DNA from: Bacteroidia bacterium | GTDB lineage: Bacteria > Bacteroidota > Bacteroidia > J057 | Direction: 5' to 3' | Assembly: GCA_041753595.1 (NCBI GenBank) | Contig: JBGSTW010000013.1 | Location: 1 to 64,000, forward strand | Length of the DNA: 64,000 nt | Part shown: piece by piece, positions 1 to 64,000 of the stretch | Layout of the letters: the number at the start of each line of letters is the position of its first letter | Numbering within the stretch: position 1 is the stretch's first letter | Notes under the pieces: generated by a model | The model's input: only the letters and a program-made list of their open reading frames with translations | The model's database searches: none | Told to the model about the DNA's origin: nothing | Program-made: the position numbers and the translations under genes

Positions 1-122
1 AGGGCCGACTGGTATTCGCCTTCCTGTAGGTACTTCTCTGCAAGTTGTTCTTCCGCATTGGGTTGAGCGACGAGGTTGAAGCAGAAAAAAGCAAGCAGAA
101 ATCCGGTGAGAAAATATTTCAT
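1..122 (-). CDS. partial CDS (N-terminal ~40 aa; ATG at 122..120) of a secreted protein running off the window start
   Basis: Minus-strand translation gives MKYFLTGFLLAFFCFNLVAQPNAEEQLAEKYLQEGEYQSA, a signal-peptide-like N-terminus. It is open to base 1, so no stop is seen and it is absent from the ORF track. Confidence 0.35.
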   Translation of the reverse strand, partial: MKYFLTGFLLAFFCFNLVAQPNAEEQLAEKYLQEGEYQSA

Positions 123-282
123 AGACGTATAAACGAAAACAGGGGCTTTCAGGCCGGGCATTTTCGGGTGTTTTTGTGGAAATGAGGTAAAACTTTTCAT
201 CCAGTTGAAAGCATGCAACAATGCAGCCAAATCTCGTCAGGTAATGGGAGCTAAAATGGGTAATTTTCAGCAGATCAGAGGC

Positions 283-2520
283 ATGAATATGGCAGGAATC
301 CAACTTCGTTTAGCTTTGCTCGGCGTATTTGCCGCTTTAACCCTTGCTGCACAGGCGCAGGAGGAGCCCGTACCTGCGGCAGCCCCACAGGTAATAAGCC
401 AGAAGTCGGTTTTGCTCCGGACAGGCATCGACTCAGTGCTTAAGGCTACCGAAGTTACCGGCCCGGCGGAGTTTCCTAACCTGTACCGGGTGCCTTATTT
501 CTACGAGAAAAAGGAACTCGACCGCCTCCGCACCCTGGAGCGCCAAGGCGACCTTCCTCAACTGGATAAGTACCTGACCGCCTACATCGAGAAATTTGGC
601 ATAGAAAATTTCACCCGCGACAACAACCTCCTCTGGCTGGCCGGAAGGGTAAAACAAGTGCAGGAGGATACCAGCAGGGCTTTGTTTTACTACGAATTAG
701 CCGCGCTCCATAACAATACCGGCGAAATTCCCATCCTCGCATTTGACTCCCTTCGCAGCTACACCGAAAGCGAATGGCTGCCCGTGGACAAGTACTACGA
801 ACTGATCGAATACCGCCGGAGAATCAATCCGTTTTTGCCCTCTCGCAAATTCCTCTCCAGCATGGGGCCTGCCATCAACTCCGCCAGTGCCGACTACGCG
901 CCTTTTATGCACCCTACTGACAGTGTGCTGATATTTACTTCCCGACGCGACACCTCAGGCACCAATCCCAAAGACATTCTTGACCCCTTTGAGAAGCCCA
1001 ACGAGGACCTTTTTTACTCAGTCAAAGATTTCATCACCGGTAAATGGGAAAATGCCCGGCGGATGCCCAAAACTATCAACAGCCTGCTGAACGAAGGCTC
1101 TGCCTGCCTCGCACCCGATGGCAAAACCCTGTTTTTTACCCGATGCAACGACCCCGCCGGATACGGCGACTGCGATATCTTTCAGGCTACCTACGACCCT
1201 GCCGCTGATTCGTGGACAGAAATCCGCAACCTGGGCTCAAAGGTCAACAGCAATTATTGGGACTCTCAGCCCAATATTTCGGCAGATGGCACCACCCTCT
1301 TCTTTTCTTCTAACCGAAAAGGGGGCTTTGGCGGCAGCGACCTCTACTTCTGCACCCTGAAATCCTCAGGCCTCTGGGGCGAACCCCGTAACATAGGCCC
1401 TGTGATCAATACCGCCCGCGACGAGGTTACGCCGTTTTTCCATTCTATCAACAGTACCCTCTACTTTAGCTCCAGCGGTCACATGCAAAACTTCGGGAGC
1501 TTCGACATATTCAAATCGCGCTGGATGGGCGATGGCTGGGAGCTGGTGAAAAACGTGGGTCCCCTGGTCAATACCGACGGCAACCAGTACTATTTCTCCA
1601 TTGACAGCGACGGCGAGACGATTTTTTACTCCAATTCGCGCAACCCCGAAGAAGACCATATCCGGCAGGATTTCGACCTCTTCTCCTTTCCCATGCCCAT
1701 GGAAGCCCGGCCAGATGCGGTTGCCTCCCTCAGTGGGGTATTGCTCGACTCCATTTCCGGCAATCCCCTCACGGGCAATATCATGATCATTGACCTCGAC
1801 AATGGCATTGAGGTGGCCCCGAAGCGCATCAATGGCCGGGGCTACTTTGAATTTGACCTGAAGGATAACAACCGTTATCAGATCATTGTGATGGGAAATA
1901 ACTTCCTGACGATTAACCAGGAGCTGGTTATGAATGGCGATACAACCTTTAACATTCTGGCAAAAAGCCTGGAGGAGGGTAAGCCACTGGTGTTTGAATC
2001 CATGGAATTTGGCTCAAACAGCGACAAGCTCAAAATGCGCAGCAAGCCCAACCTCGACTACCTCGTGGGATTTTTGAAGCAGTATCCGATGTTTCGGCTC
2101 GTGATCGAGGGCCATACCGATTCGGATGGTAACCCCAAATACAACCTCGACCTTTCGCGCAGGCGGGCACAGGCAATCGCCAATTACATCGAATACAATG
2201 GCCAGTTTTCGGCTGAACGCATCAAATTCTTTGGCTACGGCGATACCCGCCCCCTGGTACCGAATGACTCTGAAGAAAATAAGCGTCAAAACCGAAGGGT
2301 AGAATTTCGCCTCGAATGGGACCCCACGTACAAGGGCGATGCGCCACTGCCCAGCTGGCAGGAGCTTCGTTTTCAAAAGAAAAAAACCGACATCGAGCTT
2401 GACGATGACCTCGCCCTGCCCGAAAATTTCGGTAAAGAATTTGAAGAACCCATGGACGATGAGCTCGACCTGGACGCAGAACTGAAGCAAATGGAAGTTC
2501 CTAAGCCAGTAAAACCATAA
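283..2520 (+). CDS. OmpA-family outer-membrane protein with TolB-like PD40 beta-propeller repeats and a CarboxypepD_reg-like domain
   Basis: Signal peptide MNMAGIQLRLALLGVFAALTLAAQA, with an ATG at 283 (the ORF as called starts at 205). There are several PD40-like repeats such as SADGTTLFFSSNRKGGFGGSDLYF. The C-terminus has an OmpA motif: LVIEGHTDSDGNPKYNLDLSRRRAQAIANYI...NRRVEF. Confidence 0.85.
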   Translation: MNMAGIQLRLALLGVFAALTLAAQAQEEPVPAAAPQVISQKSVLLRTGIDSVLKATEVTGPAEFPNLYRVPYFYEKKELDRLRTLERQGDLPQLDKYLTAYIEKFGIENFTRDNNLLWLAGRVKQVQEDTSRALFYYELAALHNNTGEIPILAFDSLRSYTESEWLPVDKYYELIEYRRRINPFLPSRKFLSSMGPAINSASADYAPFMHPTDSVLIFTSRRDTSGTNPKDILDPFEKPNEDLFYSVKDFITGKWENARRMPKTINSLLNEGSACLAPDGKTLFFTRCNDPAGYGDCDIFQATYDPAADSWTEIRNLGSKVNSNYWDSQPNISADGTTLFFSSNRKGGFGGSDLYFCTLKSSGLWGEPRNIGPVINTARDEVTPFFHSINSTLYFSSSGHMQNFGSFDIFKSRWMGDGWELVKNVGPLVNTDGNQYYFSIDSDGETIFYSNSRNPEEDHIRQDFDLFSFPMPMEARPDAVASLSGVLLDSISGNPLTGNIMIIDLDNGIEVAPKRINGRGYFEFDLKDNNRYQIIVMGNNFLTINQELVMNGDTTFNILAKSLEEGKPLVFESMEFGSNSDKLKMRSKPNLDYLVGFLKQYPMFRLVIEGHTDSDGNPKYNLDLSRRRAQAIANYIEYNGQFSAERIKFFGYGDTRPLVPNDSEENKRQNRRVEFRLEWDPTYKGDAPLPSWQELRFQKKKTDIELDDDLALPENFGKEFEEPMDDELDLDAELKQMEVPKPVKP

Positions 2521-2572
2521 TTTGCGCCCTGTTCCGTTGTAACCTTATGCCTTTATCCGAATTATTTTAGGG

Positions 2573-3667
2573 ATGGATCCAATCAAAGCAAGTACCACCA
2601 CCGCCCCGGCTCCCCTGCCTTTGCCTGAGGACCTCCTTACCCGCATGAAGGAGACCCCGCAAAATCCCCGTTACCACGCCGAGGGAAGTGTGTATGAGCA
2701 CGTGATGATGGTGATGTCGGAGTTTGAAAAAAACATCGACGCCTATCAGCTATCGCCCGAGGACAGAGAAGTACTGTACTGGGCTGTGGTGATGCACGAT
2801 GTAGGCAAACCTGTGGTTACCAAAAATGTGGGCGGCGAATGGAGGGCACAAGGACACGAACGTGCGGGGGTACCCATTGCCCGTCAAATTCTGCTTAACC
2901 AGGGAAACCTGTCCCAACATCAACGCCAGCGGGTATTGGAGCTCGTTCGTTACCACCACATACCGCTCACGCTAGGGCTGAAACAAGCGCCCATTGAGGA
3001 TTATTATCGCTCAGCTATTGTTACGGATCTGCGGTTACTCGGAATTTTCGGAGCTTTTGATTTGCGGGGGCGTATTTGCGAAGACATCCCCAGAGTAGAG
3101 CGTATCATTCATCAGTTTCAACACGACATTGAACCAAAAATCCGCTACGATCTCGGCGACCATATAACCATAAAAGAGGCTTACCAATCGGCTCCTCACA
3201 ACAAAAAAAATGCGCTCTGGGCCGCGTGGAACGAGCACAAATTCAACCGAATATCGAAACTTTTGCCCGCTGCAGCACCTCTTAGCAGGCCCAATTACCA
3301 GTGTGCCATTACCCTTGGCGGCCCGGGAATTGACTGGAACGAATGGAAAAACGAATACTTCCCCGACCGCCAGCATTTTGACCTCAGTATGCCGGGCTTT
3401 CCTAAGATGCCCGTAGAGGAACAGTTTCGCATGCTGCGCAATTTTCTTTCGGTTTTCGGGCTAACCTCCCGCAAAAAACTCGTACTCACCGGCGATTTTC
3501 TAACCGATGAATACCGCCGCACAGTCATCGACTATATCCGCGACACGGGCGGAGAAATAGAGTACTTCGTAATTGAAAAGGCACCCGAAGGTATCGCCGA
3601 TCCTTATACATGGCCTCAAACGGGCATTCTCCACCCCTGGGAGGCCCACCGCATCACCTATTGCTGA
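2573..3667 (+). CDS. HD-domain phosphohydrolase (CCA-enzyme-like HD motif) with a C-terminal domain of unknown function
   Basis: H..D signature PRYHAEGSVYEHV ... VMHDVGKP ... AQGHERAGVPIARQIL ... RYHH. The C-terminal ~140 aa (GGPGIDWNEW...) has no Walker A motif and no motif I recognise. Confidence 0.7.
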   Translation: MDPIKASTTTAPAPLPLPEDLLTRMKETPQNPRYHAEGSVYEHVMMVMSEFEKNIDAYQLSPEDREVLYWAVVMHDVGKPVVTKNVGGEWRAQGHERAGVPIARQILLNQGNLSQHQRQRVLELVRYHHIPLTLGLKQAPIEDYYRSAIVTDLRLLGIFGAFDLRGRICEDIPRVERIIHQFQHDIEPKIRYDLGDHITIKEAYQSAPHNKKNALWAAWNEHKFNRISKLLPAAAPLSRPNYQCAITLGGPGIDWNEWKNEYFPDRQHFDLSMPGFPKMPVEEQFRMLRNFLSVFGLTSRKKLVLTGDFLTDEYRRTVIDYIRDTGGEIEYFVIEKAPEGIADPYTWPQTGILHPWEAHRITYC

Positions 3668-3728
3668 TTCGGATTCAGGCCAATACAGCTGAGTCTATGT
3701 TTGCTGCTTAATATCCGACTGAAAGTAC

Positions 3729-6700
3729 TCAGTTGGGGCGATAACTCTTTACCAGCTGCTGAAAGCGTGCCGACTCCCGGTAGGGGTTAAAGGCCGGATC
3801 GGCAAGGTCGAGGGGCGGGAACTTATTCTTGAGTGCATCTTCCAGCAACACATACATATTGTCTTCCTGGTGGTTGCGGGCATAGAGTTTGGAAAGGAGG
3901 CCAAGGTACATCGGATTCCGGGGCTCAAGCTTTGCGGCGTATTGTACGTCCTGGAGCGCCTCTTCCATCTTTCCTGCCAGGTTGCGCACAAAGCCCCTTT
4001 GGTACCAGGCCTCTGCCAGCAGCGGATCGCGCTCAATGGCCTTGGTAAAGTCATTTTCGGCCTGGCTGTACATGGCAGCTTTCCTGCCAAAATTTCCCCT
4101 TTCAAGGTAAGCAGGTGCGTAGTTACGGTCTATTTCCACTGCTTTGTTGAAGTCGGCGAGTGCCTCGGCAATTTTGTCAAGCGAAGCATATACCTGTCCG
4201 CGCAGGGTAAGGGCCTCAGCCGAGCGGGGCTGTGCCGAAAGTGATTTATTTAGCTCGGTAAGTGCTGATACTGCATCACGGGGGTTTTTGACAAAAGTCA
4301 GCCTAGCCTTAGCGGCAATCAGGCGGGGTTCGTTGGGGTATGACCGCTCAGCCAGGTCGAGAGACTCGGTGGCGAGGTCCCATTGGCGGAGCTTAATGTG
4401 GAGCAATGCTTTATCAATGGCGGGATTTACGTTGCGGGCATCCAGGCGAATGGCTTTGCTGAGGTCCTGAAAAGCCTCTTCATACCTTCCGGTTTTCCCC
4501 AACCAGTCGGCCCTTTGAATCAGGTATATATAGGCTTCGGGCTTACGAGCCTGTGCCTTTTGCAACTCATTGAGGGCCAATTCCACATCTCCCTTCAGGT
4601 AAATACACCGGGCACGCAGGGCATAAGCCGGGGCATCTCCGGGTCTTTGTTCAATGGCTTTGGCTATATCTGGCAAGGCGAGATCGACCTTTCCATCTTC
4701 CATTTTCAATCTGGCCCTGAGCAACAAGGCTTCGTACAGTTGTGGATCGAGCCGCAGCGCCTCTGCTGTTTCCCGGTCAGCTTGTACCAGATTGCCCACG
4801 TGTTGGTACAGCTCGCCTTTGCGCAAGTGGGTAATAGCCAACCCGGGATTGAGCGCAGATGCTTTGGCATAATTAGCCAGTGCTTCGGAGGTAAGGCCGA
4901 TGCGGGCGTAAATGGCCCCACGAATGACATGTAATCCAGCCTCCTGCGGGAAAAGTCCGATGCTGGCAGAAACAACTTCGAGGGCACGGTCTGGTTCCTG
5001 GTGGTCGAGGTAAAAGTTAACGAGGGTTTCGCATGCCAGGGTTGACTGCGGGTGCTTTTTCACTTCTGCTTTGAGCTCTTCTTCTGCCTCAGCATTTTTG
5101 CCCATTCGCCCGAGCAGTATACCCCTGAGGAGATGCGTGCGGTCGGAACCAGGATGGTAGTGCAGCATTTCGTCCAGGTCGTTGAGCGCTTCGGGGTACT
5201 TGCCCATGCTCTGAAGTATTTCTGACCTTGCGATCAGGCCCTTATCCCAACCCGGAAGTATGCGTATTGCCTCGTTGAGGTCGGCAAGGGCATCGTTGGT
5301 TCGGCCAAGCATACGTAGGAAAAAAGCCCTCCTGAAGTAAATTTCGGCATCACCGGAGAGGGCAATGTCTTTAGAATAGGCACCAAAAGCCTCTTCCCAT
5401 TCCCCCTGAGTGGCGGATATTTCTCCTTCAAAAACTTTGGCTCCAGGCAGGTTGGGGTTGAGTCTGAGGGCGGCCTGGGCATCTTCACGGGCACCTGCTT
5501 CATTGCCGGTTTTCAGCTTCGCCAGTGCCCTTTCGAGGTAAGCATCGGCATAGTTGGGGGTAATGCCGATGGAGGTATTGTAATCACTGATGGCCTTATT
5601 GTACTCACCCAAACGCGCATAAACTTTGCCCCTGGTAACATATACCGGCGAAAGATTGGGAGCCTGATTGAGTACACGGGAGTAGTCGGCAAGTGCTTTA
5701 CCCAATGCGTCCATGTCTTCATACACCACCGCCCTGCCGATAAGCGCATCATAAAAACCGGGATCAAGTTTGAGGCTCTGGGAATAGTCCTCAATGGCGC
5801 GCTGAAAAAAGTGTGTCTTGGCGAGGAGATTAGCCCTACGCATAAAAGTTTGCGGATCGTCTGGGTGATCCTGAATTTCGAGGTTTAGGGGTTCGAGGGC
5901 TTCCTCTATCCTTCCGGTACGCACATAAGCATCGATGAGCTTGCTACGCACTTCCTGGCTTATGTTTGGGCTGGAAGCGTCAATTCGCTCAAGGTAGGCT
6001 ATGGCCCCTTCCAGATCTCCATTTTGCTGGCGCATATTTGCCAAGGACCAACAGGCGATGTTTTCAACTGAAGCAGACACCACATCCGAATTGGTGAGCA
6101 ACTCATCGGCATCGATGGTCAGGCTTTGGGTTTTTTCGCCCATAAGCTCAGCTTCTCCATAAACCCCGTGGCTGAAAAAATTGAGAATCAACTGCTCCCG
6201 ACCATCCGGACTTACATTCCACTCTCCCCAAACCACCAGGTCAGACCGGCAAAAATCTCCGGCGTTCGTGGCCTGGTCCAGCGAGGGAGGGCATGCGCCC
6301 GAGGATTGCAGTACAGTTTTCACTTCCAGCCCCAGTTTAAGCCTGAGGGACTCCATGCGGTCGTAGATCAACGACATGGAGTTGTTGTTGGCCGGCTCGC
6401 AACTTCCTGACTCATAAACGGGCAGGAGCAGCACATGGTAGAAGTTATCGTTTTCAGGAAAAGGACATCCTCCCCGATGAAAAATCTTGCTTACCGACTC
6501 AGGCACAAGCGAAGGGTAGGCTACTGCCAGCAGAATATAGGTGGCAGCCAAAGCCATGCCACCTACTGCCCATCTTCCCCAGCGGATATGGCGTGGCGGG
6601 CGATCGTCTAGCTTTTCGGGTTCTTTTCTTAAAGGCCGCTTTCTCTCCGCCTTAGGTTTGGCAGGAGGTTGGGGAGCTCCGGGCTTGGTGGCATCGGGCT

Positions 6701-7442
6701 TACGAATGCGCCCGGAGGCACGCAAGGGATTATCGCGGGGAGGAGCAGTATCAGTTAATGGAACGGGTGGCTTGTAAGCTACTTCAGGCGTTACTTTAAA
6801 CTGCCATGCATCGCGACGGTCCTTTCGCACCCAGATTCCCCGCTTGGCCAGGGTTTGCTTTGCGTCGCGCCCCATCCATACCGGGAGCGAATCGTCGGGG
6901 TCGATTTCGGTTACAGAAAGCTCTACACTGCTGGTGCCTGCGGTATCCATAAATACCTTGAGCAGGTTTTCGCCTCTTAATAGTCCCTGATAAATTTCGA
7001 TGGCTATCTGGGCCTGCACGCCTTTGTCGTCGAGCACCAGCACCAAAGGCACCCCTGCCTGAAGCAGGCTACGCACCAGCGACTCAGAGGGCAGACCTTC
7101 GAGGGTTACGAGCTTGAGTTTCGGAAAAGCGGCCAGGCCATCGGCAAGGGTATTTTCCGAAATCATTTTTATCCCATTCGCTGAAGGAAAAGGGATGGGA
7201 TTGATTACGGCACTGTTTCCGCAAATATGTACCACCTCAGTTGTGGCTACCAGGTTGGCTTCATCCGAAAGATCAGGCAACATAGGCCCGCCGTTTTCTC
7301 CTGAGCACACCAATTTCCAGGCTCCTGCCTGTTCTCCTCTTTCAAGGTAGCTGGTGAGAGAGGTCCAATGCGGGGGTCTGTACCTGCGCACATCCTGGTC
7401 TTCACCGGGCAGAGAATATGTAATGAAAAAGATGGGAGACAT
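3729..7442 (-). CDS. membrane-anchored TPR-repeat protein: cytoplasmic N-terminal domain, Pro/Lys-rich linker, one TM helix, then ~900 aa of extracytoplasmic TPR repeats
   Basis: ATG at 7442. The ~230-aa N-terminal domain contains LVLVLDDKG. The linker PPVPLTDTAPPRDNPL...PKAERKRPLRKEPEKLDDRPP is followed by the TM segment WAVGGMALAATYILLAVAYPSLV. After that come many 34-aa TPR-like repeats of the form A..Y...G....A..D...A..L.P. Confidence 0.8.
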   Translation of the reverse strand: MSPIFFITYSLPGEDQDVRRYRPPHWTSLTSYLERGEQAGAWKLVCSGENGGPMLPDLSDEANLVATTEVVHICGNSAVINPIPFPSANGIKMISENTLADGLAAFPKLKLVTLEGLPSESLVRSLLQAGVPLVLVLDDKGVQAQIAIEIYQGLLRGENLLKVFMDTAGTSSVELSVTEIDPDDSLPVWMGRDAKQTLAKRGIWVRKDRRDAWQFKVTPEVAYKPPVPLTDTAPPRDNPLRASGRIRKPDATKPGAPQPPAKPKAERKRPLRKEPEKLDDRPPRHIRWGRWAVGGMALAATYILLAVAYPSLVPESVSKIFHRGGCPFPENDNFYHVLLLPVYESGSCEPANNNSMSLIYDRMESLRLKLGLEVKTVLQSSGACPPSLDQATNAGDFCRSDLVVWGEWNVSPDGREQLILNFFSHGVYGEAELMGEKTQSLTIDADELLTNSDVVSASVENIACWSLANMRQQNGDLEGAIAYLERIDASSPNISQEVRSKLIDAYVRTGRIEEALEPLNLEIQDHPDDPQTFMRRANLLAKTHFFQRAIEDYSQSLKLDPGFYDALIGRAVVYEDMDALGKALADYSRVLNQAPNLSPVYVTRGKVYARLGEYNKAISDYNTSIGITPNYADAYLERALAKLKTGNEAGAREDAQAALRLNPNLPGAKVFEGEISATQGEWEEAFGAYSKDIALSGDAEIYFRRAFFLRMLGRTNDALADLNEAIRILPGWDKGLIARSEILQSMGKYPEALNDLDEMLHYHPGSDRTHLLRGILLGRMGKNAEAEEELKAEVKKHPQSTLACETLVNFYLDHQEPDRALEVVSASIGLFPQEAGLHVIRGAIYARIGLTSEALANYAKASALNPGLAITHLRKGELYQHVGNLVQADRETAEALRLDPQLYEALLLRARLKMEDGKVDLALPDIAKAIEQRPGDAPAYALRARCIYLKGDVELALNELQKAQARKPEAYIYLIQRADWLGKTGRYEEAFQDLSKAIRLDARNVNPAIDKALLHIKLRQWDLATESLDLAERSYPNEPRLIAAKARLTFVKNPRDAVSALTELNKSLSAQPRSAEALTLRGQVYASLDKIAEALADFNKAVEIDRNYAPAYLERGNFGRKAAMYSQAENDFTKAIERDPLLAEAWYQRGFVRNLAGKMEEALQDVQYAAKLEPRNPMYLGLLSKLYARNHQEDNMYVLLEDALKNKFPPLDLADPAFNPYRESARFQQLVKSYRPN

Positions 7443-7607
7443 TCGGAAGAATCATCCTGATTACGAGCAGCAGCAAAAAGACTTAAATTTAACGGATATT
7501 CATCCCTTTAATCACAGATGGTTTGCTCAGGGGAAAAATTAGGTCGTTGATTGGGATTATTGACCAAACGACTGGTAAATTCCCCTTCTTCTGGTACGAT
7601 TCCAAAT

Positions 7608-8756
7608 ATGGCAGCTCCTATTCGTTTTCAAGCCTATTCCCCCGCTTTGAACATCATGATCCGGTTATTGCGTCGGGTACCAGGACCTGTGAACGAATTT
7701 CAGGAACGATTTTCGCTCGCAGCCAAGGCCCTCCATGACTTGCCCAATGTACTTCAGGATGAAAATGCTGCCCGGGAGGCCATTGGCTATTGGATAAAAA
7801 TCAACCTGCCCGAACCTCCGCAAAATACCGCCTGGCTTAGCCTGAGGGGGCTTGAGCAGGCATTTAGGGAGGAGGAGAATTTCGTGTGGAAGCAGTTTTT
7901 CTACGAAGGAATTGAACCCGGACCGGACCCAAACCTGCCATCGCTTTCGCACATCCTGGCCCTTACACTCGACCGGCTGGTACTCTCCCACGGGGAGACC
8001 TTTTCCGCTACAACTGTGGACCCGGCCATGATCCTGACCCTCTTCCATTATCTTTTCGGGGAGTCAAATGCCGAAGAGGAGGCAACGCTGAGGCACTGGA
8101 CAGATGCCGCTCCCGAGCACATGGAGCTTTTTGATGCGTCCTATACCTGGTTTGAAGCCCTTGAGCTTAACCCCGGAGAACGCGCACCCGAGGCACTGGA
8201 ACTGTGGAGTGAAGGGGAGCCTGGTCAAAAATTTCAGCAACCGAAAAAAAGATTCCCGTTCAATCGATCCACCCTGCTTATCACCCTGAGCGGGGTAGTA
8301 TTGCTACTCGCCGCCATATGGGGCTATGAATGGCTTAGGAATAAAAGGAAATCTGCTCCTGAAAAGACCTTCGCCCATCAAGTATGGAAATCTGAGGGAG
8401 GATTGCGAATCGTGCAGATTGATTCAACGATCACTGGCTGGCTGAGTCCCAACAGTACCCTGGAGCAAACAGCCGGCAAGGCTCAGCGGGTACTGATACT
8501 TAAAGGAGTGGCTGTATTTGACATCAAATCAACCGAACCCACAACCATCCAAACGCCCCGTGCACGGCTGGTTACTGCCCGTGGCCATTTCTCGGTCAAC
8601 ACCAAAAAGGAATTTGAGGTGCGACAGCTGGGGGATACCCTCCGCATTCTGACCACCAAAGAATCGTTGCTCCTGATTACCGGACAGGTAGCCCGGTTTG
8701 ATGCCACTTCCGGAACCCTGGTTCGCACCTTTGCCCACGACAGCCTTATTCCTTAA
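7608..8756 (+). CDS. FecR-family anti-sigma-like transmembrane protein with an extended N-terminus
   Basis: First in-frame ATG is at 7608; the ORF track starts at a TTG at 7551. The segment EEEATLRHWTDAAPEHMELFDASYTWFEALE resembles an anti-sigma N-terminal region. TM helix LLITLSGVVLLLAAIWGYEW. The C-terminal beta-rich region looks FecR-like. No ECF sigma gene is adjacent. Confidence 0.65.
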   Translation: MAAPIRFQAYSPALNIMIRLLRRVPGPVNEFQERFSLAAKALHDLPNVLQDENAAREAIGYWIKINLPEPPQNTAWLSLRGLEQAFREEENFVWKQFFYEGIEPGPDPNLPSLSHILALTLDRLVLSHGETFSATTVDPAMILTLFHYLFGESNAEEEATLRHWTDAAPEHMELFDASYTWFEALELNPGERAPEALELWSEGEPGQKFQQPKKRFPFNRSTLLITLSGVVLLLAAIWGYEWLRNKRKSAPEKTFAHQVWKSEGGLRIVQIDSTITGWLSPNSTLEQTAGKAQRVLILKGVAVFDIKSTEPTTIQTPRARLVTARGHFSVNTKKEFEVRQLGDTLRILTTKESLLLITGQVARFDATSGTLVRTFAHDSLIP

Positions 8757-9210
8757 CCGGCCAATTATCGGAGTTCCAGCTAAATCCGGTTTCTTCTTTT
8801 CTGGAAAAAAGCATCCAGCGCAGCCCGTTGGTAATCACGAGATGGGGAGCGTGAAAAACCTCATTGTACCTCACCACCTGCATCACGGTAGCGTCGGTAA
8901 GGGGCACCTGTGGCTGTTTACATTCGATCAGCATCCAAGGCTTTGCCTGGCGGTCAAACACCACCAGATCGAAGCGCTTTTTTTGCCGGAAATAAGGGAT
9001 GGCCTTTTCTACCCCGATCAGACCCGGCGCAATACCACGGTCCTCTACAAGATGAATCAGCACCTGTTGCCGCACCACTTCTTCGGGTGTCTCTATGATC
9101 CATTTGTTCCGGACCGGATCCCATATCCGCACTTTCCCTTCAGCTTCTGCTCTTTCAAGCACTCTGACGGGTATAGCCCAGGGAGCCGGTCCGGTCCATT
9201 CATCACTCAT
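8746..9210 (-). CDS. standalone HsdR_N-like (type I restriction enzyme R N-terminal, PD-(D/E)xK fold) domain protein
   Basis: 154 aa with the D...ECK motif (VVFDRQAKPWMLIECKQP). Its ATG (9210..9208) overlaps the TGA stop of the upstream S8 protease gene in the sequence ATGAGTGA. Its 3' end overlaps the convergent FecR-like gene by 11 bp. Confidence 0.65.
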   Translation of the reverse strand: MSDEWTGPAPWAIPVRVLERAEAEGKVRIWDPVRNKWIIETPEEVVRQQVLIHLVEDRGIAPGLIGVEKAIPYFRQKKRFDLVVFDRQAKPWMLIECKQPQVPLTDATVMQVVRYNEVFHAPHLVITNGLRWMLFSRKEETGFSWNSDNWPVKE

Positions 9211-12184
9211 GCTTCAATACCCGGATAGCCTGGCTGCGATCGGCGGACTGAACCTGTAGCAGGTACACCCCGTCGGGCAGCGAGTGGATATCAACTTTCA
9301 CAGAAGCCTTTGAAATCTGCTGAACCTTTTGCTCCCAAACAACCCTGCCCGTGAGGTCGAGCAGGCGAATGCTGAGTGGGGTAGTTTCCTGCAAATGTAT
9401 ATCGAGGGTGTACAATCCGTTTCCAGGGTTAGGAAAGAGGCTGATTTCCTCATCAGAAAAGGAATCCTGAATACCAGTTGAAACTCCGTTTACCTGTATG
9501 GTTTTGCTCGCCACGCCAAAGCAGGTACCTGCCACGGTAGCACTCAGGGTAACGAGGTAGGTGCCAGGAGCGGTGTAGGTATGCGTGGTGGAAAAGGAGG
9601 TGCTGGTGCTTCCGTCGCCAAAATCCCAGCTACGGTCGGTTGATCCCGGGGTAATGTCCACAAACTGAACATCGCCCGAAACAGACAGATCCACCAGTGA
9701 GTCGCTCACCCCAATGCCCGGAGATACCTGGCCAGCGGTAGTGACCGCATCCACAGCTACCCGGTTACACGAAGGATTGTAGGCAATTTTCCAGTCGTAG
9801 AAGTAGTAGTAATTGCTGGAGTTATCGGTGGCCCTGTTGATGCTGACCACACCGGGCACCTGGATCGGATAGGTGGTGCTGGCGGTCATTTTCAGGTTTG
9901 CAGAACCCGATGCGGCCAGTACATAGCCTGTACCGGCAGGCACATTGAAGCCGAGCTGCATTTTTACAACAGAGTCTTTTTGCAGGAAGACTGACTTGCT
10001 GGCAATGACCGACCCCTGGCTGTTCAAAAGCTGCACCACACGCAAACCGGCAAACCTGGCATAGAAAGTAACCGATTCGAGGGTGAAGCCCTGGATCGCA
10101 TCAAATTCAAGGCCTGGCGCTATCTGGATACCGTAAGTATCGTTGGGGTTAGGCGCAAGTAATCCGGTACTTCCAACTTCTCCGCCTTCAGCATAAAAAA
10201 TGCGGTTACCGTTAAGAGAAGGCGTTACATAAACTGGTCCTTTGCCCACAGAAGCACCCGCGGCCGGTACATCAAACCACTGAATAATGCCGGTGTTTCC
10301 GGTGAGGTTGGCGATCAGGCGTGCACGGTTATTTACACAAACGGTATCTCCTACGGCAGTAACGGCGGGTCCGGTTGCTACGGTAAAGTTGCGCACCAGT
10401 TTGTTGTCCAGCGGGCGGTCGTCCACCGTGCCGTTGGGCATTTTCACTTCGATGGTGAGGGTGTATGAGCCATTAGGAAGAGTAAGCGCCGAAAGCGGAA
10501 TAGGCAGGATATTATTTTTGGGCAAGTTGCCTGTCCAGCTGATAGAGTCAACCACGCCTGTAGAGTACGTGTAGATAATTTTAGCCGAAGTCAGCACATT
10601 GTTCCCCTGGTTTTTGAGAATGAAGAAAGGGAAAACATTGTTGGTACATACCCTTGGATTCAGGTTGGCGATATCAGAGGCTACGGCGTCATTTTGTTGT
10701 TGCACAATCACTGGCTGGTTGCCCTGGGTAATCAGGTACTGGTAAGCAGCATACACGTTAATGATGCCCCGGCCATATTGGTTGTCCTCACCCGGAACCC
10801 CTAGGTCCACTGCGGTATTATACAAAGCGAGTTTGAGGGTAGTGCCAGAGAGGTTGGGGAAAGCTTCTTTGAGCAAAAGGATGGCACCGGTTACGTGAGG
10901 AGCCGCCATAGAGGTGCCGCTGAGCTGTCCGTAGGTATTGCCCGGAAGCGAGGAGCGCACGTTTACGCCCGGAGCAGAAACCTCAGGCTTGATACGCAGG
11001 GCTTGGTCAGTGGTGGCACAGAGGCTAGGGCCACGGCTGGAAAAGCTGGCAATCGGAAAATTAGCTGCTTGTGCATTCACCGCACCAATGCTGAATACAT
11101 TCACCAGGTCGGTGTTAATAACTGCCGGAGAACCGATGGTAAGCGAGTCCGGGCCATTATTTCCTGCCGAGAACACGAGGGCAATACCCGCAGCTTCTAC
11201 GGCATCGAATACCGCTTTGCGGCCATCGAAGCAGGAATTAGAACTGGCAGTGCTGCCCCATGAATTGTTGATTACATCGGGCATGTCGTTGCTGGTAGCT
11301 ACGTTTCCATCCGGATTAATGGCCCACTGCATGGCCTGGGTAAGGCTGTATGCCGCGCATTTTCCTTCGAAATCAGTTACCCCCGTAGCGGCCATCCAAA
11401 GCGCATTGGGTGCTACGCCGATGGTGTCGTTGTTAGCGGTATTGAGACCCACCGAGGTTCCTGTGGTATGGGTGCCGTGTCCATCGCAATCCTGAGGGAA
11501 AGCACGGCCTCCGAGGTCAAACCAGGCTTGGCTGATAGGCACGAAATTTCCCCAAAAACTACGGGCAAGGGCAGGATGGGTTCCGTCAACACCGGTATCG
11601 ATGGTCAGTGTTTTTCTCCCATAACCGCTATAGCCCAGCTTCCAGAGCTCCGGCGCGTGAATGGCTGTAAGGCCTACTTCGTGGCTGTTGGCTGCACTGG
11701 TTTTGGTAGGAGATGCCTGCTTCGTGGGGGTAAGTGCCCGCATCGGCTCGTTCCAGGAAATCATTTCTATTTCAGGACGAAGGCTGATTTGCTTAATGGC
11801 CTCATCGGTCATTTGCACCTCTACCACGTTGGTAATCCAGAGAGGAACAACCGAACCCGTCAATACGCCCGATTGCTGGCTCAATGCCGACAACAGCGGA
11901 CCCTGGGTGCTGGCAGCTTTTTGCTGAAGCAAGTTAATGATCAGCGAAGACCTGCGGCTCAAGGGCACACCTTCATTTTCCCATTGGTACCCGAGCATAC
12001 GGGCATCTACTTTGTCACTCAGGTAAATGCTTACTTCCTGGTAAGCGGTCGGCGTATCCTGCATCCGAAACCAAAGTAACGGATCGATTTTAGTCCCATC
12101 GTAATTGAGCGGCTGGGCATGCACAAGGCTAATTCCTGATAATAAGAGTATTACCAGGTTGCGATAAAGTTGATTTGGACTCAA
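9203..12184 (-). CDS. S8 subtilisin-family serine peptidase with PKD domain and T9SS C-terminal sorting domain (paralogue 1 of 3)
   Basis: Catalytic triad motifs DTGVDGTHPAL, HGTHTTG and GTSMAAPHVTG. PKD motif WDFGDGSTSTSFSTTHTYTAPGTYLVTLS. T9SS C-terminal domain ...LFPNPGNGLYTLDIH...VYLLQVQ. The start is a TTG at 12184; there is no in-frame ATG ahead of the signal peptide. Confidence 0.9.
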   Translation of the reverse strand: MSPNQLYRNLVILLLSGISLVHAQPLNYDGTKIDPLLWFRMQDTPTAYQEVSIYLSDKVDARMLGYQWENEGVPLSRRSSLIINLLQQKAASTQGPLLSALSQQSGVLTGSVVPLWITNVVEVQMTDEAIKQISLRPEIEMISWNEPMRALTPTKQASPTKTSAANSHEVGLTAIHAPELWKLGYSGYGRKTLTIDTGVDGTHPALARSFWGNFVPISQAWFDLGGRAFPQDCDGHGTHTTGTSVGLNTANNDTIGVAPNALWMAATGVTDFEGKCAAYSLTQAMQWAINPDGNVATSNDMPDVINNSWGSTASSNSCFDGRKAVFDAVEAAGIALVFSAGNNGPDSLTIGSPAVINTDLVNVFSIGAVNAQAANFPIASFSSRGPSLCATTDQALRIKPEVSAPGVNVRSSLPGNTYGQLSGTSMAAPHVTGAILLLKEAFPNLSGTTLKLALYNTAVDLGVPGEDNQYGRGIINVYAAYQYLITQGNQPVIVQQQNDAVASDIANLNPRVCTNNVFPFFILKNQGNNVLTSAKIIYTYSTGVVDSISWTGNLPKNNILPIPLSALTLPNGSYTLTIEVKMPNGTVDDRPLDNKLVRNFTVATGPAVTAVGDTVCVNNRARLIANLTGNTGIIQWFDVPAAGASVGKGPVYVTPSLNGNRIFYAEGGEVGSTGLLAPNPNDTYGIQIAPGLEFDAIQGFTLESVTFYARFAGLRVVQLLNSQGSVIASKSVFLQKDSVVKMQLGFNVPAGTGYVLAASGSANLKMTASTTYPIQVPGVVSINRATDNSSNYYYFYDWKIAYNPSCNRVAVDAVTTAGQVSPGIGVSDSLVDLSVSGDVQFVDITPGSTDRSWDFGDGSTSTSFSTTHTYTAPGTYLVTLSATVAGTCFGVASKTIQVNGVSTGIQDSFSDEEISLFPNPGNGLYTLDIHLQETTPLSIRLLDLTGRVVWEQKVQQISKASVKVDIHSLPDGVYLLQVQSADRSQAIRVLKHE

Positions 12185-12223
12185 GGTGTAATTCTTGGTA
12201 AATGAAAAATGAACGACATGCTA

Positions 12224-15172
12224 TCAGTGAACAATCTGAATGAGGCTTGTTCCGGGCAAATTTCCGGAATTCCAGCGTAATGCATACACTCCATTGGCCA
12301 CATCCCCTACCGACACGACCACATCGCCGTTTACATCGGTCATCTTAGCTGATTTCCATACCAACTTACCTGATAGGTCGTAGAGGTTGAGCGAAACCAT
12401 TTGTTGGGTAATGCCGCTGAAATGGAGTTTCCAGCTTCCGTTGTTTGGGTTAGGATATACGGTAACGCTTGTTCCTGCTGAAGGGTCAGTAATGGAAGTA
12501 GGCCGCTCGCCTATTACTACTATTTTTTGCGTAGCTGCTCCACCGCAGCCTGCATTCCCCTGAGACTGCAACGTAGCGAGGTATGAACCGGCCACCTGGT
12601 ATTGATAATTTACGACCTTGCTGGTGTCTGTCTGTCCATCGCCAAAACTCCATATCCGGCTCACGCTTCCGGGAGTTTGGTCGGTAAACTGGATAGATTG
12701 TCCCAAAGAGCGATTCATGAGGGTATCAGAAACTGCTATGGAAACCGCCAGGCCGCCAGGCCTTGCCCGGGCGATCACCCTGCGCCGAAGGCACGAAGGG
12801 TTAGAGGCAATTTTCCAGTCAAATATTCCCGGATAGGCACCTCCCGAAAGGGTAGAACCCGTAATGTTGATCACCCCCGGCTGCACCAAAGGATAATTTA
12901 CGCCTGAAGAAACAGCCAGGAGATTGCCTGTGCCGCTGATCTCCAGCAGGTAGGTCTTCCGGGATTCGATGTCAAAATCCACGGGTAAAATTTGCTTACC
13001 AGCCTGAAGTACTTTCGAGGTGCTGTTAATGATTTGCCCGAGGGTATCTTTCAATACAATGAAGGCAAAACCTGCACCGGTGGCATAAACCGTAACCGAT
13101 TCGAGGGTAAACCCCTGCAATGCTTCAAACCTGAGGGCACCCAATGCGGGAGACAAAGACCTGCCAATAGTATCGGCCAAACCCGCCCATACAGGTTCAT
13201 ATCCTTCTGCGTAAAAAGCAGTATCGGCCAGCAAAGGAGGGGTAAGAAACAGAGCGCCTTTTCCGAGCAATTGACCTCCGGTTGACCGGGAATACCAACG
13301 CACATCTCCGCTCAGCACCTGGGCCTGAAGCAGTGCGCGGGCGCCTTGGCAAGCCTCACCGGCTGTAACGGAGGGAATAGGACCGGTGGCAATAGTAAAG
13401 GTCGCTTCCCCATAGTTGTCGAGGGGGCGGTCGTCCGGCTGGTTATTTACTGAAATAATTTCTACCTGCATCCTGTAGGTGCCCGGCGAAAGCGAAGGGC
13501 CTGTAACTACCACGGGCTGTACCCCTCCGACGGGTATATTACCGGCCCAGGCGGTGGTATCCCAGTTTTGGCTATCGAAAGTGTAGCGGATAAGGGCGGT
13601 AGTCACAGGCAGGTTGCCCAGGTTTTTCATCACTACCACCGGAAGGGGATTGGGACTGCATACCTTTGCGGGCAGGTTCAGCACCTCTACAAATTCTACA
13701 TTCCGGTCATTGACAGGAGGCACCGGTATATGGCCCTGGCTAACGAGGTATTGGAAAGCGGCGCCGAGGTTGATCAGGCCGCGGCCATAGTCGTTATCTT
13801 CACCTACAGGTCCGAGATCCGTGGCAGAAAAATAAAGAGCAAGCTTGATCTGTGTTCCGGTGAGGTAGGGGAAAGCCTCCTTTAACAACACAATGGCACC
13901 CGTTACGTGCGGAGAGGCCATGGAAGTGCCCGACAAATTGCCATAAGTTCCATTAGGCAAGCTCGAACGCACATTCACGCCTGGCGCCGACACCTCCGGC
14001 TTAATCAGCAGTGCTGCCGTATCCCCGCAAATGGAAGGCCCCCGGCTGGAAAAATTGGCGATTGGAATCGAGGCAACGCTGGCTGCAACAGCACCTACAC
14101 AGAAGGTATTGACCAGATCGAGGTTGATATTTTTGGGAGGGGTAATGGTAGAGATGCCCGGACCACTATTGCCCGCAGAGAAAACCACCGCTATACCCGC
14201 CGTTTCGAGCGCAGTGAGCGTGCCTACATACAGGCTCTGGCATTCCGCCGAAAGTCCCCCGTTGAACCAGGAGTTGTTGATGGCATCTGGCATATCGTTG
14301 ATGGTCCCAGGGTCATTGTCCGGGTCCAGCGCCCATTGAAACGAAGCGATCGTTTTGTCGGTTGTAGATCCGCCTCCACAGATGCCCTGGGCCGCAATCC
14401 ACAAACCATTGAAAGCTACGCCGATGGTGTCGCGGGTGACGGGGTCGAGGCCCACCATGGTACCCACCGTATGGGTTCCGTGTCCGTCGCAGTCGTTAGG
14501 CGTGGTGCTGGTGCCGCTCGGATCGAACCATGACTGGGAGTCGCCTGCATATTTGCCGCGGTAGCGCGCTTTAAAAGCCGGATGCTCCGGATCAACCCCG
14601 GTATCCATGCTCATGGCGATGCGGGAGTAACCCGAATAACCCATTGCCCACAAGGCGGGAGCACCGATGGTTACCAGCCCGATTTCTTTGCCATTGGCCA
14701 CGGTAATACCCTTGGGCATAGTTGGCTCGCGGTAATAGTCTTCGAGAAATACCGGGTGGTTAAGGTCCAGGGAAGCCACTTCCGGGTGAGCAGCTATTGT
14801 TCCAATGGAAGAGGCATTTACCTTCACAAAAACGGCATTCACAATCCAGAAAGGACGGATGGAATTAACTTCAACCCCCTCCTGTGCACGTAACCACTGC
14901 AGGAAATCGGGCTGGGTGGCCTCCGCTTTTGCCTGCAGGCGCGTAATCACCTGAAAAGCTCTCTCCTCCAGCGACGCCTGGCGAAGGGTAAGCTCCTGCT
15001 CCAGCGCCGGAAGATTCACCTGGTTCTGAAACAGAATGCAGATGTCGTAGGTAGCAGCTCCAGTCTGCATTTCGGCAGCCAGTTCGGGGGAGATCTGAGC
15101 CGCTAGCTGTGCATAGGCGGGCATTGCCCCTGCGCCCAGCAAGAGCCATGCGCCTAAGAGGTATTTTTTCAT
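12224..15172 (-). CDS. S8 subtilisin-family serine peptidase with PKD domain and T9SS C-terminal sorting domain (paralogue 2 of 3)
   Basis: Motifs DTGVDPEHPAF, HGTHTVGT and GTSMASPHVTG. PKD motif WSFGDGQTDTS. C-terminal domain VTVYPNPNNGSWKLHF...VYALRWN. ATG at 15172 (MKKYLLGAWLLL); the ORF track extends upstream to 15223. Confidence 0.9.
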   Translation of the reverse strand: MKKYLLGAWLLLGAGAMPAYAQLAAQISPELAAEMQTGAATYDICILFQNQVNLPALEQELTLRQASLEERAFQVITRLQAKAEATQPDFLQWLRAQEGVEVNSIRPFWIVNAVFVKVNASSIGTIAAHPEVASLDLNHPVFLEDYYREPTMPKGITVANGKEIGLVTIGAPALWAMGYSGYSRIAMSMDTGVDPEHPAFKARYRGKYAGDSQSWFDPSGTSTTPNDCDGHGTHTVGTMVGLDPVTRDTIGVAFNGLWIAAQGICGGGSTTDKTIASFQWALDPDNDPGTINDMPDAINNSWFNGGLSAECQSLYVGTLTALETAGIAVVFSAGNSGPGISTITPPKNINLDLVNTFCVGAVAASVASIPIANFSSRGPSICGDTAALLIKPEVSAPGVNVRSSLPNGTYGNLSGTSMASPHVTGAIVLLKEAFPYLTGTQIKLALYFSATDLGPVGEDNDYGRGLINLGAAFQYLVSQGHIPVPPVNDRNVEFVEVLNLPAKVCSPNPLPVVVMKNLGNLPVTTALIRYTFDSQNWDTTAWAGNIPVGGVQPVVVTGPSLSPGTYRMQVEIISVNNQPDDRPLDNYGEATFTIATGPIPSVTAGEACQGARALLQAQVLSGDVRWYSRSTGGQLLGKGALFLTPPLLADTAFYAEGYEPVWAGLADTIGRSLSPALGALRFEALQGFTLESVTVYATGAGFAFIVLKDTLGQIINSTSKVLQAGKQILPVDFDIESRKTYLLEISGTGNLLAVSSGVNYPLVQPGVINITGSTLSGGAYPGIFDWKIASNPSCLRRRVIARARPGGLAVSIAVSDTLMNRSLGQSIQFTDQTPGSVSRIWSFGDGQTDTSKVVNYQYQVAGSYLATLQSQGNAGCGGAATQKIVVIGERPTSITDPSAGTSVTVYPNPNNGSWKLHFSGITQQMVSLNLYDLSGKLVWKSAKMTDVNGDVVVSVGDVANGVYALRWNSGNLPGTSLIQIVH

Positions 15173-15182
15173 GCTAAAATAA

Positions 15183-18155
15183 TCAAGGCGTAACGGTGAT
15201 TCGCTGAACCGACCGCTGGCCATTCAGATAAAGGGTAATGGCGTAAAATCCGGCGGGCTGAGCAGAAAGGTCCAGTACAAATTTTCCTGATTTCCCGTTC
15301 AGTTCTCCTGCTTTGATCTGGCGACCGGAGAGGTCGGTAAGCAACCACTGGGCAGCAGCAGGATTTTCCCATTCGTAGCTTACTTCGAAATAGTCGTTGC
15401 CAACATTCGGCCTTACTTCCCATTTTCCTGGAAAAGCAAAAGCAGGATCGATGGCAGTAGGAAAGCCTTCAGCCACGATTTGCAGGGTGTCGGCATCACC
15501 ACAACCGGTGCTACCTGTAGCAAACAAAGTAACGCGGTAGGTGCCAGGGAAGAGGAAGGTGTGATCCGGGTTTTGGGAAGTGCTGGTGGAGCCGTCGCCA
15601 AAATTCCAAAGCCAGGAAGTAGCTCCCTGCGACTGGTCGGTAAAGGTCACTACAGGGTTTGCCTGCAGGTTGATGGTGGTGGCGCTGGCAGCGATAGCAG
15701 CAGCTACGGTACCTGCTCCCACGGTGGCGGTAGCAGGCGTTCTTCCGCAAATACCTTCGTATTCAATTTCCCAGTCGTAGAAGAAATAGTAAAATTTGAG
15801 GGCAGAATTGTCGAGGTTGGAACCGATAATTTCCAGCACTCCGGGAATCACATACGGAAGTTGCAGGTTGGAGAAACTACGGTAAAGACCTCCCACACTG
15901 CCAGGGTTAAGGGCCAACTGCAGATTCTGACCAGCGGGTATGGTAAAATCCAGGTTAACCCTTGACTCACCAACAGGTACGTTTACAATTTTGGTTAACA
16001 ATATCTGGCTGGATGCACTGCGCAAAACAATCACCTGAAGACCTGCTACATTGGCGTAAATCTTCACTGACTTCAGCAAAAATGATTGGTCTGCGCTGAA
16101 GATCATATAGTTGTTCAGGGTGTTTTCATAATTACCGAGGTCGCCGGTATTGCCCGATTTCCCGATATTCTGGGTTTGCACCTGGGCTGCATAGTAGGTC
16201 GTATTGGCAGCAAGTGCAGGGGTAAAGAGGCTCGCACCTGTGGATACAAGCGTTCCACCTGTCTGGTTGGTGTACCACTTTACCTTTCCGGTATCTACCG
16301 AAGCGGTAAGCAGGGCCTGGCTGCCAGCACATACCGTGGCATTGGTGGTAACCGGGGCTTTGTCTCCGGAAATGGTAAATGACTTCTGGATCTTGTTATT
16401 CAGGTAGAAGTAGTCATTCTGACCATTGACCGTAATGGCTTCTACCACTAAGGTGTATTGTCCGGGAGCCAACGTGGCATTCGGGAACAGAATAGGCTGG
16501 GTAAGTCCGGCGGGTAAGCCACCCGTCCAGTTGAAGGTATCGGGGGTACCTCCGTCGTAGGAGTACACCATTTTGAGAGAAGTAAGCGGCTGGGTACCCT
16601 GATTTTTGATGCTGATAAACGGCAAAATAGAAGAGGTACAGTTGAGGTCATTTATATTCAGCACCTCCAGTACGGCTACATCCACCTCCCGCGAAACAGT
16701 CACCGGGGTATTGCCTTTACTTACGAGGTAGTTGTAAGCGGCCAAGACATTGATCATGCCATTCCCGTAGTCATTGTCTTCGCCCGGAGTGCCGAGGTCA
16801 TCAGCTGTGAGGAACAAGGCCATTTTTATTTCGCGACCCGTGAGGTACGGGAATGCCTCTTTGAGCAAAAGTACAGCACCCGTAGCGTGAGGAGACGCCA
16901 TGGAGGTACCTGTGAGCAATTGATATCCGCCATTGGGGCCAGCTGAGCGCACATTTACGCCCGGGGCACTTACCTCCGGCTTGATGGTGAGCGTTCCGAC
17001 AGGTGCGGGGCAAAGCGAAGGTCCCCGGCTGGAGCCGGGGTCAACGGGGTAATTGTTGTTGTTGCCATTGACCATGGCCACACAAAAAACATTGACGGTG
17101 TCAACGTTTATATTTTTGGGAGAAGTGATGGTGGATACACCGGGGCCATCATTTCCTGCGGCAAAAACCACAGCAACGCCTGCGGCTTCCAGGGCCACAA
17201 GGGCATCGCGGGTGGTAGAAGTACATTCCTGTCCGCCGGTTCCGCTGTTCCATGAATTGTTGATGGCATCGGGAATATCGTCGGTGGTGTTCGAGTTGTT
17301 GTCGGGGTTCAGGGCAAATTGAAAAGAAGCAACGGTGCTTACATTGCCACAACCGATCGCTGGAGCCGCCATCCACAATCCACCCGGGGCTACCCCGATG
17401 GTGTCTCTGGTAGCAGGATTGAGTCCCATGATCGTACCGGTCACGTGCGAGCCGTGGTTAGAACTGGGATCACAATCGGCAGGAAATGTGGTTCCGTTGT
17501 TGCTGTACCATGCCTGGCTGCCGGGTTTAAAATTTCCGAGGTAGCCCGCCTTGAGCGCGGGGTGCGTGCCTTGTACGCCTGAGTCGATGATATAGGCTAC
17601 CCGTCCGTATCCGGTATATCCGAGCTTCCACATTTCAGGGGCATGGATGGCGGTATGCCCGTTTTCGTGGCCATTGGCTGAGGCGATGCTTGCCGTAGCT
17701 GCGGTGGTCATGTCCAGCTCCATCGGTGCCTCCCAATCGATCCATTCTATATCCGTACGGTTGCTCAGAGCCGCGATGGCATCGTGATTGGCGCGCAATA
17801 CGACCGCATTTACAATCCAGATTGGCTGAACTGAATAGGGCTCAACGCCCGAAATCGTTTGAATGAAACTCAACAGCGGGCCCTGGGTGCTGGCGGCTTT
17901 GGCCTGCAGGGTTTGTACAACCACCCGTCCGCGGGTTTCCAGCGAAGCATTTGAGCGACGGAGGCTGAGCTCCAGGCTGTAAATATCTACCTTATCGGTA
18001 AGCGATACCACAATCTGCTGAAAGGCCTCGGGGTCCTGGGCCATGCGCATGAGCAAATCGGTGCTTACCCTTGTACCATCTAATATAGGTTGTGCTGTGC
18101 TTATCAATGGAAGCCAAAACACCAACAAAGCAAGGTTGCGTAAAACCTGTTTCAT
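15183..18155 (-). CDS. S8 subtilisin-family serine peptidase with PKD domain and T9SS C-terminal sorting domain (paralogue 3 of 3)
   Basis: Motifs DSGVQGTHPAL, HGSHVTGT and GTSMASPHATG. PKD motif WNFGDGSTSTS. C-terminal domain ...FEVSYEWENPAAAQWLLTDLSGRQ...FYAITLYL. ATG at 18155 (MKQVLRNLALLVFWLPLISTA). Only 10 bp separate its stop from the start of paralogue 2. Confidence 0.9.
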   Translation of the reverse strand: MKQVLRNLALLVFWLPLISTAQPILDGTRVSTDLLMRMAQDPEAFQQIVVSLTDKVDIYSLELSLRRSNASLETRGRVVVQTLQAKAASTQGPLLSFIQTISGVEPYSVQPIWIVNAVVLRANHDAIAALSNRTDIEWIDWEAPMELDMTTAATASIASANGHENGHTAIHAPEMWKLGYTGYGRVAYIIDSGVQGTHPALKAGYLGNFKPGSQAWYSNNGTTFPADCDPSSNHGSHVTGTIMGLNPATRDTIGVAPGGLWMAAPAIGCGNVSTVASFQFALNPDNNSNTTDDIPDAINNSWNSGTGGQECTSTTRDALVALEAAGVAVVFAAGNDGPGVSTITSPKNINVDTVNVFCVAMVNGNNNNYPVDPGSSRGPSLCPAPVGTLTIKPEVSAPGVNVRSAGPNGGYQLLTGTSMASPHATGAVLLLKEAFPYLTGREIKMALFLTADDLGTPGEDNDYGNGMINVLAAYNYLVSKGNTPVTVSREVDVAVLEVLNINDLNCTSSILPFISIKNQGTQPLTSLKMVYSYDGGTPDTFNWTGGLPAGLTQPILFPNATLAPGQYTLVVEAITVNGQNDYFYLNNKIQKSFTISGDKAPVTTNATVCAGSQALLTASVDTGKVKWYTNQTGGTLVSTGASLFTPALAANTTYYAAQVQTQNIGKSGNTGDLGNYENTLNNYMIFSADQSFLLKSVKIYANVAGLQVIVLRSASSQILLTKIVNVPVGESRVNLDFTIPAGQNLQLALNPGSVGGLYRSFSNLQLPYVIPGVLEIIGSNLDNSALKFYYFFYDWEIEYEGICGRTPATATVGAGTVAAAIAASATTINLQANPVVTFTDQSQGATSWLWNFGDGSTSTSQNPDHTFLFPGTYRVTLFATGSTGCGDADTLQIVAEGFPTAIDPAFAFPGKWEVRPNVGNDYFEVSYEWENPAAAQWLLTDLSGRQIKAGELNGKSGKFVLDLSAQPAGFYAITLYLNGQRSVQRITVTP

Positions 18156-18329
18156 GAAAGGTAATTGATAATGATCAGAAAGGGGGAAGAGTTGAATTCG
18201 AAAGATAAAACAAGCCCGGCAAAAATTCACCCGATTTCGTGGCATAGGCCCCGCAATATCCATCAACGGTTATAGGTTGGCTTTTCCAGGTTCCTGTCGT
18301 AATTTTCAAAATAAACCATATACAGCCCC

Positions 18330-19214
18330 ATGAACCCTCTACAACCCATGCTACCGCCTGACAGCCTTCAGGAAAAAGTGATTATCGTTACCGGCGGCGG
18401 CTCCGGCCTTGGCCGTTCGATGACGCAGTATTTTTTGAAACTGGGCGCCAAAGTGGTGATCTCCAGCCGCAGCGAAGAGCGCCTCCAGAAAACCACCGCT
18501 ATCCTGAAAGAGGAAACCGGCGGCGAGGTGAGCTATTTTCCCTGCGATGTAAAGAGCTATGAAAATGTAGAAGCACTCCTGGCATTTACCGTTGAAAAAT
18601 ACGGCCGGGTAGATGTGCTCGTCAATAATGCCGCAGGCAACTTTGTATCCCCAACCGAAAAACTCAGCAACCGGGCCTTCGATTCTGTGGTGGACATTGT
18701 GCTCAAAGGCAGCTACAATTGCTCGCTGGCCGTGGGTAAATATTGGATTGAAAAGGAAATAAAGGGCGTGATACTCAGCATTGTGACCACCTACGCCTGG
18801 ACCGGCTCTGCCTACGTGGTACCTTCGGCTTGTGCCAAAGCGGGGGTGCTTGCCCTCACCCGCAGCCTTGCCGTGGAGTGGGGCCGCAAATACGGCATCC
18901 GTTGCAACGCCATTGCTCCGGGTCCTTTTCCTACGCCCGGTGCCTGGGAGCGCCTTTTCCCCAAAGAGCTACAGCAAGTACTGGGCATGAACCCCATTGA
19001 CCGGGTACCCCTGGGCCGTGTAGGCGAACACCCCGAACTGGCGAACCTCGCAGCCTACCTCGTATCCGACTATTCGGCATACGTCAATGGCGAGGTCGTT
19101 ACCATCGATGGCGGTGAGTGGATCAGCGGTGCCGGTGAGTTTTCTTTCCTCGACAAAGTGCCCGATCAGATGTGGGACATGTTCATCGCTATGGGCAAAA
19201 AAGTAAAAACCTAA
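18330..19214 (+). CDS. SDR-family NAD(P)-dependent oxidoreductase
   Basis: Rossmann motif VIIVTGGGSGLGRS, the NNAAG motif, and a catalytic Y/K region. Confidence 0.85.
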   Translation: MNPLQPMLPPDSLQEKVIIVTGGGSGLGRSMTQYFLKLGAKVVISSRSEERLQKTTAILKEETGGEVSYFPCDVKSYENVEALLAFTVEKYGRVDVLVNNAAGNFVSPTEKLSNRAFDSVVDIVLKGSYNCSLAVGKYWIEKEIKGVILSIVTTYAWTGSAYVVPSACAKAGVLALTRSLAVEWGRKYGIRCNAIAPGPFPTPGAWERLFPKELQQVLGMNPIDRVPLGRVGEHPELANLAAYLVSDYSAYVNGEVVTIDGGEWISGAGEFSFLDKVPDQMWDMFIAMGKKVKT

Positions 19215-19237
19215 TTGAGGATAAGGGAATAAGTATC

Positions 19238-19476
19238 AGACAAAGCGGCTTTTTCTCTGCGTTCTCTGCGATGCCACTGCGTTCTTTGCGTGAACCCACT
19301 CCCTACAAAGTGTGATTAAACGCAGAGGGCGCAAAGGTTTCGCAAAGGGCTTTTTCTCTGCGTTCTCTGCGTGAAACTACGCCCAAGACAAAGCGGCTTT
19401 TCTCTGCGTTCTCTGCGATACCTCAGCGTTCTTTGCGTGAAACTACGCCCCTACAAAGTGTGATTAAACGCAAAGG
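19238..19476. repeat. intergenic structured repeat cluster: two ~88-bp units (period ~148 bp) plus a partial unit, rich in internal inverted repeats
   Basis: Unit 1, ~19238-19325: agacaaagcggctttttctctgcgttctctgcgatgccactgcgttctttgcgtgaa...ctacaaagtgtgattaaacgca. Unit 2, ~19386-19474, is nearly identical. Internal palindromes include ggctttttctctgcg paired with cgcagag, and gcgcaaag paired with ctttgcg. Confidence 0.7.
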
Positions 19477-19533
19477 CCTTTGAAAGAAATCCATCCATTT
19501 TTCAATAAATTGATTCCCAAACCAACCCTAACA

Positions 19534-20070
19534 ATGAATCACCTCTTCAAAACTGGATTACTCCTGGCCGCAACCGCCGCCATGCTTTTCGCCTGCAATA
19601 CCTCCGCGCCAAAGCCCGATGCCGCTGCCCTGGCCCAAGCCGAAGCGCAGATAGCCGCCACCCTCGATTCATTCAACGTTGCAGCCGCCGATGCTGACTT
19701 CGACCGCTACTTCGATTTCTATACCGAAGACGGCATTTTTACCGGGACCGACGCCACCGAACGCTGGGACAAAGCCCGGTTCATGGTGTGGGCAAAGCCC
19801 TTCTTCGACAAAGGCGCTGCCTGGAATTTTACCTCCGTGGAGCGCCATATCTACCTCGACCCCAACGGCGAAATTGCCTGGTTTGACGAATTGCTCAATA
19901 CCCAGATGAAAATCTGCCGCGGCTCAGGCGTGATGGTGAAGCGCGGCGACGACTGGAAGGTGCAGCAATACATCCTTTCCATGACGGTGCCCAACAGCCA
20001 ATTAGATGCCGTTTTGCCGCTCAAAGCTGCAGAAGAAGATTCGCTGATGGAGATTTTGACGAAAAAATAA
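19534..20070 (+). CDS. NTF2/SnoaL-like fold lipoprotein (hypothetical)
   Basis: ATG at 19534. Lipoprotein signal MNHLFKTGLLLAATAAMLFAC. Compact alpha+beta sequence with conserved W/F/D residues, consistent with an NTF2-like cone. Confidence 0.55.
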   Translation: MNHLFKTGLLLAATAAMLFACNTSAPKPDAAALAQAEAQIAATLDSFNVAAADADFDRYFDFYTEDGIFTGTDATERWDKARFMVWAKPFFDKGAAWNFTSVERHIYLDPNGEIAWFDELLNTQMKICRGSGVMVKRGDDWKVQQYILSMTVPNSQLDAVLPLKAAEEDSLMEILTKK

Positions 20071-20088
20071 ACCTGTGACAACCGCTGT

Positions 20089-20535
20089 ATGACCGCCGAA
20101 ATCCTGCTTCGCTACCTACACTTTATCAGCATTTTCGCTATTGTCGGCGCCCTCCTTGCCGAGCACCTGCTGCTGAAACCCCGCCTTACCCGATTGGCGA
20201 TCACTCAACTCACCCGCATCGATGCGATATATGGCATCGCGGCAGTAGTATTGCTGGCGGCGGGCTTTACGCTATGGCTGGGAGGCGTAGGCAAACCCTC
20301 ATTTTTTTATACCAAAAACTGGGTGTTTCACGTCAAACTTGGCTTGTTCGTGGTGCTGGGACTGCTGTCCATTTACCCCTCCGTATTTTTTATGAAAAAC
20401 CGCAAAGGAGACCCGGAGGAGGAAATCGAAATTCCGGCGATGGTATTCTGGATGTTGCGACTGGAGCTGTTGATCCTGCTGATTATCCCTTTGTTGGCGG
20501 GGCTCATGGCCAAAGGGGTGGGATTTTTCGGATAA
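20089..20535 (+). CDS. small integral membrane protein (4 predicted TM helices), hypothetical
   Basis: Hydrophobic segments FISIFAIVGALLA, IAAVVLLAAGFTLWL, LGLFVVLGLLSIYP and LLILLIIPLLAGLMA. It lies 18 bp downstream of the NTF2-like gene. Confidence 0.55.
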   Translation: MTAEILLRYLHFISIFAIVGALLAEHLLLKPRLTRLAITQLTRIDAIYGIAAVVLLAAGFTLWLGGVGKPSFFYTKNWVFHVKLGLFVVLGLLSIYPSVFFMKNRKGDPEEEIEIPAMVFWMLRLELLILLIIPLLAGLMAKGVGFFG

Positions 20536-20543
20536 AAAACCGC

Positions 20544-21161
20544 TCAGGCATCCGCATCCTGGGGCCGGGTTTTCAGCACTATTTTCTTTTTGTTTCCCGT
20601 ACCTACCTGAGTCGCGGCCTGCTTATTGGCCAGCGATTCGGCGAGCTTGGCGCGTTTTTCAGCTTCGGCTTCCGGGGTCATGGTGGCAAATTCGAAGTTC
20701 AGGGCTTCCCGCTCAAAATGGCTATAGTCGTATTCGGGCGTCATGGTCAGGCACTCGGTGGGGCAAACGGTGGTGCAGAGCCCGCAAAAGCAGCACTTGG
20801 CAAGGTCGATGTCGAAAGTGGCCAGTTCGAGCCTTTTTTTGCTGCCGTCGGAAGTAGTGCCGAGGTCGTCCACCGCCTTGAATCCGTCGATGTCGATGCA
20901 GTCCACGGGGCAAATGCGCGCGCATTTATCGCATACAATGCAATCGTCCTCTTCGAGGTGTAGCTGATAGCGGCCATTGACAGGCGTAGGCACCGTTTCG
21001 CGAGGGTACTGAACCGTAACCGGACCATCGGGACGGTCAAAATAGCCCGCCGCCTGGATGCCCAGTTGATTTCGCCGGGTACCCGCCCGCCCAAAATGCC
21101 TGCCGGTAAGGAGCAAGCCGCCCACGAGGGTCTGCCAGGTCTGGAGGAATTCGCGTAGCAT
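20544..21161 (-). CDS. nuoI: NuoI-like 2x[4Fe-4S] ferredoxin (NADH-quinone oxidoreductase subunit I family)
   Basis: Two CxxCxxCxxxCP motifs: CIVCDKCARICPVDC and CCFCGLCTTVCPTEC, with NuoI-like spacing. ATG at 21161; the ORF track starts at a TTG at 21167. Confidence 0.75.
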   Translation of the reverse strand: MLREFLQTWQTLVGGLLLTGRHFGRAGTRRNQLGIQAAGYFDRPDGPVTVQYPRETVPTPVNGRYQLHLEEDDCIVCDKCARICPVDCIDIDGFKAVDDLGTTSDGSKKRLELATFDIDLAKCCFCGLCTTVCPTECLTMTPEYDYSHFEREALNFEFATMTPEAEAEKRAKLAESLANKQAATQVGTGNKKKIVLKTRPQDADA

Positions 21162-21260
21162 GGTCAAAGGTACTGGTTTTCGACTTTCCGCGACTGTGGG
21201 GATTTATTTTTCAAAACAGTTCCTTCGCTTGCATACATTTCCCGGCAGCTTCCACTCCGC

Positions 21261-24200
21261 TCAGGATTTGTCTTCGAGCACCTTGCGGATGGCTTCCATG
21301 TGGCTGGTAAACTGGCCGATGTCGCGCACCAGCTGGGCCATGTAGTCGGCGTTCAGGGCTTTTGTTTCCAGGAAAATGCGGCAGATTTCCTCCCACCTGT
21401 TTTTTTCTTTTTCTGAAAAACGGTCCATCATCCGCTTGAATGCCAGCATATTGGCCTCTGCCCCACTGGCCAGGGTTTGCGATTCGGCTTCGTAGTGGCC
21501 CATGATGAGGACATCCAGCTCGGTATCGTTCATCACGGGCGACACCTTTTCGGCGAGGCGACCCATGTTGCGGTAAGAGCCCTGCAGGCGGAAAGGCGGT
21601 TCACGGCGATAAGCCTCTGCCTGCGCAGCGGAGGAAATGTAGTTTTGGTTTACCTTCAGCACCACCTCGCGCACCACCAGCAGCTTTTTCAGCACCGACA
21701 CGGCGTCGTTCAACTCGTCGGGAGAGAAATTGCTGGAAAACTCAGCACCGGCCAGATCCCCCGTTTCGGCGAGGCGATAGAGCGTGTAGAGGTCCTCCTG
21801 CGGGCGTGAAGCGAGCGAAGCCAGCACCGGATTGCTGGTGAGGGCATTTTCGATATAGCTCAACCGGAAAGCTGATTCATTGCCACCGAGCATGTCGCCG
21901 AGGTTGTAGATATCTGCCCGGTTGGCGAGCATGTCGGGTATCGTAAACCGCTCGCCCGACTCGGTATAGGGGTTTCCCGCCATCACGATTGCCAGCCGCC
22001 TCCCGCGAAAATCATAAGTGCGGCTTTTGCCTTTGTACACGCCTTCTACCTTGCGCTGGGCATCGCAGAGGGAGATGAATTTTTGTAAAAATTCGGGGTG
22101 GGTATGCTGGATGTCGTCGAGGTAGATCATCACGTTGTCGCCCATCTCAAAAGCGAGGTTGAGCTTTTCCAGCTCCTCGCGGGCAGCGGCGTTGGTAGCA
22201 GCACCAGGGTCGAGCGAGGTTACCTGATGACCCAGCGAAGGGCCGTTTATTTTCATAAAAATCAACCCCAGCCGCTGCGCTACATACTCCACCAGGGTCG
22301 TTTTGCCGTAGCCTGGCGGGGATATCAGAAGCAGCATGCCCGAACGGTCGTTGCGCGATTGCTCGTCGGCTGTGCCGATTTGCTTGGCAAGGTTGGCCCC
22401 GATCATCGGTAGGTAGACCTCGTTGATCAGGCGGTTGCGCACAAATCCACTCATGGGCCGCGGCCGGAAATCGTCGAGGCGGATCTGGGCGGTAAATGCC
22501 TGCACCAGCCGGGTTTTGAGCGAAGTAAACGTGCGGAAAAGCGGTGCCAGCTCGAGGTCGAAGTGGCGCATTTTCCCCGAAAAACCGTGATAATCGAGCG
22601 CATAGCTGCCCTGTTCGATCAGCTTGTGCTCCCCGCGCATACCGGGTATGACTTCTTCGCTCGAAGCGGCATGCACCGATTTCTCCTTCCAATCGTCGAT
22701 ATACATCAGCCCGGCAACCTCAGCGGCTGCATGGTAGGGGTCGGCGATACCTTCTTTGGCCAGGTAGGAGCGCACCCAGCCGAGCATGAGCCGATACCTC
22801 TCCACCGAATGATTTTCGAGGGCGGTTACCTGCGCCTGAAAAGCGGTGGCTGCCTTTATTTTTTTCAGAAAAACAAAAAATCCCTTAAACATCGTACCGG
22901 CCAGCTTGCTGATGGGCAGGTCGGCAGATCGGGAGCTGATATCCATCAGGAAATCAACCGCCGCGGCAGCCTCTTGTGGGTCGCCCCAACCTGCTGCGGC
23001 AAACGCGGCAACCTTCTCCTGCAATTCTGCCTTAATTTCCGCTGCCCAGGCCGCGCCGATATCCAGCTTGCGCACCGCATCGGCCGCTTCGAGCCGGGCT
23101 TTCCACACGGGCAATTCTTCAGCGCTCAGTCCTGCAAACAAAAACAACCGCCCCAGGGTGCGTACCGAAGGCGCATAGGCCAGCAGGCCCAGGCCCGATT
23201 TCAAGCGGAGTAAGCCCTCCACGATCAAGGTGGCGTCGTGGTCGTGCACGCCTTTCACGTATCCTTCCTGAAACCGGTCGGCCATGAAGGTGCGCACCTG
23301 CTCGCCCGTGTCGCCCAGCGGATCAAATGCCGGGGTTTCCAGCAGCTTATAGGCGAGGTATTCGGCGCGGTAAACGGCGGTATTTTCGGAGGGAAGCGAT
23401 TGGCTCCAAACGGGACGGGTGGCATCCAGTTCGGGGTCGTTGATGGGTTCGAAAAAGCGGGTGCCCGTAAGGTGGTAAGACAGCTGGTCGTGCTGCAACG
23501 CCACGGTAGCTTCGAGGGGGTGCTGCTGCACCGAAAAGCGGTGATTGCCCAGTTTCAGCACATGGGCCTGGTCCTCAAATATCTCTTTCCGGTCGCGGAG
23601 CTGGCGTACGGCTTCTTCGCGGAGGCCCTGCAGGCGGCTCATCAACTCGGTGGCACGGGTGGGGTCGTTGAGGCTTTGGAGTTGGGTGGCGAGGTCGCGC
23701 ACCTTCACCGCCATGAGGTCGGCAGCAAAGTAGGCGTTTATTTCGTCGGGGCTTTCCATGCGGGCGAGGCGCTGGCGGATGCCTTTCAGGATGCGGTCTC
23801 CGGCATCGGCGAGGGAAGCAGATTTACGGTTACGCTCCTCCACGAGGGACACGCGCCGGGCTTCGAAGGTCTGCACTACTTCTTCGCGCTTGAGGGCAAG
23901 GTCGGTGGCAAATTCTTCAAAATCAGCAAATTTCCCATCCAGCTCCTCCAGTTGCACGGTGAGGCGGGTGAGGTATTCGTCGCATTTTTCGGGCGAGTCG
24001 CTGAGCTCAAAGTAGTTGGAGATCGACTGCGAAAAGAGCCGGAGCTGCGCGTGAAATTCGGCCGAGGCCTCGGCTTTGCGCAGGTCTTTGCGGCGGTTGC
24101 GAAGGGCGCTGCGAATGGCGTTTATTTCGGAGAAAAGAACCGAGATACGGTCAATGATGGCCGTGGTTTGGGTAGCGTCTTCGATGGGCAGGCTGCCCAC

Positions 24201-26099
24201 GGTTTCGATCAGCAATTCGAGCTGACGGGCGGCTTCGTCGAGCAGCTTTTCTACCTTATTGGCTTCGGCTACCTTGGTTACGGCTTCAGCTTCTTTGCGG
24301 AGGCGGGCGGCGGTTTCCTGGTATGGCTGCAGGGCTTCGGCTTTCAGCAAAAAAGCCACACAGTCACGGGCCAGGGCCAGCGATTGCGCGCCGATGCGGT
24401 TTTCCCAGTCAGAAAGGGCTTCGAGGTCGGCGTAGCGCAGATCCCGCAGAGTAATCACTTCTCCTTTCAGCCCCCGCAAATCGCTGAGGTAACCGACAAA
24501 TTCCTGCACTTGGCGGGCACCGTGGCGGCGTACTTTGTCGAGCAGGGTCGTAGCTTTTTCTGCAAATGTACCCACCGAATCGCGGGCCAGGGCCTGCAGA
24601 CGGCGCACTTTTTCAAATTCATCTATGGCGGCGGAAGCGGCAGCTTTTACCCCCGTGACCGGCACCGAAAGCTCAAAAGCTTCTTTATTTTTCAGCCAAT
24701 AATACCCGTCGAGGATATCGCCTGCTTTTTTGGATACATCGAGGTAGAGGCTGTTGTAGGGATCGGGTTTTTCGAGCAGGGTAAGCAGCTCGCGGCATTC
24801 GGCCAGGCCTTTCACGAGGTCTTTGTTGCCCACACGTGCCAGCCACGAATCGCTCACGGTATCGGCCGAGGCGGTATCGATGCCGTAAGGGGTCGTCCAG
24901 ACCTGAATCGTGTGCCGCCTGCCGGGCTCGGCTTCGGCCCTGAAATAGCAGAGCTCCCCGCCCGGGAAAAGCGAAAATCCCTGGCAAACAATGGGCGTAT
25001 CGGCCTGCTGGGCCACGAGGTTGTACGGAAAAAGGGTGTAGTCGCCCAGCTCGGGGTTGGTGAACACGTAGAGGAAATCTTCGCCGTTCGGGGAAGTAAT
25101 CCTTTTTTCAAACTGAAGGCCGGGGGGTATTTTTTCAAACACCTTGTAACCGCCCGTTTGGAGGTAAAAACCGCTGGGGAAAATAAGCCCCTGGTTGTCG
25201 GGCAGGAGTACGCAGGCCCCTTGCAGTGCATCGATCCGCACGGCGGTAGCCAGTTTTTCGTTCACCACGATGTAGCGAAAGTCGCGTTCCTGGTAGGGTT
25301 TTACCTTGAGTACGATGAGGTTTCCTACAAAAGCGTAGTAGATCTCAGCGTCGTCCAGGGTCTGGTCGGGCTGGGTGACGGCTTCGGAGAAAATGCCTTT
25401 GCCGGTGTCGGTATTGTCCTCCACCTTCACGGTAAGGTCACCGCCGATGGTTTCTACAAAGATGTGGTCCTCAATGGAAATATGCGGGTGCTTGCCCTTG
25501 CGGTGCATGTCGCGGGTGGTGCGCTTCCACTGAAACTCGTGCTGATCGGGGAAACGAAACTCGTGGTCGAAGCGGTTGCCCTGGTAGTGGAGCTCGTTTT
25601 CGCGTACGGTCCACTTAAAGGTGCGGATGTCGGAGATGGTTTTCCCGGTCTGAAAAACCATGAACAGGTTGGGGCCAATGACCGCAAATTTCGAGAAGAC
25701 CGTTTCTCGGTAGTATTTGTAGAGGTTGTTAAAATCTTCGAGAAAACGAGCGTCTTCGATCATCTCCAGCGAAAGCGGCTTAAAGCTGAAGTCGCTGGTT
25801 TCGAATTGAAAAACGCTGAATACGTCGGCCAGTTTTACTTCTGTCCGCAACCCGATGTGCACATTGTAGCCAAACAAGAGCGTGTCTCCGATCGCGGCCA
25901 TGTCGCGGGGGAGGCAATTGTTGTCGGTGGTGACATGGTTCGTGGCGGCCAGCTTGGGTTCGCGTGCGCCGAAAATTTCTTTCCGGGCGGCGTTCAGCTG
26001 GTCCATACGGCTGCGCAGGTCCTGGGCCTGGGTGTCCAGGCGTTGTTTCAGGATGTCGTAAGCGCCCGTATCGAGCGCCACGTTTTCAGGTTGTGACAT
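21261..26099 (-). CDS. giant (~1612 aa) multidomain protein with a single AAA_5/MoxR-type AAA+ ATPase domain near residue ~1230; function unknown
   Basis: Walker A LLLISPPGYGKTTLVEY. Walker B VMIYLDDIQH. Followed by RRLAIVMAGNPYTESGERFTIPDMLANRADIY, where MAGNP resembles the MoxR/dynein-type NP motif. The N-terminal ~450 aa are beta-rich, the middle ~700 aa are strongly helical, and the C-terminal ~250 aa are helical. ATG at 26099, with a TTG at 26105. Confidence 0.85.
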   Translation of the reverse strand: MSQPENVALDTGAYDILKQRLDTQAQDLRSRMDQLNAARKEIFGAREPKLAATNHVTTDNNCLPRDMAAIGDTLLFGYNVHIGLRTEVKLADVFSVFQFETSDFSFKPLSLEMIEDARFLEDFNNLYKYYRETVFSKFAVIGPNLFMVFQTGKTISDIRTFKWTVRENELHYQGNRFDHEFRFPDQHEFQWKRTTRDMHRKGKHPHISIEDHIFVETIGGDLTVKVEDNTDTGKGIFSEAVTQPDQTLDDAEIYYAFVGNLIVLKVKPYQERDFRYIVVNEKLATAVRIDALQGACVLLPDNQGLIFPSGFYLQTGGYKVFEKIPPGLQFEKRITSPNGEDFLYVFTNPELGDYTLFPYNLVAQQADTPIVCQGFSLFPGGELCYFRAEAEPGRRHTIQVWTTPYGIDTASADTVSDSWLARVGNKDLVKGLAECRELLTLLEKPDPYNSLYLDVSKKAGDILDGYYWLKNKEAFELSVPVTGVKAAASAAIDEFEKVRRLQALARDSVGTFAEKATTLLDKVRRHGARQVQEFVGYLSDLRGLKGEVITLRDLRYADLEALSDWENRIGAQSLALARDCVAFLLKAEALQPYQETAARLRKEAEAVTKVAEANKVEKLLDEAARQLELLIETVGSLPIEDATQTTAIIDRISVLFSEINAIRSALRNRRKDLRKAEASAEFHAQLRLFSQSISNYFELSDSPEKCDEYLTRLTVQLEELDGKFADFEEFATDLALKREEVVQTFEARRVSLVEERNRKSASLADAGDRILKGIRQRLARMESPDEINAYFAADLMAVKVRDLATQLQSLNDPTRATELMSRLQGLREEAVRQLRDRKEIFEDQAHVLKLGNHRFSVQQHPLEATVALQHDQLSYHLTGTRFFEPINDPELDATRPVWSQSLPSENTAVYRAEYLAYKLLETPAFDPLGDTGEQVRTFMADRFQEGYVKGVHDHDATLIVEGLLRLKSGLGLLAYAPSVRTLGRLFLFAGLSAEELPVWKARLEAADAVRKLDIGAAWAAEIKAELQEKVAAFAAAGWGDPQEAAAAVDFLMDISSRSADLPISKLAGTMFKGFFVFLKKIKAATAFQAQVTALENHSVERYRLMLGWVRSYLAKEGIADPYHAAAEVAGLMYIDDWKEKSVHAASSEEVIPGMRGEHKLIEQGSYALDYHGFSGKMRHFDLELAPLFRTFTSLKTRLVQAFTAQIRLDDFRPRPMSGFVRNRLINEVYLPMIGANLAKQIGTADEQSRNDRSGMLLLISPPGYGKTTLVEYVAQRLGLIFMKINGPSLGHQVTSLDPGAATNAAAREELEKLNLAFEMGDNVMIYLDDIQHTHPEFLQKFISLCDAQRKVEGVYKGKSRTYDFRGRRLAIVMAGNPYTESGERFTIPDMLANRADIYNLGDMLGGNESAFRLSYIENALTSNPVLASLASRPQEDLYTLYRLAETGDLAGAEFSSNFSPDELNDAVSVLKKLLVVREVVLKVNQNYISSAAQAEAYRREPPFRLQGSYRNMGRLAEKVSPVMNDTELDVLIMGHYEAESQTLASGAEANMLAFKRMMDRFSEKEKNRWEEICRIFLETKALNADYMAQLVRDIGQFTSHMEAIRKVLEDKS

Positions 26100-26121
26100 G
26101 GCCAAAGGAAGTTTTCAGGGA

Positions 26122-28299
26122 TCAGGAAATGCCCGCCTGGTCGGCTGTTTTGTCGCTGATACCGAGAGATTCGACCACGCCCATGAGCTGCTGCAGCACC
26201 CCGCGCTGCGACTTATCGTTGGTCTGCGCCATCATTTTCAGGATCAGCGCCGACATCGAGAGGTTTTTGAGGTCGTCGGTCGATACCTTAAACTGGGCAA
26301 TAAACTCGCGCAATTTTCCCGTAAACTGGTTGTCGGAGCCGTCGCCAATCAGCTGGTTTTTGAGGCCATTGAGGGTGGAGCTGTGCTCAAAGAGGTTATC
26401 GACGTATTTGGCACTGACGACCGAACGGGTGATGCGGTCGAAGAACTCCTGCTCACCCCCGATGATGTCGATGTTGGCAGATTTGAGGGCTTCGGCGATG
26501 ACCATGGCCTGGGAAGCGGCCACGTCCTTCTGCACGTTGATGCGGGCGAGCTCGACCACTTTCTGCATGTCGAGGCGGAGCTTAAACTCCTCGTGGTCTT
26601 TGCCCACGCCGTCGAGCTGCTTCATGGCTTCGGCTTTGGCCTGTACGCCTTTGGCATCGGCTACGGCTTTGAGCTCGATAACGGTAGCTTCGCTGCGGCC
26701 CATTTTTTCTACGGCAGAGGCTTTCACTTCCGTTACTTCGGCTTCTACCTTGCCTTGTTCCGATTTCAGGGCGTTTTCGGTTTGTCCGAGGCGCTGGTTG
26801 GCATCGGCCTGGGCTTCGCCTTTGAGCTGTATGCCCTGGGCTTCGGCTTCGGCTTTCATGCGCAGCACATTGGCTTCCGCAAAACCTTCTTTTTCCTTGG
26901 CATGGGCCTTGGCTTCGAGCACGCGGGCTTCGGCTAGTCCGAGGGCGGCATGTTCTTCGGCCACGGCATCGGCCATTATTTTTTTGGCTTCGGCGTCCTT
27001 GTCCACGGCTTCGCGCTCGGCGGTAGCCACGATCAGGCGGGTTTGAGATTCGAGCTGGGCAGCTTCTTTTTGGGCTTCAGCGCCTTTTATTTTCACCACC
27101 AATTGCTCCTGAGCCTTTTGCTCGGCGGCGAGGATAGCTACCTTTTTGGAGCGCTCGGCCTCGGCAAAAGCAGAGGTATCTTTTATTTTTTCCTGCTCTT
27201 CTACCACGGCACGCTCCACCACCACGCGGTCGCGGATCACGTCCTGGATATTTTTCTTTTCCTCCTCCACGGCCTTTTCTTTGCCGATCTGCGCAATGGC
27301 CACGATGCGTTCGCGGTCGGTAGATTCGAGCTGGCGGTCGCGCTCCACTTTTTCGCTTTCTACGGCCAAGGTGCGCTCTTTGCTCTTCTGGGCCACGATC
27401 ACGTCGCGGGTTTTATTCTGCTCTTCGATGTCGATCTCCCGCTCGCGGGCGATGCGGGCGCGCTCGGATTTGGTCAGCTCTTCCTGCTGCACCCGCTTGA
27501 TTTCGGCTTCTTCGCGTGCTTTTACCGAGGCAACCTCCCGCTTCTGGATTTCTTCTTTTTCTGAAAGCTGGCGATTCAGCTCCAGAATGGCTTCCTGGGC
27601 TTCTACGTCCTGGCGCTTGATTTCCTTTTCCTTGTTGCGCTGAATTTTGTTGGCGAGGGTAATCTGGTGGCTGGTCAGCTCGCGGATTTTCTTGATACCC
27701 TCGGCGTCGAGGATGTTGTTTTCGTTGAGGAAGTCGATGGGGGTTTGCTCCAGGAAGTCGATGGCGCAGTCGTCGAGTACGTAGCCGTTGAGGTCGCGGC
27801 CGATGAGGTTCATGATTTCTTCGCGGAATTTTTCGCGGGCGTTGTACAGCTCCACAAAATCAAACTTCTTGCCCACGGTTTTGAGGGCTTCGGAGAACTT
27901 GGCTTCGAACAGGAGATTGAGCAGCTCGTGGTCGGAGGCACGGGCACAGCCGATGGTTTGGGCTACCTTCTTCACGTCGTCCACCGTGGGATTTACCCGC
28001 ACAAAAAATACCACCTTGATGTCGGCCCGGAGGTTGTCTTTACAAATAAGGCCCTCTTTGCCTTCGCGGGAAATCATCACCTGCTTCAGGGATATCTCCA
28101 TGGTTTCGGCATTGTGCAGGAGCGGGATGACCCACATACCTTCAAAAGCGACTCGGGTATTGCCGTAGCCGGTGCGCACCAGGGCTTTTCCCTGGGTTAC
28201 TTTTCGGTAAAAAAGGGAGATCAACGTCACGTAGCCAAAAATGGCCACCAGTACAATGACGCCGAAAATGATCCCAATGTTGAGTAGGAGGTTGTTCAT
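26122..28299 (-). CDS. flotillin-family SPFH/Band-7 protein (long form, 725 aa)
   Basis: N-terminal TM helix IGIIFGVIVLVAIFGYVTLI. The SPFH domain spans RTGYGNTRVAFEGMWVIPLLH...TQ. A long E/K/A-rich coiled-coil follows, then a flotillin C-terminal region. Confidence 0.9.
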   Translation of the reverse strand: MNNLLLNIGIIFGVIVLVAIFGYVTLISLFYRKVTQGKALVRTGYGNTRVAFEGMWVIPLLHNAETMEISLKQVMISREGKEGLICKDNLRADIKVVFFVRVNPTVDDVKKVAQTIGCARASDHELLNLLFEAKFSEALKTVGKKFDFVELYNAREKFREEIMNLIGRDLNGYVLDDCAIDFLEQTPIDFLNENNILDAEGIKKIRELTSHQITLANKIQRNKEKEIKRQDVEAQEAILELNRQLSEKEEIQKREVASVKAREEAEIKRVQQEELTKSERARIAREREIDIEEQNKTRDVIVAQKSKERTLAVESEKVERDRQLESTDRERIVAIAQIGKEKAVEEEKKNIQDVIRDRVVVERAVVEEQEKIKDTSAFAEAERSKKVAILAAEQKAQEQLVVKIKGAEAQKEAAQLESQTRLIVATAEREAVDKDAEAKKIMADAVAEEHAALGLAEARVLEAKAHAKEKEGFAEANVLRMKAEAEAQGIQLKGEAQADANQRLGQTENALKSEQGKVEAEVTEVKASAVEKMGRSEATVIELKAVADAKGVQAKAEAMKQLDGVGKDHEEFKLRLDMQKVVELARINVQKDVAASQAMVIAEALKSANIDIIGGEQEFFDRITRSVVSAKYVDNLFEHSSTLNGLKNQLIGDGSDNQFTGKLREFIAQFKVSTDDLKNLSMSALILKMMAQTNDKSQRGVLQQLMGVVESLGISDKTADQAGIS

Positions 28300-28329
28300 G
28301 GGAGGGAAGAAAAATGGTTTATTCAGAGA

Positions 28330-28992
28330 TTATTCAAAAGGTGAAACCAGATAAATGTCTTTTTCCGGGTCAAATTCAACGATGAGTGCCTGGGTGCCTT
28401 TTTCCAGGGCAATATCGCCTTCAGCGGCGGCATTGAGCTGAAAATGGCCTTCGTCGGTTTGTAAACTGATGCTGCCCATGCGGCCCGGAGAGATTCGGGT
28501 AACGACCTCGCCTATTTTCCCCACCAGCTCTTTCTTTTCTTTACCGCCCGCATTCATTTTCGCAAACATGCCCTTGAAAGGACTGGTAAATACCTTGGTG
28601 AGAAACAGGCCGATGAGGAGATTGGGAATCAGCCAGATCAGGAAAAACAAAGCCAAAGCACCCCCTATCAGCCGCTCGCCGATGAGCGAACCCGCCCACA
28701 GAAAAAAGGTGAAAAAGGTGAAAAATACCATGAAGGGTACTTTTCCAAGGTTGAAAAACGCGAGGGTTTCGAGTAAAAATCCCCCACCGGCGCCATCGCC
28801 ATCGTGCATGTCGCCATCGTGGCTGAGGTCGGCATCGTGGCTGAGGTCCGCGTCGTGGTCGGTGTGTATGTCGAGAAAATTGAGGTCGAGGGCCCCAAGA
28901 AATACCGTGACCCAGTACACCAGCACCAGCAGGAGGAGCAGGGTGTAAAAGATATGTACCGGAGAAAATGCAAGTCGAAACAGTTCAGCCAT
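28330..28992 (-). CDS. NfeD-like (YqiJ/YuaF-like) membrane protein, flotillin partner
   Basis: N-terminal TM helix and an acidic His/Asp loop HDADLSHDADLSHDGDMHDGDG. Further TM helices, then a C-terminal OB-fold-like soluble domain GKIGEVVTRISPGRMGSISL...LIVEFDPEKDIYLVSP. ATG at 28992, with a TTG at 28998. It sits 30 bp upstream of the flotillin gene. Confidence 0.8.
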   Translation of the reverse strand: MAELFRLAFSPVHIFYTLLLLLVLVYWVTVFLGALDLNFLDIHTDHDADLSHDADLSHDGDMHDGDGAGGGFLLETLAFFNLGKVPFMVFFTFFTFFLWAGSLIGERLIGGALALFFLIWLIPNLLIGLFLTKVFTSPFKGMFAKMNAGGKEKKELVGKIGEVVTRISPGRMGSISLQTDEGHFQLNAAAEGDIALEKGTQALIVEFDPEKDIYLVSPFE

Positions 28993-29215
28993 ATTCAAAA
29001 TATTACGACATGCCCATACACTACTGATCTATCCTGCCAGCTTATCGCTTTCAAGGTATTCACAGTAAAAAAGCAGATTTTACCCGAAGGTTGAAACAGG
29101 GAACAGGAATTTAATCAGTATAATTTTCTTCCCCGCTTGCTAACACTTCAGTCTATGCCTGGGCAATACACAGCGCGGCTCCGTCACTTTTAAAAGAACT
29201 ATTGACCTTCTACTC

Positions 29216-29833
29216 CTATTTATCCAGCAGCGTGTTCGCGCCTTCCGGCATCGCTAAGCCCTGAAAGTGATCGGTAAGGCCATAGAAAATGGCGAGCATC
29301 AGCAAAAAACCTATTCCAAGCAGGGCCATAGATTGCTGCGTTACGGAAAGGCCGAGCAGGGAGTGCTTCATTTTTTTGTGGTGAATAGAAGCCACGTGCG
29401 CGAAAAATGCCATAATCGCCAATCCGTAATAGGGTACAAAAAAGAAATAAAGCGGAAAGGCATTCACCCCCGCTGCACCGAAGTAGAGGTTGGTATCGAG
29501 CTGAAAAAGATAACGCCCGCTCATCACCGCTGAAAGGTGAATAACCAGGAAAAATGCCAGGTATAGCCCCGACCAGCGATGGAGTTTTTCAAATCCGGAT
29601 ACCGCCTCTTTTTTTCCCTGAAAAAACAACCGCACTCCCGTCACAATTTGTACCCCGCAGGCAGCCAGCAGTACGGGCTCTACGAACCTGTTCCGGTATA
29701 CCAGCCGGAGTTGATCCATTACCGCGAGGTGTAGTTCAGCGCCCCGGATGCTGAGGAAGTGATTAATGAGGTGCGCGCCGATGAAGAGGGTAAGCGTTAA
29801 CCCGGAGTAATAGTGTATTTTTTTAAGGCTCAT
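29216..29833 (-). CDS. integral membrane protein with conserved His residues in its TM helices (possible haem-b-binding), hypothetical
   Basis: Five hydrophobic helices. Histidines lie inside them, at GAHLINH, VIHLSAV and FFAHVASIHH. Confidence 0.55.
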   Translation of the reverse strand: MSLKKIHYYSGLTLTLFIGAHLINHFLSIRGAELHLAVMDQLRLVYRNRFVEPVLLAACGVQIVTGVRLFFQGKKEAVSGFEKLHRWSGLYLAFFLVIHLSAVMSGRYLFQLDTNLYFGAAGVNAFPLYFFFVPYYGLAIMAFFAHVASIHHKKMKHSLLGLSVTQQSMALLGIGFLLMLAIFYGLTDHFQGLAMPEGANTLLDK

Positions 29834-30119
29834 GACAGACGAAATTCAGCGCTAGAGGGGATATCAAGATTAATAGTACTTGCGGGATTATCAGGATTGT
29901 TTTCCGCGATTTTCAAAGGTTTAATCTCAGCATTTTTCGCAGACCACTTTCTTTTGGGTAGTACCCATGGCTTTGTTCCTTCCGCCAAAAGATGGGTAGT
30001 AGCACGCACGATTTGCTGGACGAATTGCTCCTGAGACTCACCCTGGACTAAAAACTATAGATCACTCCGCAGCTTACGAAAAATCCGGCGGCCCGCCACC
30101 CAGGCGGCAGCCCACGCAC

Positions 30120-31418
30120 TCATAAATAGACCATCGCCTGCAGGCGCAGCAAAGCATGGGAAGGGGTACGGGTCAGCAGGCCGGGTTCCCGTTGGTGCTG
30201 GTATTCCAGGGTGAGCTTTGCATGGTGCCCGTCGATGTACCAGTTGACCCCGCCGCCCATCATGCGGCCGATCGGCTCCCGGTATGCGCGGTAGGCCTCC
30301 AGGTCGCGGTGAGTAAGATGGATATAGGCTTGCAGCCGTCCCCGGTCCGTGAAGGCAGGTAGCAAATAGCCCAGCTGCCCAAACAGGATGGTGCCCGTGC
30401 CGACACCACCCACGCCGCCGGTCCAGTTGGGACCCCAGTCGTGCCGCACCGCAGAACCGTAGGCGGTAATTGCCGCGCCGCCCGTTCCCAGCGGACTGTC
30501 ATAAAACACATCCACCGCCAGCGAGGTGGGGTTGTAAAAAGTCAGTTGGCCTGCCTCATCACAGGAGGTCGCCCCGGCCACGTGGTGGAAGAATCCCACG
30601 CCGATATTGAAGACCTTCCGGGTGCCGAGGTAGCTTCCCGTAAAGTAGGGCAGCAGGTTGCTCTCCTGCTCCAGCAGCTGATAATTGACATAGCCCTGGT
30701 ACACCTTACCTCCGCCGGGATTTTCAGGATTGCGGTAGATCACCCGGTCCGGAACGAGGATTTCTGTCCCGGTATCGTTGGGGGCTGTATGCTTGTCGTA
30801 GCCCCGGCTGGGGTTACTGATGGCTTCGTTGATTGCCAGGCGGTAATCCAGTCTCCCGAGCTTGCCCTTGGCAAAAAAGCCGAGGTGCCGGGCAAACTGG
30901 TCGGTGGTACCGATCGTGGGCCAATTGTGAATAGGCGCATCGAGGGTCAGCATATTGAGGGTACTCTGACTGGTGAGGCGGGAAATGCCGTTCCAGTAAT
31001 GCAGGCCGCCTCCCAGGTCCAGCTTGCCCTTAAGCACGGCATACTGGACCCAAGCATCGTGGAGGAAGAGTTGACCGGACTGGCCGGGCTCTCCCACAGG
31101 ACCATTGGCGCCCATGTTGTCCGGGCCGAGGTTGTTCAGCCCAAAATGCGTATTGATCAAAAAACGATCATTGATTTGCGCATACATCAGCACACGTGAC
31201 CGCCGAAGCAGAAAATCCGTTTGCAGCTGATTCTGGTCGTCCTTTTGTGCCGTAGCCCAAACCTGGTGCCAGCTGATCAGGCGAAAGTACTTACTGCCGT
31301 TCTCGTTGAGCGGGACAGTCAATCCGCCGGTATAATCAGGAGAGCCCTGCCCCCGCAGGGGGGAGATCAGGGCTGCGAGCCCCGGTATCAGTAGAATAAA
31401 GAGAATATTCCGGCGCAT
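30120..31418 (-). CDS. outer-membrane porin-like beta-barrel protein
   Basis: Signal peptide MRRNILFILLIPGLAALISPLRG. Amphipathic beta-strands alternate throughout, and the sequence is rich in G/N/Y/W. Confidence 0.5.
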   Translation of the reverse strand: MRRNILFILLIPGLAALISPLRGQGSPDYTGGLTVPLNENGSKYFRLISWHQVWATAQKDDQNQLQTDFLLRRSRVLMYAQINDRFLINTHFGLNNLGPDNMGANGPVGEPGQSGQLFLHDAWVQYAVLKGKLDLGGGLHYWNGISRLTSQSTLNMLTLDAPIHNWPTIGTTDQFARHLGFFAKGKLGRLDYRLAINEAISNPSRGYDKHTAPNDTGTEILVPDRVIYRNPENPGGGKVYQGYVNYQLLEQESNLLPYFTGSYLGTRKVFNIGVGFFHHVAGATSCDEAGQLTFYNPTSLAVDVFYDSPLGTGGAAITAYGSAVRHDWGPNWTGGVGGVGTGTILFGQLGYLLPAFTDRGRLQAYIHLTHRDLEAYRAYREPIGRMMGGGVNWYIDGHHAKLTLEYQHQREPGLLTRTPSHALLRLQAMVYL

Positions 31419-31914
31419 AGGATCGAATTTTGTAAAAAAACGGGGCAGGAAGAGTGATTTACGATGAACTTACAGCTGCTATTTCGAAGCAGGAGATCCT
31501 GTAAAATAGGGCCTTTGACTCCGCCCGGCGCTCCCATCAGGTAAGGCAGGCAGGTGATTTTTATCACGGATAGCTATGACTTTGCTTACCTGATATCAGA
31601 AAGGCTGGATGCTCCTTTTTGAAATACTTGCCAGCGCCATACATCCGGGGGATTCATGGTTGACAGCGCCCGAACGTACAAAAAACTTCTTCTGAGCGAA
31701 TCCTCGAAGCAGGCCAGCGAAATCCTTCTATCCCTCTCGCATCCCTGCCTCATGCGGTTCACGCTCCCTGATCTCTCATAAAATCCTTCATGGCGTACAT
31801 CTTCACCCCTCAACAGTTGCTTTTCACCCCCTTGGTACTTAGCGGATTCGCTACTTTGGCATTCCGTTACTGAATCAACAGAATCCTCCCCAATACTTCT
31901 CATTCCCTTTATCT

Positions 31915-32934
31915 ATGACACTTCCTCTTACTCCCATCCGCAATGGTTTCCTCGCGACCTTGCTCTTTGCCACGGCTGGTCTTTGCCAAACACGTGCCTT
32001 TGGACAAAGCCAATTGACGGCCATTGAAACAACTGAAACTATGACCATCGATGGACTGGGAAATGAGGCGATCTGGTCGGCAGCCACCTGGTATCCGATT
32101 GATCAGACCTGGATCGGAACACCGCCCTCCTCAACAGATTTTTTGGGCAAATTCAAGGTTGTCTGGGATCAAAACTTCCTCTATGTGCTCACAGAAATCA
32201 CCGATGAAATATTGAGCGACGACCACCCCAATCCGCTAACCAATTGGTGGGACGACGACGGGATTGAGATCTTCCTCGACGAAAACTTCTCCAAAGGCAA
32301 TCATCAATTCAACTACAATGCCTTTGCCTATCACGTGAGCACGTTCTATGATGTGGTGGATCTCGGAACTGACCAAAATCCGCATTTATACAACGACCAT
32401 ATCACCACGGTCCTGAGCAATTCCGGGACGGTATATACCTGGGAGTGCAGGATAAAAATATTCAACGACCAATTTGTCTATGGTGGCAACAACACGCCGG
32501 TGTCTCTAAACGCAAATAAAATCATGGGCTTCTCCATGGCCTACAATGACAATGACGCCGGCACTTCGCGCGAAAACTTCATGGGTTCCGGAGTCGTGCC
32601 CGGCACAGATAAGAATGTTGGCTACCTCACGGCAGATTATTTTCAGCAACTGACGCTCGTGGCTTCCGGTGCGTCGTCCATCTCTCCCGAAAATGCTTTG
32701 GCATTGGGGGTAAAGGTCTATCCCAACCCCGCATCTGACCGATTCACCCTCGACCTCGAACATCCGCGTTGGGAGAACCTCGGGCTCTTTTCGATCACCG
32801 GAAAGCAGGTGCTGAACCAGGAAATTCGTGGCTTGCAACAAGTACAGGTGAATGTGGCCGATTTTCCGCCGGGGATCTACCTCTTGAAGGTGAGCGGCGC
32901 GCAGATCGCCACAACCAAATTGCAGATAAAATAG
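31915..32934 (+). CDS. CBM9-like carbohydrate-binding domain protein with T9SS C-terminal sorting domain
   Basis: Signal peptide. The CBM9/DOMON-like region is W/D-rich: NWWDDDGIEIFLDENF. The C-terminal sorting domain reads VKVYPNPASDRFTLDLEHP...GIYLLKVSGAQIATTKLQIK. Confidence 0.75.
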   Translation: MTLPLTPIRNGFLATLLFATAGLCQTRAFGQSQLTAIETTETMTIDGLGNEAIWSAATWYPIDQTWIGTPPSSTDFLGKFKVVWDQNFLYVLTEITDEILSDDHPNPLTNWWDDDGIEIFLDENFSKGNHQFNYNAFAYHVSTFYDVVDLGTDQNPHLYNDHITTVLSNSGTVYTWECRIKIFNDQFVYGGNNTPVSLNANKIMGFSMAYNDNDAGTSRENFMGSGVVPGTDKNVGYLTADYFQQLTLVASGASSISPENALALGVKVYPNPASDRFTLDLEHPRWENLGLFSITGKQVLNQEIRGLQQVQVNVADFPPGIYLLKVSGAQIATTKLQIK

Positions 32935-32960
32935 CGGGCGCATTGCTCACAACCTGATTG

Positions 32961-33049
32961 CCGACCTGGCTTTTCGTCGGCGACTGAAGCTCGCCGGTAC
33001 AGGTTAGTACGGGCGGGCTTCAGTCGCCCAGCGTGGGGGGCGGGCGGAA
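32961..33049. repeat. small dispersed repeat with an internal 12-bp perfect inverted repeat; second copy at ~37865-37937
   Basis: The shared ~48-bp core ccgacctggcttttcgtcgg(c/a)gactgaagctcg(c/g)cggtacaggttagtac is about 90% identical between the two copies, and both also share gggggcgggc. In the copy at ~32961-33049 (copy 1), ggcgactgaagc (~32979-32990) pairs with gcttcagtcgcc (~33017-33028). Confidence 0.7.
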
Positions 33050-33298
33050 ACAAATGTTTAGCGACGTATTCGACCATTGAAAATCCAGTCTTTTTATTTT
33101 AAAACGGAGGGCTAGCTCACCTTGAAGATCGCTATTGGGTGATACATGTTCCCGGAAAAGCGGGTGTTTGTTTATTTCACAGGAAGACGCCATGCCGCGA
33201 AGAATTAGGCGTTTGGGACGTGCGCTGTTGTTAAGGAAAAAGCCTTGTTTTTTCGCAGACCCCATTCATTCAGGCATGCTCCCTTCCGGTAAAGTCCC

Positions 33299-34285
33299 TC
33301 AATTTCCCGCCTTGATCCGCCGTTCTTTCACCTCGCGCCAGGTGGTGAGGATAAAGCCTTCTTCAGACAGAAAGGTGCGCAGGCGCGGGTCGAGCATGGC
33401 CAGCAAATCGCCCTGACGGGTGGGGCCGGAGTCGGAGATATGGGCAAAAACCTCTGTGGGGTCGGTGCAATGCATGATGACCATCGTGAGGCCGGGCTCC
33501 ACCTCGCGCAGGGTTTCCATATAGTGATCGGCGGTAGCGCGCTGGAGTTTTTTGGGATTGGCAGCAATGGCAGGCGCAATCTCCCAGCCGTAGCTGAGGT
33601 TGTGCAGGTCGTCGAGCACGGGCAGGCCCGCCGCCCATACCTGCTCGCCCAGGGCGCGGATAGGCTCCAGGTCCATGGGGTTGGTACGCGAAACCAGCTT
33701 GCAATTTCCCGCCGGAAACATCACCGGGATGCCGGTTTCCATGCCCAGCTGCAGGTAGCGCATCAGAAAATCGGGCGTGGCAAAGAGGGTGCCCATGTGC
33801 GAATCGAGGTGGGTAGGCTCGAAACCCATGGCGCGGGCACGGGCAAGCTGGGCGCGGATTTCGGCATCCACTTCGTCGGCAGAGGCGTGTTGCACCACGG
33901 CTTCTATCGAGGGCCAAAGGGCACCTTCGGCATCGGTCAGGCCCGGAGCAGCGGGTTTGCCCGTGAGGGGACCCCAGCGGTAATCGGCCCATTCGGAGGT
34001 GAGGGTCAGGTGCAGGCCTGCGTCGAGGCCAGGGTTTTCTTTCAAGGCATGCACAAAACCGGGTGTCCAGGGGCAGGGCATCATCACACTCACAGAGGTG
34101 GCCACGCCTTGGGTAAGAGCCTGGAGTGCGCCCTCGTTCGAATCCCAAGACATGCCCGCATCGTCCACGTGCAGAATCAGCACCCTGGCACCGGCAGGAA
34201 ATCCCAGCCGCTCGGCATAGGTAGGTTGGGCGAAAAGCCCGGCACAAATGGCCAGGAAACAAAGGAAGGAAAAGGCGTTTTTCAT
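33299..34285 (-). CDS. YdjC/ChbG-family carbohydrate deacetylase-like secreted protein
   Basis: Signal peptide. The motif LILHVDDAGMS matches the H.DD.G signature of the YdjC-like family. There are also His-rich metal motifs DSHMGT and MHC. Confidence 0.65.
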   Translation of the reverse strand: MKNAFSFLCFLAICAGLFAQPTYAERLGFPAGARVLILHVDDAGMSWDSNEGALQALTQGVATSVSVMMPCPWTPGFVHALKENPGLDAGLHLTLTSEWADYRWGPLTGKPAAPGLTDAEGALWPSIEAVVQHASADEVDAEIRAQLARARAMGFEPTHLDSHMGTLFATPDFLMRYLQLGMETGIPVMFPAGNCKLVSRTNPMDLEPIRALGEQVWAAGLPVLDDLHNLSYGWEIAPAIAANPKKLQRATADHYMETLREVEPGLTMVIMHCTDPTEVFAHISDSGPTRQGDLLAMLDPRLRTFLSEEGFILTTWREVKERRIKAGN

Positions 34286-34368
34286 GGTTGGGGGGGTTTA
34301 AGCGAATATTCACAAAACCGCCACAAAAAACAATGCGTCCCGCCTGCTCCCGTACGGGTTGCCCGATA

Positions 34369-35505
34369 TCACCCCAAATTCCCGATCTCTTTCAGCGGCA
34401 AAACGGTGATATTTTCTGCCAGCGCATACCGCTGCCCTCCGGGGTAGAGGACGTAGAGGTGCGCTAATTGGAGGTCGTCGATGGACTGGTGCATGGATTT
34501 GGTGAGCCGGGGCGCATCGAGGTATTTAAATTCGGCTCCCGTGGGTTTTCCTTTTTCGAACCAGAAAAGGTCGAGCTCCAGCCCGGCGTGCGATCCATAA
34601 AAATAGACCTCGTTTTCGCGCTTATTCAGTTGAGCAACGGTTTCTTCGAGCGCAAATCCCTCCCACGAGGCACCCAGCTTGGGGTGACTTCGGAGCGCCT
34701 GAAGGGTTTCGATGGATTGAAGCGCGTGGAAAATACCCGAGTCGCGGATATAGAGTTTGGGGCTTTTGACGAGGCGCTTGTTGGTATTGGTATGCCACGG
34801 CATCAGGAGCCGCACCATAAAGGTATCTTCGAGGATAGAAAGGTAATGCTTCACGGTTTTTTCGCTGATGCCAAACGACCGGCCCAATTCGGCATAGTTG
34901 AGGGTCTGCCCGTGGTAATGGCTCAGCATGAGCCAGAATCGGTACATCACCGGCGCAGGAATGCGGATACCCAGCGCTGCGAGGTCTTTTTCCAGAAACT
35001 TGGAGATGAAATTAGCACGCCAAAGCATGCTTTGCCCGTCCGTTTGCGCCAGAAAGGACCTCGGAAAACCGCCCCTGATCCACCGCGACTCCCAGTAGTC
35101 GGTTCCCGTTTCGGCCAGATTAAAACCTGTGAGGTAGTGGTAGCCAATGCGCCCGGCCAACGATTCGCCGCTTTGTTGCCGCAAACTGGAGGAAGCACTT
35201 CCCAGAATCAGGTAGCGCTGCGCAGGCTGGTTATCGACAAGGTAGCGCAACAGCGGAAACAGCTCGGGCATAAGCTGCACTTCGTCGATCATGATTAGCC
35301 CCCGGAGGCCCTCCAGCGTCAGTTGCGGGTTTTGGAGCGCCACGCGGTCCCGCGGATTTTCGAGGTCGAATTGGTGGTCCGGGGAAAAGGATTTCGCCAG
35401 GGTAGTTTTCCCTACCTGCCGTGGTCCCAAAATGGCCGTGATGGGAAAAACGCCCAACAGGGCCGAAACCGCGTCCTTGTCCTTTTTGCGTGCAATGGCT
35501 TCCAC
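34369..35505 (-). CDS. AAA+ ATPase of the DUF4143 (AAA_14) family
   Basis: Walker A ILGPRQVGKTTLAKSF and Walker B LIMIDEVQ. The C-terminal region is DUF4143-like. The start is a GTG at 35505. Confidence 0.85.
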   Translation of the reverse strand: MEAIARKKDKDAVSALLGVFPITAILGPRQVGKTTLAKSFSPDHQFDLENPRDRVALQNPQLTLEGLRGLIMIDEVQLMPELFPLLRYLVDNQPAQRYLILGSASSSLRQQSGESLAGRIGYHYLTGFNLAETGTDYWESRWIRGGFPRSFLAQTDGQSMLWRANFISKFLEKDLAALGIRIPAPVMYRFWLMLSHYHGQTLNYAELGRSFGISEKTVKHYLSILEDTFMVRLLMPWHTNTNKRLVKSPKLYIRDSGIFHALQSIETLQALRSHPKLGASWEGFALEETVAQLNKRENEVYFYGSHAGLELDLFWFEKGKPTGAEFKYLDAPRLTKSMHQSIDDLQLAHLYVLYPGGQRYALAENITVLPLKEIGNLG

Positions 35506-35602
35506 GGGGAGTACTTTGCCCGTAAATTACCATTTATCCTTGAAAATCCGGACTTTACCTCCGGATTTTCAAGGATCTTTTTTAGGAAATGCCCCTTTTA
35601 AC

Positions 35603-36247
35603 CTACTTCGATAGGCGGTAAATAGCCGACACCTCTGCCTGAGCGTATTGCCTGGGCCATGCGTTGTCGTCGAAACTGTAGTTGTAGCTGCCCGCGATTC
35701 CGAGGTCTAGGTTTGGCACAATAGGCCAGCGTAATTCGAATCCACCTGTAAAATATCCCCGGTATGGATCTTGAGCTTTTCCCCAATATGTGGTTCTCCT
35801 TGCCGAAAATTTATCAAAAGTATAATACCGCCCTCCTCCAATTAACCAACTGGGCAAATAGCCGAGCGAAATACGGAACTGCCCCCGGTTATTTTCAGCA
35901 GCAGACAAGCGATAGGAGAGTTTTACAGGCGTTTGGAGGAAATAATCCAGCGAGGCTTGAGACTTTGGGCAGCCGGGAAGGTCGCCCAGCCAACCCGTAT
36001 CACAGACATAGTTTTTCCCGGATTGCTTTTCTTTAAATGTGGAAAAAGTGGCACCAACCGAAACACCTAGCCTTCCCAATAACTGCGTCTCATAGCCCAG
36101 CGCCAGGCCATGTCCGAAGGTGAGAAGGTCCGAATTGCCCTTTGGATAATGGTAATAGGTGGTGGTAATGCCCAGGCTCAGAGATTGCTGGCCCCAAAGC
36201 GGGCTCAGTAGCATTCCAAGGAGTAAGAAGAAGATTAAGCGTCTCAT
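35603..36247 (-). CDS. small outer-membrane beta-barrel protein (paralogue A)
   Basis: Signal peptide, then GQQSLSLGITT. The C-terminus ...WPRQYAQAEVSAIYRLSK ends K rather than the usual aromatic residue, which is atypical for a beta-barrel. The last ~20 codons and ~12 nt of the downstream flank are nearly identical to paralogue B. Confidence 0.6.
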   Translation of the reverse strand: MRRLIFFLLLGMLLSPLWGQQSLSLGITTTYYHYPKGNSDLLTFGHGLALGYETQLLGRLGVSVGATFSTFKEKQSGKNYVCDTGWLGDLPGCPKSQASLDYFLQTPVKLSYRLSAAENNRGQFRISLGYLPSWLIGGGRYYTFDKFSARRTTYWGKAQDPYRGYFTGGFELRWPIVPNLDLGIAGSYNYSFDDNAWPRQYAQAEVSAIYRLSK

Positions 36248-36368
36248 TATGATGATGTTTATTTAGGAAGAAATAATAGAGAAGTAAGATTCAGACAGCG
36301 TCCATAAGACAACATACAATCGCTTATCGAACCATTTGATTTTACTGCCCTCCTTTCAAATTTTGAAA

Positions 36369-36384
36369 CACGGTTTAAACCGTG
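36369..36384. promoter_or_regulatory. perfect 16-bp palindrome cacggtttaaaccgtg between the two beta-barrel paralogues
   Basis: Read directly from the sequence. It lies ~50 bp downstream of the stop of gene 36435..37079 and is flanked by T/A-rich sequence. It could be an operator or a terminator stem. Confidence 0.4.
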
Positions 36385-36434
36385 AGGAGTGCCCGGGTCG
36401 AACCCATCCTGTGATTATCCATAGAGGTGAAAGC

Positions 36435-37079
36435 CTACTTCGATAGGCGGTAAATGGCCGACACCTCTGCCTGAGCGTATTGCGTGGGCCATTTTTTTTT
36501 CTGGAGCGAAAGAAAATAACTGCCTTCAAACCCCACGCTGAGCTTTCGTCCCAGCGGATGGCTAAACGCTACCCCGCCTGTCCAGTAATTAATGCGCCGA
36601 TATCTGGGCGTAAGCCCGGACCAATGGGATTCATAATAATTGGGGTAGTGCTTGAACTTAGCCTTTAAAGCGATACCTTCTAAATTACTCGGCATATAAC
36701 CAAGGAAAAGGCGGGTTTGCCAGTTCTCGTTTTTAAGTGAGGACAATCTATAAGTTAACCTGAGGGGTACCTGAAAACGATAGGAGTAGTACATTTCAGC
36801 CGTTGGGCAAGAGGGACCTGGGGGAGAAAAACCGCGATCACAGATGAGATTGCGACCGGTATATTTACCTTTAAAGGCATTGAAATTAGCTCCTACGGAC
36901 ATCCCAAACCGCCAGAAAAGCTTCGTGTCAAATGCCAGCGTCACGCCATGCCCGGCAGATAAGTAGTCAGCTCTTTCTTCGTGGGAGTAGATAGTCGTAA
37001 TGCCCAGGCTCAGGGATTGCTGGCCCCAGGCCGAAAGGGTCAAAACCGCAAGCAGCAGGGTGAGGTAAAATGGTTTCAT
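36435..37079 (-). CDS. small outer-membrane beta-barrel protein (paralogue B)
   Basis: Signal peptide MKPFYLTLLLAVLTLSAWGQQSLSLGITT. The C-terminus is WPTQYAQAEVSAIYRLSK. Confidence 0.6.
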   Translation of the reverse strand: MKPFYLTLLLAVLTLSAWGQQSLSLGITTIYSHEERADYLSAGHGVTLAFDTKLFWRFGMSVGANFNAFKGKYTGRNLICDRGFSPPGPSCPTAEMYYSYRFQVPLRLTYRLSSLKNENWQTRLFLGYMPSNLEGIALKAKFKHYPNYYESHWSGLTPRYRRINYWTGGVAFSHPLGRKLSVGFEGSYFLSLQKKKWPTQYAQAEVSAIYRLSK

Positions 37080-37377
37080 TAAGGATATGGTTAACTAATT
37101 ATAGATTCAAGAATAGGGGATTATACACCCGGCATTTTTCTCAAAAAACCAAAACGCCCATTGCCTGATGTTAAGGTTGAGAATATAGGAATAATATCAG
37201 CGTATTCTCAGGTTTTTTTGTCAAACAAAATGACCAACCGTTAATCGCCCTGTTACCCGATAAGGTCCCAATCCCCCTGAGCCGTTTTTCTATTTCGGGG
37301 TGTTGCTTTATATGCTAAAATCACCCTTGCTTGCTTTTGGAAACGGAGAACGATAATTTGAAAGATATCCTCCGCCC

Positions 37378-37752
37378 ATGAATTACCGCATCCTTACCCT
37401 CCTCTTCGTTATTAGCGGTTTGGCCCAGGGGCTGAAAGCCGATCCGCCGCGCAATATCGTGTATATCCTCGCCGACGACCACCGCTTCGATTTTATAGGC
37501 TTTAAGGGCAAAGTTCCCTGGCTGAAAATGCCCAACCTCGACCGCCTGGCGCGGGAAGGGGTGTATGCGCCCAATACCTACGTCACCACTTCGCTGTGTT
37601 CGCCAAGCCGGGCCTCGATCCTCACGGGGCTTTTTTTGGGGCGGGTATCAAACCCGCCGTTATTGAGTGGCACAGCACGCGGATTGGCAGGGCCAGCGAT
37701 CCTTCGCAGTGGGTTCTATACCCACCTACTATTGGCGGCAGAATGCCCCTGA
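37378..37752 (+). pseudogene. sulfatase N-terminal remnant (~88 aa of authentic sulfatase sequence) truncated by repeat sequence
   Basis: Signal peptide, then VYILADDHRFD and the sulfatase signature CSPSRASILTG. The reading frame then runs into the ~95-bp repeat and terminates. No sulfatase C-terminal part is present. Confidence 0.65.
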
Positions 37753-38032
37753 ACTGCTTCGCGCTAAAATCGGGGGGATGCGTTTTTCTATAATCCGGGC
37801 ACCCCTGACGGGGTTTTCGGAGTGGATGATTTTGGGGAGGATGCGCAGAATAGCTTTTTCAGGGCCGACCTGGCTTTTCGTCGGAGACTGAAGCTCGGCG
37901 GTACAGGTTAGTACACGCGAGGTTGGGGGCGGGCTTTTTTTTGGGAGCGGGTGTCAAACCCGCCGTTATTGAATGGCGCGTCACGTGGATTGGCAGGACT
38001 GGCGATCCTTCGCGGTGGGTTTGATACCCACC
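37631..38032. repeat. pair of ~95-bp direct repeats (~37631-37726 and ~37935-38032) flanking a copy of the small dispersed repeat
   Basis: The two copies are about 85% identical. Each contains a T-run followed by the hairpin ggcgggtatcaaacccgcc, written g(a/g)gcgggt(a/g)tcaaacccgcc across the two copies. Confidence 0.7.
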
Positions 38033-38147
38033 AACAACGATGGGGGGCAGATGATTTTGCTAGTAGCACCCCCCTGCAATTCCCCCTTTCGTCTTTTTTC
38101 CCTAGCTTCCCCTTTTCTCCGAAACCCCTGACTATCCGAAAACCGGA

Positions 38148-40346
38148 ATGAACGCCCCTTACCCTGCCTCCGGCTGGTTTTTTCGCTGCTTGCTGCTCGC
38201 TTTGGCGGCTGGCGGGCTGCTCCCACGCGCGCAGGCACAAACCGACCGCACGCCCAACCGTGCGGGCTACGTGCTGCACATCCATAAAGCCGCAGGCACC
38301 TTCCACATCGACGGGCAGCTCGATGAGCCCGACTGGCTCAGCGCCGAGGTAGCGGGCGATTTTTGGCGGGTGCAGCCCATCGACACGGGCTACGCCACCA
38401 CCACCACCGAGGTGCGCATGAGCTACGACGACCGCAACCTCTACTTCGGCATTGTCTGCCACGAGCGCGTGCCCGGCCCCAACATTATCGCTTCGCTGCG
38501 CCGCGATTTTGGATTCGGCGCCAACGACAATTTTCTCCTATTTATCGACACCTACAACGACCAAACGAACGGCTTCTCCTTCGGTGCCTCGGCAGGCGGT
38601 GCGCAGTGGGACGGCATCCAGTCCAACGGTGGCACGGTGGCCCTCGACTGGGACTGCAAGTGGACCTCGGCCGTGAAGCAGTACCCCGATTACTGGATCA
38701 TCGAGATGCAGGTGCCCTTCCGCAACCTCCAGTTCAAGGAGGGGATCGATCAATGGGGCATCAACTTCAGCCGCATGGACGTGAAGGCGAACGAAAAGTC
38801 GAGCTGGGCGCCCGTGCCCCGGCAGTTTGCTACCGCCAACCTGGGTTTTGCGGGCACGCTGCAGTGGGATGCGCCGCCGCCCAAGTCCAAAGGCAATTTT
38901 TCGCTCATTCCCTATGTCACCGCGCGGAGTTCGCACGACTACGTGCTCGACGACCGCAAGCCGTTTACGTCCAACGCGGGCATCGACGCCAAGATAGCGG
39001 TGTCGCCCACGCTCAAGCTCGACCTCACCCTCAACCCCGATTTTTCGCAGGTGGACGTGGACGAGCAGCAAACCAACCTCGACCGCTTCGAGCTGTTTTT
39101 TCCGGAAAGGCGGCGTTTTTTCCTCGAAAACCAGGACGCATTCACGGGCTTCGGCAAAGACAACCTGCGTCCGTTTTTCTCGCGGCGCATCGGCCTCACC
39201 AGCCCCGTGCAGGCGGGCTTGCGCCTCAGCGGCAAAATCAACGAAACGGTGCGCATCGGCCTGCTCGATATGCAAACGGTTGCGAACGCGGTAGCTCCGG
39301 CAGCGAATTTCACGGTGGCTTCGATTCAAAAAAAGGTCTTCGCCCGGTCAAACATCGGGGTGTTTGTGGTGAACAAGCAGCTCACCGCGCCGGAATCGGC
39401 CAGCCCCGACAGCCTCAACCGCTACAACCGCGTGGTGGGCATCGACTACAACCTGGCCAGTGCCAACAGCCGCTGGACCGGGAAGTTCTTCGCGCATAAG
39501 TCGTTTACGCCCGCAGGCGAGGCGCAATCGATGGTAGCCTCCGCCAACCTCGCCTACAGCACCCCGCAGTGGCTGATCAGCGGTGCTTACGACCAGGTGG
39601 GCGCCAATTTTGTGGCGGAAACGGGTTTTTTTCGCCGCACGGGACTGCACCTTACCGAGGGATCGGTGGGCTACCGCTTTTATCCGCATTCTAAAACCGT
39701 CGTCAACCACGGCCCCACGGGCAGCGTGCAGTATATTTTTGATCCGGCCTTCAAAAAAACGGACCACCTCTGGCAGGCTTCCTACGCCCTGGTGATGCTC
39801 AACCGCAGCGAAATGAAGCTCACCTACAGCGCGCAGTTTATCCGGCTGCTCGCGCCTTTCGATCCTACGCGGTCGGTAGGTATTTTCCTCGAAGAAGGCA
39901 CCGAGTATCAATGGAAAAGCCTGGCATTCAGTTATTTATCCGACGCCAGGAAGTTGTTCAATTACTCCTTCACCACGGGCTACGGCGGTTTTTACCACGG
40001 CAACCGCTTCAATGCCCAGGGCCAGGTAAACTTCCGCTTTCAGCCCTACGGCAGCATCGCCCTCAACGTGACGTACAACAACCTGCAGTTTCCGGAGCCG
40101 TACCCCGACGTCGATTTTTTCCTCATCGGCCCCAAACTCGACCTCACGCTTTCCACCAAACTGTTTTTTACCACGCAGGTCCAGTACAACGAGCAAATCA
40201 AAAACATGAACACCAATATCCGCCTGCAGTGGCGCTACAAGCCGGTTTCGGATCTGTTCATCGTGTACTCCGACAACTACCTGCCCCAACCCTGGAATGT
40301 GAAAAACCGGGCGCTGGTGGTGAAGCTGTCGTATTGGTTTAACTGA
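38148..40346 (+). CDS. DUF5916-like secreted protein: N-terminal CBM9-like carbohydrate-binding module plus a large beta-rich C-terminal domain
   Basis: Signal peptide MNAPYPASGWFFRCLLLALAAGGLLPRAQA. The CBM9-like segment is HIDGQLDEPDWLSAEVAGDFW...NLYFGIVCHE. The C-terminal half is long and beta-strand-rich. Confidence 0.7.
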   Translation: MNAPYPASGWFFRCLLLALAAGGLLPRAQAQTDRTPNRAGYVLHIHKAAGTFHIDGQLDEPDWLSAEVAGDFWRVQPIDTGYATTTTEVRMSYDDRNLYFGIVCHERVPGPNIIASLRRDFGFGANDNFLLFIDTYNDQTNGFSFGASAGGAQWDGIQSNGGTVALDWDCKWTSAVKQYPDYWIIEMQVPFRNLQFKEGIDQWGINFSRMDVKANEKSSWAPVPRQFATANLGFAGTLQWDAPPPKSKGNFSLIPYVTARSSHDYVLDDRKPFTSNAGIDAKIAVSPTLKLDLTLNPDFSQVDVDEQQTNLDRFELFFPERRRFFLENQDAFTGFGKDNLRPFFSRRIGLTSPVQAGLRLSGKINETVRIGLLDMQTVANAVAPAANFTVASIQKKVFARSNIGVFVVNKQLTAPESASPDSLNRYNRVVGIDYNLASANSRWTGKFFAHKSFTPAGEAQSMVASANLAYSTPQWLISGAYDQVGANFVAETGFFRRTGLHLTEGSVGYRFYPHSKTVVNHGPTGSVQYIFDPAFKKTDHLWQASYALVMLNRSEMKLTYSAQFIRLLAPFDPTRSVGIFLEEGTEYQWKSLAFSYLSDARKLFNYSFTTGYGGFYHGNRFNAQGQVNFRFQPYGSIALNVTYNNLQFPEPYPDVDFFLIGPKLDLTLSTKLFFTTQVQYNEQIKNMNTNIRLQWRYKPVSDLFIVYSDNYLPQPWNVKNRALVVKLSYWFN

Positions 40347-40482
40347 GGGGGAAAAGCTTTACCGCCCCTTGGCCATTTATTGGCTACCTTCCCTTTTTGC
40401 AGGTTATCGACCCCTTCAACATAACCAAACCTCCTGCCCGGTGGTTATGCATTTACTTTTCATCCAAAATCAACAAAATACC

Positions 40483-40959
40483 ATGTCTGATATGCTCAAG
40501 CCCGGCGCGCTTCTCCCCGACTTCCAGGTGCCCGACCAAAACGGCAATCCCGTTTCGCTCCACGATTTTGCCGGAAAAAAACTCATCGTTTACTTCTACC
40601 CCGAAGACAATACGCCCACTTGCACCAAGGAGGCCTGCAACCTCCGCGACAACTACGAGTTGCTGCAAAACGAAGGGTTTACCCTTGTGGGCGTGAGTCC
40701 CGATTCGCCGGAGAAGCACACCAAATTCGCAAATAAATTTTCGCTGCCCTTCCCGCTGCTCGCCGATACCGAACACCTGCTTATCGATGCTTTTGGGGTT
40801 TGGGGAGAGAAAAAAATGTACGGCAATACCTACATGGGCCTCTACCGCACCACCTTCATTGCCGACGAAACGGGGGTGATTACCCACGTGATCGACAAGG
40901 TGAAATCGGCTGACCACACCAACCAGATCCTGGAGCTGGTAAAATTACCGACAGCTTAA
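40483..40959 (+). CDS. bcp: thiol peroxidase Bcp (peroxiredoxin, AhpC/TSA family)
   Basis: ATG at 40483. The motif LIVYFYPEDNTPTCTKEAC carries the peroxidatic Cys in the T/S-x-x-C context. Confidence 0.85.
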   Translation: MSDMLKPGALLPDFQVPDQNGNPVSLHDFAGKKLIVYFYPEDNTPTCTKEACNLRDNYELLQNEGFTLVGVSPDSPEKHTKFANKFSLPFPLLADTEHLLIDAFGVWGEKKMYGNTYMGLYRTTFIADETGVITHVIDKVKSADHTNQILELVKLPTA

Positions 40960-40983
40960 CCCGCTATTTTTGACATAATCGAC

Positions 40984-41020
40984 AGGGAACCTTTTCATCC
41001 GGGTTCCCTTTCTTTATTTT
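40984..41020 (+). terminator. rho-independent terminator downstream of bcp
   Basis: Stem agggaacc / ggttccct with a 9-nt loop, followed by ttctttatttt. Confidence 0.6.
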
Positions 41021-41048
41021 AGCCATTCTTTAAAAAAATCACGCCCCC

Positions 41049-42116
41049 ATGCGCATCAAAGCTATACACGTCCGCAAAGAAAGCCTGGAACTTACCCGGC
41101 CCTATTCCATCGCCTACAAAACCATTACCGAAGTAGAAAATATCCTCGTAATCGTTGAAACAGACGAAGGACGCGTGGGCCTCGGTACCTCCAACCCCAG
41201 CAAGCAGGTGGTAGGCAAGGACCTGAACGATACCTTTCAGGCGCTCGATCAGGTAATGCTGGCCCGGTTTATCGGTAAAGACACCCGCGAACTGGGCGGT
41301 TTGCTGGAAGAGCTTCGTCGCACCTACCCCGAAAATCCAGGCGCACGGGCCGCTTTGGACATGGCTTTCTACGACCTCTTTGCGCAGGGACTCGGCATGC
41401 CCCTTGTGCGCTTTTTTGGCCAATACTACGCCGGGCTGCCTACTTCGGTCACCATCGGCATTAAAAACGAAGAAGAAACCCTTGAAGAAGCCGCTGAATA
41501 CATCGGCAAAGGGTTTAGGGCGTTGAAGGTGAAGCTGGGGCCGCAGGTAGAGCTGGAAATTGCCCGTATCCGCAAACTACGCGAAGTGTACGACCGCGAC
41601 ATCCTCCTGAGGGCGGATGCCAATCAGGCTTTCACGGTGCTGGAAACCAAGAAATTTCTGGCCGAAACGGCGGATGTTCACCTGGAGCTGCTGGAGCAGC
41701 CCCTGCCCGCCGCCGACTACAACGGCTGGCTGGAATTTAGCCCGGAAGAGCGGAACAAACTCGCTGCCGATGAATCGCTGGTCAACATCAACGATGCCAT
41801 CCGAATGACGCAGCCGACGCCCCGCACCGGCATTTTCAATATCAAACTGATGAAAACAGGAGGCATTGCGCCCGCCCGGCACATAGCCGAAGTAGCCCGT
41901 GCCGCCGACGTAAACCTCATGTGGGGATGCAACGACGAGTCAGTCGTTGGCATTGCGGCGGCTTTGCACACAGCACTGGCCTATCCGCATACCCGCTTCC
42001 TGGACCTCGACGGCAGCTTTGACCTGGGCCGCGATTTTGCCAAGGGCGGCTTTGCCCTCCGCGACGGCCTGATGGTGCCGCTCGATAAACCCGGACTGGG
42101 CGTCGAACTTATCTGA
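41049..42116 (+). CDS. enolase-superfamily dipeptide epimerase (L-Ala-D/L-Glu epimerase-like)
   Basis: KxK motif ALKVKLG. Metal ligands are D in LRADANQ, E in LELLEQP and D in LAADES. The second catalytic K is in FNIKLMKTGG. Confidence 0.8.
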   Translation: MRIKAIHVRKESLELTRPYSIAYKTITEVENILVIVETDEGRVGLGTSNPSKQVVGKDLNDTFQALDQVMLARFIGKDTRELGGLLEELRRTYPENPGARAALDMAFYDLFAQGLGMPLVRFFGQYYAGLPTSVTIGIKNEEETLEEAAEYIGKGFRALKVKLGPQVELEIARIRKLREVYDRDILLRADANQAFTVLETKKFLAETADVHLELLEQPLPAADYNGWLEFSPEERNKLAADESLVNINDAIRMTQPTPRTGIFNIKLMKTGGIAPARHIAEVARAADVNLMWGCNDESVVGIAAALHTALAYPHTRFLDLDGSFDLGRDFAKGGFALRDGLMVPLDKPGLGVELI

Positions 42117-42137
42117 TAAAAAGGGTGGGGAGCCTTA

Positions 42138-42389
42138 TTAGGCGGGGGAGAGCTCGAAACGGAACTGCTCAATGATCGGGTTTGCCAGCAATTTGCGGCA
42201 GGCGGCCTCTACCTGGTCAGAAGCGGCAGAAGCGTCGTCGGCCTCTACTTCGAGGTGAACCATTTTGCCAATGCGTACGTCACTGATCGCCTCAAAGCCC
42301 ATGTTGTGCAGGCCGAGTTGGGTAGCTTTTCCCTGAGGATCAAGGATTTCGGGACGGGGAGAAATGTAAATGGCAGCGCGGAACTTCAT
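42138..42389 (-). CDS. purS: phosphoribosylformylglycinamidine synthase subunit PurS
   Basis: 83 aa with the typical PurS sequence MKFRAAIYISPRPEILDPQGKA... Confidence 0.85.
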   Translation of the reverse strand: MKFRAAIYISPRPEILDPQGKATQLGLHNMGFEAISDVRIGKMVHLEVEADDASAASDQVEAACRKLLANPIIEQFRFELSPA

Positions 42390-42395
42390 GTTCGT

Positions 42396-43145
42396 TCAGG
42401 TAGGAGATTGGTCGGAAGTGGTTTTCAGCCAGATGTTTTCTGAGAAAGATAAAATCAGGTACCACAAAAATACACAGGGTACCGCTAGCATTTGGAACAA
42501 AACCAGCAAAAGCACAGACCCCCCGATCAGGAGGTAGCGAAAGCGGTTATTTTTCCAGGAAAAATCTTTGAACTTGAGGGCAATCAGTCGCACGTCCATC
42601 ACCATGGCCACACAGCAGGCCAGCGTAATGAGGACCAAAGGCCCTATTTGCACCAGGAAAGCCGCAGCGGGCGTTTCGGAATAGCCATTGCTGATGAGCC
42701 ACAGCGAAAGCACCAGCAGCGAAATGGCGGGAGTGGGTACCCCATAGAAATTATCCGATTGGCGGGTATCTAAATTGAACTTAGCCAGTCGCCAGCCCGA
42801 AAAAACCGGAATCAGCAGCCCGATCCACCACCAATGAGCGGTTTCGGTGCCTTGCAAAAACTGGCCTCCCGTTTCAGCGGTGAAGAGCATATGCGCCATA
42901 ATCAGGCCCGGCACCAGCCCAAAGGAAACCATGTCGGCCAGCGAGTCGAGCTCCTTTCCCATCGGCGAGCTCACTTTCAGGGCACGCGCCACCAGCCCAT
43001 CGCCAAAATCGAGCAGGAGGCTGATACCGATCAGGATCGCGACCTCCATTGGGCGGTCCTGCATGACAAATACCGTAGCCAACGCCCCGCAAAAGAGGTT
43101 GCCAAGGGTCATGAAATTGGGCAGATTCGATATCAGGCGGCGCAT
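42396..43145 (-). CDS. pssA: CDP-diacylglycerol--serine O-phosphatidyltransferase (CDP-alcohol phosphatidyltransferase family)
   Basis: Motif DFGDGLVARALKVSSPMGKELDSLAD, which matches D-G-x2-A-R...G-x3-D-x3-D. Multiple TM helices. Confidence 0.85.
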   Translation of the reverse strand: MRRLISNLPNFMTLGNLFCGALATVFVMQDRPMEVAILIGISLLLDFGDGLVARALKVSSPMGKELDSLADMVSFGLVPGLIMAHMLFTAETGGQFLQGTETAHWWWIGLLIPVFSGWRLAKFNLDTRQSDNFYGVPTPAISLLVLSLWLISNGYSETPAAAFLVQIGPLVLITLACCVAMVMDVRLIALKFKDFSWKNNRFRYLLIGGSVLLLVLFQMLAVPCVFLWYLILSFSENIWLKTTSDQSPT

Positions 43146-43251
43146 GCGCGCAAAGGTAGGGAATTACGGGATAAGCCAAAGCGGTGGTTTTTATTGAAAA
43201 AATGACAGCGCAGTTCTCAGTCACCCCCAGCTTTCCCGAAAGGAAAAGCCC

Positions 43252-45951
43252 CTAGTTCTTCCTTATTTTTTGAAAATAAATTTTTCCCTGCGCATCCTGC
43301 ACCACCACCTGGTAAATGCCCGAAGCATAGCCCCGAAGGTCGAAAAAATGTAACGATTCCCCTTCGGTTACCTGCAGGCGTTGTCTGTCAACTACCCGCC
43401 CGGAGGGACCCAGCAACTGCCAGGTGAGCGTCTGTGCGGCCGGAGCGACAAACCACACGGAAATAAAATCATCGGCAGGCGACGGGTAGATCGGGCGCAT
43501 CACCAGCGAGGCGGAGGAGTCGCTTACCCCCGGAAAAAGCTGGCTTTGGGGTATCAATTCGCGTGAAAAACGCTCCCCACTCCACGAAAGCGCGATCTGC
43601 GCTCCGCCGATGTACTCAAAATACACCAGCCGGATGCTGTGCTTTTGGCCGCCTTCGAGGTGAATTTTTCCTTCGCGCTCCGTCGGGCGGTGGGGCGCCC
43701 AGTCGTCTATCACCAACTGGTCGTCGAGGTACAACTGGCAGCCGTCATCTGCGAGGGTATAAAAGGTTACCTCCTCCGATTCGTACGGCAGAATGCTACC
43801 TTCCCAAACCACCATGAATTCGTTGCCCGAGATTTGTATGGGATCCGGAGAGCTTTCACCCCAATCAAAGGAAATCTGAGAATCTATGCGCCGAAAAACA
43901 GGACCGGTATCCGGCAGCGGATTGTTCCAGTTATTGGAGTAATAGGAGCCCGTTAGGCCCGTTCCGTTGGCGTAGAGCAAGGGAGAATACCAGGCTTCCA
44001 CCTTCGACACGCCCCCGGGCAGCACATAGGTGCGCAGGGTTTCGCGACCCGCATTTTCCCAATTTCTGAAAATCAACCGCCCTTCGGGTTGCTCAACGGT
44101 GGCCACGGGTTCGATGGTCCGCTCCATGCCTTCCACCCCGGTTCCTTCCCACGGCGTAATCACATTGAGTCCGTCGATATTTACCGGAATACCGGTGGGA
44201 TTGGTTTCTACCCGAAAGGTGCTGATGCGGGGCTTGATGTCGAGGTAAGCCGTTTGCTTGAGTCCTTCGGGATCGGTGGCAGTGAGGGACACGAGGTACC
44301 ATACTTTTTCGGAAAGCTCCCCTACCCTTGGCACCACAAATGTACCCGATGAAATGCCGGAAACCGGCATCAGCCCCGGATGTGCATGCGCTTCGTGGTA
44401 AAAATCAATTTTCCAGGTAAGGGCCGAATCGGGCAAAGGGCCTGATTCGGGATCGGTGGCCGATCCTTCAAAATGCAGGGTATCGCCGCCGGCGTAGGTT
44501 GAAAATTCCAATGGCAGGGAGATTCGCGGTACCGGACGTCGGTTGGTCGTTACACTCAAAATAGCTGCCTGGCTGGTATCGGCTCCGAGGTCGTTCCACA
44601 CCCGGCAGCGCACAAGGCTGCCATCGTCTTCTATTCCCACCGCCGGAAAATCAAATGCCGGATGGGTCGCACCGGCAACTTCCAGCCCGTTTACTTCCCA
44701 CTGGTTCTGGAGCGGTGCAGCTCCCGATGCCTGAATAACAAAGCGGGTGGTTTCGCCGAGGGGAACCAGCACCGGTTGGGGCTGTACGGACACGTGCGGC
44801 GCGCCGGAGCCGGTATAGTTTATTTTCCACAAAGACCCTTCGTTGCTGCCGGTATTGTCCTGGTCAGAGCCATCTCCCAGTCCGCCTCTGGCGATGTAGT
44901 ACAGGCTGCCATCCGGGCCAGTGAGTAGCAACAATAAGCGGTTGATGCCTGTGGCAAATACCTTCACAAATTGCCCGTTATCGGGATTGAGCACCCGGAT
45001 AGAGCCGTTGCAGTAATCGCCAAAGAAGTATTTGCCCACATACTCCTGCGGAAACTGCCCCTGTGCGGGCTGATAGAAGCTACCTCCGACCACCGCGCAA
45101 CCCATAACATGCGAGTAGGTATAAAAGGGATCCTGGTAAGCCACGGGCATGGGTTGACTGGTACGCTTTCCTTCAATGTTCTGCCAGCCATAGTGGGCGC
45201 CGGGGAGAATTTCGTTTACTTCTTCCCAGTCTTCGCGGCCCACATCGTTTACAAAAAGACGGCCCGTAACCGGATCTTTAGTCATGGTAAAGGGGTTGCG
45301 CAGCCCGCGGGCATAGATCGCCCGGTATTTTCCGGTTGTCTGGGTGTAAAAGGGATTGTCCTCCGGAATGGTTCCATCGGGGTTGAGGCGAAGCACTTTG
45401 CCATGGGTTTTGACGAGGTCGCCTGCGTAAGCACCGTAGGCCCCATCACCGGTGGCTACATAGAGTTTGCCATCGTTGCCAAATTGCATAGCACCGCCGT
45501 TGTGGATGCCTGCCGCCAGTGGGTCCATTTCAAAAAGCACGGTTTCACTGCCCGGAATGGCCAGGTCGCCGTTTATCTGAAAGCGGGAAAGACGGTTGAA
45601 GTGGGCGTTATTCGGCACTGTGTAATACACGTACAAGTAGCCATTTTGCTCAAAGCTGGGGTCCAACACGATGCCTTCGAGGCCGCGCTCGTTGAAGTCG
45701 TCCACAGCGATGCTGAGCATGGGAATTGTAACCAGCGAGTCATTTCGAAAGATGCGGACTTTGCCATTTTTCTCTGCAATCAATATCCTGCCATCCGGAG
45801 CCATCACCATCGCTGTGGGATTGAGCCCTGAAGCGAGCCTCGTTTCCGAAAATCCACTAAGTAAGTCTGCAGCCAAGGTTTTGGAAGGAAAAAGAGGTTG
45901 TGCTACCCCTATAAGAAACAGGGTTGCTACTCGTAAACAGGTTGCTCTCAT
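43252..45951 (-). CDS. PQQ-dependent sugar (glucose/sorbosone) dehydrogenase beta-propeller fused to a PA14 domain and a T9SS C-terminal sorting domain
   Basis: Signal peptide. GSDH-like motifs GRILIAEKNGKVRIF ... GLRNPF. The PA14-like segment is GTGLTGSYYSNNW...FDWGESSP. The C-terminal domain is ...IYPSPADDFISVWF...GIYQVVVQDAQGKIYFQKIRKN. Confidence 0.85.
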   Translation of the reverse strand: MRATCLRVATLFLIGVAQPLFPSKTLAADLLSGFSETRLASGLNPTAMVMAPDGRILIAEKNGKVRIFRNDSLVTIPMLSIAVDDFNERGLEGIVLDPSFEQNGYLYVYYTVPNNAHFNRLSRFQINGDLAIPGSETVLFEMDPLAAGIHNGGAMQFGNDGKLYVATGDGAYGAYAGDLVKTHGKVLRLNPDGTIPEDNPFYTQTTGKYRAIYARGLRNPFTMTKDPVTGRLFVNDVGREDWEEVNEILPGAHYGWQNIEGKRTSQPMPVAYQDPFYTYSHVMGCAVVGGSFYQPAQGQFPQEYVGKYFFGDYCNGSIRVLNPDNGQFVKVFATGINRLLLLLTGPDGSLYYIARGGLGDGSDQDNTGSNEGSLWKINYTGSGAPHVSVQPQPVLVPLGETTRFVIQASGAAPLQNQWEVNGLEVAGATHPAFDFPAVGIEDDGSLVRCRVWNDLGADTSQAAILSVTTNRRPVPRISLPLEFSTYAGGDTLHFEGSATDPESGPLPDSALTWKIDFYHEAHAHPGLMPVSGISSGTFVVPRVGELSEKVWYLVSLTATDPEGLKQTAYLDIKPRISTFRVETNPTGIPVNIDGLNVITPWEGTGVEGMERTIEPVATVEQPEGRLIFRNWENAGRETLRTYVLPGGVSKVEAWYSPLLYANGTGLTGSYYSNNWNNPLPDTGPVFRRIDSQISFDWGESSPDPIQISGNEFMVVWEGSILPYESEEVTFYTLADDGCQLYLDDQLVIDDWAPHRPTEREGKIHLEGGQKHSIRLVYFEYIGGAQIALSWSGERFSRELIPQSQLFPGVSDSSASLVMRPIYPSPADDFISVWFVAPAAQTLTWQLLGPSGRVVDRQRLQVTEGESLHFFDLRGYASGIYQVVVQDAQGKIYFQKIRKN

Positions 45952-46064
45952 AAAAAAAAACTGCTAAAAGCTTGACCCCAAAAATACCGCGTTATTCTAA
46001 TTTTATTCTAATAAAAAACGCCTGCAAACACACGATTGATCACCTTTTGAAGTCTGAATCAGGC

Positions 46065-46110
46065 AAAAAACGAAAATACCCGAAGGACCTAACGGCCTCC
46101 GGGTAATTTT
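46065..46110 (-). terminator. putative rho-independent terminator after gene 46135..47646
   Basis: Stem cccgaagg / cctccggg with one mismatch and a 9-nt loop. It is flanked by an A-run on the plus strand (a T-run on the minus strand) and by a T-run downstream on the plus strand. Confidence 0.45.
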
Positions 46111-46134
46111 TATAAGTAAAAGCCATAAAACCGT

Positions 46135-47646
46135 TTATACCGCGGCGTAGGCTTTGCGCAGGTCGTCGAGGCGGGAAAGGTGCAGGTCGGCTTCTTTGTG
46201 CAAATGGGGGTCTTCCACAAGTTGCTTCACTTCCAGCGACTTGGCTACCATGTCGAGGTAGCGGCCTTCGTTGAATTCGTCCACCTCCTGCTGCACATAC
46301 CAGCTAGCCTCTACGTGGTTGAGCAGGGTAAGGGCCCTTTCGAGCGGAAACCTGCCGGGCGTGCGTATTTCGAGGGCTTCCTGGTAGTAATGCAGGGCCT
46401 TCTTATGGTTATCTGAATGAACGGCAGCCGGGTATTTCGTCAGGGCATTGCCGAAGCTATTGCAGACCAGGGCGTATTCGTAGGGGTAATTTTCTTTGTC
46501 AAAAATGGTCAGGGCTTCGGTGAAAGCCGCTGAGGATACCGCCGCCCAAACACTCTTTTTCTTTACCTCATCGGGTATTTCGGAGTAAATGACCCCGAGC
46601 ATGTGCTGGATTTCGGCAAAAACTTCGGGCGTTTGATCACGCGAGAACACCTTCAAGGCTTGCTGAAAAGCGTCTATTGCCGGACGGAAAAACTGCGCCT
46701 GGCCTTTTTTGGCCCAGGTGTAGAGCAGGGTACCTTTCCGGAACTGGGCATTGGCCAGCAGCTCACCGAGGCCCTCGTTGCCAAAAATTTCAATCGCCTG
46801 GTTCACGTAACCCAGCGACTCGGCAAAGCTTTCGGCATAGTTGGCGATCTGGGCAGCATCTACGAGCAGCAGACCGCGCTCCGCTTCGCGGTGATAGGTT
46901 TCCAGGTGCCCGAGCACTTCCCACAGGGTTTGTTTCAGTTCGGCCAGGAGCGCCTGGTCATAGGGCACCGCCAGTTTATTCATCCACACGGCACACAAGC
47001 CCTGCTTCAGTTCCATTTTCACCTGATCGTGAGGGGCATATTGCAACGCGCCCAGCAGGAGGTCCTCGGCATGGGCCACATGGCCTACATCCGATAGAAA
47101 AACGGCGTATTGCTTGGCGGAAAATGCTTTCCAGGCATCATCGGGCGCAGCTACCATGGCTTCGTGGTAGAAGTAGCGCACTTTTTCTCCGTCGAAATTG
47201 GCTTCCTCTGCCGCATAGTGCCGCACCACAGCCTGGTTGTGCATCAGGCGGTATTCTTCAAACTCCGAATACTCACTCGCCAATTCGTCGGGGTTGACCG
47301 GCATGCCGATGCGGATGCGGTCCATTACCTCCATTTCCTGGAGGAGGGCAGGGTCACCGGCGAGCCATTCCCAGGCTTTTTCGTTGTTTCCCAAAAAGAA
47401 AAAAACCAACCCCAGCAGCACCTCTGGTTTCGCTGGCAGGTATTCGGGCAAAATATAGGGGGTATGCCTGTTTTTCCAGTCGATTGACAAGGCTATTCCT
47501 TTCTTTTCAAAACGGAAATCGGGATCATCGCCAGCCACGAGGGCGGCTTCGTCCTTTACCGATACCAGTTCATTGAGGCGGTGTTCGCGGGCGATCCAGC
47601 TGTGGATGGTTTCATGATGATCGGCCGGTGCAACGATAAGCAGCAT
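46135..47646 (-). CDS. hypothetical protein (503 aa, helical) encoded in the [NiFe]-hydrogenase cluster
   Basis: No catalytic motif is recognised. It sits 36 bp downstream of the preceding gene and is co-directional with it. Confidence 0.55.
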   Translation of the reverse strand: MLLIVAPADHHETIHSWIAREHRLNELVSVKDEAALVAGDDPDFRFEKKGIALSIDWKNRHTPYILPEYLPAKPEVLLGLVFFFLGNNEKAWEWLAGDPALLQEMEVMDRIRIGMPVNPDELASEYSEFEEYRLMHNQAVVRHYAAEEANFDGEKVRYFYHEAMVAAPDDAWKAFSAKQYAVFLSDVGHVAHAEDLLLGALQYAPHDQVKMELKQGLCAVWMNKLAVPYDQALLAELKQTLWEVLGHLETYHREAERGLLLVDAAQIANYAESFAESLGYVNQAIEIFGNEGLGELLANAQFRKGTLLYTWAKKGQAQFFRPAIDAFQQALKVFSRDQTPEVFAEIQHMLGVIYSEIPDEVKKKSVWAAVSSAAFTEALTIFDKENYPYEYALVCNSFGNALTKYPAAVHSDNHKKALHYYQEALEIRTPGRFPLERALTLLNHVEASWYVQQEVDEFNEGRYLDMVAKSLEVKQLVEDPHLHKEADLHLSRLDDLRKAYAAV

Positions 47647-47682
47647 AAACGTAGAAGTTAAGGCGGGTTTCAGGAGAAAAAT

Positions 47683-48051
47683 TTACCAGGAAATTTCCAG
47701 GGTATGGGTGCCTTCGGGGCAATGATAGCTCAGTACCCGATCGGTGTCGTCAAGGCCCTGGTCGAGCAGTACATCGTGCAGGGCTACGGAACGGTCGCCG
47801 TGCGGATTGCGGGTTTTGAGCATGTGAAGGGCTGTTTTGTGCGCATCGCGAAAGGCCATATCGTCCATCCGGGCCAGGCGCAGCACTTTGAGCGCTTCGT
47901 CAAAAGCCGTTAATACCTGCTGGATATCTCCAAAAAGAGGTGTTGCTACCTCAGCTGCAATCAACAGGTGTTGCTGCCGGAGGCTTACGGGGTGGGTGGC
48001 GGGTTGCGGTGCCGAAGGTTGCGGGTTGCCTACACGGATCGTTTTTTCCAT
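47683..48051 (-). CDS. hypothetical protein (122 aa) encoded in the [NiFe]-hydrogenase cluster
   Basis: Start is an ATG. It lies 36 bp downstream of the maturation protease gene. Confidence 0.5.
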   Translation of the reverse strand: MEKTIRVGNPQPSAPQPATHPVSLRQQHLLIAAEVATPLFGDIQQVLTAFDEALKVLRLARMDDMAFRDAHKTALHMLKTRNPHGDRSVALHDVLLDQGLDDTDRVLSYHCPEGTHTLEISW

Positions 48052-48087
48052 AACATATGCCTTTTTTGATAAGGTAAGATACAGCTA

Positions 48088-48579
48088 TCAGGCGGGAGTG
48101 GAGTGACCCGGTTGGGCTATTTCCTCCAAAATAAGCGCGGCTACCCGCCCGGCTGCCTCGGATACGACTTCCGAAAGCCCTACTTCCAGCCGGGTATTGG
48201 TGATGGAAATAAGGTAAACCGATACATCCTTGGGGTAATCGTTTTGCAGAATTTTGCGGGCGTAGGACAATGCCTGGTCCCACTTCAGGGAGTGAAGAAA
48301 AACCATGGGATCGTCCTGGATAGATGCTTCCACGGCTTCGGCAGGCAGTCGGTAAAGGGTGCCGTCGGGTTCGCCTGAATTTATCACGCCATCTACCAGC
48401 AGGATACGGGTATGGCCTTTTAGCTGAAACAATACCTCAAAAGCCGAGGTACCCATGTCGATCAAAGACACATGCTCGTGCTCACCCATCTGTGCCTGGA
48501 GCAGCTCAATGACCCTACAGCCTACCCCGTCGTCGCTGCGAACCGGGTTACCAAAACCCAAAATGGCTGTTTTTCCCAT
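48088..48579 (-). CDS. hydrogenase maturation protease (HyaD/HybD/HupD family, large-subunit C-terminal peptidase)
   Basis: N-terminal motif ILGFGNPVRSDDGVGCRV, matching GNP...DDG. The cluster context also supports the call. Confidence 0.85.
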   Translation of the reverse strand: MGKTAILGFGNPVRSDDGVGCRVIELLQAQMGEHEHVSLIDMGTSAFEVLFQLKGHTRILLVDGVINSGEPDGTLYRLPAEAVEASIQDDPMVFLHSLKWDQALSYARKILQNDYPKDVSVYLISITNTRLEVGLSEVVSEAAGRVAALILEEIAQPGHSTPA

Positions 48580-48639
48580 GATGCTGAAAAAAAGTCCGCC
48601 TCCCGAACAGGAGGCGGATGAAATAAAAACCTTAAGGGT

Positions 48640-50232
48640 TCAAAGTTTGAAACGGGAGATTTCCTCGCCCGATTTGCCGTCGTGGGCATGCACGGTACAA
48701 ACGAGGCAGGAGTCAAATGACCTTGCCACCATGCCAACCTCCACCGGATCGTGTGGATCCTCGATTTCGGTGCCTTCGAGGGCAGCTTCAATCGGGCCGG
48801 AGTTGCCGGCTTCATCGTTAGGGCCTACATTCCAGGTAGTAGGAGCGACTACCTGGTAATTTTTGATCACGCCATTTTCGATTTCAATCCAGTGAGCGAG
48901 TGCCCCGCGGGCAGCTTCGGTGGCTCCCCATCCCTGGCCGTCTCTTTCTTCAGGCTTGATATAAAATTCGTCGTCGAGGCGAACCTGACCCAGCCAGTCG
49001 TTGATGAAGGTGTAGAGGCGCGGGGCTTCGTGCATACGTGCCAGAGCGCGGGTAAACACGCTGGGGCCTTTTTTGTCCATGATATCGAGGAACAAAGGAT
49101 CCTGGATCTGATGGGAAAGGTTGGCCGGGTTGGCGTTCATGATTACCCGTGAAAGCGGCCCGGCTTCGGCGGCATAGCCCAGGTAGCGGGGGGCTTTTGA
49201 CCAGGAGTATTTTCCGTTAAAATCTGTTTCGTTGAGGTTTTGAGAAGCCAACGGGGTTGGAAGAGGTTCTGACCAGGGATGAGCAGCGTTCACATCGGCG
49301 TACCAGGAGTGCTTTACGTGCTCGGTAATGTCGAGGTGATTGAGGTTAATGAACTCCTTGCCATCCCAGAAACCGCCGGGGCTGATAACGGCTGACTGGC
49401 GCGATTCCACGGTGGGGTGGTTGTAGAGGTCTTTGTGCAGGTAGGTACCGTAAGCCACAAATTTACCTACTCCCTGGCCGAAGGTATCGAGGCCAAACTC
49501 GAGGCTGGCGCGGATAAACAGGCCGAGGTCAGAGTTGCGCTGCGATTCGTTTTCGTCCACCCACTCCAGCATGTCTTCCCATGACTTGATCTGCATGTAC
49601 CGGTCGATGGAGCAGCCGAGCCAAACGGATTCGAGCCAATCGTTGCGGAAGTGGTTCATGATGGCCGTGGCGCGGGTAATATCCTTGAGGGTCGGTGCGC
49701 ACATCACGCCTCCGGGTACCATGTAGGATGAGTGCGGCCACTGGCCGCCAAACAAAGCATATACCTCCACCGGACGACCCGAGGCGGTTACCCCGCGCTG
49801 AAAGGAGGTACCCACGTAGGCCGAAAAGCGGCGCACCACTTCGTCGTAGAGGGGTTTGTTGGCAAATTTTTTATTCGCCATGTCGGTGGCGAAGATGGCA
49901 TAAAACCAGCGGGGAATACTCTGGATCGTTTCTGTTGCCTGTCCAATGGCGCGGAGCAGCAGGGCATTGGGCGGAAGGGTTGTTTTCCAGGCCGTATCGA
50001 GGGCCGAAGAGGCGCAGTACAGGTGTGAGCCTCCACAGATCCCGCAGATACGCGGGGTAACAATCAGCCCCGACTGGGGGTCTTTACCGGCCATGATTTG
50101 CTCAAAACCACGAAACATCGCGGCTTGGGTGTGAGCACGGGTCACTACCCCGTTTTCCATATATACTTTCACATCCAGGTCGCCTTCTACACGACCAACG
50201 GGTGAAATATTTAGCTCTTTATAGGCTGACAT
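48640..50232 (-). CDS. [NiFe]-hydrogenase large subunit
   Basis: N-terminal NiFe-binding motif RICGICGGSH. C-terminal motif DSCLVCTVH, followed by a short extension that is the substrate of the adjacent protease. Confidence 0.9.
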   Translation of the reverse strand: MSAYKELNISPVGRVEGDLDVKVYMENGVVTRAHTQAAMFRGFEQIMAGKDPQSGLIVTPRICGICGGSHLYCASSALDTAWKTTLPPNALLLRAIGQATETIQSIPRWFYAIFATDMANKKFANKPLYDEVVRRFSAYVGTSFQRGVTASGRPVEVYALFGGQWPHSSYMVPGGVMCAPTLKDITRATAIMNHFRNDWLESVWLGCSIDRYMQIKSWEDMLEWVDENESQRNSDLGLFIRASLEFGLDTFGQGVGKFVAYGTYLHKDLYNHPTVESRQSAVISPGGFWDGKEFINLNHLDITEHVKHSWYADVNAAHPWSEPLPTPLASQNLNETDFNGKYSWSKAPRYLGYAAEAGPLSRVIMNANPANLSHQIQDPLFLDIMDKKGPSVFTRALARMHEAPRLYTFINDWLGQVRLDDEFYIKPEERDGQGWGATEAARGALAHWIEIENGVIKNYQVVAPTTWNVGPNDEAGNSGPIEAALEGTEIEDPHDPVEVGMVARSFDSCLVCTVHAHDGKSGEEISRFKL

Positions 50233-50258
50233 AGTAATTGCTGTTGAAAAGGGGAAGG

Positions 50259-51240
50259 TTATTTGGAGGTCTCGAAGTGTTCTTTGTTGGCGCCAGCGAT
50301 TTTCTCTACTGTGCCGAGCACTTTCTCAAAGCCCGCACGGGTGTAGTAGCCAAGGCGGGTATTGCCGGTGGGTACATCTTTTGGCAGGAATCCGAGATAT
50401 TTCAGCGACTTGAATACGCTCCCTTTCACGAGGTCGTGGTGGGGGAAGCCCGGCTCTGTACAACCCAGGCAAGGGTGATTGGCGCGGGTTTTGGACGACT
50501 GGCGGTTCCAGAGAATACGGTTACAACTGGCGCGCGTCATGGGTCCACGACACCCTACTTCGTAAAAGAGGCATCCGCCACGCTTGCCAAAATGTCCGTC
50601 CACTTTTTCGGCAAAGCTGATGGCATTGGGGCAGCCGGTTTGCACGAAGTCGGTAAAGAAGGTTTTTGGTCGGTGGAAAGAATCGAGGAGCACATCTCCT
50701 ACCCTGCCCGTGGCAATGGCTACCAGAATCTGGGTAATCCAGTCGGGGTGTGCCGGGCAACCGGGTATATTGATTACGGGCAAGCCGCCTTTGGATACAT
50801 AATTTTCACCCAAAAATCCCCCCTTCTTGTCCTTATGAAACTGCATACCGGTTGACTCGCTTGGGTTTGGCGGAACGGCCGGAATGCCCCCCCCAGGTAG
50901 CGCAGTCGCCGATAGCCACCACAAAAGCAGCTTTTTTCGACAACTCCTGCACCCAGTCCTTCATGGGGCGGTCGCAGAAATAGTTCATCGTTCCGGTGCC
51001 GTGTGGCCCGTTAATGATAGAGCCCTCGTACACCAGGATATCCAGCTGGACCTTTTCCTTTTTGATGTCCTCCATAAGGTCGGCTACCTGATGGCCAATC
51101 TCAAGACCAATAGAGGGATGCCATAAAATATTGACACCGAAATCGGTGACCAATTCTACAACCGTAGGCTCTTCTGCATTGAGGAACGACATGGTATTCC
51201 CGCTGCATGCACCGCCTTGAAGCCAAAGCACATTTGCCAT
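50259..51240 (-). pseudogene. [NiFe]-hydrogenase small subunit lacking a Tat signal and interrupted by a +1 frameshift in a G8 homopolymer (C8 on the plus strand, ~50887-50894)
   Basis: The N-terminal ORF 50833..51240 reads MANVLWLQGGACSGNTMSF ... AIGDCATWGG. The C-terminal ORF 50259..50924 reads IPAVPPNPSESTG...INIPGCPAHPDW...CLGCTEPGFP. Removing one G joins them as ...DCATWGGIPAVPPNP.... Confidence 0.8.
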
Positions 51241-51382
51241 TTGATAAGGGTTGGGGTTGTGAAAAATAGCTACTGACGTATCTAATTAGCCAGTTAGGTA
51301 AATATATAGGTTTTTATTTATCCTGGAAATTATTTTCTAAATATTCTAGAAAAAAATATCTAATCCTAATATTCGGAGCAAT

Positions 51383-52015
51383 TTACATGGGCAGTCCATC
51401 GGGGTAAGTCTGCACTTCCAGCACATATATTTCCTGTCCTTTGGGGGTAAGCAGGGGCAGCAACTGCTCCCACACCTGGTCGCGGAAATTTACCGGTAAA
51501 TGGGCCGTACCCTTCAATAGCTGCTGATGCTGGAAGAAAATGGCCTGCAACCAGAGGTTATGGCTCAGGGTATCGAACATGCCCGGATAGGCCTCGCCTT
51601 TCAGCAAGCCTTTCTGCACGAAAAAATCGAGGCGGTAGCGGAGTTGGGTAGAAAATTTTTTAAAATAACTCTGTAACCGGGATTCTTTTTCGGGGAAAGC
51701 GCGGATGACTTCGGGGATATCGAGGAGGAAAAACCGATACTGCTGAAAAAACTGCTGCAGGCGGCTCAGCTGCAAGTCAAGGTCCATGAGGTTGGGATAC
51801 ACGAGGTATTCGCCCAGGATTGCCGCAAATTCGTCCTGTATAATATCGAGCACACCGGCCACGATCGCTTCTTTGTTGGTGTAATGGTAGGCGAGATTGC
51901 CCACACTGATACCCGACTCATCGGCAATTTGCTGGAGGCGCACATTGGCTATCCCCCGGTCATTAAATAAACGGATAGCAGATTCAAGGATGCGATTTTT
52001 GGTCGTTACAGACAT
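51383..52015 (-). CDS. TetR/AcrR-family transcriptional regulator
   Basis: HTH motif ILESAIRLFNDRGIANVRLQQIADESGISVGNLAYHY. Confidence 0.85.
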   Translation of the reverse strand: MSVTTKNRILESAIRLFNDRGIANVRLQQIADESGISVGNLAYHYTNKEAIVAGVLDIIQDEFAAILGEYLVYPNLMDLDLQLSRLQQFFQQYRFFLLDIPEVIRAFPEKESRLQSYFKKFSTQLRYRLDFFVQKGLLKGEAYPGMFDTLSHNLWLQAIFFQHQQLLKGTAHLPVNFRDQVWEQLLPLLTPKGQEIYVLEVQTYPDGLPM

Positions 52016-52054
52016 TTCGACAAAAAAGTAGGGTAAAGGAATGAAATACGAGGC

Positions 52055-52414
52055 TCAGTTAGGCTCAGAAAGCAACTGGTCGGGGTCGATGCACAGGGTA
52101 CCGCGCTGGTCCTTGGCGGCAAGCCTGCGCATGAGGCTGGCAGTGAGGTCGGCTTTGCGTTTGCAGGAAAAGGAAATTATCCGCCTTCTTAGAAATTGCA
52201 TGGGCCGTTGATAATGGGCAAATACCAGCGATATTTCCCACTCTCCACGCACCCTGCGCAGAGATTCAATCACCGCAGAGTCTGTAAGCCAAACCCCATC
52301 CTGCAGGAAACCGAGGTCTCGCTCCTGACCAACCACGTCCAGTATGTGCAGGCCGTGGAGGGCATACAGCATTTGCTGGTAAACACGTTCGTCGATGTGG
52401 AATGAATGGGGCAT
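52055..52414 (-). CDS. hypothetical protein (119 aa) between two TetR genes
   Basis: ATG start. It is co-directional with its neighbours and spaced 13 bp and 39 bp from them. Confidence 0.45.
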   Translation of the reverse strand: MPHSFHIDERVYQQMLYALHGLHILDVVGQERDLGFLQDGVWLTDSAVIESLRRVRGEWEISLVFAHYQRPMQFLRRRIISFSCKRKADLTASLMRRLAAKDQRGTLCIDPDQLLSEPN

Positions 52415-52428
52415 AATCGGGTTTTAAT

Positions 52429-53085
52429 TTAGAAATATTTTCCTAAAATTAAAGCATTCAATTGTGAGAATTCTGACCAGCCCATGTCGGAAAAGCAAGT
52501 GGACAGCAGCATCCAGGGAGATTTGCGGAAGGCTTCGAAATCATCGGCAGGGGATTGTAGTAAGCGTTGGCGGTATTGCCAGCTTTCGAGCTGATTCCAG
52601 CATATTTCGGCCAAAGCCTGGTGCTGCCCGGGCGAATATTCGGGGATAAACGCCCCACGCGATACATTGAACTGAAACATCATGCCTACCTGGGCAATCT
52701 GATTGAGTCGGTTTTCGCGGTGTGCGGCTGCAATCTGGGGGTAGCTGCGGAGTATCTCGAGGGTATCCTGGTAAAAAAAAGGATAGGCTTGCTGCAAAGC
52801 AAAATAAGACCGGAACATGCGCTCGATGTCTTCGAACAAGGGCAGTACCCGAAATTCGGCCATGAGGGTATGTTGCGCTTCGAGGATACGCGCCCAGATC
52901 GCCTCTACTATCAGCTCTTTGGTGCGGAAGTGGTAGGCCATATTGCCCAGGCTCATGCCCGCTTCGTCGGCAATCTGCTGCAACCGGGTATTGGACACCC
53001 CCGTGTGGTTGAAACACCGGACAGCCGCCTCCAGGATGCGCTGCTTCGTAATCCAACTTCCGGCCTGGTTTGCCCGCGTATTCAT
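52429..53085 (-). CDS. TetR/AcrR-family transcriptional regulator (paralogue)
   Basis: HTH motif ILEAAVRCFNHTGVSNTRLQQIADEAGMSLGNMAYHF. Confidence 0.85.
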   Translation of the reverse strand: MNTRANQAGSWITKQRILEAAVRCFNHTGVSNTRLQQIADEAGMSLGNMAYHFRTKELIVEAIWARILEAQHTLMAEFRVLPLFEDIERMFRSYFALQQAYPFFYQDTLEILRSYPQIAAAHRENRLNQIAQVGMMFQFNVSRGAFIPEYSPGQHQALAEICWNQLESWQYRQRLLQSPADDFEAFRKSPWMLLSTCFSDMGWSEFSQLNALILGKYF

Positions 53086-53241
53086 GTCCGAAGGTACGGA
53101 CCACCGCTATTTTTTCGAAACACCGATTTTCACCTGTGCACTACACCCCTTTTAAGGACCCGCTTTCTAGGTCATAAGCACGATACAGCGCGCATGGGTT
53201 TTTCATTTATCTTCGGGAAAACAACCCCAATCCCCACACCT

Positions 53242-53613
53242 ATGATCTGGCTGCAAAAAATCCTCATTGCCCTGGTGGCCCTGGAGCACCTGTATATCCT
53301 CTGGCTCGAAATGTTTGCCTGGACCACCCGCGGCCCGAAAATTTTTCCTTTGCCTAAGGACCTTTTTGAAAAGACCAAAACCATGGCCGCCAACCAGGGC
53401 CTGTACAATGGTTTTCTGGCTGCCGGGCTCATCTGGTCGCTGCTGAACCAGGATCCGCATTTCAGCTTTCACATCGCCATATTTTTCCTGGGCTGCGTGA
53501 TTGTGGCCGGGGTCTATGGCGGCATTACCGTGAGCCGCAGGATTTTGTATGTGCAGGCCCTTCCGGCGCTTATTGCCCTGGTGGTGCTGCATCTGCCCAA
53601 TGGCCTCCTCTGA
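53242..53613 (+). CDS. DUF1304-like small membrane protein
   Basis: ATG at 53242. The ORF track extends further upstream, antisense to the TetR gene. About 124 aa, with 3-4 TM helices: MIWLQKILIALVALEHLYILWLE... Confidence 0.65.
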   Translation: MIWLQKILIALVALEHLYILWLEMFAWTTRGPKIFPLPKDLFEKTKTMAANQGLYNGFLAAGLIWSLLNQDPHFSFHIAIFFLGCVIVAGVYGGITVSRRILYVQALPALIALVVLHLPNGLL

Positions 53614-53644
53614 TTTTTCTGAAATACCCCTTTCATTTTCCCCG

Positions 53645-56056
53645 ATGAAACTCTCCTTTCTTACTGCCTCCCTGGCAATTGTCCTTCTGTGCGGCTGCGA
53701 AAAGACCGGGCCCGTTGTTTCCCTGCTATCGAAGCTCGATCCTGCACAGGGCCTTTCCGGCCAGGCTGCCTACCTGGCTTCGCCTTTTGCTGCCGCAGGT
53801 GACCGCCTGTACCTCATTGGCAATCAGGACGGCTCTTTCCCCGATCTGGGTTGGCACGTTACCGGCGAAATGGGCGGCATCTGGGACCACCCCATCAAGC
53901 TCATGGACGGCTTTTCGGCGGCGGTGGTGATGGGTGGCGATACCCTTTGCCTCAATCAGGCGAAGGAATTTGTCAATTACCCCATGGCCAACCAACACCG
54001 TTATTCCTTTCTGGAAAAAAAGCTGGAAGTGGAGCGCGTACAATTTGTGCCGGATGGAAAGGAAGCCGTGATCGTGGAGTTTACCGTTTGGAACGGAAAT
54101 GAACAGCCGCAATCGCTCGATTTTATTTTTGAAGGGATGACCGACCTGAGCCCTGTATGGCTGGGGGAAAGAACGGGCATGACCGACGCCCCCGACTCGG
54201 TGTATTGGCAGGAAAAAACCGGCACCTGGGTCGGGAAAGACACCCAAAACCCCTGGTTCGTCAGCTGGGGAGCAAATCTACCCGCTGCCTCACACACCGC
54301 GCCGGGCACCATTTGCCCTTATCCCCACGCGGGAAAAGGCACCTCGGCACAAACGGTTTACTCCCTGAAGGTAGAGGCGGGAAAATCGGCGGTTTTACGC
54401 TTTTGCATAGCTGGATCGTGGAAATCTGAGGCACTGGCCGCGGCTACCCAGCAGACATGTTTGCAGGATGCCCTCGTTCTATTTGACCAAAAACAACAGC
54501 GCTACGCCACCCTCGCCGCCACCGGCAAGGTAACGGTGCCCGACAGCGCCCTGAACCTCGCCCTGGAGTGGTCGCGCTACAATACCGACTGGCTCATCCG
54601 CGATGTGGAAGGAACGGGCCGCGGCCTTTCGGCGGGTCTGCCCGATTATCCGTGGTGGTTTGGCTGCGACAACGAATACGCCCTGCGGGGGGTGTTGGCT
54701 TCGGGCCGGAGCGACATCGTGCTGGCTACCCTCGATCTACTGCGAAAGCTCTCTGAAAAAGAAAACGGCAATGGCCGCATCGTACACGAAGTTTCGACCA
54801 ACGGCTCGGTGTTTAACCCCGGCAACCTGAACGAAACCCCGCAATTTGCCCCGCTGGTGTGGGCGGCCTATTGCTGGACCGGCGACCGGAAAATGCTGGA
54901 AGCGAATTTTCCTATTGTACAAAAAGGCCTTGTATGGCTCATGAAAAACCACGACCCCGATGGCAACGGCGTGCCTGACGGCTTCGGCATGATGGAAATT
55001 CACGGGCTGAACTCCGAAATGATCGACGTGGCCTCCTATACCTGGCAGGCCTACGAAGCAGCCGCCCACATGGCCGATGAGCTGGGCGAAAAGTCCCTGG
55101 CCGCTGACTACCGCAACCGCGCCGACAAGCTCGCCCAAACCATCAACAGTGCTTTTTGGGCCGAAAAATTCGATTCCTACGCCGACTTTATGGGCACGGC
55201 GGCCCAGGCCCAAACCCTGATCGAAGACGCCATTGTGCGGGCAGATACCCTCAAGAAGCCGTGGGCCGTAGCCGAACTCCGCCAAACCCTCGGTGCCGTT
55301 TCGGCTTTGCCCAAGGACAAGCGCCAGGCCTTTGTGGTGCACCACAACTGGGTGGTGAATACGCCCATGGAAGTCGGGGTGGCCGATTCGGCGAAAGCCC
55401 TTCGCGCCCTTGCTACCGGCAGCCAGTTTGTAAACCCCTTCGGCATGTTTGTTACGGGCATCGACCGCGACGAAACAGCGGGCAACGATGTAGGCTCCTT
55501 CGCCTCCACTAAAAAAATATTCTCCTACGTGGGCGCGGTCATGACGCTGCCTACGGGTGTGCAGGCTATTGCCGAAAACAACTACGGCCGGCCCGACGCG
55601 GCCCTTGGCTATTTGCAGCGCATGGTGCGGTCGTTTGGCTATGCGCTGCCCGGCTCCATGTACGAGGTTTCGCCCGATTTTGGCATGATGACCCAGGCTT
55701 GGACCGTTTACAGCCTGTATCATCCCGTAGTGGGGCAGTTTTTTGGCGTCGAGCCTTTCGCCTTCCGGAAGCAGATTGAGCTTCATCCGCAAATGCCGAC
55801 TACGTGGAATGAGGCATCCATTGAGGCTTTGCCCGTGGGCGACAATGCCGTTTCGGTCCATTATGAGAGAACCCCGAAAGGAATCGCGCTGGAGGTAAGC
55901 CAGCAATTGGCCGATTGGGAGCTGGTGATTCAGTTTCCGAAGGGAAAATACCGGAGTTGGAAAGTGGACGGAAAAACGGTTGCGCCCACCTCCTCCGGCA
56001 ACATGGACCAGGTGGTAATCAGGGCGCTGGCGGCCAGGATTGAGGTTGGGGTGTAG
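53645..56056 (+). CDS. six-hairpin (alpha/alpha)6 glycoside-hydrolase-like lipoprotein (glycogen-debranching/GH63-GH15-like fold)
   Basis: ATG at 53645. Lipoprotein signal MKLSFLTASLAIVLLCGC. Central region DYPWWFGCDNEYALRGV...GNGRIVHEVSTNG...DPDGNGVPDGFGMMEIHG. Confidence 0.65.
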   Translation: MKLSFLTASLAIVLLCGCEKTGPVVSLLSKLDPAQGLSGQAAYLASPFAAAGDRLYLIGNQDGSFPDLGWHVTGEMGGIWDHPIKLMDGFSAAVVMGGDTLCLNQAKEFVNYPMANQHRYSFLEKKLEVERVQFVPDGKEAVIVEFTVWNGNEQPQSLDFIFEGMTDLSPVWLGERTGMTDAPDSVYWQEKTGTWVGKDTQNPWFVSWGANLPAASHTAPGTICPYPHAGKGTSAQTVYSLKVEAGKSAVLRFCIAGSWKSEALAAATQQTCLQDALVLFDQKQQRYATLAATGKVTVPDSALNLALEWSRYNTDWLIRDVEGTGRGLSAGLPDYPWWFGCDNEYALRGVLASGRSDIVLATLDLLRKLSEKENGNGRIVHEVSTNGSVFNPGNLNETPQFAPLVWAAYCWTGDRKMLEANFPIVQKGLVWLMKNHDPDGNGVPDGFGMMEIHGLNSEMIDVASYTWQAYEAAAHMADELGEKSLAADYRNRADKLAQTINSAFWAEKFDSYADFMGTAAQAQTLIEDAIVRADTLKKPWAVAELRQTLGAVSALPKDKRQAFVVHHNWVVNTPMEVGVADSAKALRALATGSQFVNPFGMFVTGIDRDETAGNDVGSFASTKKIFSYVGAVMTLPTGVQAIAENNYGRPDAALGYLQRMVRSFGYALPGSMYEVSPDFGMMTQAWTVYSLYHPVVGQFFGVEPFAFRKQIELHPQMPTTWNEASIEALPVGDNAVSVHYERTPKGIALEVSQQLADWELVIQFPKGKYRSWKVDGKTVAPTSSGNMDQVVIRALAARIEVGV

Positions 56057-56122
56057 GCAATAAGGTGGCCTGATTTTTTGAGAAAAGTGTGAGGCTGTTT
56101 TATAAAACGGCGGGTCAAGGTT

Positions 56123-56608
56123 CTATTTCAGGGAGGTCAGAAATTCCATGTACGCTTTTCCCCTAAATTCAGCGATATGATCAAAAAGGTAAAGCATGAG
56201 TCCTTGTGCGATCAAGCCAAATGCAAGTCCTTTGATCAGGTCCTTGTTCCAAAAGAATAAAGCCAGGAGTATTCCCCCTATGAAAATGCCGAGCTCAACC
56301 TTCTTGATGATTGAAAAGTTTCTCATTACTTTTTCCATCCGGGGCACCTCTTCGGTCTGTATGTTTTCAGGCGCTGATTGATAGTAAGTAGTTACCCGGT
56401 TAATGTCTGACGGTACACGTACAATTACGCCGAGGCATATTGCAGTTAATAACACCGAAAGCGGCAACACAGAGAAGGCAATGCCTTTGAAAAAAGTATT
56501 TTGTAAAAAAAGAAAGTAGACCGCGACGGATATTAACGCCATGGATAGGATCAATCCGATCAGGCACTGGATTCTCTCTCCATTAAAGTAATTGACTATG
56601 TTATCCAT
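56123..56608 (-). CDS. hypothetical integral membrane protein (low-GC islet)
   Basis: Four hydrophobic helices. Its start overlaps the upstream gene by 8 bp. Confidence 0.5.
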   Translation of the reverse strand: MDNIVNYFNGERIQCLIGLILSMALISVAVYFLFLQNTFFKGIAFSVLPLSVLLTAICLGVIVRVPSDINRVTTYYQSAPENIQTEEVPRMEKVMRNFSIIKKVELGIFIGGILLALFFWNKDLIKGLAFGLIAQGLMLYLFDHIAEFRGKAYMEFLTSLK

Positions 56609-57008
56609 TGGATTTTGCTTTGTTGATGCCGATTATGAGCAGTATACCCAAAAAATAGTGGGAAATGACCGCTGTAATGACGGTCGTTTGTGCCAAAGTA
56701 TTATCAAAGATTCCCTCATCGCCCATCACTAACCACATGACCCAATCCATGGTAGCGCTGGCTATTTGGTAGGCAGCAAGCCCTTTTGCAACCCTAATAT
56801 GAGGATCTTTTCTAAAAATCCAGGCCATATAGCCCATGGTACCCAGGGACAATCCTATCAACTTGGTGATCCAGTGACCATCTGCATTGAGGTTCCAACC
56901 TGTAGCCAACGGAATAAGGGAAGGGGGCAACATGGCCGTTACGAAATAGAAGAATTCCAGTATCGCTACGGCAGTAAACAGGAACTTTAAATCAGTTAAT
57001 TTTTTCAT
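56601..57008 (-). CDS. hypothetical integral membrane protein (low-GC islet)
   Basis: ATG at 57008 (MKKLTDLKFLFTAVAIL...). The ORF track starts at a TTG at 57029. Four TM helices. Confidence 0.5.
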   Translation of the reverse strand: MKKLTDLKFLFTAVAILEFFYFVTAMLPPSLIPLATGWNLNADGHWITKLIGLSLGTMGYMAWIFRKDPHIRVAKGLAAYQIASATMDWVMWLVMGDEGIFDNTLAQTTVITAVISHYFLGILLIIGINKAKSNG

Positions 57009-57107
57009 GTTTTCCAGTCTGAAAAACAAACCTATAGGATAACTTTGTTACCTGAAAGTGTTGACTATGCTCTATACTTTGTATTTATACAAAAAAATTA
57101 TTCACGT

Positions 57108-57470
57108 ATGTTAATCAGCGAATTATCCAGGCAAACAGGGTTGACTATTCACACCCTGAGGTACTACGAAAACTATGGACTGTTTCATGGAAAGGCTGAT
57201 GAAGGGGTAAAAACCAACAACTACAAGCAATACGATGAGCGCCTTGTGGAGAAAATAGCCTTAATAAAGGAGGCCAAGGAAATCGGTTTCACCTTAGCGG
57301 AAATCAAGAAGTTATTGGATAGCTGGTTCAATGACCAATTGCCCATGGAAAAGAAAGTTGAGGTTTTGGAAGACAAGATTGAAGAGATTGATGCGAAGAT
57401 TCTTCAATTGCAACAAGTCAGAAAATTTCTTGTTGAGGGTATAGCAGAGGTAAAAAATGGAGATTGTTGA
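57108..57470 (+). CDS. MerR-family transcriptional regulator
   Basis: ATG at 57108. HTH motif MLISELSRQTGLTIHTLRYYENYGLF, followed by a coiled-coil dimerisation helix. It is divergent from the two membrane-protein genes. Confidence 0.85.
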   Translation: MLISELSRQTGLTIHTLRYYENYGLFHGKADEGVKTNNYKQYDERLVEKIALIKEAKEIGFTLAEIKKLLDSWFNDQLPMEKKVEVLEDKIEEIDAKILQLQQVRKFLVEGIAEVKNGDC

Positions 57471-57826
57471 GGTTGCCGCTTTGCGGTGCTTAGTGACTCA
57501 GGGGCATAAACTTCCGCGCCTTTTTCTTCTTGGTCGGCTTTTCCATTCTTTTTCCGAACTATACCGATTGAAGGATTTTTTAGCCCTTTTTTAATGTTTG
57601 GTTTGGGATAATGGCTTAGAATGGGCAGAGGAATGCGGAAAGGCATACAAGGCATTCCCTTTCTGTAGAAAACAGATTTGCAGAACAGAACCCCGCATTC
57701 GGCCCTATTTACCCGCTTTTCCACGAATAGCACAAACATTTAAGGGGTTAATCATTTAATTACGGGTTGATACGCATACTTGCATTTTGCGAGTAGCAGC
57801 CAACGCTTAACCTTTCTCACTTGCAC

Positions 57827-59539
57827 ATGAAACAAGCAATCACTCAAGGCTCCAACTTCTGGCGCAGGGGGTGCTTCGGCCTGGCCTTGCTGGCCCTGGC
57901 GATGCAGCCGCTCCTACTCAGGGCGCAGGGCAACGAACCGCCGGTAACGCGCACCTTCGTACTTACGGGCGCTACGGTAATACCCGCCCCCGGACAAAAG
58001 CTCGAAAACACCCGCGTGGTGGTCAAAAATGGCCTGATTACCGCCGTAGCAGCCGATGCCGCCATACCGGGCGAAGCCAAAATCCTGGCCGCCGACTCTA
58101 TGTTTGTTTATGCAGGCTTTATTTCCGGGCTGTCTTGGGCGGGTGTTCCCTCCAAAGACGAACCCCAGCAACAAGGCCGTCAGCGGGCACCTGAGGGCGT
58201 TATCCCCGGTACCCCGCCCGACAAACTCGCAGGCATTACTCCGGCCCAAACGGTGAATGAATTCCTCGATCCGGAAGACAAGGCCATAGGCGAACTGCGC
58301 AGCGTCGGCTTTACCGCAGCCCTCACCCCACCCAGGGGGAAAATGCTTCCCGGACAAGGCAGCCTCATTTTGCTTGCAGGAAACAAACCCGACCAGATGC
58401 CCTACCGCGACCACCTGGCGGTGTATGCCCAGTTTGTGCCTGCCGCAGGCGTATATCCCGCTACGCCGCTGGGTCTCATGGCTACCTGGAAAAACCTCTA
58501 CCACGAGGCCACTTCCGGGCTTGAATACGAAAAACGCTACAAAACGTCGCCTGCGGACATGGAGCGGCCGATGTACCCCGAAAAGGTAAAAGCCTTTTAC
58601 CCGGTGGTGGACAAAACACAGCCCGTGCTTTTCCGCACCAACGACGACAAATCGGCCTTTCGCGCACTGGCCCTGCAACAGGAGCTGGGCTTCCGCCTGA
58701 TGCTTGCTGAGCTGAGCCGCGGACAGGCAGCCCTGGGCAAAATCAAAGCCGCCAACGTGCCGGTTTTCCTTTCGCTGGATTTGCCCGAAAAACCCAAAGC
58801 AGATGCCAAAAAGCCGGAAATTAATCCCAATCCGGAAATTCAGGCCGAAAACGACAGCCTCCTGAAGCGCCAGGAAGCCGCCCTGAAACAAGCCTGGACG
58901 CAAGCCGCTGATTTCGCCAAAGCAGGTGTGCCCTTTGGTTTTTCTACCATAGAACTAAAGCCCAAATCCTTTCAGGACAATGTGGCGCTGATGATCGAAA
59001 ACGGACTGACCGAAGCCCAGCTGCTGACCGCCCTCACCACCGAACCCGCTCGCCTGTTTGGGGTTTCGGACGTAATGGGAACCGTAGAAAAGGGCAAAAT
59101 GGCCAACCTGGTGGTGATGGACAAGCCCCTCAGCGACCCCAAAGCCAAGGTAAAAATGGTGATTGTCGATGGGCAGGTATTCGAGATTTCGACCAAAAAG
59201 GCAGGCAAAGCCGATGCAGGCGTGAAAGTATCCGGCAAATGGGACTACACCGTGGAGTCGCCCCAAGGAAGCAACGGAGGTGTACTCCAGCTCAAAGGAG
59301 CAGATGGCGACTACTCCGGCACCATTTACAACGACCGCATGGGCCGCACCCTCGACCTCAGCGACGTGAGCGTGGACGGCAAACAGCTTTCGTTCAGCTA
59401 CGAAGCAGGCGGTAACGGCCGCAGCTTTACCGTGCAGGTTTCGGCTACCCTCAATGGCGAAACCATGGAAGGCACCATGTCGGTGGGCGATTTCGGCTCA
59501 TTTCCTTTCAAAGCCACCCGCACCGGCGATCCCGATTGA
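57827..59539 (+). CDS. amidohydrolase-family secreted protein (degenerate: HxH metal motif replaced)
   Basis: ATG at 57827, with a TTG at 57821. Signal peptide. Amidohydrolase-like N-terminal beta-sandwich: VLTGATVIPAPGQKLENTRVVVKNGLITAV. The metal position reads AGFISGLSW, not HxH. Confidence 0.75.
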   Translation: MKQAITQGSNFWRRGCFGLALLALAMQPLLLRAQGNEPPVTRTFVLTGATVIPAPGQKLENTRVVVKNGLITAVAADAAIPGEAKILAADSMFVYAGFISGLSWAGVPSKDEPQQQGRQRAPEGVIPGTPPDKLAGITPAQTVNEFLDPEDKAIGELRSVGFTAALTPPRGKMLPGQGSLILLAGNKPDQMPYRDHLAVYAQFVPAAGVYPATPLGLMATWKNLYHEATSGLEYEKRYKTSPADMERPMYPEKVKAFYPVVDKTQPVLFRTNDDKSAFRALALQQELGFRLMLAELSRGQAALGKIKAANVPVFLSLDLPEKPKADAKKPEINPNPEIQAENDSLLKRQEAALKQAWTQAADFAKAGVPFGFSTIELKPKSFQDNVALMIENGLTEAQLLTALTTEPARLFGVSDVMGTVEKGKMANLVVMDKPLSDPKAKVKMVIVDGQVFEISTKKAGKADAGVKVSGKWDYTVESPQGSNGGVLQLKGADGDYSGTIYNDRMGRTLDLSDVSVDGKQLSFSYEAGGNGRSFTVQVSATLNGETMEGTMSVGDFGSFPFKATRTGDPD

Positions 59540-59564
59540 TCCTAACCCAACACAGCATCCAGTT

Positions 59565-60911
59565 ATGAAAAATATATTGCTTTTTTTGCTTGTCGCTTGC
59601 CTGGTCCAATGGGGATTTGCGCAGCCACAAACCGGCGACCTGCTCATTAAAAACGGCACGGTAATCACCGTTACGGGAGCCGACCTTCCTGGCACCGACG
59701 TGCTGATTCAAAAGGGAAAAATCACCCGAATCGCCAAAAACATTGCCGCACCCACCGGGGTGAAGGTGGTAGATGCCACGGGGCAGTTTGTGATGCCCGG
59801 CATCATCGACGCACACAGCCATATCGCCATCGACGCCGTAAACGAGGCCACCAGCCCTGTTACTGCCGAAGTGTGGACCGGCGACGTGATCGATCCTTAT
59901 GCCATTGAGATTTACCACGCTTTGGCCGGAGGCGTTACTGCGGTACACGCCATGCACGGCTCCGCCAACGTTATCGGCGGGCAATGCCAGACCCTGAAGC
60001 TCCGCTACGGACAAATGGACCCCAAGGACCTGATCATGGAGGGCGCCCCGCGCACCATCAAGTTTGCCCTCGGCGAAAACCCCATGCGCGTACACGGCAC
60101 CGGTAGCGGCATTCACCCCAGCACCCGCATGGGCGTAGAGTTCGTGATTCGCGAAGCACTTTCGCAGGCCCGTAACTACGCCACCGCCTGGACCACCTAC
60201 CGCGAAAAGGTAAAGCGCGACCCCAAAGCAGCTCCTCCCGCTTACAACGAGCGCATGGAAACGCTGGCCGCCATCCTGAAAGGCGATATTATCATCCATT
60301 GCCACTCTTACCGCGCCGACGAGATCCTGATGCTGATGAATGTCTGCAAGGATTTTGGCATCAAAAAACTGTGTTTCCAGCACGTGAACGAGGGCTACAA
60401 AGTGGCTCCGGAGCTTGCCGCCTTTGGTGCAGGCGCTTCGGTATTTTCTGACTGGTGGGCCTACAAATTCGAAGTGTATTATTCCACCTCGTACAATGCC
60501 GCCATCCTCACCCGCAATGGCGTAGTTACCTCCATCAATTCCGACGATGCCGAGCTCATCCGCCACCTCTACCACGAAGCCGCCAAAACCCAGCGCTACG
60601 GCGGACTCACCGACAACGAAGCCCTGCGCCTCATCACCATCAATCCGGCTACCCAGCTCGGTATCGAAAAGCGGGTAGGCTCCATCGAAGTGGGCAAAGA
60701 GGGCGATATCGCCATTTTCAGCCACCACCCGCTGTCGGTTTATGCCGTTCCGCAAATGACCATTGTGGATGGCGTCGTGCGCTTCGACATCCATACCGAT
60801 CCGGCAGATATGCGCCTGGAGGTGGATCCTAAGGAGAAAATCACGCCTACCCTCTTCCGGGAAGGAGACCAAGACCGCTGCATGCAGGACACCGAATTTA
60901 TCAGGCAATAA
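59565..60911 (+). CDS. metal-dependent amidohydrolase (intact HxH motif)
   Basis: ATG at 59565. Signal peptide MKNILLFLLVACLVQWGFA. Motifs LLIKNGTVITV and PGIIDAHSHIAID, plus downstream His/Asp ligands. Confidence 0.85.
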   Translation: MKNILLFLLVACLVQWGFAQPQTGDLLIKNGTVITVTGADLPGTDVLIQKGKITRIAKNIAAPTGVKVVDATGQFVMPGIIDAHSHIAIDAVNEATSPVTAEVWTGDVIDPYAIEIYHALAGGVTAVHAMHGSANVIGGQCQTLKLRYGQMDPKDLIMEGAPRTIKFALGENPMRVHGTGSGIHPSTRMGVEFVIREALSQARNYATAWTTYREKVKRDPKAAPPAYNERMETLAAILKGDIIIHCHSYRADEILMLMNVCKDFGIKKLCFQHVNEGYKVAPELAAFGAGASVFSDWWAYKFEVYYSTSYNAAILTRNGVVTSINSDDAELIRHLYHEAAKTQRYGGLTDNEALRLITINPATQLGIEKRVGSIEVGKEGDIAIFSHHPLSVYAVPQMTIVDGVVRFDIHTDPADMRLEVDPKEKITPTLFREGDQDRCMQDTEFIRQ

Positions 60912-60929
60912 CCTCCCAATCGCATCTAC

Positions 60930-62225
60930 ATGAAAAAGACATTATCTCTGGCACTGGCTGCCCTTTGGCTGGTTGGGGGTTTGCAGGCGCAAATGCCTAA
61001 GGCCCGTAACGGGGTTTTTGCCATCAAAAATGCCACCCTTATCACCGTGACCCAGGACACGATCGTGGGTAACCTCGTGATCCGCAATGGGCTCATCGCC
61101 GACATGGGCGCTGCTGCGGCTATCCCCGCCGACGCGGAAGTAATCGACGGCACAGGCAAATTTGTGTACCCCGGCTTGATCGACGGCGGCACCCTTATCG
61201 GTTTGCAGGAGCTGCGTTCCATCGACCTCACGCAGGACTTTGAAGAAGTAGGCGACATAAGCCCGCAAATGCAGGCCCTTACCGCCGTGAACCCCAACTC
61301 GGCGCTCATTCCCGTGAACCGCGCCGGGGGCGTAACAACCGCCCTCACCGTTCCGAGCGGGTCGTTGTTTCCGGGTACCGCAGCCCTGATCAACCTCCAC
61401 GGCTATACCCCCGAGCAGATGTATGCCGGATTCAAAATCGTGGTAATTGAATTTCCCTCCACCGGCAGAAACGGGCGCTTTGACCGCAGGTCGGAGGAAG
61501 ATATTCAGAAAGACGCCGATAAAAAGGTGAAGCAGATCAACGACCTCTGGGACGAAGTAACGCTCTACGCCAAAATTGATTCTGCCCACAAAGCCGGCAA
61601 AGGAGAGGCCCCGGCCTATCGTCCTGACCTGGCCGCGCTGGTGCCGGTGGTTAAAGGCGAGGCTTCGCTGCTGGTAGAGGTAAACGCCGCTTCCGATATT
61701 TTGAATGCCTTGAAATGGATCAAAGAGAAAAAGGTGAAGGCCGTGCTGACCGGTGTAGCTGAAGGCTGGCGGGTAGCCAAAGCCATTGCCGACTCCGGGG
61801 TGCCGGTGATTACGGGCCCGGTGCTGAGCCTGCCCACGCGTGACTCCGATCGCTACGACCGCCCCTACGCCAATGCAGGCGCCATGAAAGCCGCAGGCGT
61901 AACCGTGGCCATTCGTTCGAGCCAGGCCGAAAACGTGCGTAACCTCGCCTTCAATGCAGGGTTTGCTGCGGCTTATGGCCTGGGTACCCAGGGTGCGCTG
62001 GAGGCGGTTACCATCGTTCCGGCACGCATTTTTGGGGTAGATAAGCAGATAGGTTCGCTGGAAAAAGGAAAGGTGGCCACGCTTTTCATCGCTGATGGCG
62101 ATCCTTTTGAATCCAAAACCCAGGTAACCCATGTGTTTATCGGCGGCTGGCTCATGCCCGACGACAACCGCCAGTTGGGGCTTTACCGCGAGTTTCTGGA
62201 AAGAGATCCCGGATTGAAGAAGTGA
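60930..62225 (+). CDS. amidohydrolase-family secreted protein (degenerate: HxH replaced)
   Basis: Signal peptide. FAIKNATLITV, then PGLIDGGTLIG at the HxH position. Confidence 0.75.
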   Translation: MKKTLSLALAALWLVGGLQAQMPKARNGVFAIKNATLITVTQDTIVGNLVIRNGLIADMGAAAAIPADAEVIDGTGKFVYPGLIDGGTLIGLQELRSIDLTQDFEEVGDISPQMQALTAVNPNSALIPVNRAGGVTTALTVPSGSLFPGTAALINLHGYTPEQMYAGFKIVVIEFPSTGRNGRFDRRSEEDIQKDADKKVKQINDLWDEVTLYAKIDSAHKAGKGEAPAYRPDLAALVPVVKGEASLLVEVNAASDILNALKWIKEKKVKAVLTGVAEGWRVAKAIADSGVPVITGPVLSLPTRDSDRYDRPYANAGAMKAAGVTVAIRSSQAENVRNLAFNAGFAAAYGLGTQGALEAVTIVPARIFGVDKQIGSLEKGKVATLFIADGDPFESKTQVTHVFIGGWLMPDDNRQLGLYREFLERDPGLKK

Positions 62226-62243
62226 TTTTTATGAAATGAAAAA

Positions 62244-62277
62244 GGCCGTCAGGGGAATAACCTGGCGGCCTTTTTTT
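62244..62277. terminator. bidirectional rho-independent terminator between convergent genes
   Basis: aaaaaggccgtcagg-ggaataa-cctggcggccttttttt. The 10-bp stem has one mismatch; an A-run precedes it and a T7 run follows. Confidence 0.65.
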
Positions 62278-62293
62278 AATATTTAAACCCTTA

Positions 62294-62803
62294 TTACTTC
62301 CCCCATTCTGCCACCCAGGCCTCTAAGGTGCCCTTGGTCCTTTTCTGGAGGATCGCTTCAATGGCTTTGTCCTTTTGCAGGGTGTCTGAGTTTTTCTGGT
62401 AAAAATCAAGAACTGCGTTTACCCCACTCAAGTTTCCTTTTAATGGCGACTTATTGTCCTGGTTTTCAAGCACATACTTTGCATAACCCGCCATAAATAC
62501 CATGAGCATTTCACTATTCTTGGCGCTCATGTCAAGTACCTCTTTGGTAAGCTGAATCGTGCAGGTTTTAGTCCCCGTCAGCCACATCAACAGATAAGCA
62601 TTGACGGACTTTCGCTTTTCGTTGTTTTGGACGTAAGGAGTAGTTAATATCCAGTTAATGGCTTGAATAACAGTGGGTTCTGCTTCCTTTATTTCCTGAG
62701 CTGTCTTTAAAGATACATTTTCAGGAACTTCGAAATCCTGAGAAAAGACAGGAAATGATAAGCCAATAAATAACAGGAACAGGGCGAAGATTTGTACTTT
62801 CAT
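62294..62803 (-). CDS. hypothetical secreted protein (low-GC region)
   Basis: Signal peptide MKVQIFALFLLFIGLSFPVFSQ. Local GC is roughly 42%, against ~60% for the window. Confidence 0.5.
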   Translation of the reverse strand: MKVQIFALFLLFIGLSFPVFSQDFEVPENVSLKTAQEIKEAEPTVIQAINWILTTPYVQNNEKRKSVNAYLLMWLTGTKTCTIQLTKEVLDMSAKNSEMLMVFMAGYAKYVLENQDNKSPLKGNLSGVNAVLDFYQKNSDTLQKDKAIEAILQKRTKGTLEAWVAEWGK

Positions 62804-63217
62804 GGAAAGAATAATTTTGTTGTGATTATAGATTTAATTCATACCAAATTACACAATTATGAGTCAGTAATAATACGCGCCAAATTTTTTCCGCCATCTG
62901 TAGCACTATTCTAACCGCTTTTCGGCATCCTCCGGCGTACGACGGATGGGTGGTGCGAACGTTTTCTACCGATATGTGCTCCCTGCGGAAGCGGAGAGCG
63001 TGTTATAACCGTTGATATTCAGCCTGCTAGAGGCGGTTCCTGGTCAAAGTGCTTTGCCCGCTGATCTGTTCTCTGCGGACTTTCACTTTCACTTTCACCT
63101 TCAGCTTGAGCATGCGCAGCACGTGCGTCCGTGTCCCAGCGAGACGGCATGTCGGTAGAAAAAACGATTGCCCCTTGTTGCTACCGCCGCAGGCAGACAA
63201 TTGATTTATTCTCAACG

Positions 63218-63535
63218 TTATTGAACAATTACCTGAAGAAGTTCAATCTCATCGCCCGCTTCGGGCAACAAACCACAGCCTACCCGGTTACCGGTATGCG
63301 TATAAGTAACCAAGACCGAAAGGCTATCTACTTTCAAGGAATCAGGAAAAACAGCAGGCTTAGCCAGTCCAAAGGACGTATCGAAATACCAGCCACAACC
63401 ATCGAGTTCGACCGGGCCGCCATCGCGTATGAGCATAAGTTCTGTCTGCTGAGGGGCCGGGCAATCGCCTGATTTACAGCCAAAAGAGATAAGGGTCAAG
63501 GTGGCTAAAATGATGCCTGAGAGACTTGTTTTCAT
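63218..63535 (-). CDS. hypothetical lipoprotein (105 aa, four Cys)
   Basis: Signal MKTSLSGIILATLTLISFGC followed by a lipobox. Confidence 0.45.
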   Translation of the reverse strand: MKTSLSGIILATLTLISFGCKSGDCPAPQQTELMLIRDGGPVELDGCGWYFDTSFGLAKPAVFPDSLKVDSLSVLVTYTHTGNRVGCGLLPEAGDEIELLQVIVQ

Positions 63536-63722
63536 GGATACTTATTTCCTTTAAGACGAATGGCCCCTCCAAAACGCTGCAAACAGATAATTTTCGAAGT
63601 TAGGATATCCCCACAATAGGGATATCCGACATTGGATGGAGTATCCTTATATTTAGGTGCAATTTTACATTTTCCCTAGATTAACCGTCTCATTCACAAC
63701 CAATAAACTTCTTTCCACACCC

Positions 63723-64000
63723 ATGCAAAAACACCTACCCTGGCTTCTTGCGTCTTTGCTCTTTATTTCCCAAACCGGTTACGCGCAGCCGTTGAGTTCT
63801 CTCCTGGGCAAGTACACCTCCACCAACGGTGTCGGTTATTTACAACCGCTCAACAATGCCTTCAGCCTGAATTTCAACAGCGGATTTGCCCACTCGGCCC
63901 GCGTGCCGCACAACGCCTTTCGCGTTACCCTGAGTCTGGAGACCATGCTCTCCGTGGTACCCGAAGGCAGCAAAACCTTCATGGCCACCACCGACGATTA
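63723..64000 (+). CDS. partial CDS (N-terminal 92 aa) of a secreted protein continuing beyond the window
   Basis: ATG at 63723. Signal peptide MQKHLPWLLASLLFISQTGYAQ. The frame is open to the last base of the window. Confidence 0.45.
   Translation, partial: MQKHLPWLLASLLFISQTGYAQPLSSLLGKYTSTNGVGYLQPLNNAFSLNFNSGFAHSARVPHNAFRVTLSLETMLSVVPEGSKTFMATTDD

Follow-up and report, generated by a model that had tools for sequence, protein, structure and literature searches.

The analysed stretch of DNA (the window; 64,000 nucleotides of contig JBGSTW010000013.1 from a Bacteroidia bacterium) carries four closely spaced genes on its minus strand. In the direction of transcription, these encode a YqiJ/YuaF-type (short NfeD) protein of 220 aa (ORF 28330..28998, ATG at 28992), a long flotillin of the YqiK/FloT type of 725 aa (26122..28299, ATG at 28299), a giant ATPase of 1,612 aa (ORF 21261..26105, ATG at 26099), and a NuoI-like 2x[4Fe-4S] ferredoxin of 205 aa (ORF 20544..21167, ATG at 21161). 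The ATG starts are those favoured by homologue alignments; with them, the ORFs, the shared strand and the gaps of 30, 22, and 99 bp claimed in an earlier note were all reproduced. The same note considered translational coupling of the first three genes probable, which was not supported, as these genes do not overlap in the window. Three transmembrane (TM) segments were predicted from hydropathy in the YqiJ-type protein, one in the flotillin, and none in the giant ATPase. The unit comprises three genes, encoding the 3-TM YqiJ/YuaF-type NfeD protein, the long YqiK-type flotillin, and the soluble ATPase of 1,612 aa. A gene for a DUF4405-like membrane protein, which was not conserved across related loci, was found upstream of this trio, and the genes around the trio in the window were of the housekeeping or secreted-enzyme kind.

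The YqiJ-type protein and the long flotillin

The 220-aa protein was characterized, from the N- to the C-terminus, by a first TM segment (aa 14-32), an acidic, D-rich linker, two further TM segments (aa ~82-131), and an OB-like NfeD domain (aa ~150-220). The three predicted hydrophobic segments correspond to the 3-TM layout of YqiJ/YuaF-type proteins. The Pfam NfeD model did not match this protein, and YqiJ_N scored 17.9 bits, under its cutoff of 23; among 16 orthologues, YqiJ_N matched five and NfeD two. Its identity as a YqiJ was nevertheless recovered by hhalign, in which the family profile aligned with E. coli YqiJ over nearly the full length (182 columns, probability 95.8%, E 7.8e-9). The family also weakly matched the YuaF structure 2k14.

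The flotillin exhibited an N-terminal TM anchor (aa 4-22), an SPFH domain (aa ~30-200), a coiled coil rich in E, A, and K (aa ~200-560), and a C-terminal flotillin oligomerisation region. As with NfeD, the Pfam domain named in the earlier note was not detected: Band_7 (PF01145) failed to match the flotillin even with the threshold relaxed to E<=10, and found just 2 of 18 orthologues (E 7e-14 at best). Homology to E. coli YqiK was however evident by BLASTP (E 2e-45, 29% identity over ~440 aa, aa 11-446). Because this alignment covers the SPFH region (aa 11-200), membership in the SPFH superfamily holds, and the Band_7 result is a failure of model sensitivity and not a sign of non-membership. 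The homology to YqiK, the single N-terminal TM segment, and the E/A/K-rich middle part together give the layout expected of a flotillin, i.e., a TM segment, a Band-7 domain, a coiled coil, and a flotillin C-terminal region. The family profile also weakly matched the QmcA cage structure 8z5g.

Taken with the hhalign result for YqiJ, the BLASTP match to YqiK bears out the view that the two genes form a YqiJ/YqiK-like pair. The homologous pairs yqiJ-yqiK of E. coli and yuaF-floT of B. subtilis show the same arrangement as the window, with the NfeD gene first and a tight gap. In contrast to the window, no giant ATPase gene is found downstream of yqiK in E. coli. Moreover, the window flotillin, which is missed by Band_7, is ~170 aa longer.

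The giant ATPase

In the giant protein, Pfam identified DUF3686 (E 1.4e-180), DUF7902, AAA, and AAA_5 (24.5 bits, cutoff 22). The AAA_5 call made previously therefore passed, as did AAA, while the stronger DUF3686 and DUF7902 had gone unnamed. More than 4,800 homologues were found, all sharing one fixed architecture, and members from different phyla are 44-55% identical over 1,600 aa; DUF3686 occurred in only 702 clusters among 1.84 billion representatives, the full-length ones being 1,600-1,900 aa.

All of the following regions lie on the minus strand. Residues 1-402 (24894..26099) comprise an N-terminal helix (aa 11-43) and an all-β domain of ~30 strands (aa 49-402), and include most of DUF3686. 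The all-β domain was modelled by AF2 with a pLDDT of mostly 85-92, and Foldseek matched it in the PDB to β-propeller proteins (IFT-A, Elp1, Sec12, the clathrin terminal domain, DCAF1, and prolyl oligopeptidase; E 3e-7 to 1e-4); on the basis of the model, we read it as a putative β-propeller, and Ravi et al. also named the N-terminal domain 'Betapropeller' (PMC11237479). Residues 419-840 (23580..24845), which contain DUF7902, form a helical rod of three-helix bundles resembling spectrin repeats. They are followed by a small β unit and an α-helical domain in the AF2 model (aa 847-1219; 22443..23561), the least conserved part of the protein (column conservation of 0.40-0.55 over aa 950-1200).

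The AAA+ module (aa ~1220-1450; 21750..22442) was the most conserved region (0.8-0.9), with an invariant Walker A (SPPGYGKTT, aa 1260-1268), sensor-1 (N1376), and Arg-rich motifs. The Walker B motif, VMIYLDD, ends in D1328-D1329, i.e., in DD and not in the DE of the canonical hhhhDE; this pair was invariant across the family, and may indicate slow or switch-like hydrolysis instead of a processive motor. The fold was closest to MoxR members, with a β-hairpin (aa ~1350-1363) before sensor-1. Past the AAA+ lid, a C-terminal helical extension was assigned by DSSP on the AF2 model (aa 1451-1612; 21264..21749), with a conservation of 0.7-0.8 up to aa 1550. In the model, the giant protein thus runs from a β-propeller through a spectrin-like helical rod to a MoxR-like AAA+ module, in agreement with the AAA+ ATPase of the operon described by Ravi et al., which carries a β-propeller and a coiled coil at its N-terminus. 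MoxR AAA+ ATPases such as CbbQ, NorQ, and RavA are about 300-500 aa long and usually paired with VWA proteins. The giant protein differs from them in its 1,612 aa, its propeller and rod, its Walker B DD, and its conserved partners, flotillin and YqiJ; VWA was absent among the scanned neighbour clusters common to at least four loci.

NCBI calls the family 'DNA repair ATPase', and the Pfam name of DUF3686 reads 'ATPase involved in DNA repair'. Beyond this name, a role in DNA repair could draw on a similarity to RuvB confined to ~45 residues of the P-loop (E 1.6e-4 to 4e-4). Neither AF2 model shows a DNA-binding, nuclease, or helicase domain, however, the conserved partners are membrane proteins, and no paper tying the family to DNA repair was found in the literature searched. 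Such a role is very improbable, and the label is a misnomer for the giant protein.

Conservation of the trio and position of the ferredoxin

We examined 80 loci containing the giant gene, 65 of which had at least 2.5 kb of upstream DNA and 58 of which were testable for YqiJ. In 60 of the 65 loci, the giant gene was preceded by a co-directional flotillin gene; YqiJ was detected upstream of flotillin in 53 of the 58 by tblastn, with four more by clustering. The loci span at least seven phyla (Bacteroidota, Planctomycetota, Verrucomicrobiota, Kiritimatiellota, Omnitrophota, Desulfobacterota, and Firmicutes), so homologues of the giant protein are indeed syntenic with flotillin and NfeD well beyond the Bacteroidota. 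As in the window (30 bp) and in E. coli, the short NfeD gene lay directly upstream of flotillin and in the same orientation in 53-57 of the 58 loci, often with a gap of -8 to +30 bp. In five loci (L001, L007, L011, L035, and L062), the 2.7-10 kb upstream of the giant gene contained no flotillin, which shows that the ATPase need not be encoded beside it.

The ferredoxin was not part of this conserved module. It was matched by the Fer4 families, as had been claimed, and contains two CxxCxxCxxxCP motifs, but its score against TIGR01971 (NuoI) was 94.2 bits, under the cutoff of 113. No nuo genes adjoin it in the window or its homologues elsewhere and, given the sub-cutoff score and the lack of a nuo operon, its assignment to complex I as NuoI was rejected. 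The earlier note had read all four genes as a single, possibly redox-linked machine, in which the ferredoxin would partner the flotillin and the ATPase. The ferredoxin gene is indeed co-directional and only 99 bp downstream; moreover, no minus-strand terminator-like site was found in this gap, so read-through into the ferredoxin is possible in this genome. However, none of the 80 loci had a ferredoxin homologue in the 10 kb around the giant gene, and in the nearest relative (L082, 76% identical) the ferredoxin is absent and its place taken by a convergent HTTM gene. The homologues instead stood alone, in contexts unrelated to the trio: the one in Pontibacter sp. G13 adjoins S8 peptidase genes, like in the window, with no giant-ATPase gene called within 10 kb. 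A TAnnTTTG motif located 4 nt upstream of the ferredoxin ATG also hints at a separate promoter. The trio is thus real, while the ferredoxin is a chance neighbour; as a conserved module, the set of four is already refuted, its probability being close to nil, and a redox-linked assembly is left unsupported.

Other genes recurred beside the trio in subsets of loci. Genes for CesT_Tir_1 and PspA_IM30 directly upstream, along with a divergent XRE HTH gene, were observed in 16 of the 80 loci, all from Bacteroidota; in a 17th, PspA was located nearby, on the opposite side of the giant gene. DUF4178, DUF350, and 7TM-spermine-synthase genes were found downstream of the giant gene in four loci, and PLD-like genes near it in four loci. 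These DUF4178, DUF350, spermine-synthase, and PLD-like families belong to the partners of the phage shock protein (PSP) system listed by Ravi et al. 2024 (PMC11237479).

In some genomes, unrelated mobile or toxin-type genes (AbiEii, PD-(D/E)XK, DMP19, Uma2) were located beside or inside the operon. Together with the combination of a large P-loop protein and membrane partners, a common layout in defence, this could suggest an anti-phage or abortive infection system, in which the large NTPase would sense infection and the membrane proteins act as effectors. None of the four proteins significantly matched a defence model in PADLOC-DB v2: the weak matches to IetA and LmuB (E 0.0025-0.04) cover just the P-loop (~28 residues) or a coiled coil. 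Defence genes are usually more variable, whereas this family is strongly conserved in both sequence and architecture. The housekeeping and secreted-enzyme neighbours in the window, and the recurrent PspA, CesT, and polyamine partners, also point away from defence, which we regard as improbable.

Relation to described operons and possible role

The earlier note could not assign the module to any characterised system. An operon with the same three architectures and gene order, however, had already been described in silico and linked by comparative genomics to PSP, a membrane-stress system of bacteria, with this gene order reported in Dokdonia (Ravi et al. 2024, PMC11237479); what stands of the claim is that no experimental work on any member of the operon was found in the literature searched. 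The longer form of the operon, in which CesT and PspA genes and a divergent HTH gene join the trio, is the one that recurred in 16 of our 80 loci. Abbreviated operons, reduced to YqiJ/YuaF, the band-7/flotillin protein, and the AAA+ ATPase, were also noted (Ravi et al. 2024, PMC11237479). The whole 64-kb window contained neither a PspA nor a CesT homologue; as the CesT/Tir-PspA dyad, present in the full form only, is missing, the window trio is an abbreviated form of this PSP-associated operon. It differs from the described operon in the non-conserved DUF4405-like gene upstream and the ferredoxin downstream.

The most probable reading, in our view, is that the trio serves in envelope stress, as a scaffold on the cytoplasmic side of the membrane that is remodelled by an ATP-driven motor of its own. 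The flotillin, anchored via its N-terminal helix, would form with YqiJ an oligomeric SPFH dome or ring at the inner membrane, on its cytoplasmic face. The giant protein, which has no TM segment, would dock on this scaffold through its propeller and rod, assemble into a ring through its AAA+ modules, and spend ATP on building, dismantling, or reshaping the scaffold polymer, during envelope stress or membrane repair. Where PspA is co-encoded, it might also act on the PspA/ESCRT-III-like polymer. Among the roles proposed previously, envelope stress handling or membrane remodelling is best supported, given that some loci carry PspA, CesT-like, PLD-like, DUF350, or spermine-synthase genes next to the trio. 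The absence of PspA and CesT from the window, the five loci without flotillin, the lack of VWA among the scanned shared neighbours, and the Walker B DD count against this reading.

The proposed logic is that of known pairs of an SPFH scaffold with an AAA+ machine, such as HflK/C-FtsH and prohibitin-m-AAA protease, and of Vps4 acting on ESCRT-III. With the former, the trio shares, by functional analogy, the theme of an oligomeric SPFH membrane scaffold encoded or working with a ring ATPase. Unlike FtsH and m-AAA, the giant ATPase has no protease domain or membrane anchor, and its AAA+ module is MoxR-like, not classical; the flotillin dome would be cytoplasmic, not periplasmic. With Vps4/CdvC-ESCRT-III, it shares the link of an ATPase gene to a gene of the PspA/ESCRT-III (Snf7/PspA) superfamily (16-17 loci) and, by analogy, the polymer-remodelling logic proposed here. 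In contrast to Vps4, it has no MIT domain and lies outside the classical AAA clade, and PspA is missing from most loci. Membrane-attached cages are formed by SPFH proteins, e.g., the QmcA-YbbJ cage cited in PMC13086221, and the B. subtilis SPFH protein YdjI recruits PspA to the membrane (PMC8581546).

The synteny would fit protein quality control equally well. The flotillin and NfeD would then hold damaged or unfolded membrane-associated clients, and the giant AAA+ protein would recognise these clients through its propeller and extract, unfold, or refold them, instead of acting on the scaffold. MoxR proteins are chaperone-like, which is consistent with such a role. In S. aureus, FloA-NfeD is a stress-protective pair that keeps unfolded proteins stable without ATP (PMC11222466); an ATPase partner would thus supply a step that depends on energy. 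However, the operon has no conserved protease or co-chaperone gene, and the recurrent PspA, PLD, and polyamine context favours membrane or polymer dynamics over proteostasis. We therefore consider quality control rather unlikely.

Returning to the proposed scaffold and motor, a narrower version can be put forward tentatively, as one possibility: the giant protein could be a dedicated motor for flotillin/PspA assemblies, i.e., a MoxR-like AAA+ ring with β-propeller and spectrin-like arms, docked on a cytoplasmic flotillin-YqiJ dome and using ATP to build, take apart, or reshape membrane microdomains under envelope stress. If this is true, the giant protein would be the bacterial equivalent of Vps4/ESCRT-III or SPFH-AAA supercomplexes, and the first dedicated energy-consuming partner of flotillins. 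The layout of its β-propeller and spectrin-like arms would also be reminiscent of membrane-coat proteins.

Identity of the four genes in the window

The window was found to contain four closely spaced ORFs on the minus strand, with the spacing given by the earlier note. These encode, in order of transcription, a 220-aa protein called NfeD-like in that note (28330..28998), a 725-aa flotillin (26122..28299), a giant ATPase of 1,612 aa (21261..26105), and a ferredoxin (20544..21167). Alignments of homologues favored ATG starts at 28992, 26099, and 21161 for the first, third, and fourth genes, respectively, which leaves gaps of 30, 22, and 99 bp between the four genes. Predicted membrane segments numbered three in the 220-aa protein, one in the flotillin, and none in the giant ATPase.

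When the proposed domains were checked with HMMs, the AAA_5 and Fer4 assignments were retained, while the flotillin gave no match and the 220-aa protein gave only a YqiJ_N match below the Pfam threshold. Indeed, the flotillin had no Pfam or NCBIfam match, Band_7 included, even at E ≤ 10; a PDB search with the single protein returned only noise, and its family profile gave one weak match, to QmcA. We therefore compared both proteins directly with E. coli yqiJ-yqiK. The flotillin aligned with YqiK by BLASTP (E = 2e-45, 29% identity over 440 residues), across the transmembrane anchor, the SPFH domain, and the coiled coil, and the profile of the 220-aa family aligned with YqiJ over nearly its full length (hhalign probability 95.8%, E = 7.8e-9). 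Because of these comparisons, and because 2 of 18 flotillin orthologs did match Band_7 (E = 7e-14), the flotillin and YqiJ-type identities can be considered correct. Pfam Band_7 is thus insensitive to this subfamily of long flotillins, which domain-based screens would overlook, leaving an annotation gap. Band_7 and all NCBIfam models overlook the flotillin at 26122-28299 (-), and the same subfamily is present in loci L003-L078 of the related genomes described below, with only the 2 of 18 orthologs matched.

In the giant ATPase, AAA and AAA_5 were above the Pfam threshold, and two other families were far stronger: DUF3686 (PF12458; E = 1.4e-180, aa 27-467) and DUF7902 (aa 588-671). DUF3686 is rare, with 702 clusters at 50% identity among 1.84 billion representatives, and is found essentially only in proteins of 1,600-1,900 aa. 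Its Pfam label is 'ATPase involved in DNA repair'. In the searched literature, we found no paper on DUF3686 or PF12458, none linking the name 'DNA repair ATPase' to a flotillin, and no experimental study of the giant ATPase, which is also unmentioned in Hinderhofer 2009, Popp 2022, Makarova 2024, and the P. aeruginosa SPFH paper. A function in DNA repair, for which the database name speaks, was rejected, and we consider it extremely unlikely; that name comes without evidence, and the family is misnamed in databases.

Synteny of the trio and position of the ferredoxin

Searching with a profile of the giant protein gave at least 595 genomic places. The best 80 of these, which belong to Bacteroidota, Planctomycetota, Verrucomicrobiota, Kiritimatiellota, Omnitrophota, Desulfobacterota, and Firmicutes, were searched by tblastn with the four window proteins. 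Sixty-five of these loci had 2.5 kb or more of sequence ahead of the giant gene, and in 60 of the 65 a co-directional flotillin homolog (45-65% identity) lay upstream of it. A YqiJ-like gene lay upstream of the flotillin in 53 of the 58 loci with room for it, and in four more according to ORF clustering. Within the best 80 loci, gaps between the YqiJ-like and flotillin genes were often between -8 and +30 bp, and the median gap between flotillin and giant was near 70 bp; five loci had a giant gene with no flotillin nearby (L001, L007, L011, L035, and L062). In about a fifth of the loci, unrelated genes separated flotillin and giant, for example (L041 8715-9383; L008 8621-9250; L073 2478-3347; L009 9191-9940; L003 6992-8158; L040 9525-9944) genes for an AbiEii toxin, DMP19, an esterase, DUF3784, a lipoprotein, and a PD-(D/E)XK protein. 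The gap between flotillin and giant looks like a site where insertions are tolerated within a conserved operon. The strong cross-phylum synteny (60/65 and 53/58 loci) supports the core idea of the earlier note, a flotillin-associated ATPase machine.

The ferredoxin, which that note counted as a fourth member, had no homolog in any of these 80 loci (tblastn, best 80 of at least 595), so the conserved module consists of three genes and the ferredoxin is a neighbor. Where the closest relative of the giant (76% identity) is encoded, a convergent HTTM gene comes after the trio, and the ferredoxin is absent. The window protein (20544-21161 (-), from its ATG) matched Fer4 families and was NuoI-like, but scored 94 bits versus a NuoI cutoff of 113. 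It belongs to a large Bacteroidota set of 'NuoI / 4Fe-4S dicluster' genes, which stand alone outside nuo operons and frequently carry the annotation NuoI; their products have C-terminal extensions of variable length and totals of 170-355 aa. Two homologs, at L083 8558-9202 and L084 10001-10645, were found in unrelated gene contexts; the latter, from Pontibacter sp. G13, adjoins S8 peptidase genes, as in the window. Based on its absence from the 80 loci, the HTTM gene in the closest relative, and the contexts of its homologs, the ferredoxin was rejected as a module member. The redox link suggested in the earlier note loses its support with it, and a four-gene redox machine, for which the 99-bp spacing might speak, appears highly improbable.

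A Bacteroidota promoter motif of the -7 type, TAnnTTTG (TACCTTTG), was located at 21165-21172 (-), ending 4 nt before the ferredoxin ATG. In the 9.8 kb between 20.4 and 30.2 kb, this strand has just one other match to TAnnTTTG, inside the giant gene, and none was found in the 217 bp upstream of yqiJ. The motif is a hint that the ferredoxin may have an independent promoter and a near-leaderless mRNA. Sigma-70 promoter-like sites were no commoner across the region than in shuffled sequence, this model being ill-suited to Bacteroidota promoters, and a terminator scan gave no minus-strand terminator-like sites in the gene gaps.

Links to the PSP network and possible function of the giant ATPase

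The earlier note could not assign the module to any described system. Its gene order is nonetheless that of an operon described in silico by Ravi, Anantharaman et al. (mSystems 2024; preprint 2020; PMC11237479), who reported, within the phage shock protein (PSP) network, a four-element operon including a CesT/Tir-PspA dyad and the 3-TM YqiJ/YuaF protein, as well as more widely distributed abbreviated operons limited to flotillin, YqiJ, and sometimes the ATPase. Their Dokdonia example (Table S3) reads CesT_Tir, [PspA], YqiJ-YuaF, Band-7+CC+Flotillin, and Betapropeller+Coiled-coil+AAA-ATPase, which is the order in the present loci. The trio very probably belongs to this operon class; it is thus already in the literature, as a prediction and not as an experiment. 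In 16 Bacteroidota loci of the best 80, genes for a 131-aa CesT_Tir_1 protein and a 243-aa PspA/IM30 protein lay directly upstream of the trio, accompanied by a divergent XRE-type HTH gene; in a 17th locus, PspA was on the other side. No PspA or CesT homolog was found within the 64-kb window.

Other PSP partners listed by Ravi et al., namely DUF4178, DUF350, spermine synthase, and PLD (PMC11237479), were also found. In four Bacteroidota loci, the giant was directly followed by DUF4178, an unassigned gene, DUF350 (YjfL), and a 7TM-spermine/spermidine synthase (L019 7084-10886; L012 15001-19113; L048 6277-10196; L079 4687-9388), a set that the same authors describe as a PspA-associated operon of its own; these loci join the two PSP-linked sets. 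A PLD-like gene (PLDc_2, HKD), reported by them in proteobacterial versions of the operon, was near the trio in four Bacteroidota loci (L044 4302-4982; L012 3256-3951; L004 15492-15968; L071 1317-1802).

To describe the giant protein, we used two AlphaFold2 models from 46-row alignments, covering aa 1-900 (pLDDT 84.6) and aa 850-1612 (pLDDT 83.1). They predicted a helix at the N-terminus (aa 11-43), followed by an all-β domain (aa 49-402), an α/β middle domain of low conservation (aa ~847-1219), and a C-terminal helical extension. Foldseek neighbors of aa 49-402 were β-propellers (IFT-A, Elp1, Sec12, the clathrin terminal domain, DCAF1, and prolyl oligopeptidase; E = 3e-7 to 1e-4). The AAA+ module was the most conserved part, with a column identity of 0.8-0.9. 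Its Walker A motif, SPPGYGKTT, is invariant in the family alignment, and its Walker B motif, VMIYLDD (aa 1323-1329; window 22113-22133 (-)), reads hhhhDD rather than hhhhDE, the position of the catalytic Glu being an invariant Asp in alignments of 14 and 46 sequences. Such a motif may point to slow or switch-like ATP hydrolysis.

From the homology, topology, folds, and synteny, we infer throughout how these parts might act jointly. Solved SPFH cages suggest, by analogy, that flotillin would build with YqiJ a dome or ring attached to the cytoplasmic side of the membrane; QmcA-YbbJ and HflK/C, as cited in PMC13086221, and the S. aureus FloA-NfeD pair (PMC11222466) are precedents. The soluble giant would dock via its propeller and rod, its AAA+ module would assemble into a ring, and ATP would be spent to remodel the flotillin/YqiJ scaffold and, where PspA is present, its polymer. 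Taken alone, this role of a scaffold-remodeling motor for envelope stress is put forward tentatively; the overall explanation, which joins it to the described operon class, seems to us reasonably probable. The main rival, a holdase-plus-unfoldase in which the ATPase acts on clients and not on the scaffold, is rather unlikely. A phage defense system, a role also raised in the earlier note, is poorly supported and improbable. PADLOC gave no meaningful match, and a known defense system was rejected.

The function of bacterial flotillins is still debated, and to our knowledge the known flotillin-NfeD activities are all ATP-independent. The giant lies beside flotillin and YqiJ across at least seven phyla, and beside PspA in many Bacteroidota, which makes the energy-dependent dynamics of membrane microdomains and PspA accessible to concrete tests. 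Moreover, two database problems are corrected, the evidence-free 'DNA repair ATPase' name and the blindness of Band_7 to this flotillin subfamily.

Flanking genes and other features of the window

The genes flanking the trio in the window are unrelated to it. Upstream lie genes for a DUF4405-like membrane protein and for a 432-aa protein without an assignment, and downstream are SnoaL, DUF2214, SDR, and S8 peptidase genes. Scans for tRNA genes and Rfam families gave no hits in the window. Its T9SS sorting domains, together with the nearest homologs, place it in the Bacteroidota. A 952-aa ORF (23238-26096 (+)) runs antisense to the 5' half of the giant gene, and the flotillin gene, too, is overlaid by long antisense ORFs, both in the window and in L039, L061, and L063; all of them are most likely shadow ORFs arising from codon and composition bias. 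Between 26 and 28 kb, the AT skew of -0.33 reflects coding sequence for an E/A/K-rich coiled coil.

Two tandem paralogs of 214 aa (35603-36247 (-) and 36435-37079 (-); 45% identity) end in an identical C-terminal 'QYAQAEVSAIYRLSK', a pattern that may fit outer-membrane β-barrel proteins; the first, the one scanned, had no match in Pfam. In addition, two S8 subtilase paralogs of ~1,000 aa with 41% identity are arranged in tandem (12224-15223 (-) and 15183-18266 (-)), and the second, the one scanned, also has PKD and Ig-like domains.

Follow-up and report, generated by a model that had tools for sequence, protein, structure and literature searches.

Subunit I of the proton-pumping NADH:quinone oxidoreductase (complex I), variously called NuoI, Nqo9, NDUFS8 (TYKY) and NdhI, carries two CxxCxxCxxxCP motifs separated by a long spacer, and in NuoI and NdhI an N-terminal helix is followed by a (V)T.QYP.E segment; the protein described below shares these features and, in its predicted structure, the fold. 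The ferredoxin-like subunits HycF, HyfH, EchF and MbhN of group-4 membrane-bound hydrogenases are homologous 2x[4Fe-4S] proteins with the same core fold, and clostridial ferredoxins have about 18 residues between their motifs. In Rhodothermus marinus, a member of a Bacteroidota-related group, nqo8 and nqo9 are reportedly independent genes beside two nqo operons, and the gene considered here resembles that arrangement in that subunit I is encoded outside the main clusters; in contrast to R. marinus, the lineage at hand is Cytophagales-like, and its members differ in how nuo is broken up (HIJKLMN, HI, IJK, a lone nuoI or a lone nuoH). Dispersal of complex I genes is already on record: according to Spero et al., nuoA-N lie together in just 86% of complex-I genomes (PMC4453560), and Moparthi and Hagerhall point to "many examples" of prokaryotes in which the genes form two or three scattered clusters (PMC3144371). 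Here we examine a nuoI-like gene that stands alone in a 64-kb window (by which we mean the whole stretch of DNA that was analyzed), and we consider it very probable that it encodes an ordinary, genuine NuoI belonging to a fragmented nuo set, displaced from its operon as commonly happens in this clade.

The open reading frame list and translation place the nuoI coding sequence at 20544-21161 on the minus strand, giving 205 amino acids counted from the ATG and ending in a TGA stop codon at 20544-20546. As the original prediction had noted, the intact frame (20544-21167, minus strand) offers two possible starts, the ATG at 21161 and a TTG at 21167, two codons upstream, which would yield 207 amino acids. 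An identical 205-residue protein in a public collection (P0001) derives from a gene call that begins at the ATG, and the N-termini of homologs align from residues 2-3 in ATG numbering. The translation contains the predicted subunit-I cysteine spacing: the first cluster motif, C74-x2-C77-x2-C80-x3-C84-P85, is encoded at 20907-20942 and the second, C123-x2-C126-x2-C129-x3-C133-P134, at 20760-20795 (both minus strand), and the 38 residues between C84 and C123 form a long, NuoI-type spacer. In alignments, the second motif lines up with its counterpart in NdhI and Escherichia coli NuoI. In an alignment of 50 family members, the columns of both motifs are invariant; invariant columns number 39 in all and include the eight cysteine ligands of the clusters and the two prolines. 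The gene looks functional. Its GC content (0.58) is in line with that of the surrounding genes, and so there is no sign of recent transfer.

One element of the original prediction, an N-terminal extension of about 90 amino acids, gave way on alignment. Seventy-three residues precede the first cysteine, and their alignment is to the usual N-terminal part of NuoI and NdhI (a helix, then ..L.H.. and VT.QYP.E). All that is added is an insertion, some 18-20 amino acids long, at residues 28-47 (21021-21080, minus strand); it follows the N-terminal helix and precedes the VTVQYP motif, and its Y40-F41 is invariant in the 50-sequence alignment. This insertion is present in all Cytophagales-type orthologs, whether encoded in an operon or alone, and absent from the aligned NuoI proteins of Ignavibacteria, Bacteroidales and E. 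coli; it overlaps the lowest-confidence stretch of an AF2 model, at about residues 31 to 60. The other departure from known subunit I proteins is a variable C-terminal tail (residues 160-205; 20547-20684, minus strand), which the AF2 model predicts to contain a long helix at residues 163-190. Because this tail varies, homolog lengths range from 170 to about 470 amino acids.

Profile and structure comparisons agree on the family. The top NCBIfam models for the protein are nearly all NuoI/NdhI, with TIGR01971 at 94.2 bits (E = 4e-27), although these scores lie below the curated cut-offs (94.2 versus 113.05 for TIGR01971 and 93.1 versus 163 for NF004537). As a control for the cut-off, scores were obtained for FCB-group (Bacteroidota and Ignavibacteria) NuoI proteins whose genes have nuo neighbors. 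The NuoI of the Reichenbachiella nuoHIJKLMN cluster reached 83.6 bits, that of a nuoH-nuoI pair at locus L037 99.4 bits, those of two Amoebophilaceae nuoH-nuoI pairs 87.0 and 91.9 bits, that of a Spirosomataceae nuoI-nuoJ-nuoK cluster 73.6 bits, and those of 11-gene operons 104.3 bits (Ignavibacteria) and 97.3 bits (Prolixibacteraceae). All of these values (73.6-104.3 bits) fall under 113.05, and the cut-off is therefore non-discriminating in the FCB group; the sub-threshold score would thus reflect the NCBIfam models rather than the window gene.

Among PDB entries, NdhI of chloroplasts and cyanobacteria matches best by sequence (E = 1e-23, with the alignment to NdhI spanning residues 19-158 of the window protein), ahead of NuoI/NDUFS8 from bacteria and mitochondria; the window protein is 29-33% identical to E. 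coli NuoI. The AF2 model, built from 50 homologs, has a mean pLDDT of 81.5 and predicts a helix at residues 2-25. Foldseek comparison of this model with the PDB returned subunit I (NdhI, NuoI, NDUFS8 or Nqo9) throughout the 50 matches listed, with the exception of HycF (7z0s_F) at rank 41. The ferredoxin core superposes at 3.5-4.1 Å over about 100 residues, and the low global TM-scores (0.35-0.5) stem from the N-terminal helix, which takes a different, arbitrary position when the monomer is modeled on its own. About 3,000 homologs were found at E <= 0.001, several already labeled NADH-quinone oxidoreductase subunit I; the top-ranked named homologs come from Bacteroidota, chiefly Cytophagales, and P0002 is the nearest after the window protein itself, at 67% identity.

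The genomic setting is unlike that of a classical nuoI, since the gene stands alone, 99 nt past the gene of an unrelated giant ATPase. The layout foreseen in the original prediction was recovered in each respect. On one side, a convergent DUF2214 membrane-protein gene (20089-20535, plus strand) ends 8 bp from the nuoI stop; on the other, a gene for a 1614-residue DUF3686-DUF7902-AAA protein (21261-26105, minus strand) ends 99 nt upstream of the nuoI ATG; and neither nuoH nor nuoJ flanks the gene. When the 13 Nuo proteins of E. coli (NuoA-N) and seven from Reichenbachiella (NuoH-N) were used as tblastn queries against the 64-kb window, they matched the nuoI reading frame only, and thus nuoI does not lie within a nuo operon in the window.

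The 99-nt spacer between the AAA-gene stop and the nuoI ATG (21162-21260, minus strand) was inspected directly and by promoter and terminator scans. A TACCTTTG word at 21165-21172 (minus strand) ends 3 nt before the nuoI ATG and fits the Bacteroidota -7 consensus, TAnnTTTG. The TANNTTTG word occurs 30 times in the window against 30.6 expected; words of this type are not enriched, and the word alone is therefore no evidence of a promoter. The same TACCTTTG word is also found at 43151-43158 (minus strand), ending 5 nt before the ATG of a CDP-alcohol phosphatidyltransferase gene (42396-43145, minus strand); if these are true -7 boxes, the words before the two ATGs would imply leaderless or near-leaderless mRNAs. 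A scan of 20300-21500 for sigma-70 promoters and intrinsic terminators yielded nothing useful on the minus strand, with neither a sigma-70-like promoter nor a terminator-like hairpin on that strand in the 99-nt gap, and an Rfam scan of the whole window gave zero matches. Transcription may read through from the AAA gene into nuoI, which by itself would not imply a shared function.

To place the gene among its relatives, we gathered ortholog contexts from one scan of species genomes and from individual protein look-ups, typing the neighbors with Nuo queries. The orthologs are 50-67% identical to the window protein and belong mostly to Cytophagales and unclassified Bacteroidota. Their loci range from a nuoH-I-J-K-L-M-N cluster in Reichenbachiella faecimaris (56% identity), through nuoH-nuoI pairs with no nuo gene after them in eight Amoebophilaceae/Cytophagales genomes and at L037 (60% identity), to nuoI-nuoJ(-nuoK) without nuoH in Spirosomataceae, Lacihabitans and Leadbetterella, where NuoI has a C-terminal extension of 200-300 amino acids. 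In two further loci (L014 and L023) nuoI lies a few kilobases from nuoA/B or nuoF. No nuo gene was seen in the flanks of the orthologs from Pontibacter sp. G13, from a Cytophagales MAG chromosome (L007) and from the nearest relative, P0002, nor beside P0006, for which 190 bp upstream is visible. The NuoI proteins of Spirosomataceae, Lacihabitans and Leadbetterella are 350-473 amino acids long (nine loci), with the extension reaching to nuoJ, and that of Reichenbachiella is 341 amino acids long. Related genomes thus show every stage of nuo fragmentation, including a lone nuoI and a lone nuoH in one complete genome.

Every tabulated ortholog carries the 18-20-residue insertion with its invariant Tyr-Phe, a shared feature that marks them as one clade. 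The original prediction had called for a tree of the protein with its NuoI homologs, and a simple neighbor-joining tree (170 columns, 100 bootstraps) places it among NuoI proteins linked to nuoH or nuoJ: the window protein, P0002, P0006, the Pontibacter sp. G13 protein, the L014 protein and the nuoH-adjacent P0010 form a clade with 93% bootstrap, and a branch with 94% bootstrap divides the insertion-bearing clade from NuoI of Ignavibacteria, Bacteroidales and E. coli. Because the window protein nests with lone and nuoH-adjacent copies, all bearing the insertion, the lone copies are not a separate paralog family; judging from the tree and the insertion, they are a single gene seen at various points in the breakup of its operon.

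Pontibacter sp. G13 (CP134696.1) displays the same state in a complete genome. Its nuoI (3,376,860-3,377,504, plus strand) has no nuo neighbor, and its nuoH (3,358,342-3,359,469, minus strand), about 17 kb away, is also alone, with neither nuoI nor nuoJ beside it. Downstream of the G13 nuoI, an SLT/LysM gene, a methyltransferase gene and dnaN follow in the same order as after the nuoH-nuoI pair of L037. Between the G13 nuoH and nuoI lie three genes for S8 peptidases of ~1000 amino acids with T9SS sorting domains (219-6406 of the G13 locus, L003). The window holds a triplet of tandem S8 subtilase paralogs of about 1000 amino acids each (9203-18266, minus strand), with PKD and Ig_7 domains in all three and a Por_Secre_tail (T9SS sorting) domain in two of the three; it is homologous to the G13 triplet (35-41% identity) and lies 2.3 kb from the window nuoI. 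The nuoI neighborhood is partly conserved between the window and G13.

Together, the orthologs linked to nuoH or nuoJ, the tree and the fragmented relatives lend good support to one of the two alternatives first put forward, a dispersed bona fide nuoI in a split nuo locus. We propose that the window gene encodes a NuoI of the Nqo9/TYKY/NdhI type that would serve a proton-pumping NADH:quinone oxidoreductase. Through the [4Fe-4S] clusters N6a and N6b, this subunit would pass electrons from the peripheral arm toward NuoB and the quinone site, while its N-terminal helix would rest on NuoH. In this Cytophagales-like lineage of Bacteroidota, nuo would no longer be one operon, rearrangement having parted nuoI from nuoH and nuoJ. 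We infer that the remaining nuo genes lie elsewhere in the genome from which the window comes and that NuoI assembles into their complex. The position of the gene by the DUF3686-AAA and flotillin-like genes looks accidental, and its place downstream of them would be a lineage-specific accident of gene order.

A different account, which we regard as unlikely, is that the gene is a second nuoI, redundant or specific to one isozyme, in a genome that also holds a complete nuo operon with a nuoI of its own, for example of the 11-gene Bacteroidales type. The window covers 64 kb of the genome; the phylum includes an 11-gene operon type with a NuoI of about 32-37% identity (L028 and L029); and two complex I isozymes occur in some Bacteroidota, such as Chitinophaga pinensis (PMC4453560). 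Against this account, the tree puts the window protein in the same clade as genes linked to nuoH or nuoJ, and the nuoH and nuoJ fragments seen in relatives adjoin nuoI of the window type and no other, the G13 nuoH having no nuoI beside it at all. Moreover, a pattern scan, which is non-exhaustive, found a single nuoI locus per related genome. A second enzyme would in any case leave the identity of the window gene unchanged, for the gene would go on supplying the NuoI of the fragmented set.

Two further accounts of the gene's position turn on the conserved three-gene module upstream of it (21261-28998, minus strand), which encodes proteins of ~220 (222 amino acids, with a weak YqiJ_N match), ~725 and ~1615 amino acids, the last being the DUF3686-DUF7902-AAA protein. 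The 1614-residue protein has more than 4,000 homologs at E < 1e-50 under the database label "DNA repair ATPase," some of them also in Planctomycetota and Verrucomicrobiota. The label "flotillin" originally given to the 725-residue neighbor is plausible by eye (a transmembrane helix, an SPFH-like stretch and a long coiled coil), while sequence searches returned zero Pfam or PDB matches for it. Farther upstream, at 29216-31418 (minus strand), are genes for a 205-residue protein with weak similarity to cytochrome b561/DUF4405 and a 432-residue protein that weakly resembles ExtI, the porin of a selenite/tellurite reduction operon; neither reaches the model cut-offs. A reading of the module plus nuoI as a defense system was set aside after PADLOC gave only marginal P-loop or coiled-coil matches.

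The possible read-through leaves some room for a less ordinary role, in which a lone nuoI under module transcription ties complex I assembly to the module or serves there as a free-standing ferredoxin; in a milder form, the YF insertion and the tail would make this an undescribed subunit-I variant in Cytophagales. We hold this to be quite improbable. Less probable still, by a narrow step, is the second alternative of the original prediction, that a NuoI-derived ferredoxin was recruited as an electron-transfer partner of the YqiJ-like/flotillin-like/DUF3686-AAA module and is co-transcribed with it as the last gene. Such recruitment would account for the orientation of nuoI on the same strand as the AAA gene, 99 nt downstream with no terminator-like site found on that strand, and for the lack of a nuo partner in the 64-kb window, but the linkage disappears in relatives from whichever side it is approached. 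Homologs of the 1614-, 725- and 222-residue proteins were absent from all of about 30 ortholog loci; a 1469-residue AAA_16 protein encoded near the closest nuoI ortholog has no homology to the window 1614-residue protein. Conversely, nuoI was absent from all three module loci (L039, L040 and L041). At L039, whose AAA gene is the nearest relative (76% identity), the same trio (about 213, 724 and 1613 amino acids) is followed by a convergent HTTM gene without nuoI; a third AAA homolog is followed by a DEAD-box helicase gene; and in G13 the module (1.31-1.33 Mb) and nuoI (3.377 Mb) are about 2 Mb apart. Since the module and nuoI are unlinked in relatives when tested from both sides, the adjacency in the window is lineage-specific. 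Furthermore, the window protein retains the N-terminal region that contacts NuoH, along with all residues invariant in the family, which also counts against recruitment away from complex I.

It is hardly credible that the protein is instead a HycF/EchF/MbhN-type ferredoxin-like subunit working with the [NiFe]-hydrogenase of the same window, for although HycF-type proteins are distant NuoI homologs and genes for both hydrogenase subunits, large and small, and for a maturation protease are present at 48088-51240, these lie about 27 kb from nuoI, the large subunit has a strong PF00374 match and no match to any other Pfam family, including no complex-I-like (group-4) large-subunit match, the similarity of the window protein to HycF/HyfH is much weaker than to NuoI (48.5 and 35.5 bits against 94 for NuoI/NdhI; PDB E = 2e-8 against 1e-23), and the orthologs are linked to nuoH or nuoJ, with none linked to hydrogenase genes. 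Strong PF00374 matches are typical of hydrogenase groups 1 to 3.

The hydrogenase locus comprises, all on the minus strand, a HycI-type maturation protease (48088-48579), the [NiFe]-hydrogenase large subunit (48640-50232) and the small subunit, the latter in two overlapping reading frames (50259-50924 and 50833-51240). The break in the small subunit coincides with a run of eight G at 50887-50894, inside the conserved ..GDCATWGG.. stretch of the hydrogenase small subunit, and the split is probably a homopolymer frameshift, whether an assembly error or a pseudogene. Elsewhere in the window, 57821-62225 (plus strand) holds three consecutive amidohydrolase-family genes (572, 485 and 431 amino acids), with long antisense reading frames over the last two.

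For the displaced NuoI that we favor, the impact beyond annotation is small. The gene should be named nuoI despite its sub-cut-off score and the lack of nuo neighbors, and deciding whether this organism has complex I needs a whole-genome search rather than an operon search. More widely, the fragmentation of nuo in Cytophagales (HIJKLMN, HI, IJK, lone H and lone I) calls for care when metabolism is reconstructed from MAGs on the basis of operons.

Follow-up and report, generated by a model that had tools for sequence, protein, structure and literature searches.

We analysed a 64-kb stretch of DNA, hereafter the window, from a member of the Bacteroidota that probably belongs to the Saprospiraceae. 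A gene encoding CBM9 and T9SS sorting domains (31915-32934, plus strand) is convergent with a gene for a YdjC-family carbohydrate deacetylase (33299-34285, minus strand). The 364-nt gap between them contains a short repeat that we call D6. Copy 1 (32960-33047, plus strand) is an intact imperfect palindrome of 86-88 nt which begins 26 nt past the CBM9 stop codon. Copy 2 (37864-37934, plus strand) is decayed, 71 nt long and in the same orientation, with a start-to-start spacing of 4904 nt (~4.9 kb). The minus strand between the two copies carries the YdjC gene, an AAA_14/DUF4143 ATPase gene and two tandem genes for paralogous outer-membrane-like proteins of 214 aa, and the plus strand carries a 124-aa open reading frame (ORF; 37378-37752) in which the N-terminal part of a sulfatase gene survives. 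Copy 2 lies between the two copies of another palindromic repeat, D4. The first of these, D4A (37631-37729, plus strand), is a decayed palindrome; the second, D4B (37937-38035, plus strand), is an intact palindrome with terminal inverted repeats of about 17 nt (GGGTGTCAAACCCGCCG / CGGTGGGTTTGATACCC), and a T8 run joins D6 copy 2 directly to it. The next gene encodes a DUF5916/CBM9-like protein (38148-40346, plus strand), 214 nt past the end of D6 copy 2 and 113 nt past D4B.

The two 214-aa paralogues (35603-36247 and 36435-37079, minus strand) are 832 nt apart and have no Pfam or NCBIfam match. They are diverged overall, with their last 59 nt (35602-35660 and 36434-36492) 97% identical, which hints at gene conversion or constraint on the C-terminus.

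A whole-window repeat search, together with reading of both sites, revealed that positions 32960-33010 recur at 37864-37914 in direct orientation, with 49 of 51 bases unchanged. The chance expectation for such a match in 64 kb is about 1e-17 (a uniform-composition estimate). The left boundary is sharp, the sequences 5' of the G at 32960 and 37864 being unrelated, and the tail GGGGGCGGGC is present in both copies (33036-33045 and 37925-37934). An earlier note on this DNA, made from sequence alone, had described a small dispersed repeat, present at least twice, with a common core of ~48 bp and a G-rich tail. The repeat and its tail are confirmed; two copies only 4.9 kb apart do not show that it is dispersed. 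Sensitive blastn (word size 7) and nhmmer profile searches found exactly two copies in the window, and nothing between or beside them was co-duplicated. An inverted match at 476-513, which is 71% complementary and lies within coding sequence, was treated as a chance resemblance (nhmmer E = 0.15).

In a gapped alignment, copy 2 differs from copy 1 by two substitutions in the left 51 nt. After a common GTAC it has four substitutions within 10 nt, and its right arm carries a 15-nt deletion (CAGTCGCCCAGCGTG) relative to copy 1. Divergence between the copies is thus uneven (2/51 on the left versus 4/10 on the right, Fisher p = 0.005), a pattern better explained by decay specific to the palindrome, or by patchy repair, than by ageing at a uniform rate.

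Two independent Logan assemblies, L007 (SRR28170468) and L017 (SRR28170466), are 100% identical to the window across D4A, D6 copy 2 and D4B, so this arrangement is not an artefact of assembly or binning. Both contigs run unbroken through all three repeats. Since Logan contigs contain each 31-mer once by construction (PMC12424806), this argues against other near-identical copies of D4A, D6 copy 2 and D4B in those samples, although the argument would leave room for copies less than about 90% identical.

Folding of D6 and the terminator question

The centre of D6 copy 1 is a hairpin (32979-33028, plus strand) with arms of 22 nt (32979-33000 and 33007-33028) that are 91% complementary and enclose a 6-nt loop, AGGTTA. 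It is the strongest local inverted repeat in the window. A 12-bp perfect stem had been recognised earlier in copy 1 (32979-32990 with 33017-33028); it is genuine and represents the outer part of these larger arms. Folded as RNA, the central hairpin reaches -43.7 kcal/mol (z = -10), and the whole copy 1 unit (86-88 nt) forms one long hairpin of -61.5 kcal/mol (z = -8). This fold is closed at its base by pairs 32961-32963 with 33045-33047, which are also the ends of the repeat. Because the boundaries of the repeat match the base of the extended hairpin, the unit of duplication in D6 is also the structural unit. D4 presents a parallel case, its repeated unit being bounded by the 17-nt inverted termini of D4B, for which the RNA fold is -50.4 kcal/mol (z = -4.9).

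In D6 copy 2 the stem is reduced to 10 bp with a bulge (-12.4 kcal/mol, z = -1.1) and folds no better than shuffled sequences. The right arm of copy 2, which had been described as lost, has 15 nt deleted and four positions substituted; the tail is retained.

In both intact palindromes, D6 copy 1 and D4B, the plus strand folds about 12 kcal/mol better than the minus strand, via G-U pairs, which make up several of the plus-strand pairs of D6. DNA folding parameters ranked the two strands of D6 in the same order as RNA parameters. The outer 15 pairs of D6 require six G-U pairs, and the outer pairing is weak under DNA parameters. Since the plus strand is the sense strand of the upstream genes, the plus-strand advantage from G-U pairing fits transcription through the palindromes. 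A small alternative 5' hairpin (32961-32980, plus strand; CCGAC-N10-GTCGG), seen in the minus-strand fold, is conserved in both copies of D6. The tetranucleotide CGTC (32975-32978 and 37879-37882), which each copy has immediately before the main stem on its 5' side, can also pair inside this small hairpin.

The earlier suggestion that the hairpin could be a terminator is weak, as there is no U-tract after the stem on either strand. Like intrinsic (Rho-independent) terminators, copy 1 is a G+C-rich stem-loop located soon after a stop codon and between convergent genes. Unlike them, it has a stem far longer than usual and no T-run on either strand, the stem being followed by CAGCGTGGGG on the plus strand and GACGAAAAGCC on the minus strand. 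A terminator scan of the window did not list the copy 1 hairpin. A canonical bidirectional terminator (A-tract, stem and T-tract; AAAAAGGCCGTCAGG / CCTGGCGGCCTTTTT) is present between convergent genes at 62239-62275 and provides an internal standard for the appearance of terminators in this genome. Another structure that looks like a terminator, a perfect 17-bp hairpin (ATCCTTGAAAATCCGGA / TCCGGATTTTCAAGGAT) with a 7-nt loop followed by CTTTTTT, lies at 35536-35576 between the DUF4143 ATPase gene and the first 214-aa paralogue.

The sulfatase remnant and the D4 repeat

The sulfatase remnant matches its Pfam and NCBIfam profiles over residues 25-86 only, corresponding to positions 1-61 of 301 in the Pfam profile and 3-66 of about 500 in the NCBIfam profile. 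The first ~86 codons are kept, including the signal peptide and the motif CSPSRASILTG, and the remaining 38 codons read into D4A. Sulfatase homology ends at residue 86-87, at about nt 37636, where D4A starts; D6 copy 2 begins 228 nt beyond this break. The break is therefore associated with D4A and not with D6 copy 2. The position of copy 2 at a broken gene had been put forward in the earlier note as a sign of mobility, an argument that fails on these coordinates, and the case illustrates that proximity to a broken gene does not by itself show a repeat to be mobile.

D4A and D4B are 85% identical and 306 nt apart. The junction between the sulfatase remnant and D4A (GGGGC-T7) and that between D6 copy 2 and D4B (GGGC-T8) have a microhomology in common. 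Judging from these junction sequences, this suggests that the sulfatase gene lost most of its length through a deletion that had its end point at such a junction and may have been microhomology-mediated.

No further copies of D4 were found in the window, viral contigs, plasmids and phages, or relatives' loci. Five matches of a D4 19-mer to viral contigs were discarded, since each falls within the coding sequence of an unrelated phage gene and the similarity stops at the word itself. D4 is also not a diverged sulfatase motif, the likeness being superficial and without CxPxR, nor a tRNA relic (ARAGORN made no prediction, and the tRNA-Sec match had E = 9.9). To look for copies that had been spuriously translated, the ORF spanning D6 copy 2 and D4B was compared by phmmer with 1.84 billion representative proteins; the only matches were three unrelated repetitive proteins.

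Distribution and probable nature of D6

We compared the window with its nearest sampled relatives. The named best matches of the DUF5916 protein are from Flavilitoribacter nigricans and from Saprospiraceae or Phaeodactylibacter MAGs (~70% identity), which points to an uncultured lineage of Bacteroidota, probably within the Saprospiraceae. All nine window proteins that were tested are themselves in the protein collection, and eight of them are singletons at 90% identity. The nearest carrier of the CBM9 gene (L004) is 84% identical at the nucleotide level and that of a 432-aa gene (L006) is 88% identical; the nearest YdjC carriers (L018 and L019) are at 77% nucleotide identity and the nearest DUF5916 carriers (L009-L011) at about 71% amino acid identity. 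Each of these carriers has just the one gene in common with the window and has unrelated flanks, on both sides in the case of L004, L006, L018 and L019 (window positions 30117-31595, 31913-32933 and 33291-34226). Neither D6 nor D4 is present in the flanks of the nearest relatives' CBM9, 432-aa, YdjC and DUF5916 genes, and D6 was not found in about 150 kb of relatives' loci. As the relatives' sequence outside the genes is dissimilar and lacks D6, the repeat is no conserved feature of the 3' region of the CBM9 gene or of the YdjC gene; for the same reason, neither empty nor filled D6 sites could be scored by comparing orthologous sites. The left 51 nt of the two D6 copies are 96% identical, compared with 77-88% nucleotide identity in the relatives' genes, so the duplication is young relative to the divergence of these relatives. 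From the sequences compared, it would appear either that the host lineage has an unusually labile gene order or that these genes travel one by one.

Downstream of the YdjC orthologue in L018, positions 1130-2024 contain three small AT-rich ORFs, two of which have weak matches (one to DUF7684, the other to the integron-cassette family Hfx_Cass5). The interval showed no attC-like hairpins.

Searches for D6 beyond the window and these loci were negative. The left 20-mer gave only three chance matches in 185,579 species-representative genomes, all in coding regions of unrelated, GC-rich bacteria (Rhizobium, Thermomicrobiales and Actinomycetota). Two D6 patterns (a 28-mer and a 22-mer) had no match in JGI metagenomes, a 16-mer from the apex had none in viral contigs, and blastn in 'distant' mode had none among plasmids and phages. 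D6 matched no Rfam family at gathering thresholds or at a permissive E = 10, the best score being 23.5 bits against a threshold of 50 bits. Pfam and NCBIfam scans of 39 ORFs across the 64-kb window detected no transposase of any class, no Y1/RAYT transposase and no integrase, and ARAGORN found no tRNA or tmRNA gene in the window. Neither copy is flanked by a target-site duplication (TGATT/AAACA at copy 1, TCAGG/TTTTT at copy 2).

D6 was then set against known families of small palindromic repeats. REP and REPIN sequences are repetitive extragenic palindromes mobilised by RAYT tyrosine transposases (PMC3116915, PMC3337134). Like these, D6 is non-coding and extragenic and, in copy 1, lies downstream of a gene and between convergent genes; the unit folds into one long hairpin in the size range of REPINs (roughly 70-110 nt), and a decayed copy accompanies an intact one, just as singleton or decayed copies occur beside intact REP/REPIN copies. 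D6 differs from them in the tag next to the stem, which in REP/REPIN sequences is a conserved, unpaired GTAG, whereas neither D6 copy has GTAG or CTAC flanking the stem and both have CGTC instead. Furthermore, the arms of D6 are not each a small REP palindrome as in REPINs, and the D6 lineage is not a classic REPIN host. REP/REPIN families have tens to hundreds of copies per genome and are accompanied by a RAYT gene (Y1, IS200/IS605-like) flanked by the repeat; the 64-kb window showed two copies of D6 and, among the 39 ORFs scanned, no RAYT gene.

CGTC-tagged REPs occur in several phyla including the Bacteroidetes, with no dedicated transposase known (Di Nocera et al. 2013, PMC3733652). Both copies of D6 resemble them in having CGTC immediately 5' of the main stem, and D6 is likewise extragenic and downstream of a gene. 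CGTC REPs have stems of 8-9 bp that start with A/T pairs, loops of 4-5 nt and a CCA-like tail (PMC3733652). D6 instead has a 22-nt, G+C-rich arm starting with GGCGAC, a 6-nt loop and a G-rich tail, so that it fails the structural definition of these REPs, and its CGTC can also pair in the small 5' hairpin. Bacterial MITEs that fold into hairpins, such as ERIC, Correia/NEMIS and the Porphyromonas gingivalis MITE (PMC4596501), are similar to D6 in size (about 70-150 nt) and in being imperfect, intergenic palindromes that are foldable when transcribed and lie near other small repeats. In contrast to MITEs, D6 lacks a target-site duplication. Its outer ends are inverted repeats if G-U pairs are allowed, without clear terminal repeats at the DNA level (D4B, by comparison, has clear 17-nt inverted termini); no parent insertion sequence was found in the window or in the plasmid, phage and viral collections, and the available sequence holds two copies. 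Integron attC sites bear RYYYAAC and GTTRRRY cores at their ends, their cassettes point one way and an IntI gene is close by; both cores are missing from the D6 ends, the neighbours of D6 are in mixed orientation and no integrase was found. Attachment sites of integrative elements are direct repeats, as are the D6 copies, around a block with an integrase gene and often at a tRNA gene, but here there is neither an enclosed integrase nor a tRNA gene. D6 should therefore be assigned to no named family; the most apt description is that of a small palindromic repeat, REP/MITE-like and new.

We tentatively favour, at a probability of about 45%, the interpretation that D6 is a lineage-restricted, low-copy, non-coding palindromic element of REP/REPIN/MITE type, represented by one intact and one decayed copy in a rearranged region. 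The two halves of the 86-nt unit pair into one long hairpin. Copy 1 is intact and occupies a typical safe site, shortly after a stop codon and between convergent genes. Copy 2 is decayed and lies in degenerate DNA beside the sulfatase remnant and the unrelated palindromic repeat D4; long palindromes being unstable, it may have lost part of its right arm after copying. Copying to the second site would have occurred in trans, through an enzyme encoded outside the window or through recombination, and probably after the split from the nearest sampled relatives. The element, if it has any present effect, may act by giving the CBM9 transcript a very stable stem-loop at its 3' end. Such a stem-loop, which is not a canonical U-tract terminator, could stop 3' exonucleases or keep transcription of the convergent gene from reading through. 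The position of copy 1 supports a REP-like reading, because REP-type repeats are reported to prefer sites after a stop codon and between convergent genes (PMC3733652). Decayed singletons beside intact units are common in REPIN-type families (PMC3116915). The interpretation in the earlier note is thus partly supported. A small palindromic element that was copied to a second site is the likeliest single reading, given that the repeated unit is the palindromic unit and that copy 1 has a REP-like site, but none of the usual signs of mobility was seen: no target-site duplication, no transposase, RAYT or integrase in the window and no third copy in our searches.

The main rival is that D6 was never mobile and is the scar of a local rearrangement. 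A one-off duplication or illegitimate recombination, during the rearrangements that also gave rise to the D4 pair and the tandem 214-aa paralogues and cut short the sulfatase gene, would have copied an intergenic palindrome along with its surroundings. All three repeat pairs of the region (D6, D4 and the paralogues) fall within 32.9-38.1 kb, and that D6 is visible only as two copies 4.9 kb apart in such a region counts against our preferred interpretation; two random sites in 64 kb would lie 4.9 kb or less apart ~15% of the time. Also counting against a mobile element and agreeing with a scar are the lack of target-site duplications and of a transposase, RAYT or integrase gene in the window, the lack of further copies in the searched genomes, metagenomes, viral contigs, plasmids, phages and relatives' loci, and the Logan contigs that pass unbroken through copy 2 (PMC12424806). 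The outermost ends of D6 are poor inverted repeats at the DNA level, pairing only via G-U, which again counts against an element, and the microhomology at the two junctions is as expected of illegitimate recombination. On the other hand, an arbitrary duplication is not expected to match the boundaries of a hairpin, and here the repeated unit is the palindromic unit both in D6 and in the adjacent D4. Sharp repeat ends at palindrome ends would not be expected twice from random breakpoints, and for this reason we favour a palindromic element over a segmental duplication. The absence of any co-duplicated sequence between or beside the copies and the concentration of differences in the right arm, which fits palindrome-specific decay better, also speak against a scar. 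We regard a scar as a possible explanation, though a less probable one.

It seems improbable that D6 is primarily a functional RNA, that is, a cis-acting 3'-UTR stem-loop or small RNA under selection on the plus strand, which protects or terminates the CBM9 transcript and is disabled in copy 2. The extreme stability of the hairpin (z = -8 to -10), its location 26 nt past the CBM9 stop codon and the better folding of the plus strand by 12 kcal/mol through G-U pairs would all be consistent with such a role. Against it, D6 matches no Rfam family even at E = 10, has no U-tract on either strand in a genome that uses canonical terminators (62239-62275), and shows no conservation in relatives behind their CBM9 or YdjC orthologues; moreover, the stem of copy 2 is no better than shuffles. 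Least probable is that the copies are the attL and attR sites of a decayed 4.9-kb islet (33048-37863, comprising the YdjC gene, the DUF4143 ATPase gene, the two outer-membrane-like paralogues and the sulfatase remnant), since, although 51-nt direct repeats in the same orientation bracket this block, gene order around every tested gene differs from that of relatives and removal of the block would make two CBM9-type genes adjoin, the enclosed ORFs include no integrase or recombinase, the window has no tRNA gene, the composition of the block is not uniform (GC 0.43 to 0.65), no relative shows an empty site and there are no phage or plasmid matches.

A bolder version of the palindromic-element interpretation is that D6 and D4 offer a first sight of two uncharacterised families of palindromes, both mobile and transcribed, in an uncultured Saprospiraceae-like lineage, moved by a transposase encoded elsewhere in the genome. 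We think this unlikely; if it were true, the G-U bias of the plus strand would reflect a role at the RNA level, for example in protecting transcript 3' ends. Should D6 prove to be a multi-copy family, it would add REP/MITE-like palindromes to a poorly studied lineage of Bacteroidota and could be used there to follow genome plasticity and differences between strains. As it stands, D6 is an ordinary-looking short non-coding repeat for which the searches revealed neither movement nor function, and its significance beyond annotation is small. It marks a locally rearranged region with a gene remnant, tandem paralogues and two small palindromic repeats.

Several other features of the window were recorded. 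Three tandem paralogous genes of about 1000 aa each (9203-18266, minus strand) have a period of ~3 kb and account for repeat families D1-D3 and D7; the first of them (9203-12184), which was scanned, encodes an S8 peptidase with PKD and T9SS sorting domains. An intergenic tandem duplication at 19240-19470, upstream of a SnoaL-like gene, has a period of 147 nt, is 89% identical over 53 nt and is made up of repeated CTGCGTTCTYTGCG motifs together with the inverse of these motifs. Two large, uncharacterised genes that form a pair at 21261-28299 (minus strand) encode a 1614-aa DUF3686 / DUF7902 / AAA ATPase followed by a 725-aa protein with no Pfam match. The small subunit of a NiFe-hydrogenase (50259-51240, minus strand) is split between overlapping frames, an N-terminal part at 50833-51240 and a C-terminal part at 50259-50924, and this reflects either a frameshift in a pseudogene or a sequencing error carried into the assembly. 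The adjoining genes for the NiFe-hydrogenase large subunit and the HycI protease look intact.

Follow-up and report, generated by a model that had tools for sequence, protein, structure and literature searches.

A probable group 2a (Huc-type) [NiFe] uptake hydrogenase gene cluster from Bacteroidota with a frameshifted small-subunit gene and a candidate accessory module

Introduction

Which kind of [NiFe]-hydrogenase is encoded between positions 46135 and 51240 of a 64,000-nucleotide stretch of contig JBGSTW010000013.1 from a Bacteroidia bacterium (the whole stretch is hereafter the window), and would the genes as sequenced yield an enzyme? An earlier note on this DNA had described a cytoplasmic-type uptake hydrogenase that was "group 1h/2a-like", followed by two uncharacterized genes and accompanied by no hyp genes.

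Group 2a hydrogenases are a known family of oxygen-insensitive enzymes. In Huc of Mycobacterium smegmatis, the member of solved structure, HucM builds the oligomer and the quinone conduit, and H2 oxidation depends on HucE. In its small subunit, HucS, the second Cys of the proximal cluster gives way to Asn, each of the three clusters is a [3Fe-4S] cluster, and Lys212, Tyr229, and Tyr301 form a direct menaquinone site (PMC10017518). The plasmid-borne cluster of Sphingopyxis alaskensis RB2256 (L083) consumes H2 to sub-atmospheric levels (PMC10305171). A Bacteroidota group 2a clade has already been catalogued, by HydDB in 2016 with Phaeodactylibacter xiamenensis (PMC5037454) and by Islam et al. 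in 2020 (PMC7784904); H2 oxidation by its enzymes was stated as unreported in 2020 (PMC7784904), and we found no report of it for any Bacteroidota group 2a enzyme in the literature searched.

Results

The ORF list and Pfam confirmed five co-directional minus-strand genes at 46135–51240, encoding the small subunit, the large subunit, a protease, and proteins of 122 and 503 residues, and so agreed with the earlier note both on the position of the cluster and on the large subunit (PF00374) and C-terminal protease (PF01750) lying downstream of the small subunit (Table 1). The large subunit, HucL, matched the M. smegmatis Huc structure at E = 5e-199, as compared with 5e-59 for the best non-2a structure and 5e-34 for the group 1h structure 5AA5, to which the large-subunit match was only partial. 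HucS, once repaired for a frameshift described below, matched M. smegmatis HucS (7UUR/7UTD) at 4e-134 and the 5AA5 small subunit at 1e-27. HucL has both NiFe-binding CxxC motifs (RICGICGGSH and DSCLVCTVH) and its top similarity is to group 2a references; its plasmid matches split cleanly into group 2a proteins (53–82% identity) and HupU-like and other hydrogenases (33–37%). It also continues for 15 residues past His515, the aligned His at which the solved M. smegmatis HucL chain ends, and the gene for a dedicated endopeptidase is kept in 78 of 81 loci.

Group 1h and 2b hydrogenases are likewise devoid of Tat leaders, which is what speaks for reading the cluster as a group 1h (Hhy-type) high-affinity enzyme or a group 2b (HupUV) H2 sensor, and the earlier note had left the 1h option standing; however, the E values for 5AA5 fall far behind those for Huc, HupU-like sensors are just 33–37% identical, and H2 sensors have neither a HucL-type C-terminal extension nor a dedicated endopeptidase, both of which are present here, so that either assignment is exceedingly improbable. 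The 2a half of the earlier hedge thus stands and the 1h half falls. By sequence similarity the locus holds, with high confidence, the structural and accessory genes of a group 2a (Huc-type) [NiFe] uptake hydrogenase of the Bacteroidota clade. All 80 related loci were from Bacteroidota (HucL 81–89% identical), and the closest relatives were Saprospiraceae MAGs; the host type of the cluster is probably Saprospiraceae.

Table 1. Positions of the genes and candidate signals at the hydrogenase locus (numbering of the window).
Feature	Position	Strand	Basis
p503, group 2a cluster TPR protein, 503 aa	46135..47646	-	sub-threshold Pfam TPR hits only; structure model
p122, endopeptidase-associated accessory domain protein, 122 aa, motif LK.RN..GDRSV	47683..48051	-	no Pfam hit
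HycI/HupD-family maturation endopeptidase, 163 aa	48088..48579	-	PF01750, E 7e-14
Terminator-like hairpin between hucL and the protease gene, 10 bp stem, 7 GC pairs, T7 tail	48595..48618	-	putative function
hucL, large catalytic subunit, 530 aa	48640..50232	-	PF00374; E 5e-199 to HucL (7UUS/7UTD)
hucS, group 2a [NiFe]-hydrogenase small subunit	50259..51240	-	PF01058 + PF14720; E 4e-134 to HucS
G8 homopolymer, frameshift site (TGG GGG GG[G] C, Trp-Gly-Gly codons)	50887..50894	-	sequence and comparison with relatives
TATATTTA, resembles Bacteroidetes -7 promoter element	51299..51306	-	putative function
Two tandem palindromic operator-like sites, consensus TTAGAAAAnnTTTTCTAA, 3 mismatches each	51323..51363	-	motif comparison
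TetR-family regulator directly upstream of hucS, 210 aa	51383..52015	-	PF00440, PF13972; conserved synteny
p119, small conserved protein, gene flanked by the two TetR genes	52055..52414	-	synteny + hhalign
Second TetR-family regulator, 218 aa	52429..53085	-	Pfam + synteny

HucS begins with MANVLWLQGGACSGNTMSF, and because no start codon lies between the preceding stop and its ATG (ORF finder), the earliest possible start is the Met of MANVLWLQGG and a Tat leader is impossible, which bears out the earlier claim of a Tat-less, cytoplasmic-type uptake enzyme. The HucS homologs listed were 303–327 aa long, and those inspected start at the same conserved core. Both the motif GGACSGNTMSF and GGACSGNTMSFLNA are identical between this protein and M. 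smegmatis HucS, so the unusual small-subunit motif reported previously is real and not an alignment artefact; GACSGN is a hallmark of the 2a (cyanobacterial/Huc) type and not a degenerate ECTCC. Nine Cys residues (C12, C113, C161, C203, C223, C230, C239, C257, and C260) are conserved along with Asn15 and Gln200, giving a pattern of three Cys per cluster with Asn and Gln at fourth-ligand positions from which the cluster type is predicted. Lys212, Tyr226, and Tyr298 provide the menaquinone-site residues, to which roles were assigned from PMC10017518. All of these positions were invariant across the window, 72 Bacteroidota copies, Mycobacterium, Sphingopyxis, and Thermus.

The 122- and 503-residue proteins (p122 and p503) had been regarded as uncharacterized accessory proteins with no recognisable motifs. 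This description holds for p122 as far as Pfam is concerned, and a word-index homology search with p122 returned only itself; p503, by contrast, is predicted to begin with a small alpha/beta domain and to continue as a TPR superhelix of ∼21 helices (pLDDT 92), and the model matches the TPR domains of OGT and LGN. (PDB sequence searches with p122 and p503 gave nothing meaningful, and a single-sequence AlphaFold model of p122, with pLDDT 46, was left unused.) Neither is an orphan, as both are conserved group 2a accessory genes with homologs in five phyla. Profile comparison related p122 to proteins of Mycobacterium, Thermus, Sphingopyxis, Bradyrhizobium, and Sulfobacillus (hhalign 95.4%, E = 1.7e-8), and residues 1–230 of a 257-aa mycobacterial protease align across the window's protease and p122. 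Two further HycI+p122 fusion proteins were found; gene fusions join the protease to p122 in actinobacteria, and p122 to p119 in Sulfobacillus. Homologs of p503 adjoin hucL on plasmids of Sphingopyxis, Thermus, Bradyrhizobium, Mesorhizobium, and others (tblastn against TPR genes from other phyla, E of 1e-13 to 1e-19), and a TPR gene of this type sits after the protease gene in five phyla. The third small protein, p119, is homologous to an 85-aa Mycobacterium protein encoded between protease and TPR gene (hhalign 95.7%, E = 9.4e-9); one copy lies between the TetR genes in 59 loci and a second, absent from the window, between p122 and p503 in 16. The accessory set seen elsewhere downstream of hucL, which comprises a small domain linked to the protease, a further small protein, and one with TPRs, is thus present here. 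As judged from these alignments, p122, p119, and p503 constitute a group 2a-specific module that is tied to the endopeptidase by gene fusions, and synteny and fusions suggest that its role would most likely be to hold or present the precursor of HucL or HucS while the enzyme is matured and assembled.

No hypA–F, nickel transporter, NHL, HucE, or HucM gene was found in the 64 kb, whether by Pfam (run on most window ORFs of at least 150 aa), by motif scan, or by tblastn with Hyp, NiCoT, NHL, HucE, and HucM proteins from four phyla, supplemented by HucM and HucE HMM profiles. The earlier statement that hyp and nickel transporter genes are missing from the window was therefore correct, and a HypC-like MCVGIP at 13288–13305 was a chance out-of-frame match inside a 999-aa ORF. 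What had been overlooked is that the absence of neighboring hyp genes is atypical for the Bacteroidota clade: in 51 of 68 relatives the gene directly 3′ of the TPR gene is hypA, and about 50 of 80 carry hypC, hypD, and hypE within 10 kb.

HucM (DUF1641) gave no tblastn match in the window or in 82 Bacteroidota loci, and a HucM HMM built from three DUF1641 proteins gave a best E >1 in the same sequences, as compared with 1e-72 or better for the training proteins; nor did PGAP annotate a DUF1641 protein in the Runella plasmid region. HucE (NifU family) was likewise found in neither the window nor any of 80 loci by tblastn, its HMM giving a best E >1, and it is absent from all 82 Bacteroidota loci. 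The cluster therefore encodes neither the scaffold and quinone conduit of the solved Huc complex nor its HucE accessory. The idea that p119 or p122 is a diverged HucM was rejected (hhalign probabilities ≤0.6%), and the cluster proteins contained no transmembrane-like segment (top 19-residue Kyte-Doolittle mean 1.54). A PQQ/GSDH-type dehydrogenase encoded beside the TPR gene in the window, and likewise on the Runella plasmid, is regarded as a coincidence, with 25% identity between the two and no counterpart in the other 80 loci.

The gene order TetR-p119-TetR-hucS-hucL-protease-p122-p503 is common to the relatives, and its upstream TetR-p119-TetR portion had gone unmentioned in the earlier note. 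The operator-like sites lie 83–123 nt upstream of the hucS ATG. Their consensus matched four times in the window (0.21 expected), at least one copy was found in 66 of 73 relatives and two copies in 45 of 73, and the 8-mer TTAGAAAA was present in 67 of 74 upstream regions. At the position of TATATTTA the relatives carry TATATTTG; we take the consensus of the Bacteroidetes -7 promoter element to be TAnnTTTG. The two TetR paralogs, together with paired palindromic candidate operators before a Bacteroidetes-type promoter, most likely repress hucSL. A sigma-70 promoter scan, which does not cover this type of organism, found no more sites than in shuffled sequence.

As sequenced, hucS is split over two frames, 51240–50833 (135 codons) and 50924–50259, by an extra G that escaped the earlier note, in which the small subunit was taken as one gene. 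Removing one G gives a single full protein of 326 aa that aligns end to end with relatives at 87–90% identity and retains every ligand. Among 82 copies scored, the tract is an in-frame G7 (TGG GGG GGC) in five, namely the closest relative (L002) and four others, a run of 4 in 74, and G8 in none. The extra G is the sole visible lesion, as all remaining ORFs of the cluster, hucL included, are intact, and near-invariant columns deviate at 1 of 174 positions in hucS and at none of 322 in hucL, 43 in the protease, and 51 in p503. The G8 recurs in a Logan contig of SRR28170466 with 100% identity to the window over 2528 bp; this 2.5-kb contig is the one record of the exact HucL protein, and because its sequence is identical to the window it is not an independent strain. 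Exact-protein look-ups found no record of hucS-N, p503, the 210-aa TetR, or p122, a metagenome scan for G7 and G8 alleles with this strain's flanks gave no match, and no intact hucS copy >90% identical was found.

Because no other decay is visible, the likeliest reading is that the extra G arose through a homopolymer error in sequencing or through a very recent mutation and that the hyp genes sit at another site of the genome. The former, in which sequencing or assembly misjudged the homopolymer length and the true G7 gene belongs to a fully functional cluster, has about an even chance of being correct. The lesion is exactly one base within an 8-base homopolymer, L002 and four other relatives have the in-frame G7 at the same codons, the repaired protein aligns end to end with every ligand kept, no further decay is seen, and two MAGs with 2–3x coverage (L023 and L044) have similar single frameshifts at other sites; the separately built contig from SRR28170466, however, has the same G8. 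That shared G8 would also fit a freshly inactivated or decaying locus in which a real mutation truncates HucS after residue 117, hyp has been lost from its usual place, and the enzyme is no longer made. The lack of hyp, NHL, and nickel-transporter genes from 64 kb that in most relatives would include an adjacent hypA points the same way, and hucS is also split in other lineages (P0322 + P0324 on up to five contigs, in addition to L023 and L044). We nevertheless regard inactivation as doubtful, given the intact ORFs with zero or one deviation at near-invariant columns, two identical assemblies that may share the same reads, and hyp genes that are distant in some relatives too (only hypCDE are nearby on the Runella plasmid, and L019, L023, and L045 have none within ∼10 kb). 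Quite improbable is a functional switch, by slipped-strand phase variation or by transcriptional or ribosomal slippage restoring the frame: runs of 7–8 G are prone to slippage, and the window and five relatives have G7 or G8 at these three codons, but in 74 of 82 copies a synonymous codon (GGC, GGT, or GGA) interrupts the run so that the tract is not conserved, no stimulatory structure was noticed close by, an Rfam search of 45–54 kb (45000–54000) returned no RNA family, and no G7 allele of this strain was found.

Discussion

The solved Huc of M. smegmatis (7UTD, 7UUR, 7UUS; Grinter et al. 2023, PMC10017518) resembles the present cluster in that both subunits align over their full length, with a Tat-less start, the same GGACSGNTMSFLNA, the nine Cys with Asn and Gln, the menaquinone-site Lys and two Tyr, and a large-subunit C-terminal extension paired with a dedicated protease. 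The M. intracellulare cluster adds the protease-linked p122 domain, a p119-like protein, and a TPR protein to these likenesses. Unlike M. smegmatis Huc, the window has no HucM stalk subunit, no HucE, and no adjacent hyp genes, two TetR genes stand in contrast to an AraC-type neighbor, and hucS is frameshifted. In addition, p122 is a separate gene here and is fused to the protease in mycobacteria, and p503 is ∼80 residues longer than the mycobacterial TPR protein, with only its C-terminal part aligning.

The Bacteroidota clade, which includes Runella slithyformis plasmid pRUNSL01, shares with the window an identical TetR-to-TPR gene order, the same operator motif, and the absence of HucM and HucE. 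It differs in that hypA (often with hypB/F/C/D/E, NHL, a nickel transporter, and a BFN-domain protein) adjoins the cluster in most members, whereas none of these is in the window, which also has the G8 frameshift and is without the second p119 copy of 16 relatives. The cluster of S. alaskensis RB2256 (HucL 55% and HucS 66% identical) has the protease, a p122 homolog of ∼100 aa, and a TPR-like protein in the same order and no DUF1641 gene, but it contains HucE, NHL, hypFCDE, two small glycine-zipper membrane proteins, and a sigma-54 regulator, and its TPR protein is 332 aa long and without the N-terminal half. Cyanobacterial HupSL, the group 2a prototype, belongs to the same subgroup, has no Tat signal, and carries Asn and Gln substitutions at cluster-ligand positions; its known role is to recycle nitrogenase-made H2, whereas the window has no nif genes.

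By analogy with solved Huc, the NiFe centre would be held by HucL after the cluster's own HycI-type endopeptidase had cut off the 15-residue C-terminal tail, and the cytoplasmic HucS would carry three clusters with three Cys ligands each, Asn15 and Gln200 occupying two of the fourth-ligand positions. The clusters in Huc are three high-potential [3Fe-4S] clusters, and the same pattern would be expected here. Electrons from H2 would then pass to a menaquinone beside the distal cluster (Lys212, Tyr226, and Tyr298) and on to the aerobic respiratory chain. Because HucM and HucE are absent, the quinone-delivery step of M. smegmatis is not simply transferable. Since the Huc menaquinone pocket is kept by the Bacteroidota clade while its clusters encode no HucM, HucE, or membrane protein, we tentatively suggest that menaquinone may be reached via an undescribed architecture, and, linked to this, that p122, p119, and the TPR protein may form a universal group 2a-specific maturation or assembly module. 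The use of the G7/G8 tract in hucS as an on/off switch is less likely than such an architecture.

This copy in itself adds little, as the Bacteroidota clade had been catalogued before and one member from Saprospiraceae had been classified. Because its small subunit is broken as sequenced and maturation genes are not nearby, the genome should not be scored as an H2 oxidizer before the reads and the rest of the genome have been checked. Of wider consequence, both "hypothetical" genes and a third upstream would belong to an accessory module that spans phyla and is linked to the maturation protease; HucM and HucE, both central to the one system that has been solved and studied genetically, are missing from the Bacteroidota clade as a whole; and the conserved pair of TetR operators indicates a regulator that can be tested. 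Group 2a hydrogenases supply aerobic bacteria with energy from trace H2 and contribute to the biological sink of atmospheric hydrogen.

Results

A search of all solved structures matched the large subunit to that of Huc, the group 2a [NiFe]-hydrogenase of Mycobacterium smegmatis (7UUS/7UTD; E 5e-199, residues 6-515); the next best class, the periplasmic group 1 enzymes, scored 5e-59, and the group 1h enzyme 5AA5 scored 5e-34 over a fragment only. The small subunit, once repaired (see below), matched HucS at E 4e-134 with GGACSGNTMSFLNA identical, and in plasmid matches identity was 53-82% to Huc-like clusters and 33-37% to HupU-type and other hydrogenases. The gap in similarity scores makes assignment to group 2a, and not to group 1h or the sensors, safe; the earlier note's "1h/2a-like" thus narrows to its second half. 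A scan of species-representative genomes returned 80 related loci, all in Bacteroidota (Saprospiraceae, Chitinophagales, Haliscomenobacter, and Cytophagales such as Runella, Emticicia, Cecembia, and Algoriphagus), with HucL 81-89% identical to that of the window. The genes of the cluster all lie on the minus strand (Table).

Table. Features of the hydrogenase cluster and of other parts of the window
Feature	Position	Strand	Length	Domain or remark
hucS, first frame	51240-50833	-	135 codons	PF01058
hucS, second frame	50924-50259	-		end of PF01058, and PF14720
G8 run	50894-50887	-	8 nt	junction of the two hucS frames
hucL	48640-50232	-	530 aa	PF00374
Endopeptidase	48088-48579	-	163 aa	PF01750
p122	47683-48051	-	122 aa	no Pfam hit
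p503 (TPR gene)	46135-47646	-	503 aa	sub-threshold TPR hits
Palindrome	51346-51363			3 mismatches
Palindrome	51323-51340			3 mismatches
Palindrome, further copy	51648-51665			
Palindrome, further copy	52429-52446			
TAnnTTT(G/A) element	51299-51306			follows the palindrome pair
GSDH/PA14 protein	43252-45951	-		PF18962
PF18962 protein	31915-32934			
PF18962 protein	9203-12184			
1614-aa and 725-aa proteins	21261-28299	-		DUF3686, DUF7902, and AAA (1614 aa); no Pfam hit (725 aa)

The cluster reported in the earlier note is real, but its small-subunit gene is not intact, which that note had missed. The first frame opens with MANVLWLQGGACSGNTMSF and runs for 135 codons to a stop; the remainder is encoded in another frame, and the two meet at a run of eight Gs in Trp-Gly-Gly codons; removal of one G restores a continuous protein of 326 aa. 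In relatives these residues are encoded TGG GGN GGN, and the run was interrupted in 74 of 82 scored hucS copies, whereas five (including the closest relative, L002) have an in-frame G7 and none has G8, indicating a one-base homopolymer insertion rather than a conserved recoding site; that the tract serves as a switch is very improbable. Apart from the extra G the cluster shows no decay, deviations at near-invariant columns numbering 1 of 174 in HucS and none in HucL (322), the protease (43), or p503 (51). We put the chance that the extra G is a sequencing error at about even. A Logan contig of run SRR28170466 also has G8, yet it matches the window at 100% identity over 2528 bp and so may derive from the same reads. 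Searches for the exact protein, for homologues, and for metagenome alleles found no intact hucS allele of this strain, and a real, recent mutation is a less favored but credible reading.

Split hucS genes also occur in other lineages at different sites (near residues 184, 131-142, and 270): the pair P0322 + P0324 (cluster of P0001), found on up to five contigs, and loci L023:8985-9961 and L044:6569-7545, both from low-coverage MAGs. Either errors or inactivation, arising repeatedly, could account for these. Seven Bacteroidota relatives (L020, L037, L039, L043, L045, L050, and L057) carry two tandem full-length hucS paralogues, compared with the single copy in the window, the second ∼1.0-1.4 kb upstream of the main gene; the copies share 70-78% and 83-86% of their residues with the window protein, and both keep all cluster ligands and quinone-site tyrosines.

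The small subunit of Huc has three clusters, each of them [3Fe-4S], which raises the enzyme's potential so that oxidation of atmospheric H2 is favorable, and menaquinone is bound beside the distal cluster via Lys212, Tyr229, and Tyr301 (PMC10017518). When the window HucS was aligned with 72 Bacteroidota copies and those of Mycobacterium, Sphingopyxis, Thermus, and Runella, nine Cys, Asn15, Gln200, Lys212, Tyr226, and Tyr298 (window numbering) were invariant. The unusual small-subunit motif, which had been described as replacing the expected one, is therefore no artefact but the hallmark of the family. The solved HucL chain ends at a His aligned with His515, and the 15 further residues of the window HucL are the predicted substrate of the endopeptidase.

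The two accessory proteins, described earlier as having no recognisable motifs, are conserved in group 2a clusters. By hhalign (95.4%, E 1.7e-8; common motif LK.RN..GDRSV), p122 has several homologues. One is the extension at the C terminus of the mycobacterial protease (257 aa), residues 1-230 of which align across the window protease and p122 genes; the others are ∼100-aa genes that come after the protease gene in Sphingopyxis and Bradyrhizobium, a Thermus ORF that had not been annotated, and the N-terminal half of a protein from Sulfobacillus. Two of the 80 family representatives from an exhaustive search are HycI-p122 fusions. The gene for p119, upstream of hucS between two TetR genes, encodes a homologue of an 85-aa mycobacterial protein located between the protease and TPR gene (hhalign 95.7%, E 9.4e-9), and p119 shows a weak match to the C-terminal half of that Sulfobacillus protein; 16 Bacteroidota relatives have a second copy at the ancestral protease-TPR-gene position. 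Full-length p503 homologues occur in at least 439 protein clusters, and those with an organism name are from Bacteroidota. Its C-terminal 170-200 residues match (E 1e-11 to 1e-19) the gene, annotated "TPR" or "hypothetical", that comes after the protease gene when group 2a clusters occur in other phyla, including those of Sphingopyxis, Novosphingobium, Bradyrhizobium, Mesorhizobium, Octadecabacter, Roseovarius, and Thermus; the Mycobacterium homologue is linked via the Runella and Thermus proteins and not directly, and Sulfobacillus has a TPR gene at this position by annotation only. The predicted p503 model (pLDDT 92) has a small alpha/beta domain and ∼21 helices that can be superposed on the peptide-binding TPR superhelices of, for example, OGT and LGN.

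The order TetR-p119-TetR-hucS is kept in about 66 of 80 loci. Of 73 relatives, 66 have the palindrome TTAGAAAAnnTTTTCTAA 60-170 nt upstream of the hucS ATG (doubled in 45), and the window has four matches vs 0.21 expected by chance. Between hucL and the protease gene is a strong hairpin that resembles a terminator.

In Mycobacterium, Thermus, and Sulfobacillus, hucSL is flanked or followed by the genes for HucM (DUF1641) and HucE (NifU family), and HucE occurs also in Sphingopyxis and Bradyrhizobium; neither was detected by tblastn or HMM in the window or in 82 Bacteroidota loci, and no protein of the window cluster has a membrane-spanning segment. The Sphingopyxis cluster likewise has no DUF1641 gene, but it does encode two small membrane proteins. 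In proteobacterial group 2a clusters, which have no DUF1641 gene, the TPR gene is followed by genes for glycine-rich membrane proteins of two helices and ∼70 aa (L083:14286-14731, from the Sphingopyxis alaskensis plasmid, and L087:13312-13521), which could be an alternative membrane link.

As first reported, the 64-kb window contains no hyp genes by Pfam, motif scan, or tblastn. Among relatives, 51 of 68 loci have hypA (PF01155) starting 2-240 nt past the TPR gene. Of 80 loci, 47-51 have each of hypC, hypD, hypE, and an NHL protein within 10 kb, about 41-43 have hypF there, about 36 have hypB, and about 21-23 have a nickel transporter of NicO-like type. Past the TPR gene of the window come a spacer of 183 bp and then the gene for a secreted GSDH/PA14 protein. 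Because hyp genes are dispersed in some relatives (the Runella plasmid, L019, L023, and L045), their absence here is atypical but not decisive.

A secreted GSDH/PQQ-type sugar dehydrogenase, in the window with PA14 and a T9SS sorting tail, directly follows the TPR gene also on the Runella plasmid (L082:16469-19060), and none of the other 80 loci has one; the two are only 25% identical, and the shared position is probably coincidence. A bifunctional-nuclease-domain protein (PF02577) and a ∼72-aa protein without a Pfam hit are kept within the Bacteroidota hydrogenase/hyp neighborhood (L002:14726-15628 (-), L082:8291-9107, and about 30 other loci), and neither is in the window. Elsewhere in the window, the T9SS C-terminal sorting domain (PF18962) on an S8 peptidase, a CBM9 protein, and the GSDH/PA14 protein fits a Bacteroidota origin. 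A 1614-aa protein ("ATPase involved in DNA repair") adjoins a 725-aa protein of flotillin-like appearance, which has a hydrophobic segment at its N terminus and a long helical region rich in Glu, Lys, and Ala; this accounts for an AT skew of -0.33 between 26 and 28 kb.

Discussion

The cluster was correctly spotted but is an ordinary group 2a hydrogenase of a known Bacteroidota clade. Phaeodactylibacter xiamenensis (Saprospiraceae) was placed in group 2a in HydDB in 2016 (PMC5037454), and a Bacteroidota-associated radiation of 34 genomes, for which H2 oxidation was noted as unreported, has been described (Islam et al. 2020, PMC7784904). Group 2a clusters are plasmid-borne in at least 17 records (H1-H17) from five phyla (hosts Runella, Hymenobacter, Mycobacterium, Sphingopyxis, Novosphingobium, Sulfobacillus, Thermus, Bradyrhizobium, Mesorhizobium, Octadecabacter, and Roseovarius), which suggests frequent horizontal transfer.

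The quinone pocket is conserved in the Bacteroidota enzymes, to which menaquinone may find its way by a route other than that of M. smegmatis Huc. The Sphingopyxis hydrogenase has been found by experiment to be active at sub-atmospheric H2 (PMC10305171). Gene fusions tie p122 and p119 to the endopeptidase, and the p122-p119-p503 module may hold or present a precursor during maturation or assembly. The TetR pair probably represses hucSL. The missing HucM and HucE, the accessory module, and the putative TetR operators are clade-level features that deserve specialist attention, and the frameshifted hucS and the lack of neighboring hyp genes are local oddities that bear on function in this strain.
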